Below, one piece after another: positions 1 to 64,000 of a DNA stretch of 64,000 bases. Source of the DNA: Nageia nagi (taxonomy: Eukaryota; Plantae; Pinophyta); assembly GCA_050084985.1 (NCBI GenBank), contig JBITNC010000002.1:34224001-34288000 (forward strand), written 5' to 3'. The notes under the pieces were generated by a model. That model was not told the origin of the DNA. It saw nothing but the letters and a program-made list of their open reading frames with translations, and did not search any database. How positions within the stretch are numbered: position 1 is the stretch's first letter; each line of letters begins with the position of its first letter. The position numbers and the translations under genes were made by a program.

Positions 1-979
1 GTCATGTGTAAGGAAATTTGACAAAATGAAATAAATAAATTAATGGTGAAATGATTTTAAAATTTTAGCAATTTTATCCCAAAATACTTTACAAGTAATG
101 GTAGTAATATAATTTTTAAAGAATTGATTTATAAAGAATTATCCACTTGATATTTTTTTCTAAAAAATGTTAAAAATTATAGGTGACTTCAAAATTTTAG
201 TTTAAAATTTATAATTTAACTAAAACAATATTTTCAAATAAAGATTACAATAGAAACCATATGTCTTACAATCTTTACAATTGGATATGAATCCATTACT
301 TAATGTATAATATCGAAAAAAATATTTACAAGCACCTTGAGATTAGTATTATTAGTGACAATAGGAAAGAGATTCCTAACACCTTGAGATTAAGCACTTG
401 AACTCTTTTATGGATAATGGTTGGAGATTTGAGAATATAACACCTTGTTTCTCTCTTTACACCAGTGAGTCATAGCAATGTTATGCTCAAGACTATGGAC
501 CCCCACTTGTTTCTCAACTTAAACTCTAAATATTTGTTGAGTTGTTCATATTCAAATACTAGTTTTACAAAAATAACATTTGAAACAAATGAAGTATTAA
601 TTTCTAAACCACAAATTGAAATGATTACATTGTGAGTGCAGGCAAAGGGAGGTTAGAAGGCTAAGGTGAAGGGAAGGAACTCCTTCATATTTTAGAAAGG
701 ATTCTAAATGCATATTCAATAAAATTCTAATAGTACACAACATTGGATAGATTTCATATTTGGAATTCATTTTCATAATATGATGGAACTCCATTCCGTA
801 TTTACTATTCATCATTAGATGGATCTAAGTTAACTCTTAAACAGTTGATAACTTGAATGCAAATATGAAATCATACTAGCTATTTATAAAAAAGTTCTTA
901 TTCATTAAAATATGTGAAATATATTTTAACATTCTTAAAATATCATTTTTGTCCAGATGTTAGGTATAACTACACTAAA

Positions 980-1525
980 TATTAGAAGATGATCATTTGC
1001 TAAGCATAGAGACAAGAATCTATTTCTACCAAGATGAATATTTAGTTATAACAAAGATGAACATTTATTCTTTATCAAGATGAGCAACTTCTAATTATGA
1101 ATACTTATTATTGAGATGATCTATCCCTTATGAGCATACATGTATCTTCATATTGAGTAGATACTTATCTTCATTATGAATGGATGGTCATATTCATTAG
1201 AAGAAGACACTCACCTTAAAAAAGAATAGATGCTTTTCTTCATTAGAATCATATGATCATCTTGGTAAGGAGCATATGCCCATATTGATAAGGAGTAGAT
1301 TCTCATATTGATAAGGATCACATGCTCATCTTAATAAGGAGCAGATGCTTATATTGATAAGAAGAAGATACTCATCTTGATAAGGAGCATATGCTCATCT
1401 TGTTAGGAAGCATACACTCATCTTCATTAGAACCAAATTATTGTCTTAGTAAGAAGTATATTCTCATCTTGATAAGGAGCATACACTCATCTTGGTAATT
1501 AAGGAGCAAACACAAATCTTTATAA
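980..1525. repeat. Degenerate tandem array of ~21-23 bp units (consensus ~TCATCTTGATAAGGAGCATATGC)
   Basis: Repeated tcatcttgataaggagcatatgc / tcatattgataaggagtagattc variants, clearest at 1255-1520; units abut with no unique spacers. Confidence 0.85.
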
Positions 1526-4500
1526 ATAGAATCATGATAGAAATTCAATAAACATAGCATGCTTTTCATGTATTCTTAGTTAATACATATTAAATATATT
1601 CTAAGGTTTCTTCAACTATAAAATCTCATTCATTTCTCTATTTTTTTATGTTACATATGTCATTCTATCTTTGATTTCTTTCTCATGTATCCTTTCATTC
1701 TATTCTTTTTTGAAACTTTTCCAACATCTTCTTGAATACAATAATATCATCCTTTGTAACTCACTTCTCCAATGATGAATGTCCTATTTATTCAAAACAA
1801 TACTCAATTAAAAAAATTATGATAAATACATTTTTCAAAAAATTTTCTAACTCTCAGTTATGATATATCATGGGTAAGGGATTCTAGTCTTCTTAGAACT
1901 GCATTCATGAGCACATTTAATATTGATTTTGGCTTGATGGACATGATTACTTCCAAATATAACCATAAAATATATGAGATTTAAAGATATAAGATTTTTA
2001 TTATTGTTGATGATCAAATCATTTCATTTTCTTTTTAATAATCTGATGTGCATAAGTTAACGGGTCTCCCCTACAAGGATTGTGAACCTATTAGTTCAAA
2101 ATATCCCTTTTTAGATCCTAAAAAAATAGATAAAGAATACATTTAATCTCTATACAGAGTTTTTGACAGATGATTTTTCATAAATTATTCTATCTTAATC
2201 TATTATTTATTACTTAGTTTCTATTAATACTTATTTTAATTTCAATTTTAAAGTATTTATTTTCGTTTTGTAGTTAATTATAATCTTGTTGGTTTGGGTT
2301 TGAAAACTATACATGTATCCTACCCATGTTTAAAATTAGTTATCAAGTTTTTTTCAAGCAAGGATAATTTTGTAAGGGTGTTCATCAAACATTCCTTTCT
2401 ATGGATCATATTATATTGTATAATACCTTCTTTATTGAAAGAGATATGATTAGAATTCTTTCATTTATGAAAGAATTAGATCTAACCTTTTAAAGAATAT
2501 TTCTATAGCATCACCTCATAACTATATTTTCTGTATAAATTATTTAGCTACTTTTTTCTTTGAAGCATATTATAATTTGAAAGAAATAAATTCTCCAACT
2601 ATTATCCAAAGCTAAAGGAAGTTATATTTTCCAAGGAAGAAATACAAGTATTTTTAATTTTTTTTTCATTAAGTTTTTAGTTTGGTATAGGAAATTTGAG
2701 CTAACATTTTGGATTATATTTTTTTTGTAAAAAATAGTTCAAACTATGGCTTCATGGTGAAAAACTAGTGTTAAAGGTCTTCAACCAGAGAATTATGGAT
2801 ATTTTGAGTGCGATACACCTACTTTAGTATGAAAAAGTAAAATAAAAAGGAAAAAAATGTAGTTTTATCTATGAATGATACACCCTCAACATTAGTCCAC
2901 ATTTTACATAATCATGCATATTTTAAAACTCTATTTGATGAGGATGTTGAAGAAGTACAACAACCACAACCACAATAGTAGTCATTACCACAATGGCAAA
3001 AATAATAAAAATAATAATAATAATAACATGATATTTATTTTAATCTCATCATTTGATAATTCAAATACTATTAATTATTTCTAATGTGTTTCTTCTTATG
3101 TGTGTTATGAAGAGAAATTACAAGAGTTATCAAAACTCCCCATGAGAGGAAACTAACTTAAATTTATTAATGCCACCAAGTTCAACCACTAGGAGGAGGT
3201 GCAACCAAAAATATCATTTGATTGTTTCCCCCATACCCCTCCTAAGTCTTCTTGATATTCCTAGTCTATATGTATGTGGTATTTTACTTATTTTGGTATA
3301 ACCACTCTATATGATCCACAATTAGATAAAGACTTTTTTCTATAGGGCATGGCTCCATTGAGTTAAAATCCAATCGATGTTATGCAAAATCAAGAAGTTG
3401 AAGAGGTTCAAGTTACTTTTTTGAATGAATTTCATAATGGTAGTACTCCTTCACCTTCAACAACACCAACATCAGGAAGTCATCCTTTAATAGAGGATGA
3501 AAGTATACATTTTGAATTAACTATATTGGTAATAGCTCATGTGGAATAAATAATTAAAAAATCAATATTGAAAGATATTATGATAGCAAGGATGTGGGAA
3601 ATTTGAGCTTAAGTTTTGTATAAAAAAAACTTTAGCTTGATTTCCTAACTTTAGCAAGAAATCATATTAGTTTTATCCAATTAAAAATAAACCTAAAAAG
3701 CTACATACTTTATTCAATAAAGTCACTTTAGGTAAAATCAAAATCACAACTTCTTTAATAGATAATGAATTTGATCTTATTTTGAATAAGTTAGAAAATC
3801 TAAATATTGAAGTATATGAATACTTTAGTTAATGAAATCTTAACAAAGAAAAAGCTAAAACTATAGAGGTGAAAAAATAATTCTTGAAGTTATTATATAT
3901 TTTTTAAACATATATATTTCATGATCATGTTTGTGAATTTTTATTTGAAGAATTTGTCAGTAACATATTTAATTTTTAATTTGTAGTTCAATTATTTAAA
4001 TATCAGTTATTTACACAAGTAGGTGAATAAAGGAAAATGAAATATTCTAAGAAATTTTATCTAAGAAAAAGATTTATGAATTACTGATAAATAGTTATGT
4101 TGAGGATACAATTATGGTAAAAACTATTATTATACATACAATCTCAAATTTATTGAATTGATGGTGTTGCAAGAGCTATTGAATTGCATTGGATAAGGAA
4201 AATGACACCTACATAATAGGATAAGGAAATGATCATGTTCCAAGGTGTAGAAGGCTAACAAAAAAAGAGTTAATGTATTGGATGATGTAAATGAAATTTG
4301 ATGTTTTTATTGAGTTAAGAACAATATTCTATTTATCTATCGAAATGAATATTATTTTTAATGGTAGTATGTTGTAATGGAATTTACTATTTACAATAAA
4401 ATGATGGTTTGTTATAGAAATCATTCTTGGATAATGGGCTTTACTATTTTTTGACATGTTTACATATTCTTGTTTATGTGTGGTTTTGTACATTATATCT

Positions 4501-4529
4501 CTTTATAACATAGTAATTTAAAAATATAG

Positions 4530-4680
4530 GCATCTGCATAATGAAGACAACCATCTATATAGGAAAGATATGCACTTGCATAATGAACATGGCATCTATA
4601 TAATAAAGATGGGAATCTGCATTAATAATATGAGCATATGCATTAAGAAGATGAGCATCTTCATTACAATATTAGCATTT
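4530..4680. repeat. Tandem array of ~20-21 bp units (GCATCTGCATAATGAAGATGA-like), related to the reverse complement of the 980-1525 array
   Basis: About 7 units, e.g. gcatctgcataatgaagac, gcacttgcataatgaacat, gcatatgcattaagaagatga, gcatcttcattacaatatta. Confidence 0.7.
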
Positions 4681-5039
4681 CAAACAATTTAAAAAATACT
4701 AACATTTCAAAAATAAAGAATAATTTCAAAAATATTATTTTCATTTTGTAGTCCAATTAATTTAACATTTCACTATAAATAATATTTTAGAAAATATTCA
4801 TGAATAATAATTTTATCTTTAGTGAATAAAACTCAAACTAGAATCATCTCAAATAATAAGAACATCAAATATAAATTAATCTATTAAATTACAATTTACT
4901 ATATTCAATATGATAAAAATAGAAATTACACAAATCAAATTTTGTAATTTTAAAATAAATTCTTGGTTGGCTACTCGATAATATTTCCATGCACATTTAA
5001 ATTGAATCACAATTATATGAATATCTTCATCTTTTTTAT

Positions 5040-7150
5040 CATCATAGTTATTAGTCTTATTAACATTTCTTCTCTTTGCTAACAATTTCAAATATACCAT
5101 TCCTCTATCATATGGAAACTTGTAAATATCATAATAAGGGACTTATAATTGCAAACAATTCTTTAAATTTTTATCCAACCTATTTCAAAGTTTTTTCCAC
5201 AAAAGACAGTACGATAAATACTCTCTCATCTTCTACAAATCCTAGAATCGTTGTTTGATATAATTTATATAAATAAAAATACTCAAGCATGCAATTTATT
5301 GTAAAACTATGTTGGGATATAATTTCTTTCATAAATATAAAATTGTACATGTTTTTGATGGATCTACTAGCTATGGATATTGGTTAAACATAGTGGTACC
5401 AAAGACTCCTGATTGTTCAATCATTCTTTTTTATTCAAAATATCTAATATATTAACATCATTTACATAAAAATCTTATTAAAAATGATTGATAATAATAC
5501 TAATATATTTTATAAATGATTATCATGTTACATTATAGTCTAAACCAAGACTCTTGAATAATGGATTTACAACAAATATTACATCAAGTAGATCATCTCT
5601 TTGAAATCATTCTTTGATTTTATTTTTCAATGTATCTAATATGCTCCTTAATTTTATTCTTGTGTTACTTATAACTAATTATAATCTATTATATGTTATG
5701 GGAATCTTACAAAATTCATCTCCAAGGTAGTCTATATGTCTTTTAAAATAGTACATAGGTATATGTTTATCATGGATGCAAATACAAAGATCTCTTGTAA
5801 TGTTGAATTTAAAAAAAATATTTTTATCTTTGTAGTTTATAAGGACTTTTCAATCTTTAAATAATGGATTAGCAAAATTTCTCTCATACAACTTGTCAAT
5901 CTAGAAATATATTTGTTTTGTAATTCGAACAAAATCAATAGTATAAATTTGTTTTTTCTAAGAAAGTTTTATTGAAAGACTTATTTCATATAACATAGGC
6001 AAAATATCATATAACATGAGCAACGTCTCTAAATTCCTTATATAAAAATGTACATCTTTAGCATTTTCTACTACTCTTTTATTTTTAAACATAAACATTA
6101 TTAGAGATTGGTATTCTTTGAACATGCTTTTTAAAGGCTTATATAGTGAAATACATCTTGTATATATATATCTTTTAACATCTTTATACAATCTATTATT
6201 CCTCTTACAAACTCTTGAAACTTTGTAAATATTTTTGAGCTATTCATATAATAAGAATTAATCTCACAAATTAGATTTTCAACTTCAACAACATTTTCAT
6301 GTGTGCTCATAATTTTGTAAGAAAGATTTAGTCTATGTACCATGTAGTTAATGGGTATAAAGCATGGGGATACCATTTTTTGAATTCATACATACATATC
6401 ATTTCTATGCTCTTGTATGATAGAAACTATATCTGCTACCACATATATTAACTTTGTTGCAATTCAAACATCCTCCATATAAGATACTTCTTACAAACTT
6501 TTAATAACAAGATTGTAGAGATTCTCAACATTACAATTAGCTAACATTATAAATGTTTAAGAAAGTTTAGTTATCTCAAATTACCATCAAATATGTAAAC
6601 ATGCACATATATCCAATAAGTGTTGTCAATAACAGTAAACTCATCAAGCGAAAGGGAAATAAAGTTGGATTTTTTTAACTTTTTATCTAAGATCATTGAT
6701 TTTTACCAAATATATATATTTGGACATCTTCCAACCACTTTGATCTGAATAATGGCCACTAGGTAGGTTTTAAAAATTTGCATGTTTAAATAATATTTTG
6801 TAATCAATGAAATCACTCATAGGTTTATCCTTTTCAATATTATAAATATATCAGAAAATTATAAGGCCTTAAAAACTAAAATAGTATTTCACTATTTTTC
6901 AAATTGAGTAGTTATGGTTCCTCCCATCTCTACAAGGGTTTTTTTATCACTTTTGAAACTCAATCCATTCTTCAATTGTATCCTTCTTAAGTTGTATTTT
7001 GCATTCCCTACCCAATTTCCATGAACAAGAAACACATCTACATTATATTATTTGATCATTTTTTTTAATGTACTGGTTCAATAAATTCATATTTGAAAGA
7101 CCATTCATCCCTAAATGATCTTACAATAGCCCACTTTTTGTTACTTTTCC
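5040..7150 (-). pseudogene. Decayed hAT-superfamily transposase
   Basis: Minus-strand translation gives FISLSLDEFTVIDNTYWIYVHVY (first catalytic D, ~6590-6660), PCFIPINYMVHRLNLSYKI (degenerate CxxH/HRxNL motif, ORF 6131-6376) and TILGFVEDERVF (C-terminal dimerisation-type region, ~5220-5255). Many stops and frameshifts; TIRs not found. Confidence 0.75.
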
Positions 7151-7362
7151 TAATTCTTTTAGATTATTGTTAACTACATGGACTATATGCATAATTTGGG
7201 TCTTTACTAGAATAATTATTTGGAGTATTCTCTACCTAAAATTTGACTTATTCTAAATATAAATTATTGTTTATATAGTTATCAACTGTTAGTTTAGGTA
7301 TTTTTATCATCAAAAATATCTTACCTCTCAAGTTTTTGAGATTCAATATTTGTAGTATTTTT

Positions 7363-7610
7363 TACATTGATAATTAATCTATCAAATTAAGATTTTACTT
7401 TCTTAATTTAAAAATATACATGAAAGAGATTGATAAGTAGTGCACCTAGAATTTATTGATGTTTCCTTTTGAGTTGTTGAGGTTCAAGATTTGTCGTATT
7501 GTCTACATTGATAATTAATCTATCAAATTCAGATATTACTTTCATGATTTAAAACTATATATATGCAAAAGAGTGATTAGTAGTGCACCTAGAATTTGTT
7601 AGTGTTTTCA
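7363..7610. repeat. Local direct duplication, ~140 bp period
   Basis: acattgataattaatctatcaaatt...tagtgcacctagaattt occurs at ~7365-7455 and ~7505-7597. Confidence 0.85.
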
Positions 7611-7864
7611 TGATTGAGATTGATTTAAGAGGTTTAATAACCTTTTTCTAAGAGAATTTAGGCATCTCTATCCATTACCTTTTTATGTCATTTTTCCTAC
7701 CAAAAATAATATTAATATTACTAATGATATCTTTTAAATTAATTTAAAAAATACTTATTATGCTACAAAATTACAATCACCTTATCTTATCATTTTTTGT
7801 AAGAAATACTAGTCTTTAGTAATAAGTCACTCATCTTCAATAACAGTTCCCTCTACAAAAAACA

Positions 7865-8068
7865 ATCCAACATCTATAGAAGCAAGTCAAGCATCTGTAG
7901 AAATAAGTCAAGCATTTGTAGAAGTAAGTCAAGCCTCTATAAAAATAAATCAAGCATCTTCATGAGCTTATCGAGCTTATTCAATGTCAAGTCGAGCATC
8001 TTCAATCACAAGTCAAGCATCTTCAATCACAAGTCAAGCATCTTCAGTCATAAATCAAGCATCTTCAT
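7865..8068. repeat. Tandem array of 21 bp units (AAGTCAAGCATCTTCAATCAC / AAGTCAAGCATCTGTAGAAAT)
   Basis: About 9 consecutive units with an aagtcaagcatc core. Confidence 0.85.
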
Positions 8069-8099
8069 CTCTATGATAATATTCTAGAAAACAAAATTA

Positions 8100-8390
8100 A
8101 TGATTATCTTGATGATAAAAAATTAATAGCTAAAGGTCCAACATATTTTAGAATTAACCATTCAATAATAAATCCCAATTTTTACTTTTGAAAATATTGT
8201 TGAAAACTATCAAAATGATGAGGATCTATTTGTCTAGTTTGTGAATTTCAAAAAATCCTTTGATACTATGATCAAGCATCAACTTTTAAAGTGTATGATA
8301 AATTTAGAAATTCCTTCTAAACTAAGATTTCCAATTATAGGAATTATAAGTGAGTTCACAAAACTTAAAACTAGTCAAGGGTGGTATGAG
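8100..8390 (+). mobile_element. Non-LTR retrotransposon (LINE) reverse transcriptase fragment
   Basis: AKGPTYFRINHS...FVNFKKSFDTM matches the LINE RT motifs QAGFR...HST and FVDFRKAFDTV. Confidence 0.65.
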
Positions 8391-9599
8391 GAAATTAATT
8401 ATATTTACAAAAGTAAATTCAAAAACTAATTATATTGATTGATTAAGTTATTAAAGATATCCACAATTATGAAAATAATAATGAATTATTAAATGAAAAG
8501 AATAAAAATAGAACATTAAATATTTTTAACTAACGAATTATCAAGAGAAGAGATAAATTATCACACCTCATTAGAATAAAGATCATATATAAAAACTAAA
8601 ATGATGCTAAGAAGAGAAAAGTGTAAGAATAAATTAAGTATGAATGATTATGAATATAAGATTAAAGAAGTAAAAGAGATATATGAGAAACATATGATAT
8701 TATAACTATATCATAGAATGAGATAGTTTTAAAAGGTCACAAATATAGGAAAAAAAACAAAGCACCCTATATTATATGTATTTCCCAAAAATCTAAGTGG
8801 TATTTAATGTTGATTTGTATTAAAATCCTTATTGTTAATAAAAAAAATGATGCATTTATTACACTATTATTATTATTTCTTGTGTTTTAAAAGTTTTTCT
8901 ATACTACTTTGGACAATAAAATGAACCCTACTAGCTGAATTCATATTATTCACCATAATAACTAATAGTTCCATTATAAAGATATCCTTCGATAAGTTAT
9001 ATTGAGTAATTATTTTAAAATTATTATAATGTTTGATCTAAGTACTAGATTGAGTCATATCTAATTTTAAAAATAATTAATAAAAGAATTAGTATAGAAA
9101 AAATAAAAGTAGATAGCATAATTAATGGAAACAAGAGTTAATAATATTTTTAATATGAATTTGTTAATATATTTTAGAGTTAGCATTAAAACCAAAATAA
9201 TAATTTATTAAAATTAGAATTATCATAATATTATTATAGATTAAAATTACTCAATAGGAAAGATGATAATGATTAAAGCTATTCAATTGATCTTAACCTA
9301 TTAATCATAGATTAAATAAATATACAAATCTCTTACTTTACCTATTACGAGCATCACAAGAAATAAGTAACCCAAATACATGATGAACCTTTCCCATGAA
9401 GTGTGACCATCAATCCAACCTCTATGAAGTGCTACTATTCAACATGGAGCATTGTCACTCAATATCGTTTCCAGAAACCTTTAGATCCTTGGTTGTTATC
9501 GAGGATTTCTCCTCAAAGCTATGATTATTGTGCATGATGAATCATGTAGTATTCATAGTATAAAAATATACAAATATGATAGGTGGGATTAGCAAATAC

Positions 9600-9904
9600 T
9601 GATTGATAAAACCAATATATTTGCCACCTATCAAGTATTATGGATCATGTCATGATTTCTCATGCATAATCCTTCAACCTTTATATATAGCATTTCTAGT
9701 GCTAAGGCTCCTCCTTGGGCTTATAATACATAAGTGCCAAGACTCATTCTTGAACTTATCTTTGCATTGACCTATTATCATAAAATATAAAGTTAGTGAG
9801 TGTGCATAATCAAAAGAGCATTAAATCACTTAAATAAATAAATCATTTCAATTACCTAAAAGGTGTATTTTCATTAAATTAAAATTCCTTTTTAGATATT
9901 AATA
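9600..9904 (-). repeat. 3' LTR of the Tat element (alignable part)
   Basis: Aligns with 18320-18622 (ggatcatgtcatgatttc, aaggctcctcctt, aaaagagcattaaatcact, aaaattcctttttag); adjacent to the PPT. Confidence 0.8.
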
Positions 9905-12791
9905 GATGCCCCACTTTGAATATGATTTGATAGTTTTGAAACAAAAGGAAATCAAAGAATAATTCAAACTATAACAAGATCAAGGAAAAACTCCTTGAAC
10001 TATATCTTCATGGCAATGGTTTTGGATGCCCAAATTTTTACCAATATTGTATCCCCTCTTTGGCTTGGTTGCAATATGATTAACATCTCATCATGAGAGC
10101 AATCCAACATAAATAAGAAGGAACCTAAAATCAACTTAAAATAATATTTTTTTGACATATAATATCTCAAATAGAAACATTAAATATCATATCATATTAT
10201 GAATGAATTGTAAGAAATCAAACCTTTCCTTGATGGCTTTCTCATCAAGATTATATTTTTTTCAAGTTAAGAAGGACTTGATACATCACCATAGGGATGA
10301 GGGATTGGTTACACATCATAAGGTAAGAGGGATTTCATATTTTGAGTAAGTTAGGTGGCTTAATTAAATAGGATGTTAGTAGTAAAGCAAGACATAATGG
10401 ATTATGTACCTCTCATCATTATCAAAAAATGTACAAAAATATTATGATCCCTAATGGATGATGGACCTCTCATCACTACTTCCATAAATTATCAAAATAG
10501 AAGCTAATGGGATTGAAGGATTATGTACCTCTCATCAAAACTCATATCAATAATCAAGTAACAACATTAATCATCTCATAAAAGATAACTTTAACATACA
10601 CCACTCAATTGCATGTATTGGTAAAGAATAACTTAAATATATCCAGAATATTCATTCTCTTTAGTGGTTTGAGGTTGAATTACATCTAAATTTATCAAAT
10701 ATTATCTCAAATTTATGTCAGTATATTTCCTTAAATATATATCAATATATTACCTCAATATTAGTTCTTATACTTACTCTATAAGCCCATAAAGAATAAG
10801 GTAATTATTCATGCCAACCTTTACCATGTGTTACAACAATTTTACAAAAGATACAAGCTTTATAATTTTATGAGAAGCTTTAGCTTGACCAATTACATTG
10901 AGGATAATAAGGAGTATAAAATTTTCTTTAAATATGTTATTTTTTACAAAATTCTTTCACTTTATTACCTATAAAACAAGTACCATTTTCCATAGATAAT
11001 TTATAGAGAATACCATAACTAGAAATAATATATTCAACAGTAAAGTCAACAATCTTATCAACTTTTATTGATTCTATGGGAATAGGTTCTACTCATTTTG
11101 TAAAGTATTCAGTAGAAATTATTATAAGATTATGACCATATCTAGAAATAGGATTAAGTTTACCAAGAAAATCAAGTACCATAATAGACAAAGGCCACAG
11201 GGAAATAATAGAGTGCAATTTGTGTGAAGGTGAAGGTTAAAGTTTAGCATTATTTTATTATTATTCACTTTTATCAATTGTAATTAATAATCTTCAAGCA
11301 TATAAGATAAATAATAACCTAATCTAATCAATTTTTGATAAATCAATTTATCACTAAAATTACCCCACTCACCATTATGAGCTTGGTGAAGATCCATTTC
11401 TAGTTCATTTATCATTAAACATATAACAAGACCATCCTTAGAAGATCTTATATATAATAAATCACCATTGATAACATATTTTGAAGAAGCCAACTTTTGA
11501 AGCCTAATTCTTGCATTATGATTAAAATCATTAGGTATTATCCCATTATTTAAATAATAAAAGATATATTTATACCATTCACACCCATTAATGCATGTAG
11601 CAGAAAAATAATGATCCATAATAAAATCAATAACAACATATTCATGATAAGTTTTATCTAAATTTTTAATTATGAGGATAGTATATTCATCTTTAATATT
11701 ACTAGAAAAAAGAGAAGCAACACTATTCATAGCATCAATGTACTTATTCTTATCTCTTGGAAGTTTATCAACCTGACATTCCCAAAAATACATGAGAATA
11801 TCCATGACCATTTCCTTATATAGTTGCAATTTAGAATCTTTGATTTTTTATACCTAATTAACTTTTTTTTACCATCAATTGAGAATCACCAAAGATCTTT
11901 ATTTGAAGTACTTTCAAGAGTATAGATACTTTTAAGCCTAAAATTAAAGCTTCATATTTAACCATATTGTTAGTACAATCAAAAATCAACCTATAAGACA
12001 TAGGAATGACATCACCATAAGGATTAATCAAAATAATGTTTTTTATAGATTTATTTATGTACTTTGAACCATAAAAACAATTCTATTCCTCATTGTTAGC
12101 AAATCCATTGAACACTTCAAGGAAATTAGACTCATGATCTTAGTATCATTTCTTAGGTGGTGCATCATTGCTTAAGATACCTAAGGGTTGTGTACCCAAC
12201 TCATCACAAAATTCTCCTTTCATCATAGAATATTCATTTTGAGGATGATTTACAATAAAATCTATGATAGCTTATCCCTTGATCAAATTTTGAGTGAAAA
12301 ATACCAAGTTAAATTCTTGAAGCAACATTATCCATTTTGTAGCTCTTTTAGATAAATATGACTTAGACATCAAATATCTTAAAATATCATCTTGAGCTAT
12401 AATATATATTGTATTCTTTAGCATATAATGTCTAAGGTTTTTAATGGCAATAATAATAGAAAAAAAAATCAATTAAAATTCTGTTAATGTAGTGGATAGC
12501 TTTTTCTTTACCTTTATCATCTTTTTGTGTAAACATTATCCCTAACACTTAATGTGACTGAAACATAAAGAATACAATTTCTTTTTTAATCATAAGGAGA
12601 TAAAATGGGAGCATTATAAAGATAGTTATTAATGTTGTCCAAATCTTGTTGACACTTTCCATCCCACACAAACATTCACCCTTCTTTAGCAAATGAGAAA
12701 ATGGAGTAGTCATATCAACTAGTTGAGAAATAAATATTCTTATTTCTTGAGCTTTACCTTGAAGACTTCTTAGATCCTTCAAATTTTATGT

Positions 12792-13382
12792 TGATGCACC
12801 GTAAAATGTTCATAACTTTTGATCCGACCGTCGGATCGTATTGAAATTTTGAGGAGAGCTAGATATGGGTTTTTATCATGCGGTGGCAACCTCCTAAGGG
12901 AGGCATGCGTCCAAATGAAAAGTTTTCCGATTGACCTAAATCCATCGTTTAGTGCCTCAAAATTAGCTTTTAGTGTCAGTTTTCAGGATTTTTCAATAAG
13001 TAGACTTTAATATCTTTTGTTGTAAGAGTTTGTTTAAGATAATAAGTGAGAGTTCCTTTAGTCCTTGTTAACTGAGCTTGCATGCCCAGTTTGGCCATGA
13101 TCTGAGGACCTTTCTATTTTTAGAAAGTTTCCATTTGTCTATTTTTGGAAAGTTTCTATTTTTAGTAAGTACGAGTTTTTGGATAGTTCGTGATTTTCTG
13201 GAAGTGCAAGTTTTCTCTTGGCTATATGAGCTATTGTAATAGACCTGAAAAAAGGCAGTGCAGATTCAGAAGAATAAAATAAAGTGTGTGTTAAAAAAGG
13301 TTATTCTTCCATTGGTTTGCTTGTTATGTAAATCAATTACTTTTTGGAGATTTATTTGGATCTTCTAAGGGAATCTGCACCA
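12792..13382 (+). repeat. 5' LTR (591 bp) of the CRM-type element
   Basis: TG...CA termini, followed by the PBS; last 264 bp repeated at 15512-15775. Confidence 0.95.
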
Positions 13383-13384
13383 TT

Positions 13385-13396
13385 TGGTATCAGAGC
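13385..13396 (+). promoter_or_regulatory. Primer binding site complementary to tRNA-iMet
   Basis: TGGTATCAGAGC 2 nt after the LTR end. Confidence 0.95.
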
Positions 13397-13448
13397 GGGT
13401 GTGATCTCGCTGGGAAAAAAAAAAGGAAAGAAAAGAAAATTGAAGAAG

Positions 13449-15497
13449 ATGCCACCTAGGAGAGGAGGCAGAGCACCTAGAGGTGCCTATACTCAAATGA
13501 GTAGGCGGATCGAGGATCTGCAGGCCCAAATAATGCGACTAACTGGTGCAATTGAGTGCATGGCAGAGAGAAATATGAATGCCCATCTAGATCCAAGATT
13601 TGATGGTGAAAGTACAGTTGATGAAGTTAGATCTGAGGTTCAGACGGATGCAGAACAAGAAGACCTAATGGGAGACGGTCAATGTTTTGAGAATCGGTTG
13701 ATACGGGCTCTAGAAGGGCTTAAAGGAAATAATGCAAGGATCAAAATCGAGATTCCTGAGTATGCTGGTGGATTAAAACCAAAGGAGTTGATCGATTAGA
13801 GATTGGTGGGATCACCTATAGAATACACGACAAAGGGATGGCAAGGATAAGATTAGAGATTGGGCTAAAATGAAGAAGAAACTAGAAGGGAAATTTGTAC
13901 CTGTAGACTACTCCCAGACCTTATTTCGCCAATTCCAAAATTTGCGACAAAAGGAACGAAGCATTGAGGACTACACCAATGACTTTTATAAGCTTTCCAT
14001 TCGAATAGAACCTAATGAAACAGAGGAGCAAAAGGCTGCAAGATACGTAAATGGTCTGAACTTTGTTATTCAAGATGAAATTAACATGCATCGCACTCCT
14101 ACTGTGGAGGATGCATATCAAATAGCCCTCAAGGCTGAGGAAAAATTGAGAAGGACCAATCGAGGAGGAAAGAAGGGACTCACACCTTCGAATCGGGGGC
14201 GAGGAGGATCTAATTTCTCCAAGGGAGAATCCTCTGTACCCACTAAATAAGAAGAGGTAAACCAAAGTCAGAGAGGAAGGGGATACCCTAGAGGAAGAGG
14301 TAATGGAGGGGGTCAATCTACTACTGGCACATGGAAACCACTCATTTGTTATAGATGTCATGAAGAAGGTCACAAGGCATCTGAATGTCCCAAATATGAT
14401 GTTGAAGAGAGGGGAAATGCTAGGGTTGCTCTAGTTGAAGAAGAAGAAGAGGAGGTTGAAACAGAAGTTTCTGCAGATATGGGTGAGAACCTAATGATAA
14501 GAAGGACCCTGATTGTTCCAAGGGAGGAGAACATGCAAGCTGAGGATAGTGGTAATTGGTTGTTACGTACCAATATATTTCATACAAGATGCACAATAGG
14601 AGGAAAGGTATGTAACATAGTAATTGATGGTGGTAGTTGTGAAAACATGGTTTCTACTGTAATGGTTGATAAGTTGAAACTCAAATGTCAAAAACACCCG
14701 TGTCCATATCGTGTTTCATGGATCAAGAAGGGAAATGAGGTAACTATTGATAAGAGGTGTCTAGTAAAGTTTTCCATTGGGGATACTTATAAAGATGAGG
14801 TATGGTGTGATGTAATTCCCATGGATGCATGTCATATATTATTGGGGAGACCATGGCAGTTTGATAGGAAGACTCATCATGATGGAAGTAAGAACACTTA
14901 CACATTCTGGAAAGATGGTGTAAAGGTGGTTCTTTTACCCCTTAAGGAAGAAGCCCAAGGACACAGCCTTTTGACTGCAAAAAGATTTCTCACAGAAGCA
15001 CGTGAAGTTGGTTGGTGTTATGCATTAACTGCACAAAAGGCAAAAACAAAGGAGATCCTCATACCACCTGTAGTGAGGAAGTTGCTAAAGGAATATGCAG
15101 ATGTCCTACCAGAAGAATTGCCAAATGGACTACCACCAAAGAGGGATATACAACACCATATTGATTTAATCCCAGGATCATCTCTTCCCAATCAAGCAGC
15201 CTATCGGTTGAGCCCAACACAAAATGCTGAAATGAATAAACAAGTAACAGAATTGATACAGAAGGGATTGGTTAGGGAGAGCATGAGTCCTTGTGCAACT
15301 CCTGCACTTTTGACTCCCAAGAAGGATGGCTCATGGCGGATGTGTGTTGATAGCAGGGCCATAAACAAGATCACCATAAGATATAGATTTCCGATGCCAA
15401 GGATTGATGATATGATGGATGTTTTAGATGGATCTAATTACTTTAGTAAGATTGACCTGAGGAGTGGTTATTACCAGATTCGGATTCGAGAGGGTGA
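13449..15497 (+). pseudogene. gag-pol remnant (gag, CCHC zinc knuckle, aspartic protease, first part of RT)
   Basis: Starts MPPRRGGR; frameshifting deletion at ~13797-13801; stops at 13819-13821 and 14248-14250; CYRCHEEGHKASEC at 14347-14388; KKDGSWRMCVDSRAINK and FSKIDLRSGYYQIRIREGD, then an abrupt end. Confidence 0.92.
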
Positions 15498-15511
15498 TTG
15501 TATTTTGTAGA

Positions 15512-15775
15512 TTTAGAAAGTTTCCATTTGTCTATTTTTGGAAAGTTTCTATTTTTAGTAAGTACGAGTTTTTGGATAGTTCGTGATTTTCTGGAAGTGC
15601 AAGTTTTCTCTTGGCTATATGAGCTATTGTAATAGACCTGAAAAAAGGCAGTGCAGATTCAGAAGAATAAAATAAAGTGTGTGTTAAAAAAGGTTATTCT
15701 TCCATTGGTTTGCTTGTTGTGTAAATCAATTACTTTTTGGAGATTTATTTGGATCTTCTAAGGGAATCTGCACCA
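15512..15775 (+). repeat. 5'-truncated 3' LTR (264 bp) of the CRM-type element
   Basis: Matches 13119-13382 with one mismatch by eye (ttgttAtgta vs ttgttGtgta). Confidence 0.95.
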
Positions 15776-18319
15776 TATGTTTCTTAGGATCTACTTCAAT
15801 TATTATTATTGAAATAATAAATCCATGCAATTTACAAGAAAAAACTCTAAATGCATATTTTTAAGGTTTAAATTTCAACTTATACTCTCTCATTCTTTGA
15901 AAAGTTATCCTCAAATCACAAATATGATCACCCTTCTCTCTAGATTTAGCAAAATATAATCAATATAAATCTTAAAACTATTATAAATCATATTATAAAA
16001 CATGTACTACCCATAGCTTTTTGATAATTAGATCCTAAATTCTTCAATCCAAAAGGCATGACCACCCAAAAAAAAACCTTAAGGATTAATAAAAGATGCC
16101 TAATGTTAATTCTCCTTGTTAATCATTATTTGATTGTAGCCAAAAAATGCATCCATGAAATATGAAATCTCATGGCTTGAAATATAATCAATAATCATAT
16201 CAATGTTAAGGAGAAAAAAATACATCTTTTGGGTATGCCTTATTGATATCTCTAAAATTTGTGCAACATCTTATCTATCCATTAGGCTTAGCTATAGGAA
16301 CAATGTAGAAATACAAGGAGAGTAATCAATGGGTACAATAAAATTAACAATAATATATTTTTCTATTTCTTTCTTAATTACCAAATCCACTATAGGATGC
16401 ATCTTTTTAGATTTTTATTGTATAAGATTTGCATTATCATTTACAAGCAAATTACAATTCATAAAATTAGGATCCAAACTAGGAATATCAGAATAGATGC
16501 AAGAGAAAACATCAATAAATCAATCTAAAATAGGTGATATCTTTCCATTTATTTCATAGTTAACCAATGTCCTATCTTGATTAATTCTAGTACCTCCTTG
16601 GTATCGATATTAACATATATTATTACTTCACTCAAATAGGATATTTCATCATCGAGTTGAAGAGTCATAGGCAATTCCCCTAGTCCTAAATTTAAAATTG
16701 ACCATCAAAATCCTAATAATGAAGTAGTGCCACTTGATGTTGAGAAATGTCACTATATAAAGTATTCAAAAGATGTATACAAAAGATGCTCCCTAACTGC
16801 CTAAACCTACTCCTAATTTTATGAAATAAGTAAAAGAGAAAGGTTCAAATAAGTAGGGAAAAACTTACAATATCCTAACCATCCTGATAGACTTCCTCTC
16901 AAAAATAGGTTTGATGAAAAAACATCCACATGATGAATCTATTTCATTGTACTTTGGTAATTCACTCCTAGATCCCATTATTTCTAGAATAGCATCATCA
17001 TTCTAAAAAATATCCACTTTAATAGTAGCATTTGATGGTAAGAATGTATCTAGATAATATGCTTGCAACACTTCACTAGGAGCATTCACCACATTGCAAT
17101 GTAGCCTCTCATAAAATAATAGATGTTTATCATATTGATCCTTCTGCTCAAGTTTTTGAATAATGAATGTAGAAGGTCCTACCTTAAGTGTAGATTTTTC
17201 AAATTTAATTCTAGAGGTTCTCTTATGATGGTCATCATTGGGAATAGGATTGATAATAACTTACCATTCTTACCTAATTATTTAATACCATATTGTTTCT
17301 ATAAATATTTAGTAGCAAAATCATATTCAAAGCTATCAAAATGCATACTTACCTGGCATTTTAGTGCCCCTTGCTAACAAGATTCAAGAATAGGACTCTT
17401 TCTTTCAGGAACTAGTGATGATTGTTTCTCTTTTTCCTATTACAAAATATTAAAATTTGGAATAGAGTATTCAATATATTTAGAGGCTAAGCAACACCAC
17501 TATGAATCATATTTCTTCAAGTGTATTCACTTGATCTGAAGTACAAAAAAGGGTCAACCCAACTCCTTGAAGCTCTACCAAATATCTAAATCTGGAATTT
17601 TATATGTTTCTATATGAATATATTGCAAAGCTATCTCTTGAGAAGATTGAAATACACCCTCTCCATAATCAATTAAATAATAAGGAATAAAAAATATTTG
17701 AGTTGCTTGATATAAATATGTGACATTTTCTTCAACATGAATTACAAAGCTTTTATCTTTATACATGATTTTCACCATTGTATAGAGTGTGGATGTAACT
17801 ACTTAAGCTTATGGATTTAAGTTCTAGAAGTAAAAGTTTATAAGAAAACTTTTTTGAAATACATTAACTTTTCCAGTAATATATTTTCCTCCCACTTCAA
17901 TACATATAGAAATATAACCAATGCATTCTTTTTCATTATTATCAGAGCCTTTAATACTAATACAAGTTCTTTTCATATTTTCATAAATAAATCAACAAAA
18001 TAAGGATCAACATTTGAACTTGTATATGTCAATATTTTCTTAACAACAATATCATTCAACATTTACATGAATATATAATCCTAAATTCTTTTCAATAACG
18101 TCTTCACTAGGCACTATTCAATGTTCTTTTTAGAAAGCATTGTTGCTCAATGTGAAGTGTACCACTCAATGTTCTTTTTAGAAATATTCATATCCTTTAT
18201 CATCATCAAGTATTCCTCCTTATAGCTAATATTATTGCACATGATGAAATAAAATATCACATAAATGTAATATTTAAAGTATAAAGAATTAAGATGTGAT
18301 ACATGGCATTGAGAAACAT

Positions 18320-18622
18320 CGATCGATAGAACCAATATGTTTACGACCTATCAAGGATTTTGGATCATGTCATGATTTCACATGCATAAGCATTCCACCT
18401 TTATAGATATTAGGTATAGTGCCAAGGCTCCTCCTTAGGCTTATGGTGCATAAGTGCTAAGAATCCTTCATGCCTATCTCTGGGCCGACATGTTATTATA
18501 AAACATAAAGGTAGTGACTATGCACAATTAAAAGAGCATTAAATCACTAAAATAAATAAATCATTTCAAATAGCTAAAAGGTATATTTTAATTTATTTAA
18601 AATTCCTTTTTAGGTGTTAATA
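18320..18622 (-). repeat. 5' LTR remnant of the Tat element
   Basis: Direct repeat of 9600-9904; no PBS or gag recognisable next to it, so probably deleted internally. Confidence 0.75.
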
Positions 18623-18893
18623 GCTAAACTAATAAATAATTATATTTTCATATAAAATATCAATTTTCAATACTTATAAAGCATATAAAAAATAATTCAA
18701 AGAAACATATTACATATAAATAAACTTGGATAAAAATGATTGATGATTAGATAGGATATACATTTGATAATATCACTAAATTCATTTTAGAGCATTTGGT
18801 GTCTTGGGATATCGATTAAAAAAGATTTTACCAAGTACCTTGAAATTTTTTTTTAGAGAATATACACTTGATATACAAAATGATACCTTATAA

Positions 18894-20164
18894 CACTACT
18901 ATAAAAATGTGAATTGACGTTAGGGAGGGCATTAGAATTTATTTTCATATTTTGATAGCCTTAGCATTAGAATGGCATCATGTTTTTCACCTTTTTGAAT
19001 TTTTAATACTATTTTTATGCATTTATTGATGTTATTTCTAACATTATTTATGATGTTATTTTTGATATTATTTTTAATGTTATTTCTAATACAATTTTTG
19101 ATGTCATTTTTTATGCTAAAGTTGATGCCAAATTGTAACATTTATGGCATTAGGAGGCATTTGAAATAAGAAAAATGAGCATAGATATCATCAAGAAATA
19201 CATATCAATTATCTAGAATTTAATATAATCAGATGGCTATAACTACATTGCACTCAAATCAATAAGAATCTTTAAAATTAAATTTCTATAAATTTTATAG
19301 TTGTGAATGGTTTCCTATATATGCATGAAAAATGTGAGTGTAGAGAAGGTATAAGAATTATCAACTATGAAATTTTGGTATATACTTATGAATTTTTTGA
19401 TATTATGACTTAATGAGATATCCTTTCATGGAATATGATAAATACAAGTTACCAAAGACATGGATTTCCTTGATAGGCATTGATACTTTTTCATGAAATG
19501 CAACAAACAACAATAATAGTCTAACCAAATTAATCCACCTTTTCCATCATCCTCATATTATACATAAAATTAGATTATTTACAATAGGGTTTATACATAC
19601 AACAGACACTCTATAAAACAAGATTTGTAGCAAATTTTATGATTTTGAATTCCATGATAGACATGTATGAAAAAAGTGGAAGTGTAGAGAAGGCATGCAA
19701 ATTATTTTACAAGATGAACGATATAAAGATAGTTTTATCATTTATAATAATTGGATGATATGCAATCCATGGATACAAAAAGAATACGCTTAAACTCTTT
19801 GATCTAATAAAGCACTTGGAATAAATCCTAACAAAATACCTTGTGTATATAGTGCATACCGATTATGTATATTGACTATTTAGATGTTATCTTTGATGCC
19901 ATAGTTTATGCTAGGGATGATGCTATTGTTGACATCATCTTTTTTTTATTTGATGCTAAACCTAATATCACTTACTACTAATTATTATATCATTTTTTAT
20001 TTTCTAATATTATATCTGATGCCAAGTGCCACTAAATTTGATGCCAAAGATCATTTTTTGTATGCCAACTAGGACACTATTTCTAACCTAAAATCAATTT
20101 TTTTAGAAAAATACACTACGTACTAACACCATTTTTTATGCTAAATGGATTGAATTTAGTAGTG
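18894..20164. mobile_element. Non-autonomous CACTA (En/Spm) element carrying a PPR fragment (Pack-CACTA)
   Basis: Starts CACTACTA at 18894 and ends TAGTAGTG at 20164; 3 bp TSD TAA (18891-18893, 20165-20167); TGATGCC/TGATGTT-type subterminal repeats at ~18960-19150 and ~19890-20070; no transposase. Confidence 0.8.
19270..19840 (+). pseudogene. PLS-class pentatricopeptide repeat (PPR) gene fragment
   Basis: DILSWNMI...ALILFHEMQ and NSMIDMYEKSGSVEKACKLFYKM (19651-19716)...YAIHGYKKNTLKLFDLIK; several stops. Confidence 0.85.
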
Positions 20165-20953
20165 TAAATGAGGCATATATATTAATTCTCTCTCTATCTA
20201 TATGTAGGAAAGCAAAGCTAATAGGTAGGCATGGTAAATATAATATAAATTAGGGTAAAAAATGTTAAAAATAAAGAATTTATTATCAAAATAATATATA
20301 CATGTATAATTTGTAAAGAAACAAAAAAAAAACTAAGTTATATGTATAAAAATAAAAAATTTTGCCATTTTTAAGAGAGACGAGGTGATGGTTATAAGAA
20401 GATATATATATATGGATGAATAATGAACATTATAAAATAAAATAAAAAGCCTATGCACTAATATGGTAAACAAAGGGAATATATACAAAAGAGAAATAAT
20501 GAATATGATCATAAGATAAGAGAAATGAAGGAAATGTAATTAAATAAAGTTTTAAATATATAAAAAATAATAATGAAAATGGAAGAACAAATAAAATTAA
20601 AATAAGAAATAAAAGTGGATCATCGATGGTCTTACGTATTTGTAAATAATAAATAAATAAGGTTAATAGGAGAAAACTGAATGCATTAGAATATAGAATT
20701 AGAAATAGAGAAGCCTAATGAAAGGGAGGGATTAATCTATAATTTTACTAGATAAAAAAAAAATATCATTAAATGTCCTAAATAATACACACATAATAGT
20801 TAGAACCACTAATGATGGTAAATCTATTATTTAAGAATCTCAAAGAGATATAAGAAAAGATAAAATAATTAGACCCTCTAAAATATATCTTATAATGACA
20901 TATAAGAAAGAAGAAATAAGTGATAATAATTGTATCATCATCCAAATATGATT

Positions 20954-21750
20954 AGTAAAGCCTAGCTATCTATGATATTTTTGGTTCCTTACATACAGAT
21001 TTCATCATTCTTATCTTTTAGTAGTTCTTGAAATTTTAACTTGAATAGATTTAGTATTATGAAATAATGAAATAGAATATTTAAAAATAAAATACTAAAA
21101 TAGGAGAGAAAATATCATCATGAAAACACCCAATTTACTTTGGGTAACTTAAGTAACCAAAGAAAGCTAATAACCAAAAGCTCTCCTCTTAGTGAATAGG
21201 AATGGAAGTACAATCATACTTCTCCTCTAAAAGGCTTTACAATTTGCAAGGTATGATGCTTATTTAATCTCAAATGGGAGAAAAAATGCCAAGCATAGCC
21301 TTAAAAAAATAATTTTACACTTAAATCTCTATTAGTATTATCACAACCTTCCTTATGTCTTTCACATACTCTTTTTCTCTTTAGAATTTCCCCTTCCAAA
21401 TAGCTTCATTTATAGTAGTTTTGTAGGCTAAAATTAAAAATAGTATAGTTAAGAAGTTATAATAAATTTATTTCCAATACATAGTGTGATCTTATTTGAT
21501 CATGTGGTTTTGATTTTAGCTTAAAAATATAACCCAATATCCTAAAATAAGCTTTGGGGTATAAAAATAGTGCTCTCTAGATTTACATAGTCTCAAAAAA
21601 TAATAATAACAAAATAAATAACACTTAAAAATCAATCCCATAACAAATATAGGGTGCCTCTAATCAAAACATAACATGTACCAATCAAAAATATAAAGAG
21701 AGGATTAAATGTCATGTTCTCACCATGCATTGGGAAGGGGTAATATCAAT
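20954..21750 (-). repeat. First piece of the split 3' LTR of a Ty3/gypsy element
   Basis: Colinear with 42778-43560 (ttggttccttacat, aaaatatcatcatga, ctcctctaaaagg, ctctctagatttaca, aaaaatcaat); breaks at taatatcaat, where the MULE begins. Confidence 0.85.
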
Positions 21751-22835
21751 AGGCACTAACTATCTAGCTTGTAGAATTCCCCCTGCACTCTAGCATGTTG
21801 TGCCATCCGTTTGCATGCATGAACCACCAAGCCATGCTATGGGGTTATATGCACTTCAATTATCCTAGCCTATACAAGCTTCATTTAACCCTCCATGCAC
21901 ATGGGTCATCAGGTCATACCTCTCATGGTATGCCATGTGGGGTTAATCAAACTTCATATAGCCTATATGCTTTTCAATGTATGCTCTAAACATTGTTTGA
22001 TTAGTTCACTATTCATATTAGTGAGTGTGTCAATAATTTTTGATTAAACTATTATGTTAAATGACCAATTTGGACTAAGTATTGTTCTATTAACTCTAAA
22101 ATCAATGATGCTCGATTAACCCTTGATATCAATGATGTTTGATTATCTTATGTTCACCACCTTGAATGTCTATATCACATATTGAGAATATCATTAATGG
22201 TCTAGATTAATTGAATTGTATTTATGTGGGTTAAACATAGGTTGATTAACCCATACATCACATCACCCCACCACTAATTTATAACATCGCCAAACATCAT
22301 ACTCAAAAATGCCAAAGCAAAGGTTAATCAAAATTCAATTAGATAACTACATTTAATTCATGAGCTAATCAAACTATATTTATTTAGGTTATACATAGGT
22401 TGACTAACTCATAATTCATATTATCCTACCTCCATTTTTAATGTCAAAAATCATTGTAAATGCATTTGTTAATGTGAATGTTAATGGAACTTTAGTTAAA
22501 CTCTAAACGCAAGTCAATTAACCTCTTACCCATATGGCTAAACACATGTGAAGGTCCAATAGTTATATATGAGGGTTAAACAAAGTTTAATTATCCCCCT
22601 TTATATCAAAAATTGGTCATTCTCTTTCACATTATTTTGTGCATGGTTGGATGTGGATGTTGAAGGGAGTTCTAGGACATATAGCGAATCTCAATACCAA
22701 GTAGTTTTTTTCAATTCTTGGGCTCTATTTGTTCATTTTACAATACACAAATATTTAGGAACATCCTAGGATTTAGTTTTTGTTCATAATTTTCATGTTG
22801 CACTACATGAAATTCTACTTATAGTTTGTCAAAAA
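21751..22835 (+). repeat. Left terminal inverted repeat of the MULE
   Basis: Reverse-complement match to 37455-38548, e.g. tgaccaatttggactaag, tgatgtttgattatct, tatcattaatgg, tatttatgtgggttaaa; ORF-track peptides at 21795-21989(+) and 38315-38560(-) are homologous. Confidence 0.9.
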
Positions 22836-22982
22836 ACTCTTATAGTTTTTTTCATGTATGTGTTTTGCATTGCTTGTATTTCAATTATCCTCTTCCCAAT
22901 TTTGAAAACATACTGAGATTTAGGTATCTAGTTATGCTCAGCACTTGGGTATTTTAAAATGTACTTTTAAAATACTTTTTAT

Positions 22983-23660
22983 CACTAATAATAATCTCCA
23001 TAAGAATATTCTTCATGTTTGAAATGATGCAATCGATTCACATCCCTCACAACACTATCTCTTGCAACAATCTTGGATATAAACTTGGTTGTAGTGTCAT
23101 AGTCATTGCATACTCAAATATTCTTCATAACTCTAATAATGGTTCTAGGGGGATTCTTCATCATTATCCTTGACATCTTGTAATGTAGGTATTGTATTTG
23201 CAATAGGAATATACCCTCCATCCTTCATCTCACTTGATAATTTCTCTAATCATCAATAGATGTTCTATGTTTGTAAAGGATTTTCACTATGCACATGGTG
23301 AACAAACATGCCTATAACCGTAATCTAATAGTATGAAAAAATAGTTTCAAACCCTTCTCATTAGAAAAAATAGTTTTAGGGCCTCTTGGCAATTATAATT
23401 CTATAAACACCCAGATATCATTGCATTCCACAATACAACATCTCTTACAAGCATCAAATTGAAAATTTGTAATGCATCAACTAAGCTATTACATTTACTG
23501 TAAGTATCCATTAGACCATTTTGCATAAAAATATTATATTCGAATGATTTTATAATCATATGTTCATGGACCAACTTACAGATTTCCATGGCTCCTAGAT
23601 CAAAATAGGAAAGAAGTACACCAATAAAAATATACCTTTCCAGAATTATGCCCATATTTA
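22983..23660 (-). pseudogene. PPR-DYW pseudogene fragment (PLS repeats, E+ region, DYW C-terminus)
   Basis: NGLMDTYSKCNSLVDALQIFNLMLVRDVVLWNAMISG; LEKLSSEMKDGGYIP; RTIIRVMKNI*VCNDYDTTTKFISKIVARDSVVRDVNRLHHFKHEEYSYGDY. Confidence 0.9.
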
Positions 23661-23699
23661 GCATTAAACAAAAAAAGTTTCAAAAAATTACTCTAGTAG

Positions 23700-25520
23700 A
23701 CAAAGTAACATAGGAATATCATAGGTTGTGAAATCAAAAAATTACTCTCCACTTACCTAGGAATGCCCCTCTTCCAAGGTCAGACTAACCTAGAACTTTG
23801 TAACTCTCTAATTGATAGATTCAATAAATAACTTGCATGTTGGAAAGGTAACCTTCTTAGTCTTCTAGGACAATGTTAGCTTCTTAAAATGAATCTCCAA
23901 TCCATACCTTTATATATGCTTTCATTGTTCAAAATCCCTAGTAAAATGATGAAGTCATTAGAAAATAAACAAGAACAACTTCCTATAGATAGGAACAGAA
24001 GAAAAAGCAAGAATACATCTACTCAAATGGGAGCATGCCTACTTACCAAAAGCAAAAAGAGGTTTAGGATTAAGAAGATTAGAAGCTCTCAAAAAAGTAA
24101 TAGCTATATATTTAGTATGAAGAATTATTAAGGAACAAGAAATACCATGGGCTAACCTACTCCTAAAGAAGTATGTTACAGTTGAGGACCATGTGACCAT
24201 TCTAAATATCCCCTTAGTCCAAGGAGGTTCAATCATATGGAATCATATCGTTAAAGGGACCAACAACATAAAATAAGGATTAGGATGAATGAGAGGAGGA
24301 GGTACATAAGACAAATTATAGGAAGATAAAATGAAGGATTATACTCCTATAAATAAGAACCAATAACTTGGATAACTCAAATGATTCCTCTGAGAAGAAT
24401 GGTGAACCACATTTGATAAATATATAATAGACATATAAAATAGATTCATGAAGAATATGTTGCACATCCTCCATGAAAAACTTAAGGGTTTCCATAGCCC
24501 CACAAAGATATAACTAACCATTTAATATGGATTCACTCTAACTTAGGTTGTTATAAAGCGGGTAGTGGATACCTACAAGTTATGGATATTCAAGAAAACA
24601 AAATAAATTTGAGAAAATTATGGTCTATCTATTGCATTACAAAAATTAAATTATTCACATGGTTAGATTTGCAAAATAATATTTTGACCAAGGACAACCT
24701 CACACAAAGAGGATTCAAAGGCCTAAAAACATGTAGTTTATACAGGAAAGAGGAAGAAAGTGTGAACCACATCTTCATAAAAGGCTCTTATACCCAAGAA
24801 GTATGGACATAATGGATTAAGGATTTAAATGCAATATGGGTTATGATAGATAATCTAATAGACTAGTTTTTTCAATGAAGAAATCCCCTCAACAAAAATA
24901 AAGCACTTTAGAACTAAGCAATGCCAACATTCATATGGACCATTTGGATGTAAAGGAACAACAATATCATCAAATATTCTTACAAGAACCCAATGGAACT
25001 CTACAATATCCTTAAATCAAGATAGAGGAATAATTAATCCTATAATTAAAGAAAGAATTCAAATTAGAGAAGGTAAGAATAGAATCAAAAAATACCACAT
25101 GGTGATACCCACCTTTAAGTTGGATCAAGCTAAATTTCGATGGAGCCTCTAAGGGAAACCAAGGGAGAGTAGGCAAAGGAGTAATGATTATAAATAATGA
25201 AGGTAAAGAAATATGCATGTATGTAGAACCATAAAGTATTATCTTTAGAAACCAAGATGACTCCAATGTAATCTTTATAAGGATTAACTTAGCCAAAAGA
25301 CTCAAATGCGAAAAGGTCATTATTGAAGGAGATTCTCTTAACATTATCAAAGGATTGAACAATACAACAATAATAAAATAAAACATCCAAAACATAATGA
25401 AGGATGCAAACACAAAATATTTATCCTTTAAAGAGTATAAGGCAAAGCATATCTATAGAGAAGGCAATACCATGGTAAATAGACTTGCCAATACAGGCTT
25501 TAGATTACAATATAATATGG
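23700..25520 (+). mobile_element. 5'-truncated L1-type LINE: end of RT, zf-RVT, RNase H
   Basis: YLGMPLF (~23755), SIPLYMLSLFKIP, KIKLFTWL..QNNILTKDNL..RGF, WIKLNFDGASKGNQG (~25120), IIEGDSLNII, HIYREGN. Confidence 0.88.
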
Positions 25521-27342
25521 TCTGATGGAATAATTCCCTTGATCTCCTATAGTAATAGAAACAAAACTAGAAGGAGAGATTGGGTTTAAGATGATCTAAA
25601 ATAACTTCAATAATTTTTAGGAAGGGTTTATTTATCGTGTCATTGGCTCCTTTTAGATTTAACTATCCTCAATTGAGCTTTTTAGCAAGACCAACATGCG
25701 CAAGTAATTAAATATATTTTGCTAAGTTTAACAATGGCAAAATATTTTATTTCCACCTAATTGAAAGATATTATGATACTTTTGAAGAGCTTCTTCTTAT
25801 CTCTCCATTGAAGATTATTTTGAGTTCATTACACTTTAAATTCTTCCTCTTAATTTGATTTTGGAGCATCAAGAAGATGCCATTTGATATCTCAGTATAT
25901 GCTTGTGGCCTTCCTTATGATGCTACTAAAGATTTTATTTGGAAGGAATTTGAGATATACAATAATATAATTATTATAAATAAATACATATTATAGATAT
26001 ACTTCATCATACTCCCTTGTCCAATATATTCAAACATATTCATAAAAACACACATGTGATTTCTCATGAATACACTTCCACTAGATACGAATCACTCCTA
26101 GACAAGAATTTGCTTACATGAATATTGCTTTTCATTGTAGAAATATATAGATTTTTTTATTTGATAAATGGTACTTATAGGCTTTTTGGAATTTATATGC
26201 TACCTTATTATCATGATTATGGAATATTCATACTTAAATTTCAACAAGACATCATTATGGTATTAATGTTGTAGAAAGTAGAAAATATAACCAGGTTTCA
26301 AGTTGGTCAATTTTGTGGGTGGCCCCTCATGATAGTATTGATATCAGAGTCAATATATATTCCATTATCTAAATATTTGAAGGTACTAATATTTCATGGA
26401 AGCTTGGGTTGTTCCTTCCTCTCACTTGGCCTCTTTGCACTTCTAGTTTTGCTCTCACTTCTCTTTAGACACTAAGAGAGTATAGAAGAGAAGCTAATCA
26501 ACAAGTTGATTATTGAATTTTGTTTAAAGGGAGCAAGTTGATAATTTAAATTGAATAAGGAAATAATATATTATTTCCAAGTTTGATATAGTTAATGAAG
26601 AGAGTAAATCCAAGGCTTGGATAGCCAAGTTGACCCATATATTTGACCTTAATCCCATGGAGAATTTTAAGAAAATCAAATTCACCACCTACAATTTAAG
26701 GTACTAGCATTTTATTAGCTACTTTGATTGAACATGATTAAGAAGAGGAGGGTGAACAAAGTGTGTTATTATAAATAAATCTATAGAATCAGTTTGTAAC
26801 CATATTCTATAGAGTTTGAAGGTATACACCCAAGAAGATTACTTCTTGGCTCTCAAGAACTTGAAAAATGTATGGAGATATTGGATCTCCCTTTGTGAGA
26901 TATTGCTTTTTTTGAATGCAATAGTTAGGATTCCATTAATTACAATTGAGTATGTTATTATTGAAATGGATGCTCTCATTTATTTGATCCATTTTAAATT
27001 AAAACTAAATTTATCTTATCTTTCACTAGAAAGTCCAATTTAACTTTATCCTATGCCTTATTTATTTCAAGTTTTAATAACATAACTTGCCCACTCTTAG
27101 ATGTTGTTGTATTCAAAGCTTCATAAATTACTATTATTCCACCTAAAATTAGCTTACATGTCCAATGTGATAGATATTGAAGGAGCACATTGGATATGCA
27201 TGGTATGAATGGGTCCTTGGGCTAGGACCACTTTTTCCAAGTGTAGTGTACCCTTCTAGAGCTTAATCTAAACATACATAATTCATTTAAACTAATTCCA
27301 TATTCATTCATAAACTATGCAAAATTTTAAATTATAAAAATC

Positions 27343-27795
27343 CACTCAATAATGTTTCCAAGGGGGAGTCTTTAACAACCTAAACACAATTGCCAACTTT
27401 TCACTATGCTAGCAAAGAAGCAATTCTTCATCATTATCTTGGACATCCCATAATGTAGGTATTATATTCAGAATATGCCTTGTTCCCTTCATATCACACA
27501 ATAATTTCTCTAATTTTCCATAAATGTCCTATATTTGTTGGTGTGATCTATCTTGTACAAGTAAAGCATATACGCTTTAGTCAACTTCAATCCAATTACA
27601 TTCAGGTGTCTTCCTGATTCCTATATCTCTCATCAATGATATTATTCTTAAAAAATCATCATCAGCTTCCCAACTTAGCATGAATATGTGAAAGAACAAA
27701 ATATGATGAAGCATTTTTAGGCTATAAAATAAAGGATTATTATCACAAATTCCCTTATTCCTAGATTCTTATGTGATCTACAAGCACCAAGTAGA
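27343..27795 (-). pseudogene. PPR E/E+/DYW fragment including the HSEKLA motif
   Basis: LLGACRSHKNL; MRDIGIRKTPECNWIEV; DRSHQQI*DIYGKLEKL; DVQDNDEELLLC*HSEKLAIVFRLLKTP (HSEKLA at 27391-27408). Confidence 0.88.
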
Positions 27796-28464
27796 TTGTG
27801 AATTCTTCTAAAATTTTCATGCATCTCTATCAGGATACTCACAACCACAACATTCAATGAAGTATCATTTTCAATTATATACACTTAAAAGTAACTATAT
27901 TAATTAAGTGCTAAGTTATTTCTTTAGTTGATAACAGTCATGATAAGGCATTTGGGTTGATGATGTGATTGTTACCTACAACAAGGATCAGATATTAAGT
28001 TGAATTTGGGTATTGGGTCTTATGGTACAAAGGTATGAATGGACCAAAAAAAAATTATTTTTGAAGTTAATTCCTTTTCTATATGATAGCTTTGAGTTTC
28101 TTTCTTATTTTTTTGACATAATTATTTTGGCTTGCAAATTATTTTATATATGTCATAATTTTTTTTTACTTGAAGGTTAAATAGTGAAAGATAATTAAGA
28201 ATCACTCTCCTCAAGGTATAAGATTATTTGTAAGATAATTTCTAACATTTATTGTTGGTTGAATGTTATCTATTTTCTTAAATTTTTTCTTCTTTCATTC
28301 TCATAATTACTATACCACTATCCCACTCCAACCCTACAATCTACAACTATAAAATATTCTTAAGAAACAAGGTTTTCATAATCACTTATTACTATATGTA
28401 GGTAATTAAGTTCAATTGATATTGTGATATCATAAATCAACAACATTATTTATTATAAAAATAT

Positions 28465-28555
28465 TTTTTAAGTGATGGAATGGTTTATAGTCCTTATAAT
28501 AATGTTACTTGCAACATTAATCGAGATAACTTGGTTGTAGTATCACAATTGTAAA
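28465..28555 (-). pseudogene. Short DYW C-terminal fragment
   Basis: Frameshifted NCDTTTK...VA..IIIR...FHH, similar in nucleotide sequence to 23020-23100 (aacttggttgtagt shared). Confidence 0.55.
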
Positions 28556-28759
28556 TGAAACTCTAATACAAATCTTTTTTAGTCATCCCCTAGTAATCAA
28601 TGAATGAATATCACCCATTCTTTAAGTAGTTGAAATGATTGAATGGGTCTACAAAATTTTTGAAAAAATTATTAGCTTATATGTATTAGGAAGGAATTGG
28701 ATTTATTAGAAAATTACATAAATTGTCTAAATATCTATTAGGTTATATGTATTAGATTA

Positions 28760-29170
28760 TATATACTGAAGTGGGGCTTGTGGAATATTTGAAAAAGGGA
28801 AAATGTATAAATATTTTTATTTAAAAGGATATGGAAATTTTTGATAAAATGTTTCTTTTGATATACATGATACAAATGTAGTTTCATAGATTGCAATGTT
28901 CACTAGTTATAAAATAATGGATTTTCTAAAGAGACTCTAGAGACTTTGAAACAAATGCAATTTTTTTATGTGTAAAGAAAATCCCTACAAACTTTTGACA
29001 ATAGTCTTCCAACATGTGCCATCATGGGAGTCCTAATGGAAGGTATGGGAATTCATTAAAGAGTATTTGAAAATGGTCTCTCATTGAATGTTATGGTTGT
29101 GAATGCCTTGATGGTGAGTGACTTGATAGATATGTATGCATAATGTGGGAGAATACACATGGTCAATAGG
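28760..29170 (+). pseudogene. PLS-class PPR fragment
   Basis: FDKM...NVVS*IAMFTSY...NGFSKETLETLKQMQ; LPTCAIMGVLMEG; VVNALM...DMYA*CGRIH. Confidence 0.75.
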
Positions 29171-29204
29171 GATCCTAGTACATGAGTACACATGGCCAAT
29201 GTAC

Positions 29205-29460
29205 TTACTCTTTGAACACACACATATAATTCATGTTTTATGGGCATTTTGATAATGATGTTCAAAGCTTCCTCAAGATAGCCTACACGACCAAGAAGGT
29301 CAACAATGCATGCATAATGATTAATCCCAGACATAATGTGATAAGAATCACTCATGCCATTAAAATATATTTATAGCCCTTATCCACTATATTTGCATGG
29401 CTACATGTAATTAAAACACAAATAAAGATTATTTTGTTAGGTTTGGATCCAAATTACTTC
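29205..29460 (-). pseudogene. PPR L2/S2 fragment, tail-to-tail with the preceding fragment
   Basis: PNKIIFICVLITCSHANIVDKGY; MSDSYHIMSGINHYACIVDLLGRVGYLEEALNIIIKMPIK. Confidence 0.88.
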
Positions 29461-29556
29461 ACCAATGTCATTTTTTGGTACTTCTTCAAGTCTAAATAAG
29501 TATTTTAAGGGAATTTGGATCAATCACATGATTTGTTCATTTTATCAAATTTGTAG

Positions 29557-31700
29557 GAAATAATATGTTTTAGCAAATGGTGAGGGGTATGAAGTGGAAG
29601 AAGTTTTTCCAAATGCCTATGCAAGAAATGACTACTCAGGATTTTTTTTCTCAACTTGATCTATCATGGACTAAAGTTCAATGCAAAGGAGGTAAGAAAT
29701 ATTTGGTGGTAGCTATACCTATTGGAAGATTATACAACTTGAAGAGAGGTAAAGAATATCATCTAGATACCCAATAATCTTTTATACAAAAGAAAATGGT
29801 TAACAACATCAATGATGAAGCTGATGATAGCCACCCTCCACATTTGTCTGCATTTAAGAAACATTAAATGTTAGTATAGTTTTTTTGTTTCATTTTGCAT
29901 AAAATATACCTTTTGATGTTGTAAAGTGTAATAAATTTATTAACTATTATATAATTATTGAATTGTAGTTATTGGTGCTCATATGGATACCAAGATAGGC
30001 ATACCTCATGTCCACCAAAAAGGATGAAGGTTTTTAAACAAAAGAGAGGATGCTTATGTTAATTTTTGGTTAAGGTATATCATCACCTTCCTACTATTCA
30101 TTTCATCATTTAAAATTATTTTAAACATTTTTGATAAGGATGAAGAGCCTTTCAATGGTGTTGATGAACCATCAAACATTGGGCAAACAATGTATACACC
30201 ATATTTATCACCTAAAGTGGTAGCAATTTTGAAAGCATTATTGTCCATAGGTGTATCCCATGACCAAATCGTTGAAGGGGATTACTTGAGTCAATTATTG
30301 GATGGGTTTCCAATAGATAGAGATGAATTTATAATGAGGTATGTGAAAAATGTATATAATAGGATTAAAGAACATACGATGTGAAAATATAACATGGATT
30401 CACAAAGTGTGAATTTTTGGGTTACAGAGTTGAAAGGAAATATCTTCATTTATAGTCGATCACATAATATGCATGAGAGTTTTGTTTTAGGCTATCAAAT
30501 TCCATGAATGTTGGAGAAGATGGTATCATGTGGACCTATTCGTATGATTTCAACAGATTCAACATTTAATACTAACAATTATGGGGTATGTAAATTATCT
30601 TATTTTTCTTTTCAAAGCATAATTCAACATATGTTAGGATTTTTAAAAAGAATTAATTGTGAATTGTAGTAACCGTTATATACATTTCTTGTCTTTGATG
30701 AGAAAGATATTAGTGTACATGTATCATGGATCATTATGCAACATAATCAAACATAGGATGTTCAATAATGGCTATAATGACTACATGATCAGTGCAAAGA
30801 ACATCAACTAGATTGGAAAGTAGAAGCCTTCATGATAGATGGTTGTGAAGCTAATATAGAAGTGATATAATAGGTAAATGAAAAACTATAAAAATACCTA
30901 TAAAATGTTATGATGGTATGTTTGTATGCTAAATGATTATGTAATCTAATTCATCCTCCAAGTATTCATGACAAGTTATTTCTAAATGAGTGCAATAGGA
31001 GGGTATTCACTTGTCAGAATCTACTATGTTGTTGATATGTACATAGGGCATGGTTGAAAAATACCATCAAGCTTGTATCTAACAAATATTTCCATACAAA
31101 CATGTTGTTCACGTTGGGATAAGTTATGCATAGCATTGATAATGCGAGCATAATAAAGAATCTTATTTCAGATTTCATTAATGAATTTGTAGATGAAAAG
31201 AGGTTCATAGAGTACTTCATTAGCAATTGGGTGGAAAATGATAAGTTTGATAAGTTCCAATCCATAGTATCCTTTAAGATAATTTAGACTATATTGATAC
31301 CATGAACTCTATTACTAAAGCCTAATTATGCCTTTTAATGTGTTTTGCAGTAATGTGTGAAAAAAGCTTACTAGATTTTGATCATGCTAATCAAGAAACT
31401 AATAATTCCATTGAGGCTTCACAAAAAAGAAGGGCCATTCTACAAGTACAAATATAGGTTAAAGAGATACCATTCTTGGAATAACTATAAGAGAGCAAAG
31501 AGTCTTGAAACTGTATAGGAGAGAGCTCTTCATACTCTAGATTCCCATTGTTCTCCCCATGAAACTATTCAAGATGCATATTGGGTATAAAGTCAAACAT
31601 ATCAATCCACCAAATACCTTATAGCCAATTATGGAAAATAATTTTTTAATGTGAATGTATGTGGGTTGTATGAGGCAATTTTTGCTAGCATACCATGAAT
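29557..31700 (+). pseudogene. Intron-containing MULE transposase with SWIM zinc finger, decayed
   Basis: YWCSYG (29970); DSQSVNFW; FVLGYQIP; ISTDSTFNTNNYG then a GT-AG intron (~30586-30669); PLYTFLVFD; AFMIDG; degenerate CxxH (YVHRAWLKN); NQETNNSIE; SWIM CECMWVV*GNFC*H (~31650-31692). Confidence 0.85.
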
Positions 31701-31842
31701 ATTAAAACACTACTTGAATTTGGATGCTCCAAACATGTTGCATTTTATTTGAATGCAACCCCTCTTAGTAAAAATGCCTCTAATGTTAATTAAGGCAACT
31801 TTAATGAACAACCTACTATTGAACAAATAGAAATTTTTCTAG

Positions 31843-31957
31843 AAACACAAATTTCTCTATAAACACAAATTTCTTTAGGAACACCACAAACACAAATTTC
31901 TTTAGGAACACTACAAACACAAATTTCTCCACAAACATAAATTTCTCAAAACACAAA
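31843..31957. repeat. Tandem ACACAAATTTCT-core repeats (18-27 bp period)
   Basis: About 6 copies of aaacacaaatttct. Confidence 0.85.
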
Positions 31958-32944
31958 TGTGAATCACTTTTCTATTGTAGGAAGTAAAAAAATAGTATTT
32001 TCTCCACAAATGAGAGCTATATTGGATATGTTTATTTATTTCATAAAGAGCATTCAAGATAGAAATAAATCTCAAAGAGTCATAGCTCTGGCTAGAGAAA
32101 TAGAAAGCTCAGATGGCCTCAATTTTGTACCCAATTTTAATAGATCTCTAAAAATGGAAAAGATTTGCATTTCTCCAATCTATACAAGAAAAAAGAGAGG
32201 AACAAGAAATACATAATTGATAAATGTTAATGCTCATGGGAGTGAATACGAGAGCTATGAACTTTCTATCATGAAAAAATATGCACATCCACCTTGCCAC
32301 TCAAGTCCTTTTTCTTTATATTCTGCAAAAAGGTAAAATATGAATTATAAAACCTTTGTATTTATGTTTTTCATGTTCTAATATTGATATTTGTATTTGG
32401 TTTCAAGTATTGTAGATAATATTGGAATATGATCTTTTCATAGGCTATCATTTGAAGGGGAGATATCTAATGCAACATCTTTGATAGCAAATTTAGAATC
32501 TAATATTGATGTTTAGAATGAATAAATATATTTAGTTTCAATACGAGCTAAATACACCCAAAAATAGTAATGAACTTGTATTCAATTATGACAATGTATT
32601 GCTTTTTAGAACTAATACCTATGCAATATTATTGACATATCTTTATAAATTCTACTTGAAGTATGCTACGAAGTGGTTATTTTTAAATATTTGGTTATAG
32701 GTAATGATTGATATGAGTTGTAGTTATTTAATCATGGTTATTTTCTATTTACAATATTGTTGTTATATTCTTGTGTAAGCAATATCATCCACTAAGCAAA
32801 TGTTTTACCTTCCATGATGAAAGAAAGTTCCTATGGTTATGATATGGTTGCAAAATGATATAATGTGAGAATGCTGCTATGATGAATGATGAATGTTTGC
32901 AAAGCTTAAAAAAAAATTTACAATATCTAAAAAAAGCAAATATT

Positions 32945-33320
32945 TTTGGGTTATACCCAGCTCATTTAACTCCATGTATCATAAATGCAATTTGATTAAC
33001 CCAATCTATTAGTTTCAACTTAGGTTATATGCAACTCATTTAACCCATCGTAAATGCATTTCAATTATACAATTTAATATTCAAGTTCTTCTAGTTATAC
33101 ATAGCTCATTTACCCTGTATCTTTATTTAAATTTATTTAGGTTACATGTAGTCTATTTAACCTATTGTAAATATATTTAGATTATTCAATTTAATATTCA
33201 AGTTTTTTTGGGTTATACGCAATTTGTTTAACCCATATCCTCCATTATGGATTATATACAGCTCATTTAATCCATCATAAATACACTTTTATTAACCCAT
33301 TTCAATTAACCTATGATAAA
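32945..33320. repeat. Degenerate GGTTATACATAGCTCATTTAACCC repeats inside the MULE
   Basis: About 6 copies with irregular spacing; similar to tatttaggttatacataggttgactaactc at 22381-22410 in the left TIR. Confidence 0.75.
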
Positions 33321-33379
33321 TGTAGTTCAATTTAAACAACTAAGTTTAATTTTTTTTTGCATTTCTTGATGTGAGCAAG

Positions 33380-33545
33380 TTTTGAAAAAAAATGCAAAAT
33401 TTACTTAGCACTTACTTATAGTAAGAAATGCAAAATTTACTCAAAATTTACAACAAGAAATGCAAAATTTGCTCAAAAACTTATGCAGTGTCTGCATGGA
33501 CCAAAACAAATGGTGCAGATCTAGTTTGATAAAATTTGCTCAAAA
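33380..33545. repeat. GAAATGCAAAATTT(A/G)CTCAAAA repeats
   Basis: 3-4 copies at ~33390, 33425, 33457, 33530. Confidence 0.7.
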
Positions 33546-33644
33546 CTCACAAATTATTTGAAAACATACAAGGTGAAAATCTAGTTTGATTTACTACAAT
33601 TCATATGTACAGCAAGGATGCCTCATCAAAGTACAATCTCAAGG

Positions 33645-33820
33645 ACTACAATGATCATTGGATTTGCACATAATGGGTTATCTGAATAGGATATATAGAC
33701 TTTTAAGCATATGCCATTGTTAAGAGTAAAGATAGCCTTTGTAGCCTTGGCCAACATTCTTCTAGCATGTGCCACCATGGGAGCTCTAGAAGAAGGTATA
33801 GATATACAAGATAGACATGT
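33645..33820 (+). pseudogene. PLS-class PPR fragment
   Basis: TTMIIGFAHNGLSE*DI*TFKHM...LANILLACATMGALEEGIDI. Confidence 0.8.
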
Positions 33821-36800
33821 ATACAAAATATGGAAGAAAACACAAAACTCACAAATGAGAGCTCTATTGCTTACAAAATGAGATTGAAAATTCTACAAGA
33901 ACACCATTCAATTTACAATTCAATTAGTCACATGTAAATTCCATAATTTCAATAATCAAAGTAACCAATTACAGTAGATAATAATATCTAAATCCAATTA
34001 ACTATAGAACACCATGTACTATTACAAAATCTAAAGCAAGTAATAGAACTTCACAATGAATAATCAATAAGAGATACATTAAATTGTCCCCTCTTCAAAG
34101 TGATGACTTGCCAAGTATGTAAATATTCTGAATTAGATAAATGATGATATGATGATTATGTGTTTAACCCATGCTCCTATTTATATATAAATGTAACCAG
34201 TACACTATATGATGACTTATAGATGAGATATTCACTATTATGGTTTAATCTACAAAGCTTCCTCTTTTACTCTGAAACATGTAAATGATAGTCTATCGAT
34301 GTATAGTTATTTATTAAAACATGTATCATTTTCTACATTAAAAGGACTAGCATATCCTTTACCTTGGAGAAAGAGCACATTCCTACAAAATTCATATGTA
34401 ATCTTCTACATATTTTGCAACTTGCTACTCTGTTTTTCAAAAGAAAAAGGATGTAATTTGTACTAAGATTGCAATAAACTTCTATTTTTATCTTAAACCT
34501 ATGAAATTAGGTAAGAAAGTCACCTCTAACTTGATAAATTTATGATAAATAGAACTAATAATAATTACACACTGTGATCATGAGAAGTGGGGTGTAATAC
34601 ATGTATGTTTATTGGCTACAGTTAAGAATCTACTACTTATCAATTTTGTGATCCTAATGAACAAAATGCCATAAATGGAAAGAACATAAATTTTGATGAT
34701 AGCCTTGTTTCTTTTTTTTTCTAGTTATTTCTATGTTCCTTCTTAGATGTTGCTAAATTTTATACTACAAGCACTATTGTTAAAGTCTTGCAACTTGGGA
34801 GACTATGATCACCATAATTTGTAGTTAATATTGTCATCTCTTTATCAAAATATTTATTCATGCATCATATTTCACTAGGTTGACATAAATAGAGTACCAT
34901 TAGTGGAAAAATATGAAGGAACATGTTGATTTGTATACAATTCACAAAATAAAGTTTAACAACATATTAAATAGTATGATAAATGATAGTTCATTGGGGT
35001 TTTTTTGAAAGCTAAAAATTATTTCTAAGACATATAAAAAATAATGGTAAGTATTTTATTTTGTTTACATGAATTATGATTATGATGATTGGGTTTACAT
35101 GGATTGGTAAAATATGATCTTATATTTTTTCAATTACTCTTACATAGTTATAGAATTTACATTTATATATTTGAATTCTTACATGTTGAAACTGATTTGA
35201 ATTTATTTATGTATGTTAGGATACCACTAGAATTACCATGGAGAGTTCCAATTTTATCTAGTCCTATGAAACCATTGATTGACCTATGCATGCTCACCTT
35301 ATAACAATCAAAATAGACCTCAAGATTTGAATCTTGCAAGTGCTACTAGAATTCTCTTGGACAATAAGGAACCAAAGGACTTCACTGTTGATTGGAGGTT
35401 CAACAAATGAACTAGTGATTCTAGGACATAAGCTAACCTACAACATCCATAGATTTGAATTGAGTTACTTGCCTTACCAATTAATGAGTAAAAACCTTGT
35501 TATCAACTAATTAGTAAATGGTGGATGTCATTGTTAAATTTTGGGCTATAGGTGTTGACTAAGAAATGTATATGTGGAAATTTAAATTTCTCACCTATTG
35601 TTTTATTTTTATCAAAGTATGTATATTCGACCTACTTCTCATTTGGATCATCAATAGAAGCAACTCCATATTTCCATTTGGCCCATCAACAACAACCTCC
35701 TTCTCATTTGGCTCTTTAGTAGATCCTAGATGACTGAAAGGACATGGAAGATTAATATGCCTTAATGCCCCTTTTTGATGGTGAGCCTATCTAGTGATGA
35801 TGCATTTTCATACAAATGGACTTTTATGTGAATGACTCCTTATATGAACTATACAAATTTGGATACAAATAAAAATAGTAATTTATCTTCAAACTATATA
35901 TTCATGAAACTAAACCTTTTCATGATTCATTTTACTATATCATCAAATCTTAACTTGTAGTAACAAATACTAATTAAAAAGTATTAAATATAAATATTTA
36001 GTTATTTTACAAACTAAACATAAATTTAAAAGATAAATTAAACATTTTTTTAGTAAGGTATAGGTTTAATTAATATAAATGGATTTATGTTGCATCCAAA
36101 AACCATATACAATATAGTTTGGGATTGCTTGCATATTTGGTACATAGCTTAAATCAATTAGACTTTCCACTACCATTGACTCATCCACAAGTGCATGTAG
36201 GTCCTATAAACTTTTAGTGTTCCTTTTAAATTTCCCTATTATCAATTCCTCTAATTGTTATAGTTCCATACATATCTCTAGTTCCATACATAAGTGTCAA
36301 CTAAAGCCATAGGGGCATTAGCCAACACATATTTATAAACTAACAACATTAGACCCTAGTGTTGGGGAACTTTTGAATATAATGTCTTTCACTTTTTCAT
36401 CGACCTAGTGAGATAATTACAAAGATAGAATGGAAAATTTACAAAGCTACCAAGAAAATGGTTCATGAAAGATAAATGAAGATCATTTACAACTATGGAT
36501 ATCCTCTCAAGAGTGATATACTTCACCAACATATGTTGAATTGTGATCCATTTCCTTGGTGGGTTTCATGCTGCATATCCTTCTTATGGAGGTGGAAGTT
36601 CACAAACTATATATATAAAGAATTTGATATTATCCTATTTATCATATGTTTCTCTATGAATCAACCCTCCAATATGAGTGTGCTTGACAACTGCTACAAT
36701 TGTATTTTCATAAAAAGCAAAGGAAATTCTTTCAACTTCCACTTGAGCATTATTCCATGATACCACTACTTATTGAGATCATTCAATATCATGTACCATG

Positions 36801-37454
36801 AATACCTCAATGAATCAGTCCAGAACCTTACTACATAAAACATACCATAATCTTCTATCATTTTTAATACTTGAGCATTTTCCAAGTTCCACTTGTAATA
36901 TTATCAACTCGAAGCTCGAGGGTTTTCAACCTAACAATCGAGAGATGGAATCTGAGCACAAGGATTATTTTCATTATCTCATATATTATTGTCTTTGCAA
37001 TTCATATTTAGCTTGTTCAAAATTGAATTATGAACTACAAATATAGTACCACAAACCACCATGTGGTATAAACAATTGATAGTGGTTTTTTATCCATATT
37101 TCAATTTTTGGATAGACTACAAAGATAGTATCCTACCTATAGGATGATTGATATTGGTTTATGAAGTAGCAGTATTTTTTATCTCCCATATTAGATAATT
37201 GTAAGATAACAAATGTATCATAAAATGATCACAAATCCTAGTATAAAATAATCAATAAAAATCTCTCAATAGTGATATGAACATTTTGATAGGCTTTTAA
37301 CATATCTATCTTGCCTAATATTTCAAGCACACTAGATATTATTCTCAACTTCTTGTTATCCCTTTTCTTATAGATTAAGTTAAATTTGTCATCAAGAAAA
37401 ATTGTGTTAATCAATGTAGCAGATACAAGTGATTCCCCATGTGTAGACAAATTT

Positions 37455-38548
37455 TCATGGACTATAAAGATTGTAGGAAGTAGACTTTCATGGAGTGCAA
37501 TATGAAAAAAATGAATTCAAAAGTAAACCTAGGACATGCCTAAACATTCATGTACTACAAAATGAAAAAATAAAGCTAAAAATTTGGAAAAAAATACCTA
37601 TTATTGAGCTTCACTACCCATCCAAGATCTCCCTACAACATCCATGTCCAAGCATATGTATAGAACAATGTGAATGAGAATAAATAGCTTTTGATTTGTA
37701 AAAGGGGTTTAATTGAAACTTTTTAACCAATTAAGTACCTTCACACAAGTTTAATCGTATGGATTAGATGTTAATCAACCTATGTTTAGAGTCTAATTAA
37801 AGTTCAATTAACCTTTGCATAAACAAATGCATGTACAATTATTGGTGATGTTCAAAATTTTAGGCAAGTGATATGATGTATAGGTTAAGTAACCTATGTA
37901 TAAAGACCATAAATATAATTTGATTAACCTTGTTTTTAGTGTGTTTGAGTATGGTGGTTGGTTACATTATAAACTCAAGGTAGGGTAATGGTATGTATAG
38001 GTTAATCAACCTTTTAACCCACATAAATATAGTTTGATTATTCTAAGCCATTAATGATATACTCGATATGTGAGATAGACTTTCAAGGTGGCAAGCAGTA
38101 GATAATCAAACATCATCAGTACCAGGGGGTTAATCAAATGTCATCAATTTTGAGATTAATGAAACATTGCTTAGTCCAAATTGGTCATTCCAAATCCCAG
38201 ATTAATTGAATGTTATTGATATGCTGACTAATTCAAATGCTAGATAATTGAATGATGTTGAGAGTGGACTACTTAAATAGTGTTTAGATCATGATTAATT
38301 GAACATTGAAATGTTTAGGGGCTAAATGAAGTTTGATTAAATCCACATGGCATGCAAGGCCATGGTATGCCTTGAAAAGAATGACTTGATGACCTATACA
38401 TATTGAGGATTAAATGAAGCATGTTTAGGCTGGGACAATCAATGGTGTATAATACCCATGGCATGGATTGATGGATCATGCATGCATACCGATGGGAAAA
38501 CATGTTAGAGTATAAGAGGGGGATTTTGAGGCTATATATCCAACACCT
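37455..38548 (-). repeat. Right terminal inverted repeat of the MULE
   Basis: Reverse complement of 21751-22835; mismatches appear mostly to be transitions; rich in GGTTAA/TTAACC motifs. Confidence 0.9.
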
Positions 38549-38700
38549 AATATCTATCAATATGATGACTTATTCAAGTGTGCTACCAAAACCCACGCAT
38601 AGAGCTCCATATCATATATGCTCCACTAGGTCCTCCTTCTACACATGCAAATTGAGATAGTTGATCAGTTAATTGAAATATATGATTGGTCCATTTGTTA
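38549..38700 (-). repeat. Second piece of the split gypsy LTR
   Basis: Matches 43555-43665 and the reverse complement of 51790-51915 (cacatgcaaa.tgagatagttgat, aatatatgattggtccattt). Confidence 0.8.
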
Positions 38701-40535
38701 GTTAATTATTTTCTTCAATTAAAAAAATAATAATTTTGAAAGGGACCTTCACCCTTTTATAATCTACCTTAGGGAACAAGAAAATAGAGTAATAAAATTA
38801 TAGAAAAAAAGAAGATTAAAGATCAACATTATGCTAAAAATTTGGGATGTACGATGCTCAATATGGCATTGATGCATGGTGATTATTTATATAATCTTTT
38901 TCTTATATATGGTAGTCTTCCCCAAAAGATTTATATAGAAGTTTATTGATCTATTTACTTAGGTTGAGGCAAGCTTAACTCTTCTACTAGTTTGGAATAA
39001 ATATCCTACTAACATTGGCGAGTTGGCTCTGATAGTTAACTAACCTTATTAGGGATGTGATTTATATTTGATTGGAAATTAGAGGGATATTATATATGAA
39101 ATAATTATTTTAAAAAATAATAAAAGGAAACTTTAAATAAGACTCTTGCACCACCTTCATTATGATCAATATCTTCACTACCAATGCTTCTAATGATTTT
39201 TCTTAATTTTTATAGATTCTTGCATTTTGTTGTAACCATACAGTCCACAGATATCCAATTGTATTTCCATTCTACATAGGGAAGCCTCCTTTGTACCCAC
39301 CACTCCTTAATTATTTTTGGTTGGACCTAAAATCCACCCTGAATGTATTTAGCCATTTCTCCCACATAATATAAGCAAAACAAAACTCCATGAAAAAATG
39401 TCTCACTATTTCCTTATTTTTGAAGTAAAGAAATAAGATCACATGTCTATTGATAAGCTTATAATAGTTGATAATATTATTAAGAAAAACTAACAAATTG
39501 AAGGATTTCATCCTTAGAATACCTCTTATTTTTCATAGGTTCTTTCATGGCACTTCCTCAAGAACATTCTCTAAAACACTACCATATACTACCTTGAATG
39601 TGTAGGATTTTGAAGTGTTTTTGGTCCACTCATGTTTTTTTCATCTATTGAAAGGATAAAATAATCTTTGAACCTATTTATTATATTTTAAAGAGCTCTA
39701 CTATGACTTCCATCTCCCTCTAAACTTGTCCAAGAAAATTATCCATCTTTATTCTTCACTATGCATACTTTTAGGTAACAAACCCACTCATTCTATAGGG
39801 TAGTTTTGAGTACTAGGATATTGGTGAGGGACTCAATGAATTTAATTATCTCTAATGACTTTAATGCCTTCTTGAATATGGCACCAAACTACTGATCCTC
39901 CACAAATTTGATTATCTCTCAATATTCATGTTGGATCAAAATTTTGAAGATATTTTGCTTTGATAACATGCACCTATAGTTCCCCTTTTGATTTTGTAAT
40001 TTTTCAAACTAGCTTAGTGGCTAACACCTTATTTAATACTCTTAATAATTTTAAACCTAGACCTCCATATTTTTTTAGTAAATGCAATTCACAAGATGAT
40101 ATGTATTCCTTTTCTGTACTCCTTTTGAAAAAACAATTCTACATATGGCTTCAATTATATCTACTATCTTAGCCAAAATTTTAAATGTTGATAGCATAAA
40201 CAAAGGGATGCTTTGAAGGGTTTATTGGATCAATTGTATCTTCCTTACCATACCAAGATAGTTGTTCCCTCAAGACTCAATTTTATTGAGGATGTTTTCC
40301 ACTACTGTCCTAATGAATGGATTCTATTTGACTAGTAAAAAGGGGAAGGCCAAGGAATATAGAGGGAAGATTGTTAATGTTCCAATTCATAATGTCTTTA
40401 ATTCTATTTTATCTTATGTATGGAGTATTCATAAAGTATATATAGCTCTTGTGAAAGTTAATTATTTGTTTTGATGCTTCTTCATATTTTTTCAAGATTG
40501 GTCCATTTTGATTATAACTTTTCCATGACTTATCC
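38700..40535 (-). mobile_element. 5'-truncated L1-type LINE inserted in the same LTR
   Basis: Minus strand YEEASKQIINFHKS...NLPSIFLGLPLF (~40340-40490) and zf-RVT-like RMKSFNLLVFLNNIIN...EIVRHFFMEF; 3' boundary approximate. Confidence 0.7.
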
Positions 40536-40539
40536 TTAC

Positions 40540-40830
40540 ACGGATCTATAACTTTGTATGCTATTTTTATATTTTTATCCTTTTATTATTTTTTCCTTAT
40601 AGTTTATTTGAAAAATACATGAAACATCCAACTAAAATAGTTTCCACATAGAAGGTTCATTTCAAATGTTATAAAAATCATCAAGAATCTAGAAGAGAGT
40701 TCTTTATAGTGAAATTATATTTTTGGTGATTTGATACTATCAAAATTTTGGATTACTCCTCCTCAATAAGAGAGATTTTGATCCCTAATAAAAGAAATTG
40801 TGATCCTCAAAAGCTTTAGAATAAAAAATT
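40540..40830 (-). repeat. Third piece of the split gypsy LTR
   Basis: Matches 43700-43920 and the reverse complement of 51530-51770 (tttatttgaaaaata...aaacatc, ataaaaatcatc, ggattactcc). Confidence 0.75.
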
Positions 40831-42770
40831 ATGGAAGACATATTTCCAATGGTACTTCATACCACCATACACTACAAGAATACACTTTTTGATCAATCCA
40901 TGGAATCTAATGTAAAATATCTCCAATTTTTACAAATGGTAAGTAGGATCCTCTATGATCTCGTACTTCCACTTTATCTCTAGGATGCATAAAATGTGCC
41001 TCTTTTTATTAAAATATATCCTCATGCAATAAGAAGATGTTTTCTTAAACTTTGGATTCTTCACTATATATTGAGTATAATATCCCTAAATATAAGGTAT
41101 GGTCTCTCATTGCAATAAGTACTAGATTTTGAGAAGAATTAAACAAACTTTTCATTGGTCTTATTATGGTAAAAAGAGATTGAATTTTACTCAAATGATA
41201 CTATACAATAAAAAAATTACCATCCTTAACAAGATGTTACTTATTCTATAACCAAAAATATATAACCTTCCTACAAAATAAGTAAATACTTTCCAACTTA
41301 TGCTACAAATATCATGATAAACTACATCTAGTTTAACTTCTTCAGTATAATCAAAATTAATGGTAAAATTTAGTGTACATTATTTTGTGACTTGCATATT
41401 TGTATTCTTATTCACCAATCCAAGTGGATAAGGATGTGGATAACAATGAACCTTAATCTATAGCTTTCATATCAACCCTTCTAAATTAAGATTAACTTGA
41501 GAATCAAGATAAAAAAGAACATCAATCTTGGTCTTCTTAGCTTGGAATTTGATATGGAAAAGTTAAGTTTATTTCTTCTCTTCATATTTGGAAGATGAAC
41601 CTTTCAAACCTATGAAAGAAATATTCTCATCAACATTTGTTGTACTTTCTATTTCATAAGAATCTTTCTTTTCCTCTTTATCTTTTGATATTAAAGCATT
41701 CTTCTTTTTCTACCCTCTATTAAGTTTTGTTGATTTCAACTTAGGATGAAATTTGCAATATTTCTCTTCAACATATCCCATTAGTTTACAATTATAATAT
41801 TATTATTTCTTATCATCCTTATTTTTTAAACAATTAATTTTCTTCTTATCTTTAGGCTCATATTCTTTAAATTTTTCACAAGCCTCAAGATGTGTAGCTT
41901 AAACAGAAACTTTATTTGAATTGTTCAATTTAAAAAGTAGAAGTATGTGCTCAAAATGAGAAAGTAAACTACCAATGTATTTATACAATTTTTTCTTTTT
42001 ATTTAATATAATACCAAGTGTATTTACTCTTTTTCTAAATTTGGTAGTATAGTCTTGTCTTGAGGAAGATTTTATCACTCCATAATAACCTTTGAAAAAT
42101 AACAAAGTGGATAGAATTTATCCCTTATTATCTTTATAGACTCTCTACATGTATGAATATGAATCTCTACATGTTTAAGATGTATTTTACACTAAGTTAG
42201 AGTTGAAACTTAAAATTTGAGAGTAGCTAATTGAATCTTTATCTTATCATCCATAATTTGTTGAACTCTATAATAGACTTCAATTTATTTTATCCAAAAG
42301 TTTATTTTCTAGCATTAATTTATCCATCATATGTAGGTGAATCAAAATTTTCTTCAAACTAAATATGATATTTATTATAAGTAAAGAAAGAAGTATTTGC
42401 ATTATCATTATCAATAATTCACTTTCATTTGTAACTCTTTGTTTTGATTCTCCTCCATAAGAATTCTTATTACTCCTTACTCCTTATCTTACTTCTTCAA
42501 TAAGAATAGACATTAGCTTCATCATATCTTTAAAAGAATTCATTTCCCTAAGAAATGATTTTACTTCATGTATGTACTTCTTTGTGCACTTAACCAAACT
42601 CTTGAGCTAATTTTCAAATCTCTTTCCATAAGGGTTTCTTCTCTCTTGTCTCTTTTTTATCTAGTTAACATATAAGATCACTAAACATAAGAAAATATTG
42701 TCTTGCAATATTAGTTCCAACATTACATAAGCATAATACCATATTAATCATACTCTAGCTTTGATACTAA
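40830..42770 (-). mobile_element. Decayed internal region (gag, protease, pol remnants) of a Ty3/gypsy element
   Basis: Degenerate PBS TAGTATCAAAGC (42758-42769, minus); KIQLATLK, YTTKFRKR..LGI, LYKYIGSL, degenerate zinc knuckle, LFHIKFQAKKTKIDVLF, HPYPLG; most of pol is missing. Confidence 0.75.
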
Positions 42771-42777
42771 CATAATT

Positions 42778-43920
42778 TGTAAATCCTAGTTGTTTATAAC
42801 ATTCTTGGTTCCTTACATGCATATTTTATTATACTTATCTTTCATAAGTGCTTACAATTTTAACTTGTAGATATTTATTATTATGAAATAGAATATTGAT
42901 AACTAAAATACAAAATATGAGATAAAATATCATCATGAGAATACCCTATTTAGCTTAGGGAATCAAAGTACCCAAAGAAACCCAACAACCAAAATATATG
43001 TTCTTAGTGATGGGACAAGAAAGTAAAAGCAACCTTCTCCTCTAAAAGGATTTATAATTTACAAGATAGAAAACTTCTTCAATATTTAATGGAAGAGAAA
43101 ATTCCTAATATAACCTTAAAAAAAATACTCTCACACTTTCATCTCTATTTATATTATGAAAACCTTCCTTATCTTTTTCATAAATTATTTTTCTCTTCAA
43201 CATTTTTGCTCCTAAATAGACTCCATTTATAGTATTTTTGTATGCTACAATTTGAGGTCTTATGGTTAAGAAATTACAAAAGATTTTCCTATAATATATA
43301 AATTTATCTTATATTATTAAATGAATTTGATTTTAACACAAAATATAAACTAATCTCTTAAAAAAACTTTATACTACAAAAACAATGCTCTCTAGATTTA
43401 CAATCTCATAAAATAATAAAAATGGAATAAATAACACCTAAAAATCAATTCCAAAACAAACATAGGGCATGTCTAATCAAAACATGATAACTAAAGGTTA
43501 AGCATACAAAATGAGGATTAATAATACTATACCCATCATGTGCTACTCAATGATGATATCAATGCACATGCCTCCATATCACATGTGCTTCAAGATGTCC
43601 TCCTCCTTCACATGCAAATGAAGATAGTTGATTGGTCAATGGGAATATATGATTGGTCCATTTTTATGTTGAATTTTCCATGACTTGTATCTATATGGGT
43701 AAGTTAGTTTGTGTGGCATTTTTATATTTTTATATTTTTTATTATTTAATTATTTTTCCCTTCTATTTTATTTGAAAAATATACCAAACATCAAACTCAA
43801 ATCATTTTCCATAATGGATTTCCATTTTCTATGCCATAAAAATCATCGAGAATCTATAAGAGAGGTATTCTAATTGAAATGATATTTTTATTGATTTAAT
43901 ATGATCCAAAATTTGGATTA
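42778..43920 (-). repeat. 5' LTR of the same gypsy element
   Basis: Starts TGTAAATCC on the plus strand, 8 nt from the PBS; colinear with 20954-21750 + 38549-38700 + 40540-40750; right boundary approximate. Confidence 0.8.
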
Positions 43921-44389
43921 AAATTAAATAAAAATAAATTAAATTAAATGTTATTAATATCCATGATGGATTGAATATGACCCAAGGGACTAATAAAATA
44001 GATCAGTAAAAACTACAAGTAGGGGAGGAAGTACCCAACCAAAGAGCAAGTAGAAATAAATACAAATAGTGCAAAAATTTTTTGCATGAAGATGATGAAT
44101 CATCCATAAGAGGGAATATCTCTTAACCTCTCCTAACATCATATGTTGATGAATTACTATTGAAAAATTCATTGATCTAGCTCTGATTATCATTGATCTA
44201 GAATCCCAAAGTTGTATAGGTACGTTTTCTACTAAACATATTGATGTATATATGATTTAGTAATTATCATTTTCAATTAGTATTTGTATCACCCCTTGGT
44301 CTATCAGATCTAGTGAAGTAGTTTGTGATAGACCAAGGTTATAAAGGATGGGACGCACCTAGATGACACCTCTTCTACTAAAAAATTTA

Positions 44390-45140
44390 AGTTGCTTCTC
44401 TGATGTAAAAATTGAGGTAACATTGATCCTTAATATTGAAAAATATAGATATACAATGTGAGTAATCTTTGAATAGGAAGTAGAATCTTCCTTGAGTCTC
44501 ATAATATATCGGATAATGGAAAATAAAATGGTCTAGAGTGTCTACTTTCCCTAGGTAATAAAACATACATATATGTTCCTCTCTCATTATATGTTGATCT
44601 TTTTCAACATGTAGTTGATGGGAGCATACTTGAAGTTTCCCAATTGAGACCTATATACCATGTGTCAAAGCTTTTTAGAGGTATTATGGAGGTACTATCT
44701 GACTATGTTGGATATGAAGAAAGTATTCACGATGAAATGATAGAGTATAAGAGAGAGGGATAATGGAAAAGGTCCAAGTTCAATGGGTATAATGAACAAT
44801 GATGTCCTTTTGAATCTAATGAATTATATTTACCTTCTTATTCTATAATGGAAGTTGATAGCATCCAAGGGAGTAAGAATGAAATTCATTAATTTGCATA
44901 TGAATACATTCTTAAAGTATAGATACCTCATAATACCATCCCCTTTATTTCCTCCTAAAACTCAATGAAAGGGCCATCACAAAGCATAAAGTAAGGTAAG
45001 GGTACAAGTCTTCTAAAACTAGAAGGAGTATCTCTCATAGTGTGAAGCCTATGAAGATAGTTAGTGAACATTAATATAATCTCTAACTGAATAGGTGAAG
45101 TTCCAAACTTTGCAAGTACAATGGAGTGAGGTATCATGTA
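44390..45140 (-). mobile_element. 3' end of a non-L1 LINE ORF2 (clade uncertain)
   Basis: IPHSIVLAKFGTSPI; KLQVCSHQLHVE; REEHICMF...DTLDHFIFHYPIYYETQGRFYFLF, a degenerate C-terminal zinc-binding region of LINE ORF2. Confidence 0.7.
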
Positions 45141-45729
45141 CTTGCACTGTATAAACTTTAAAAAAAATATACTAACATCAAAATATTTAAATCAGATGGT
45201 AAATTTAAATAATAAATACACCAAAAAAGTCTTTTCATAAAGGTATTTTATGATGGTTAAAAACCATCATATAATATTCTAAGATGGTGATTATATTTCA
45301 TTGTAAGAAAATCCATCGTAAAAAAAAAAAAAAAAAAAAAATTAGATATCTTTAAGGATGGTTGAACATACATATGCCACAAGAATTAAACACATCTACC
45401 AACCATTAATGCATATGCAAGAAGGATTTTATCAAAATAATACTGAATTAAAAATAAAAATGATACATTTTAACACAACATCAAAGCAAAAATCCTCTTA
45501 CAAAGATGTTGATATGAGACTAGTTAAAAGGATATTGTGCTAACATAAGCTAGAATGATATTCAATTAACATAATATGAAAGGATGTTGAGTAAATATGA
45601 TTTCGTTATTTGGATATAACTTTTACTTCATTTTATTTTGTATATAGATTATTTAAAGTTAGGTTATATGAATTCTATTAGCACTAAGCAAATAAATCCA
45701 CTCTATAGTATTAAGTTTTATTGGTATGT

Positions 45730-46050
45730 TATTTAGTCTTTTTCTTCATCTATATGCTCATCAAGATCAACAAGGTTAGTCACAAATATATATTATTTTA
45801 TTATATATGTAATACAATAATAAATATTCATGGATTTGAAGTATTAATAACCCTCTTTCACTAGGCTTACATGGCTACATGTTAATAATATACTAACAAA
45901 TATAATATTATCTTGATTAATACTAATATATTCCATTTTTTCAAATAGTTTGAAGCCTTTCTTTTTATAACCATTGCTTGAATACATTGTAATCATTATA
46001 TTTAATGAAATTATTTGTTCATTATACATCTTATCAAACCCTTGATATTA
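45730..46050 (-). pseudogene. PPR P2/L2 fragment
   Basis: ISLNIMITMYSSNGYKKKGFKLFEKM...DNIIFVSILLTCSHVSLVKEGY. Confidence 0.8.
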
Positions 46051-46469
46051 TTTTCATGCAATTATTTACATGTTTAGACTATGTATGAGTATTATTGGGT
46101 ATTGTGATACATATTACATGATACTTTGAATTTAGGCTATGTAAGTATATAACATGAGTTCATTATAATGATATTATCATATAAATTGAAATTATTATAT
46201 GCATGTTATGATTATTGAAATGATATTATCTTCTTACAATATGTTATGTAGGAATGAATTCAATATTATAGTGTTATTATTATATTACACCAAAGTATAT
46301 TATTCTGATATTAGTATATTAAAATGGTACTTCTATGAAGGTTATATAAATAACATATGATCTATTCCTATATGTTGTTATATGTGTTTAGATCTGACAT
46401 TCATTTTATGAAAGTATGTTACAAATATTGCTTCTATTTAGATAAATAACTTTATTATTCAAGAATATG

Positions 46470-47110
46470 GCATACTAATACTTTAGATTTTATAAGAATG
46501 TTTTTTATAAAGTCTCTTGTTTCATCTAGATGTCCAAAATGACCAACAAGATCAACCTTGTGTATATTTTTCCATTGCAAGTGTAATATAATAATATTCT
46601 TTTTGTGGAAATAAAGTATTTATAGTCCTCTTCCACTAGAACTACATTATTGCATGTAGATAGAATACTACTTAAAGTGATATGGTATAAACTCACCCTA
46701 AGTGTTCCATTTGTTCAAATACTTTATTGGCTTCATTAACATAGCCATGCATAGAATATCATATAAGTATTACATTACATGAAATTGATCTCTATATTGC
46801 ATCTTATCAAACAATACATGTACCTTCTCTATACTTGTATATTATTCATTTATGTCTATCAAAAAATGTACCATAGTTATATCGAAAAGAAATCCACTTC
46901 TAATTATTTTTATGTGAATCTTCCTTTCTCATTTTAAAGATGCAAAAGTTTTAGATAGATAAATAATACATATAAAATTTATTGAATTTGGTCATAAATA
47001 AGTTAATTACATATTATAAAAAATCTTGAGAGCCTTAAAACCATGGTTGTTTTATGCAAATCCACCAATTAAGGCATTTCGTGAATCCAAGTGTTATTGA
47101 GGTATTGCAT
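46470..47110 (-). pseudogene. PLS-class PPR fragment, heavily decayed
   Basis: S(R)NALIGGFA*NNHGFKALKIF; SIEKVHVLFDKM; VDLVGHFGHLDETRDFIKN. Confidence 0.75.
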
Positions 47111-47269
47111 TAATACACTAACTAATATTACATTATTTATATTAATATGGTCACATGTTCAATTTTTTCAAATAATTTGATGGTTTCCTTGTTACAACAA
47201 TGCCTTACATAACCTGCAATCATTTTAGTCCATAAAATTATTTATTCATCACTCATTTTATCAAAATGT

Positions 47270-47833
47270 TGCAGTTTAAAGGATATTGAGATATTTACAA
47301 GGGATAAAGGACTATGTAATATATTATGATTTAACATAAAATAAATAAATACAAGGTTTTGTTGATTCTAATTATGGAGCAAATGTAGATAATGGTAAAT
47401 TTATAAGTGTATATATCTTTATATTGTTTGGTGGTGCAGTGAGTTAGAAGACTAAGAAGGAAGTGGTAGAACAATATACACTAGAAGTATAGTATATTTC
47501 TATTGTTGAAGAATCTAAATAAGTTATATGGTTACACTTTTTATGGAAAATGTTAGGTTTGAGCGAGGGTTAATACCTCTATGGTGTGATAACTAGGGTG
47601 CAATTGATCTTTCAAGCAATCTTTGGTTTCACACTATGAAAAAATATATTAAAAAGAGATTTCACTTCATTAGAGAAGTGATGGAATAAAGTGAAGTAGA
47701 GTTACTCAAAGTAAATTTAAAATAAGAAAATTTTGTTGATGCACTCACCAAACAAGTGGATGGAAAAACTTTCTTATGGTGTAGAGATAAGATACAAATA
47801 CATTCATGTACAAATTTAATGCCAAGTGGGAGA
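47270..47833 (+). mobile_element. Ty1/copia RNase H fragment with PPT
   Basis: GFVDSNYGANVD, YIFILFGGAVS, LWCDN*GAIDL, KRFHFIRE, VDALTKQV; PPT AAGTGGGAGA at 47824-47833, probably followed by a decayed LTR. Confidence 0.85.
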
Positions 47834-48899
47834 TTATTTGAATGGTGGTAACTAATCCATGAGTGTAATTATTTTGGTCATCTATGTCAATAAAACTACT
47901 TTTGGTTGATGCCACTGCCTAGATATAATTTAATATTACTTTAGTGAATCTATATATAGACATGAGTGTGTAAGAATGAGAAGTATAGTATGTAGAAATG
48001 AATGCTTTATTTCATCCATATGAATATAAATGATATACTATCAATTACTTGCAACTTCATTCTATGGTTATAATGTTTGATTGGTGTTTCGATAAAATTT
48101 TATTATGTTGTTTTTTACTATAGTTTCTATTCTTGACAAGGTAGGACTCTACCCTATTTTGTTACCTTGCACTTTATTTTATGGATACTTAGATATTATT
48201 CTTAGTTATTCTTCTCCAATTGTAGATGCTATGGATAATTATATTATAATATAATATATGGAGATTTTTATATGAATAAGAGGCAAACTTTATGGCCTAC
48301 ATTCTAGATTACACTTTATCTATTTAAACAAAGAAATGTTGCACTTTCATCTCAAAATGTAAATCTTAAAATGCATAATCATAATTATATTATTTTTAAT
48401 TATTGAGATTTTAGGTAAAAAAATATTAAAATAGTATTATTAAATTTGTATTTAACAAAATTATAAAGTAGTAAAAATGTTAAAGAATTATAGGGTTATT
48501 TGTAAACATACTTATTCATTTTGAAATAACTCTAAATATGGAAATAGGTAGAAAATTTCTTAAGATCTACAAAAAATTACATGCAAGAGTAGATACATCT
48601 TTATTCTCCTTAATAATAATATCTATATGATTCCATTTTGGATGGGATTTTTAATTAATCCTAATATTTTGATGAGATACAGAAGTGAGAAGGTGGTGTT
48701 AAGTGTAGAAACCTATTGAATTGATAGGCTTCCCTGTAAATGGTAGGCTACCCACACACAATATTCACCTTAGATCCTACAACCACTACAAGTAGAAGAT
48801 AGAACTTGGGAGGACAAATGGTAAGTACCCATTTGATTCTTCAAATTTTATTATTTTAGTTGTTAGTTATGATTAAGAGTAGAGGCATGATTCAATGAT

Positions 48900-50200
48900 T
48901 AGTAGCCAATTGCCAAAAGGAAGCACATGGCTTTATGTGGCACCTTGGTGACCTTCCTTCATGCCAATCTCTACCCTTATGGTCAAGTTAAAAAATACAA
49001 ACTATTTTTTTAGCTTAGATTATATGTAGGGTTATTAGATTAATAGTAAAATATGGGGAAAGCATACGAACCTAGAAATAATTGGAGAATATGTACATAA
49101 ACATTGGTACATTGAGATAAATACTATCTTTTCTCTAAATAATTTCTTCTTCGTTGATTTCCTACATTAGAAGAAAAGGAACAAAGGGTTTGCGCAAGAA
49201 GTTGGGTCAACTTTATGGCCCAAAATTGGAAGTCTTTTCCTTATTTTTAGGTTTGGTAAGATTGATCTCAAAATTTGAAGCAAATAGACATGGAATCTTG
49301 AAGAAGATCATTAAGATAAAAATGTAGTATTTTGAGTCTATTTTTCAAATATTTAATTTATTCCAATACCCATATGATAAAAATTGATTTTTGATAGGTA
49401 TGAATAGAAATCATTATTAAAAAAAAAAATCTAAGACCAAACCATGCATGTGTTTGTCACACATATTTCAATCTAAACTAAAGTATTTTTTAAATCCTTT
49501 TGGTCAAAGATACCTAACACAATGAATCTTGTACTAGATATTTTTTTATACTTTTTTCATGAATATTGTATTTTTTATTATTTTTTTTATGGATCATAAT
49601 TGCATTTTTGAAAAATGTGAATGTTCGTCATGCATAATTTGACCTAAAGTTATCATTTTTTCAAACTTTTTTTTTTATTTTACAAGTTTTTTTCTAAAGG
49701 TTGTCCCCATGTATTTGTTTTTTCAAAATTCCTAAAAAATAAAAAGTTATTAAAAAAATAAATTTATTTTTAAAAATATTTAAGTCAAAAAACTTCCTCT
49801 TTATGTGGACTCATCTTCTTAAAACCCACCCTAAAATCTTTAAATCAAAGAATAGATGGTTCTTTGGTACAAAGGCATTTTTATGAACCCTTGGAAACTT
49901 GTTTTTAATTCATATTTAGAAGATGCTAAGGGATATCTAGTTTGGATTGACCTATATGCTCTTGCTACAGAGCTATGGAATAATCATTCCTTTATGAAAA
50001 TCAATAATGTAATTAGTCAATATCAATTTATGGACAAACAAACCAATGTAAATCTTTCAATATTCCTAAATCTAAGTAAAGCATGATTGGTTGTTTGGAT
50101 TGAAAAATATACCTCATGGCCTATATCAATAACACTACTATTAAAGCAAGGATAATAGACACAAAATTTTACCCTTGCTATTTGCCTCTCAATAGTATAG
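48900..50200 (+). mobile_element. L1-type LINE ORF1 (DUF4283-like) remnants with an unrelated AT-rich insert at ~49248-49833
   Basis: KIWGKH...KHW...FFFVDF (49050-49165); KGIFMNPWKLVFN...VWIDLYALATELWN (49870-49985). Confidence 0.55.
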
Positions 50201-51519
50201 TCATTTGAGGAGACATTGCCCTATGCTTTGCTAAAAGAAATTGATGAATATCAACGATGAAGCTAAGGTAATTGATCAACAACATCTAGAGGAACAACTT
50301 AAACCTTATCAAATCATAGATACTATGGACACAACCCAACACTTGGCAGCTCAAATGGGGGCCATGAATTTCAAAATGATGATAAAGACTAGTTTGATTC
50401 ATATTAAAACATAGAATATTGAAAATAATGCACAAAATAGCATTGGATTAGAGAAGACTATTACTAATAATATGGAAAAGAATCTAATGAACATGGCTAC
50501 CTCCTTAACAAAAAAATCTACATATATCTCTTCTATCAAAACTAAGTTCAAAACTCCAAGCATAACCCCCTTTAAACATCAAGGATCTATCAAGAAGATA
50601 GGGGTTAACACTTCAAGTCGAAGTATGAAGAAAGCTACATATAATGTAATTGATGAGTTGTATGAGACTCTAAAAAATGATTCTGAAGGTGAAACACATA
50701 GATACTATCTCTGAAGCTTCAAATGCAAGAATGCATTCTCAATTGTACCTGAGGCTAGATCATAGTTATTTTATTCTTTTATAGAAATTTTACTTATTAT
50801 AAGTAGATACTAGGTTTTACTTCTCCAAACTCTGAATATCTAAAATGTCATATAATAAATCCCCTTTAATAATTTTACCCCTATAAAAAAATTTTAAATG
50901 ACAAAATGTACAATCATAGCTATATTATTTTTAATTACAAAGATTTACTATAAAGATATTTTTATTAAAATATCAAAATAATATTACTAGAACTTGCATC
51001 GTAACAAAATTATATAGTAAAAATATTAAAGAATTATAGATTAATGGGTAAGAGATTCCTCAAGATCTAAATAATCTTATTTTCAATAATTCAAAATAGA
51101 GCATGCAAATAATGCAATGCAAATATTGTTATGAAGTATTTTATTTATATGGAATTCTTGAAATATTTTATTTATATAGAATTCTTAAAATATTTTAAAT
51201 TAAATAAAATATTAAAAATGTTGATTTTTTTATCATATAATATTTTATAAATTTTGAGTCAACTTTATTATATAAATTTTTTAAATATTAAGTTGGATTT
51301 TATTTTTTTAAATAAAGGACATGTGAACTCACCACTCCCCCAACTACATAGAATGCCTCCCCATTTAATTGCTTTGGCTTTCATATATAAGCATAGAATG
51401 GATACATGGACTTAAAAATTATATGTGGCTTCCATATGTGATCCTAGTTAATAATTATGGCATTGGAGTATGATTGTATAATTCACACTAAAGAATATTT
51501 CAAGACCAAAAGAACGTGA

Positions 51520-52360
51520 TGAAATTTTATTATTCCTAAGCTTTTGGGGACCAAAAGCTCTCTTACCGGGAAGGAGTAATCTGAAATTTAGATCAACTAA
51601 AATCAACAAAAATTTAATTTCACTCTAAAGACCTCTTTGGATTTTTGATGATTTTTATAACATTAAAAATAAACCTTCAATGCGAATAATATTTTAGTTT
51701 GATGTTTGGCATATTTTTTCAAATAAACTAAAAGGATAAAATATAAAAATAGCACAAAAGTTATAGACCCATGTAGGGATAAGTCATCATCAATTCCCAT
51801 TGACCAATCAACTATCTCAGTTTGCATGTGGAGGAGGAATTCTTGAAGTGTATATGGTATGAAGGGATATGCGTGGGCTTTGGCAACCCACATGAATTAG
51901 TCACCATGTTGATATCATAACTTCGCAACACATGGTGAGAATAAGACTTTTCATCCTCTCTTTGGATATTTGACTACTACTTGTTATGTTTTGATTGGAG
52001 GCAACATATTTTTGTTATGGGATTGATTTTTAGGTGTTATTTATTTTGTTATTATTATTTTTTGAGACCACATGTAAATCTAGAGAGCACTAGTTTTATA
52101 ACTCAAAGCTTATTTTAGGTGATTAGATTATCCTTTTGAGATGAAATCAAAACCACAAGATCAAATAAGATTAGCGTATGTATTGGAGGTAAATTTATTA
52201 TAACTTCTTACCCATACTATATTTAATTTTAGCCTACAAAAATACGATAAAATGAAGCTATTTGAAACGGGAAATTCTGAAGGGAAAAAAAAGTATTTGA
52301 AAGAGATAAGGAAGGTTGAGATAATGTTAATAGAGATTAAAGTGTGAAAGTATTTTTGTT
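51520..52360 (+). repeat. Partial LTR of the same gypsy family in the opposite orientation
   Basis: Reverse complement aligns with 21300-21730, 38555-38680 and 43110-43920; uninterrupted across the site where the MULE inserted in the other copy. Confidence 0.85.
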
Positions 52361-52519
52361 AAGAAAACTCTATCCTTTGGTTAAATTTGCATACACATTG
52401 TGTACGTATGTCTAAAACATTTGAGGCTTGTGTTCAATCTGGCACCACCGCTCTGTCACCCATTTTCGTATGAAACATGCCACCCACCCAATGCATGATT
52501 CCTCTGCTCTGCTGGATCA

Positions 52520-52690
52520 ATAATGGATGGGTGTATAAACATTAATTATGGACGTATGTATAAAGATTAATTATAGGCACCTATCTAACCATTAATTGTA
52601 GATATATGTCTCCGACTAATTATGGGCATGTGTCTAATGATTAATCATGGGCATGTATTTAACGTGAAATTATGGGTGTGTATTTGAATA
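52520..52690. repeat. Tandem ~23 bp units (ATTAATTATGGGCATGTGTCTAA-like)
   Basis: About 6-7 degenerate units; may be subterminal repeats of a DNA element starting near 52362. Confidence 0.7.
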
Positions 52691-55600
52691 CAAAAATTAA
52701 ATTCAAATTTAAATTTAAAAATATGAAATCGTAGGTATGTGTATTTTGCACATTGTGGGTATATGTATTGTAAATAAAATAATAAAAGGAAATTCAAATT
52801 TAAATTTAAAATTATCAAATCATGAGCATGTGTTTAGAAATAATATGGATGTTTGTATAATTTATAATTTAAAAAGTCTTCATCAACCTAACTCATAATT
52901 AATACTACATAGCTACTCATGTTATGTGATTTTTGCTTTTTAGATTAGTAGAATCTCATCCCTCTCGTTCTAGAAGCTCAAATCCTCTAGTTATGGATGT
53001 GTTTCATCATGCATGTTATCAAATAAGGTCTAGGCTTCCATTATTTTCTTATATATATATATATATATTTACATGCATATCTACCATAATAATTGGCTAC
53101 ACTAATGTAGAATATCGGATCCTCTAAGTATCACAATTTTTCATAATGCATGTTGTTAAATAAGGTCTTGGTTTCTTTTTTTTCTTATATATTTTGCATG
53201 CATGTGTACCATAATATCTATTATGGAGTTGTGATGAGGGACTTTTTCTGTTCATCAAGGAAATAGGTTGTTGAGTTATGATGTTTTCCTAAAAATATTA
53301 GAAACCTAATGCTTGGTTGAGAGTTAAAACTCACCTTTACCAATTTTATAAATTTTACAAAACAACTTACCTCAAAATCCAACTTTTGGGCTATGCAAGA
53401 TGCCATCAAACTCTTAAAAAATTATATTGAACACTCTAAAATAAATTTTATTCTCCTTTCTCTCCCATTTCACTTGTTAGAATGAAATAAATAAGCAACT
53501 AAAAAATAAGTAGCTTGGAGTTGGCAGAGCTGGTTTGGACTTAAAGTTAGCTCAATGTTTTTGTAGTAGATGTTTATATTATTGTTAAAGCTTGTATTCT
53601 TTAGGTATTATATTTCATGGAAATATCTTCCTCTATCTTTATCTACCTATAATTATCTTCCTCTAAAGTTTTAGTTTTTTTTCATGGTTGGCATGCTTGT
53701 ATATGTTAAAAACTAAAAATAAAAACTAATAAAGTACTCAAAATGCTTCAATAACAATCAATTTACTCAAGTTGAATTAACAAGATAAGAATATCAACCC
53801 TTCTAAATGCACCAAAAACTTGACCATTAAAACCCTAACATTGTTAGAAATATCTCATATTCAACAACTATATTACATGACTGTTGAACATAAAAATCTT
53901 GCATATTTCCTCCACTGAACATAGAAAACCTTATTGTATCTTTCCTCTCCATATAGTAAATTAGCATAGATTCATGCAAAAATAAATAAATGTGGGAAAT
54001 TTCATTGTAGTGATTATAGTTTATTTGAAGTGGATCTTTGTATTGTCAATGCAATCTCTTATTATGAGAATTGATAAGTAGTCTTACAGGAATGTTATGA
54101 AATATCTAATGATAGTAAAGAGTGATTGAATTCCAAATTATTTAGAGATAGGATGTTATATTTTTGTGTTGTATCCATAAATAATTTGACTTAGTCATGA
54201 TAATATTTTAATATTGTTGCATTTGATTTAATGTTTGAATAAAAGGATGATGCATATGTTGTTGATCCATTATTTTCATCCCTTTAGATAAAGAGGTGCA
54301 TCTTGAAAGTTGAAATCAATATTCACAATTAAGATAAGGTAGTGTAAGTTAACTTACACTACATTAGAAATCAATTTTTACACTACATTAGAAATCAATT
54401 CTTTATACTAAATGATTTTATTAAGTCATGATTACATTTCTTTTCTAAAAAGAATAGCCATCATCTATATATTGTCCACTTCCCACCTTATCATTACACT
54501 CAGGAAAAAGGGTTATCTTAAAGAAGGTTGTATTTAGACTAGTCCATGTAGTGTGTCTATAAGATTCTTAAGGAACATTTTTTTTTTAATGAAAATATAA
54601 CACAAAAATAGAATAGAGCATGAGAGACACCTATTAACTAAGTAAACAATCTGAATGAAGTCATATAACTTGCGAGGATAAGACCATTTTTGTAAATAAA
54701 AATTTTAGAGTGCCATAATTTGTGTTATTTATCTGGACCATTTTTGTAATTTACCCTAAAACTATATTATGTCTTCCCTATTGAACTCTTTACTAAGAGA
54801 GACCATTGAAATTGTATTAGTGAAAGGTGGTTAATTGTGGTTATTACTGTAGCCATCTAAATATGAATTCTTATTTATTAATAAATTATATTTTAAGTAT
54901 TTAAGCAATATATTATTTAAATCATGCAATTATCTAAAATATAAAGATAATGTGCTAATAGTTTATTAATCATGTGCTAATCCAAACTCATATTTCTTAA
55001 TCATGATTATATTTAAAATTATCTTGAGAATATTATTAATATTTCATATTCTTGTATAATTTTTTTGAGATGATTATTATCATTTCAATGTCAACTCTCA
55101 CTCTCTTTTATATTATTGTAGGTATAAAAGGAGGAGAACAACATAACAACCCCTATTTAATCTCTTTGATAGGTGTTTGTTTACACACTTTAAAATATCA
55201 ATATTTTTGACAACACTTATTTAAGAATTTATTATGCTTTGAGCTTCATATTGCTATGTACTATTTGCACACTTCCTAATACTACAACAAATGGTTCATA
55301 TGGCTTTGGAGATCTACAAGAATGATGTATAAATCATTCTTCTTTGATGAATGGAGTGGCAAATTAAAAGGACAATGAGAAAAGGTTTGATCCAATCCAC
55401 CACATCTCATGGATTACTATCATATCAAGTGCACACTTTCTTCATTAGAACATAGGATTTAGATGAGTGATTGCATTTATACTATAGTCTTTATTTGAAT
55501 TTTTCTTTATTATAATCATTATTTAGAGTCTACATTTTAGTGAAGTCATTTGTGTCTTACAAATCTTAAAATTTTTATTTTAAGGTATCACTTCTTTGGA

Positions 55601-57169
55601 GTTATTCATTGGAAATTCTTAGTTTTTTTTTTTGAACTAATTTTCTTCAAAATAAAACAATTATATTGATTTGAGATCATAAGAAAATCAAATAATTTTG
55701 ATTTTAAGCAACTTTTTTTGCATAAAATCCTATATTTTAAAAATTATTTTCTTAAAATTAGGAGGTTCTAGCATTATAGAGCTACATTTAATTCTTCATT
55801 TTTTGAAATTACACATATCATCATATTCATTCACTTTCTTGTAAATTCTAGATCTTGCATCTTATTATGGCTACAACAAGTTATTTTTATTGTTTATGGT
55901 ACATGCTAGGTGATACATTTGGATTTCATAAAAAATCTTTTAAAACCTAGAGTCATGTTCGTATGATGTAGAATAAAGTATTAAGGAAAAGAAATACTTA
56001 TAAGAGAATCAAGAACATGATAAAGCTTTTGATATTTATTGTAAATGCTTAAAAATGATTTATTATTAATTAATAAATCATATTTAATCATCTCAAAAGA
56101 ATAAATAAAATTATTATAAGAATCAAGAATAATGTGTTATTACAATGTTATATCATGTGTTAAGTCTAATGCAATATCATTAATCATGATTTATTCTAGA
56201 AATATCTTGATAATACAAAGATTATATTAAATTTTGTTAAGTCAATTTTGACTCATTTATTTATCCTTGCAAATTTTAAATGAAGTTGTTGAAGGTTGAT
56301 ATTCAAGGCTATAAAGTCCTCTTAATAAATGATTTTTCATACATCGTCCTACATTTATAGTGTTTGTTATGCTTTAAGGTTAGGTTATTTCATATCTTTG
56401 TTATCTGCCTTCATATTTTAAATCCCACACTATGCACAGAGTACGAGGTCTTCAACCATAGTATCCAAGTCATTACCATTTATGATTCAAAGCAACAAAT
56501 CTGAGAGACATCAAGTATGGATCTAGGTCATTCCAAATTGCATTCAGCTTTATCCTAGGTTAAATCCAATCCTATACATAATTGCAACACATCTTTAGCA
56601 ATGTAATTATAAGATGTAAACCTGTATATGTCGGAACTTACACAACCATTATAGTATTCTTTAATGATGAATTGAACTTGATTAAGTTCAAACAAATGTA
56701 CAGTTTGATTGTGTGATCCGAATAAATAACTTAATTCATGAAGTAGCCTATATCTGAATTTAAGATGTCCTGGTAAATACATAAGCGAATGCTGTCTTTA
56801 GATTATTGAATTATAGGGCCAAGGGGGATTGCTGCGAAAGGAAAAGACCCCATCTGCTCTACACATTTCTGTTGCTGCTGTTTGCCAACAGACTACATCA
56901 TCCCCCTTACAACGCTTTTGTATACGTTATCATCTAGACATTACATGCCCAACAACATTATAAAATTAAAGTGAAGTAACGGATACATTGATGGTAATTC
57001 TTCGCAGCTCTTAAAATATGAACTTCAGTCGTAAAATTTAGAAACACCGAAATGTCTGAATCAGAGACCAATCTTAAATACATAACAAGCATCTTCCTGA
57101 ATCAAGCAAGTCTTAACACGATACAGTGAAGGAGATGCCAAGTTTTAATTTCAATTTCAATTTGAATTT

Positions 57170-57530
57170 ATATTAACATCCACTGCTGACCAAAAGAAGC
57201 TAATAGGATGTTAGATATTAAAGCGCCAAAGATTTATCTGATCCATCGGAGATTTAAACCTGATCCGCCGGAGATTTAGTCTGACTTGCCGAAGATATTA
57301 TAAATCTGTCAAGAATCCGTGGGTAAATTCTGTGTGCTGAAATCACGGTATTTCTGTAAATGTTAGCCTATTTAATGCCCCCCGTGCAATGAAAAATTAA
57401 GCCTTTCGCTTTGCAACTCAGTTAACCGACCTGTTTGCTCACCTAGCCATAATCATCAAGAGTTCTTCTGGACCTTCTGTGCCCAGTTTGCCTGCGCTTG
57501 GCACATACAGGGTCAACATTTTTGTGTTCT
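57170..57530 (+). promoter_or_regulatory. Candidate promoter: CpG-retaining segment with three ~21 bp repeats and a TATA box
   Basis: CpG is visibly more frequent than in the TE background; gattta..ctga..cg.a three times at 57231-57293; TATAAAT at 57299-57305. Confidence 0.35.
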
Positions 57531-57841
57531 TAAGCCTTGATAATCATTCTTTCTTCTTCTTTAGTCCAGTTTTTTACAGAGAGATATATGGACTGAAGAA
57601 GAAAAAGAATGATTGTCAAGGGCCATGCAAACTGGAGCAACAAGTAAGCCGAGATAACCAAGCGCTTTGATCCAGCATAACTGTTGATGGTTCTGTTGAT
57701 GGTTCTTAATATTTTCAGAAATGAAGTAATTCAATCAGTGACTATGGATATATAATACAGCCCTCAATTCCATCATCGCACTTCATCTACCAAATTTGTT
57801 CATTGCTTTTGTTTAAAATAACAGGTGTTTGAAGTTTAAAG

Positions 57842-58557
57842 GCTGGAGATGAGATAAATGTTCTATGTTTTGTGGAATTCGCTGATGCAAAATGTGCTGC
57901 AACTGCTCGAGAAGGTTAACAAGGTACGAATTTTCGTTATGGTCATGGTTCACTACTTATGTCAATATCTATTTGTGAATTTGAGGTTGTGGTACAACCC
58001 GAATTTGATTTATCAGTGCTTTACTGGTTGTCTCAGGATATGTTCTACTAGAGATTGTTTATTGAGTAGTTTTGTATTTATCTTGTACCCCTATTGAATC
58101 ATTATGTGCTCGATCTTATTCATAATTAAAGTGGTGCTTTACAAGATCATCTGTTGTGATATCTGCATTTGGCATTTTTCTGTTGTATACATTTATGGCA
58201 TTTGTTCATTGTTGTGTTTCCACTTTTGTGTGGATTGATATGGTTTCGATTTTTTTCGGAGTAGGACCAATCCAGCTTTCAGAGGATATTTCAAAAGTTG
58301 CTATATTAATCTTTGCAGTTTATTTCAAAAGTCGCTATATTCATGATATTTCAAAAGTTTCTATATTCATCACATGATGATGCTGATATAAGCTTGTTAG
58401 TCAGTATATATATATGTATTTTTTCAACTATTTTGAGACAAAAATTTGATTTGTTTCATGTACAGGATACAAGTTCGATACTGATTTTGAATTCAACAAG
58501 CTGAAGTTCGCATATTTTCCTGGATCTAGACCACCTATGGCTCTTTTTAAGAACTAA
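57842..58557 (+). pseudogene. Truncated RRM gene resembling nuclear speckle RNA-binding protein (NSR); last two exons only
   Basis: Exon 57842-57923 AGDEINVLCFVEFADAKCAATAREG*Q; phase-1 GT-AG intron 57924-58465; exon 58466-58557 GYKFDTDFEFNKLKFAYFPGSRPP...*. Matches the NSR-type motif VLCFV(D/E)F...CA..A..ALQGYKFD. In-frame TAA at 57917-57919; first half of the RRM not found. Confidence 0.8.
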
Positions 58558-61500
58558 TTACCATCTTTCACTTGGTGAAGCTTTAAATCTAGGCTTGAAA
58601 TTATTCCCTGACCCAAAATGACAGGTGCAAATAGCAATGGTAATACACAAAATAAATAAATCTCAGGATTGTTCTGAATAACAATTTTTACTATTGGCTA
58701 GCTTGCTGCAGTAGTACTCGTAGGCTAAAATTTGTGTACTGAACATGTCATCGAACATCTCATCTAACATGAATGAAGTTATTTTGTATATTAGTTATCA
58801 CTAAAAAATTTGCTCACAGTTCGATGTCAGTGACATTTATGACATGATGAGTACTCTGTCCTAATGTTCCTGCATTTTGTCGTAGACAGGATTTAGCTTG
58901 GGTTCTTTCATTGTCTATTTATACAAGTCATATTACTTGCCTTTTGGCAATATTTGTATCTTTACTTGGCTTATTTTATTGAAGGATTTAATATTTTATG
59001 GCCATGCATCGCTTGTTAGAATCTCAACAGTGGAAGCAATTTTTTTTTTTTGGGATGAAAATTCAAGCTACTTGTGAAGCGATCAAATCATTACTGAATA
59101 ATATCAAGCACGTCAAAGTGTTAAATATGTGAATAAGCTTTTTTATTTCTGCTGGTCATGCGAGTTGGATCTCTTAAGATATGAGCTGCTGTTATCTTTC
59201 AGTGAAATTCAATTACAGATTTTGGGCATACATCTTGTAGACTGGAGTGTATATGCTTTAAATTAACCAACACCAATCAAACTGAAGAAATGAAAATTAA
59301 AATCATCTTGACCATTCTATACGCAACTTAAGATGATATATGCTTAACATATGTAATGAATTTAACTGATTGCAAGTATCACTTAAACTCCAAATTATAT
59401 CGCTTTAGCTTCCCAAAACTAAATACGTCAACATAACTGATATTTGCAGGTACTATGTTAACAATCAAATGCCTCAGTGTTTGTACTCTCTTTGAAATGG
59501 GAACATGACTTGTCTGAGGTTGGGAATCAGAATACATTAAATTTATCATTAGAGTATGGAAGGATTGGTTGCAAGAATGGAGTTGAATTGGTCTTTAATT
59601 ATTACATAATCACAGATGACATTGGACTCGTAAGTTTTGAAAAACTCAAAATTGACCAGCGAAGATCTAATTGGTCTATTTATTATTAGATAATCACAGA
59701 TGACATTGGGCTCAGAGTAACGTGTAAAAATGTTTATCATGGTGACAGGATTGGGCGGATCCCTTCTTCAAGCCTGAAAAATACATTTTGTAACAGGTTT
59801 TTGTTTGGGAAAGCAATAGAGAGACATTTCTATGACCTTATGTTTGAGAGTCTTTGTTTGGGAGAATTTTTTTTCGTCTTACCACTATATTATATTTCGA
59901 CTAATTTTTATTCCAATCAAATTTGAGATTCGTCCCGTTTTAATTACATGCCTTGATGGCTTACATATTACAGTCATACAATGATATCATTATGAATGTA
60001 CATGATATAATCAGGATATAACAACTGAAAGAGGTTTATATTCGTACAATCAATTTTATTTTTTAATTTTCTTTATTTAGTGGCATTACATTGAATGTCA
60101 TCAAAATCTTTTTTGAAGTTTAGTTTATCTTGTTGCTAGATTTGCTGATATTATTATAATAGATTTTGCGTTTTCAAGATGGAACTTAAAATATATAATA
60201 AGTAAAATTTGTTACTTCTACAAATGCTTCAGTTGAATCAACATTTGATTCATCAACCCGATCAACGATTATCTCCGATACTTTTATCCATGTCCCTGCT
60301 TGTGGCTCTAGCCAAATCAATATATAAAAGGGGCTTCATTCGAATCCTACTATTAGATTTGGGTGGTTTTTCCCCTCCCAATGTAGGGGCTACATTTTTG
60401 ACCACGAATTAAATCCCCCACAATGATAATGCAATCGATCATGTTCATGCAAGGGTTGCCCTATGGTATTATTTCAACTCTTGGGAAACAAATTTAGTTT
60501 GTGCTTTGATAAAGGGTTCACAGTCAACTCTTTTATTTGATGAGTCAACTTCACAATAAGGGTATTGATTTCTTTCTGTTTCAGTTGAACACATTATTAT
60601 ATCCACAACCCCATGTAAAGCTTCGCGTATTGTTTAGTCAAATTCATGACCTGTCAACTTCATGATAAGCGATTAAATTCAATCAATCAATAGTTTTCTA
60701 AAAGGATGATATACTACATAAGTGACATAAGCTTTCTTAGGAATTCTAAATTTTTGTGAATTATAAGAGAAAATTCATCCTTAAGGTCATTAATGTTAGA
60801 TCAAGAATTTTTTTAGATATCACTTTGAGAAGCCCTTCTATTAATAAGGAATGAGTACATTGTTCTAAGATTAAAGGTTTTTAATCGAATACATATACTT
60901 TTAGAAAAGAGAAGTTTAAGCACTTAACTAATTGGTTGATCATTTTAGACTTTGATATTAAAAAAGTTTATATATTAAATATGTGTTATTAATATAAAAA
61001 AAGTTATAGCAATAATAATTAATAATGGTCGTAAAATATTTTGTTATAATTTTTTTTTTCAAATGAAAAATACTATAATACTATCTTATGGAAGGTGTTT
61101 CTAAGTATTAATATTTGATGCAAGGAGGCAACCCTGCTTTGAAAATAAGGTAGTGGTATTAAAACCATGGAGGTGATTCCTTGTTTTAAAATTTGGAATT
61201 TGATTGATATTAAAAGACATCTTTTATGATTGTTATGAGTTTATATGTTTCTATTATGGAAGCCTTTGACAAGTAGGCTAAGGGTAAGTTTACTTGAGAG
61301 AGGATTAAAAACTCTTATTTGAATATTTTTATTGTACCTAGGAATAAAAAGTATGGACAATATTCTTTATAGGAAATGTGGGACATTTCTTTTATCAAAT
61401 AATGATGTTTGATCCAATCGTGTTAGGGGAGTTGGAGAGAAAGGGAAGTTAAAAACTCTAAATTGGAAAAAGAGAGATCTTAGGTTGAAAACTCTCCCCC

Positions 61501-64000
61501 CTCGCATGTGGTTATCGTATGTCTAATCGATGGTAGTTAGGCTAGCTAACATCGATTGGGTTGGGTGTGACTTCCGAGTAACTTTGATAAAAGAGAACCT
61601 TCGAGATATGTAATATAGTTCCATAGTTAATTCCCTAAAAGGGTAGTTTACCAACAAAAAAAAATAATGATGTTTGTAAAATCACATTACTCATGATGAA
61701 AAACCTTAGTGAATAGGTTGGATTAAGCAATGGTTAATGATATTTTCTTTTATCTTGTATTCTTCTTACTACTTGGTTATGATAGAAATATAGATCAATC
61801 CTTGTTCAATAGGGCATATAAAATGTTACACGAACAATGATTTTGTTTATACTTTTGAATGCACATGTACGGATCATAGAAGCAAACCTATTAATATATA
61901 GGATGGAAAACTAAAAATGAATGATTTATTTTAATGAATGTTGTACCATGTGGGTGATTAGAGATTTTTTTTAAGTGCTTTTGATTGATTCTTTTTATAT
62001 GAATATAATGATTTCGAATATATATATATATATATATATGAAGAATACTAAGGTAATTGAGATAATCATTAATCTAAAAATGTGGCTTAGCATATGTTGT
62101 TCAAATTATATGTTCAATCCTATTTTTTCCATTGACATCATTCTTATGTGGGAAGCATGAAGAATGTTAAAAGTCCAATGTTTGGAATGAGAGACATAGT
62201 GACTTCATTACGATAGGTGAGCATTGTGATGATGATGATACAATAAATGATTAAAGATTGCTTTGAAAAACATTATGATAGGTAATTTCATTACCATAAG
62301 TGAGCATGTTTAGAGATTGCTTTGATAAACACTATAGTACTTGCATGATGGTACAATAAATGATTGATTTCATGAGTAGCTAGATACTGTAAATGAATAT
62401 GGTTACATATATTATCATACATCTATAGTTCTTAAAAGTTTTTTGTTGAAATAAATGAATGTGAAAATTGTGTTTCAAATGGTTTATGAAATGTTAACAA
62501 GAAAGCAGTATCATTGAAAAGTATACCATACAGCGAGGAGTTCACAAATAACTATGTTGATTATATAGATTTTAAATGATTGATTATTGATGCATGTATG
62601 ATAGATATTGCTGATTTTATGTCTTGATAGATGGAAGACATCCTAATAAATTTAAAGAGAACACTCTTTTATTTGTTTTGTTATGCATGTATACAACTAT
62701 ATTGTAGATTATGCCAGGAGATGATTTTCTTGTTTGGGAGTGACACTCTGTGAATGCATAAGATTGTATTTAGGCAATTTAGTTGTGCATACAATTAAAA
62801 AGTGTTGTTATATGATCCCGAATGCTCTTCATATCCCATAAACAACTAGTAAGACCCTATTAGTACAAGAAAAAAATCGTAGATGAACGAGGTGAATTGA
62901 GATTAAGACCTTACCACCTTTGAAGGTTTTATTATTGAAAAACATATTGCATAAAATATAAAACGTAAATCTTATTTTAATGCTTGAAAATATAAACATT
63001 TTATCATTTCAAGTTTATGCTTCAAAATCTAGTGATAAATTTTGAAGTAGGGATTTTATGGACATTACATCATTGGATTTTTTCCCTCAAAGAATGTGTT
63101 TAATACCGTCACGTTGGTTTAGACAAGCAGGTACGCTTCGAGAATGCGCATGCCACTCATTCTTTTCCTGATGGCTTCTAAGTTGAATACAATACTATCC
63201 CATGTGAAACTGTGTAATCCTACATTAATAGTTAAGTCGGGATTGAAAGTATGTAAAGCATAAATTATTCAGTAAATAGTAGCGATTTAGTCACCATATT
63301 TTAGGATTACAGGTCTTTTTCACTTTTTAATTCTTGTGAAAGGAGACATAGTTGAATGTCAAAATGTATGAATGACATTATCAAATATAGATCACAGTAC
63401 AGTGGTAATAAAAATATCTCAGTTTGCCAAAGACAACCACTATTACACCATTTGTAGCTCTGAACAAATAGCACTTCTTGTTTTATTAGGGTTTCTAAAA
63501 ATTTCAACTAGCCAATATATGAACTTCTCTCTTCTCGAAGATGAGTTTTTTCTATCCATGTTAACAATAATCTACTATGGTGACAAAAGGATCCCCATGC
63601 GAAATCTTCATCACATGCGACAACTATGTAAATATTTGCCTCCTATCCAAGAAGCAATAGATCAATGGCATGAATTAAATAATTTAACTAATTCAAGAAG
63701 GGTTAAAACCCAATTATTATAGAAGCTAGATGGAAGTAGAGTGATTATCTTGTTTATGTTGATCACAACAACAGGTTAACCTTCTTTCTTGCTTTCACAT
63801 TGTGTCTTTTGTTAAGCTCAAGCGAAATAGTGCAAAATGTTTAATCTCCTTACCAAAGGTGGGGAAGATGAGTTTTGTTAGAAACAAAAACTAATACAGG
63901 TGATGGAGTTCAATATAATTAATTCTTGTGAGAGTAAATAAACCTCAAGACTACCAGGGATCATAAGTCAGTGCAGTATATATGATTCCCAAATACATAA

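Follow-up and report, generated by a model that had tools for sequence, protein, structure and literature searches.

An old and decayed Mutator-like transposon of 16.8 kb with broken PPR-DYW gene pieces

Mutator-like elements (MULEs) create target site duplications (TSDs) of 9-11 bp and typically end in terminal inverted repeats (TIRs) of 100-500 bp, multiple TIRs being possible (PMC3310237). The autonomous MULEs of plants, such as MuDR, Jittery, Hop and Os3378 (PMC9168764), have long TIRs with GG termini and one transposase gene, in which an RNaseH-like MULE domain is followed by a SWIM finger. Pack-MULEs, in which host gene fragments lie between MULE TIRs, are non-autonomous by definition (PMC3310237, PMC5861414). 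In barley, the autonomous MULE Abermu (8.2 kb) carries an additional ORF on the opposite strand, located between its transposase and the 5' TIR (PMC9168764).

The window analysed, a stretch of 64 kb from Nageia nagi, contains an element that can be compared with each of these:

21751-38548: Mutator-like DNA transposon of ~16.8 kb inside a repeat, probably retrotransposon-derived

This is an old, dead MULE with broken PPR-DYW gene pieces, and a well-formed example of an autonomous-type MULE with captured fragments, a kind already known of which it is a new member. It shares the 9-11 bp TSD, the long TIRs, the GG termini and a single gene, in which a SWIM finger follows a putative MULE domain, with the autonomous plant MULEs, but its TIRs measure ~1.1 kb compared to the typical 100-500 bp (PMC3310237), its arms are only ~74% alike, its total length is 16.8 kb and its gene is a pseudogene, the nearest relatives of which lack a Pfam MULE match above cutoff and match PF21056 best. 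Like Pack-MULEs it has host gene fragments (here PPR-E-DYW) between its TIRs, several pieces being rearranged, but it is far larger and has a transposase gene (now dead, 29559-32321). Hvu_Abermu (PMC9168764) is similar in its large size and in combining a transposase gene with an additional coding region on the opposite strand, which may have been taken up from the host; however, its TIRs are 138-145 bp, its ORFs are intact and its recent copies are very many, whereas in the present element the extra sequence is recognisable PPR-DYW on both sides of the gene and everything is decayed. The MULEs with multiple long TIRs (PMC3310237) are comparable with respect to an internal third TIR-like block and a tandem duplication within the arms, although the internal block is here a weakly arm-like array of motifs and not a clear extra TIR copy.

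The transposase gene occupies the middle of the element:

29559-32321, plus strand: spliced MULE/SWIM-type transposase pseudogene, located by collinear tblastx and tblastn matches
29559-29795, 29907-30606, 30656-30867, 30976-31257, 31338-31418, 31435-31712 and 32133-32321, plus strand: its approximate exon blocks
31650-31691, plus strand: SWIM zinc-finger remnant CECMWVV*GNFC*H (CxC..CxH), with four ligands kept and two stop codons

The exons were searched one by one rather than as a joined spliced protein, and they are collinear (tblastx) with 18 related loci, L001-L018, found on public contigs of environmental assemblies. In tblastn searches the region is matched by P0005 (E 1.6e-39) and, again collinearly, by the Ginkgo protein P0031 (E 1.9e-37). 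A GT-AG intron following ..NNYG is conserved in the window, L002, L006 and L017, and the motifs DSTFNTNNYG and FMIDG are retained. The reading frame is interrupted by stops at 30382-30384 and 30505-30507, by a frameshift near 30128-30148 and by further stops downstream. The claim of the preliminary description that a spliced MULE/SWIM transposase lies inside the element is borne out by the collinearity, the conserved intron and the SWIM remnant, for what is now a pseudogene. The window's own exon pieces gave no relevant Pfam match and single exons of the relatives only weak ZSWIM1-3 matches, while P0031 matches PF21056 (ZSWIM1-3 RNaseH-like) with 35.8 bits (cutoff 27.2) and PF10551 (MULE) with 26.4 bits, below the 27.6-bit cutoff. 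The homology to P0031 and the weak matches in the relatives point to a putative MULE domain, i.e. a catalytic domain probably homologous to the MULE clan that does not reach the strict Pfam MULE cutoff. The SWIM family (PF04434) is above cutoff in matching ORFs of L002, L005 and L008 as well as in P0032, and in the relatives from public contigs the finger is located downstream of the catalytic domain. When a single exon piece was compared by phmmer with 1.84 billion proteins, only four short fragments were returned, which were used as stepping stones, and leads from the ESM Atlas pointed to ZSWIM1-3, FAR1 and MULE clusters at 0.85-0.93. An AlphaFold2 model of the exon-1 protein P0007, from an alignment of 17 sequences, has a mean pLDDT of 49, with the Cys/His region below 50.

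The ends of the element, and a related array in its interior, are as follows:

21751-22835, plus strand: left TIR, starting AGGCAC... and rich in TTAACC/GGTTAA
37455-38547, minus strand: right TIR, ending ...CCAACACC, junction read directly
32910-33340, plus strand: internal array of ~110-bp subrepeats with the TTAACC motif of the TIRs, all in one orientation

The TIRs are ~1.06-1.1 kb long and reach the junctions, and the left one includes a ~158-bp internal tandem duplication (22208-22341 / 22366-22498). Over 1122 columns, positions 21761-22820 are 69% identical to the reverse-complemented stretch 37478-38538 (E 4.7e-157), the best gap-poor blocks reaching 74-78%; when aligned globally, the arms are identical at 73.6% of 1030 aligned positions (K2P 0.33). 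The two arms (21751-22835 and 37455-38548) had at first been taken for reverse complements of each other; the inverted repeats are real, but at ~69-74% identity they are much more diverged than this implies. As the repeat hosting the element differs from its sibling copy by a K2P of only 0.18, the greater divergence between the arms fits only if these were unequal at insertion, and they were probably already imperfect at that time. The window's TIR was absent from L001-L018, L017 included, and no inverted repeats were found around the intact relatives L014 and L008. The TTAACC hexamer occurs 7.4 times per kb in the left TIR, compared to 0.2-0.7 per kb elsewhere, and the subrepeats may represent binding sites of the transposase.

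The internal array forms a third TIR-like block, some 600 bp past the end of the transposase gene. One explanation is that the element is composite, or a multiple-TIR element, in which the outer ends mobilised two related units jointly: the left one with the transposase, the other non-autonomous, PPR-bearing and extending from the array (32910-33340) to the right TIR. The density of the motif in the array (13.9 per kb), its single orientation and its weak, direct similarity to the left arm would all agree with such a structure, as would the multiple-TIR MULEs described earlier (PMC3310237). However, the similarity between array and arms amounts to only 63-69% over short stretches, an internal TSD is absent, and in L017 an array is present in the corresponding position and the order of gene, array and PPR is identical, so that the layout appears to come from an ancestor of the lineage and not to be the outcome of a local fusion. 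A composite origin is accordingly regarded as unlikely.

The PPR-derived cargo consists of the following parts, listed together with a nested LINE:

22988-23679, minus strand: PPR fragment 1, a PLS-type PPR with an internal deletion, fused to an E2 end and a DYW running to the C-terminus
23700-25600, plus strand: nested, 5'-truncated LINE fragment (RT tail, zf-RVT, RNase H), borders approximate
27320-27795, minus strand: distal part of PPR fragment 2, with E1, E2 (..CNWIEVD) and the N-terminal half of DYW
27796-29215: copy-specific block of 1.4 kb that splits PPR fragment 2
29216-29397, minus strand: proximal part of PPR fragment 2, L2/S2 (..HYACIVDLLGRVGYLEEALNIIIKMPIK), head to head with the transposase gene
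33618-33880, plus strand: PPR fragment 3, a PLS repeat piece that points outward, to the right end

Fragment 1 reads outward, toward the left end of the element, and its catalytic and terminal Cys are replaced (CNDYD, YSYGDYY). The junction of its internal deletion is near 23320, and its DYW end lies ~150 bp inward of the left arm. DYW_deaminase (PF14432) matches 22988-23113 with 40.4 bits (cutoff 24; E 2.7e-10; profile 52-93/93), PPR and PPR_2 match 23404-23679, and the PPR ORF of L006 also matches the fragment (tblastn). The distal part of fragment 2 carries HSEKLA at 27391-27408 and ends after NLKFC, before the CxDCH motif; it is recognised from a motif scan and its translation, along with weak Pfam matches to E_motif and DYW. 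It is collinear with L017 9915-10141 at 73%, and the proximal part is 74% identical to L016 188-376 and 73.5% to L017 9782-9913, and is matched by the PPR ORF of L016 with an E of 8e-11 (tblastn). No clear homology to L016 was seen in the 102-bp gap between fragment 2 and the transposase gene. Fragment 3 is matched by the PPR ORF of L006 (E 1.7e-8, tblastn) and is 70% identical to L017 3756-3876. A DYW with C-terminal end, E motifs and PLS repeats, all features of a PLS-class PPR-E-DYW source, are thus seen in the element, as fragments only and with stops. Where six PPR fragments had originally been counted, the PPR-E-DYW identity is upheld, but the six are rearranged pieces of a few C-terminal fragments, some of them within the copy-specific block.

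Two diverged relatives, L016 and L017/L018, with 62-70% nucleotide identity to the window copy, hold homologous PPR-E-DYW pieces beside a homologous transposase. Thus, L016 152-376 corresponds to window 27758-27795 plus 29215-29397, L017 9782-10141 to the reverse complement of window 29216-29345 plus 27558-27795, and L017 10163-10207 and 11028-11194 match DYW parts of fragment 1. As this divergence is far above that between the host repeat and its sibling (K2P 0.18), the shared layout predates the insertion, and so does the cargo. This supports the proposal that the MULE mobilised PPR modules and suggests, from the sequence comparisons, that the PPR pieces moved together with the element and were not added afterwards.

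It may still be argued that other nested transposons, and not the MULE itself, brought in the PPR-E-DYW pieces after the insertion, since PPR-like fragments are also present elsewhere in the window, beyond the ends of the element (19405-19858 and 45642-47265), and since the copy-specific block at 27796-29215 contains PPR/DYW pieces with inverted arms. The ends of this block are PPR-derived (27796-27878 versus 29039-29162), a C-terminal DYW piece (28463-28568, minus strand) and a PPR piece (28863-29140, plus strand) lie inside, and the block is missing in L016 and L017, both of which have the two halves of fragment 2 directly joined. The preliminary description had held that PPR sequence lacking in relatives would mean a later arrival, and this applies to the block, which is specific to the window copy, but not to the PPR-E-DYW sequence held by L016 and L017/L018. 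Some PPR pieces could be secondary arrivals. For the cargo as a whole a late arrival is quite improbable, as both fragment 2 (27320-27795 plus 29216-29397) and the DYW portions of fragment 1 are matched in L016 and L017/L018 by collinear sequence next to the transposase, and these relatives diverged before this insertion. The block was also considered as a simple MITE; this was rejected, the arms being PPR-derived with further DYW sequence between them.

The insertion site is preserved on both sides and has an uninterrupted counterpart in the same window:

20945-21750, plus strand: left part of the host repeat (an LTR in the preliminary description), cut by the insertion, from sequence matches and the junction as read
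21741-21750: left TSD copy TAATATCAAT, the last 10 bases of the left host-repeat part
38548-38686, plus strand: host repeat resumes, from sequence matches and the junction as read
38548-38561: right TSD copy TAATATCTATCAAT, i.e. TAATATC[TATC]AAT with a 4-bp TATC slip
51544-52363, minus strand: uninterrupted host-repeat copy with TGATATCAAC once, the empty-site reference

Three copies of the host repeat are found within the window, and the interrupted one is broken again at 38687-40524, continuing at 40525-40788. Positions 21300-21749 are 85% identical to the reverse complement of 51909-52363, the left part is 76% identical to 42769-43485, and 38555-38686 is 76% identical to the reverse complement of 51786-51914. 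When joined, 21601-21750 and 38549-38700 align end to end with the uninterrupted copy, with 13 extra bases that represent the duplicated site plus the 4-bp slip. The repeat that stops at 21750 therefore resumes beyond the insertion, and both the continuity of the joined flanks and the TATC slip in the right copy of the duplication are as initially described. The TSD is 9-11 bp long, depending on where the termini (GG.../...CC) are placed, a length expected for a MULE. It is extremely improbable that no transposon is involved and that the arms are a local inverted duplication, or two unrelated insertions, around ordinary DNA: the arms are only ~70-74% identical and no further arm copy was found in the 64-kb window, but the empty-site comparison contradicts this, since the flanks rejoin exactly around a 9-11 bp site that is duplicated here and single in the intact copy, and the arms extend right up to the junctions with a MULE-type gene between them.

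An autonomous-type MULE that inserted as a single unit, with a PPR-E-DYW cargo older than the insertion and with later decay, is thus considered highly probable. The MULE would have entered the copy of the retrotransposon-derived repeat as one unit, duplicating 9-11 bp of target, with ends consisting of ~1.1-kb inverted repeats of TTAACC-rich subrepeats, and would have encoded a three-part spliced transposase, in which an N-terminal region rich in Cys and His was combined with an RNaseH-like catalytic domain of MULE type and with a SWIM finger. Its lineage would already have acquired the C-terminal fragments of a PLS-class PPR-E-DYW gene before this, which flank the transposase gene and read outward, presumably via the usual repair mechanism of Pack-MULE type. 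After the insertion, stops and frameshifts would have gathered in the transposase gene, the arms, probably imperfect from the start, would have drifted to ~74% identity, and the 5'-truncated LINE and the 1.4-kb block with more PPR/DYW pieces would have been added. A once-autonomous MULE with long TIRs had been proposed; the MULE structure and the long TIRs stand, and past autonomy is suggested solely by the gene that is now dead.

The locus represents a clean and datable transposase-bearing MULE with fragments of an RNA-editing factor gene, for which the same window supplies the empty-site reference and diverged relatives show that the cargo has been passed down in the lineage. The Mutator superfamily gains a member with ~1.1-kb TIRs and a transposase nearest to the ZSWIM/FAR1-like branch. 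The element is now immobile and non-coding, and as no working parts are left its value lies in annotation and in the history of repeat families, rather than in new biology. Copies now only 62-70% identical have outward-reading PPR-E-DYW fragments on either side of the transposase, and it is conceivable, though very unlikely, that the inverted cargo is a retained working part, giving dsRNA against PPR-DYW editing-factor genes through read-out from the TIRs, or, alternatively, that the family is one of the vehicles by which PPR-E-DYW modules were scattered through the genome and new editing-factor genes were seeded.

A search of Rfam gave no match within 20000-41000. The LINE reported earlier inside the element is confirmed by Pfam matches to zf-RVT (PF13966, 66.8 bits on 24498-24809) and RVT_3 (23.7 bits, cutoff 21.6, on 25382-25522). 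The length of the element is inflated by this nested LINE.

The element (21751-38548, about 16.8 kb) interrupts a host repeat that has three copies in the window, of which the intact one (51544-52363) serves as reference for the empty site. The left flank (21300-21749) is 85% identical to the reverse complement of 51909-52363, and the right flank (38555-38686) is 76% identical to that of 51786-51914. As the preliminary description had proposed, the host repeat resumes beyond the element: the joined flanks align end to end with the intact copy, restoring a continuous repeat with 13 extra bases, which are the duplicated target. The empty target site, TGATATCAAC, is present once in the intact copy, while both copies of the target site duplication (TSD) can be read around the element.

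Copies of the target site duplication
21741-21750: left copy, TAATATCAAT
38548-38561: right copy, TAATATC[TATC]AAT, the bracketed TATC being a 4-bp slip

The TSD measures 9-11 bp, according to the choice of AGG/CCT or GG/CC as termini, and the slippage first read in the right copy holds. A second insert of 1838 bp (38687-40524) lies in the same interrupted copy, which resumes at 40525, matching the intact copy at 51787. It begins TGGTCCATTT, a 10-mer that the insert repeats 27 bp short of its end, and inverted ends are not seen.

Sensitive BLASTN within the window aligns the left arm (21761-22820) with the reverse complement of 37478-38538 over 1122 columns at 69% identity (E 4.7e-157). Gap-poor blocks between the arms reach 74-78%, and when aligned globally they are 73.6% identical (1030 positions, K2P 0.33). 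The arms, originally described as reverse complements, are inverted repeats but only 69-74% identical overall; at the element termini the differences are mostly transitions (GGCACTAAC vs GGTGTTGGA). No further copy was found in the 64-kb window by sensitive BLASTN with the left arm. Had the arms been identical at insertion, about 0.165 change would have accumulated in each since, which nearly exhausts the divergence between the host repeat and its sibling copy (K2P 0.18). As the TSD copies, moreover, differ by one slip only, it is simpler to assume that the arms already differed from each other at the time of insertion. The arms carry a tandem duplication of about 158 bp and are 15-30x enriched in TTAACC/GGTTAA (6.4-7.4 per kb vs 0.2-0.7 per kb elsewhere), and an internal array at 32910-33340 holds 13.9 such motifs per kb, in a single orientation throughout. 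By analogy with MuDR (PMC3310237), these may represent putative transposase binding sites.

The interior of the element combines a transposase gene with PPR-E-DYW fragments and a LINE.

Features inside the element
22988-23679, minus strand: fragment 1, internally deleted PPR, E2 end and DYW reaching the C-terminus
about 23700-25600, plus strand: LINE fragment (zf-RVT 66.8 bits, RVT_3 23.7 bits)
27320-27795, minus strand: fragment 2 in its remaining part, E1, E2 (CNWIEVD) and first DYW half (HSEKLA, 27391-27408)
27796-29215: block splitting fragment 2, with inverted arms, PPR-derived
29216-29397, minus strand: L2/S2 part of fragment 2
31650-31691: SWIM remnant, CECMWVV*GNFC*H, with 4/4 zinc ligands kept and two positions being stop codons
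33618-33880, plus strand: fragment 3, a PLS repeat piece

A MULE/SWIM-type transposase gene, now a pseudogene, occupies 29559-32321 (+). Because its own exon pieces gave no Pfam match, the search was extended outwards through relatives. An 83-residue piece (30133-30381), searched against a library of 1.84 billion proteins, matched four short proteins, whose cluster, together with a further word search, supplied the related proteins P0005-P0011; each of these runs up to ..MDSTF.TNKYG and then reads through into the intron. With their alignment as query, 18 loci (L001-L018) were obtained from JGI metagenome contigs; window 29559-32321 is collinear with them block by block (tblastx), and a GT-AG intron directly follows ..NNYG in the window, L002, L006 and L017. 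Pfam SWIM scores above cutoff in downstream ORFs of L002, L005 and L008. The L002 ORF, used as query, led to P0031 (EukProt Gb_01440, going by its name a Ginkgo gene model), which carries PF21056 (ZSWIM1-3 RNaseH-like) at 35.8 bits, above cutoff, and PF10551 (MULE) at 26.4 bits, just below the 27.6-bit cutoff, and which matches window 29970-31587 with E 1.9e-37. Collinear exon blocks, intron, SWIM remnant and this last match together bear out the spliced transposase noted earlier. Two in-frame stops (30382-30384 and 30505-30507), a frameshift near 30128-30148 and further stops downstream disrupt the gene, and the element is long dead. For the exon-1 protein, structure prediction yielded a model (mean pLDDT 49) too poor for use. 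The gene also contains a small tandem array (31831-31958) of 18- and 27-bp units with 86-93% matches, located after the SWIM remnant and ahead of the last exon block.

The count of six PPR fragments made from the sequence was fair, but these come down to a small number of C-terminal PPR-E-DYW fragments, duplicated and rearranged. Fragment 1 retains a DYW_deaminase match (22988-23113, 40.4 bits vs a cutoff of 24) and reads CNDYD in place of CxDCH and YSYGDYY in place of CSCxDYW; these Cys-to-Tyr changes are G-to-A transitions, the expectation for decaying methylated DNA. Fragment 2 breaks off ahead of CxDCH. The block that splits it, containing another C-terminal piece of DYW (28463-28568) along with one plus-strand PPR piece, is absent from L016 and L017, where the two halves are contiguous. 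The LINE, also recognized at the outset, inserted later within the element, as its 5' truncation shows. About 5.3 kb of the interior (25600-27320 and 33900-37454) is without recognisable coding remnant and gave no match to the related loci, sharing only short repeats with 48322-48487 and 8396-8560. PPR-like DNA is also found outside the element (19405-19858 and 45642-47265), 59-69% identical to the L016 PPR piece.

L016 (70% identity to window 29500-30404) and L017/L018 (62% to 29577-31754) are closely related to the window gene and contain stops as well. In L016 a PPR piece lies upstream of the gene in the same orientation as in the window, collinear with 27758-27795 and 29215-29397 (74%). 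In L017 a PPR-E-DYW fragment lies downstream, collinear with fragment 2 at 73% and with fragment 1 in its DYW parts (80% and 65%), and a smaller inverted piece lies upstream. Window and L017 are arranged alike, as PPR(-), gene(+), subrepeat array, PPR(+). Since the divergence between window and relatives far exceeds that between the host repeat and its sibling, this layout is older than the insertion at the present site. That the PPR cargo travelled with the element is favoured by the same layout in these diverged loci, which answer in part the check proposed from the sequence; a full answer would be a tally of complete copies with their TSDs.

Between its PPR piece and transposase gene, L016 has about 330 bp (711-1038) resembling the window host-repeat family (21510-21718, 43279-43345 and 43854-43966), and this similarity suggests that L016 belongs to the genome of the window or to one related to it. 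The two ends of L017 (1-127 and 11118-11244) share their 127 nt at 100% identity, a sign of circular or tandem assembly. Its transposase gene has on either side (2709-3291 and 9150-9710) an array whose subrepeats measure 46-113 bp and contain a GGTATAACC..GATTATACC motif.

Pack-MULEs carry gene fragments and lack a transposase. MULEs in general are defined by TSDs of 9-11 bp and long terminal inverted repeats (TIRs), typically 100-500 bp, some having multiple TIRs (PMC3310237), and the autonomous barley MULE Abermu (8.2 kb) has an extra opposite-strand ORF, possibly captured, between the 5' TIR and the transposase (PMC9168764). The element falls within the range spanned by these systems and is distinguished by its TIR length, by PPR-DYW cargo flanking the gene on both sides and by a transposase nearest to the ZSWIM/FAR1-like branch. 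The structure first described is confirmed, and its interpretation as a once-autonomous MULE that mobilised PPR modules is supported.

A further set of relatives (L001-L015, e.g. L002, L006, L008 and L014) is better preserved and shows about 70% amino-acid identity to the exon-1 protein P0007, with intact exons and conserved introns; P0031 belongs to the wider family that includes it. Inverted repeats were not found around these genes in L014 (11.7 kb) or L008 (6.8 kb), and the genes may be active elements exceeding the contig size, or a domesticated gene. In L006 an intact PPR ORF (156-848, minus strand; PPR_2 95.8 bits) lies head to head with, and about 2 kb from, an intact gene of this group (2863-3546, plus strand), an arrangement matching that of PPR fragment and pseudogene in the window.

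Elsewhere in the window, two direct repeats of 265 bp (13119-13383 and 15512-15776, 99.6% identical) bracket gag/protease/RT-like ORFs (13344-15510), and the whole, set in a GC-richer stretch, looks like a young, short LTR-type element.
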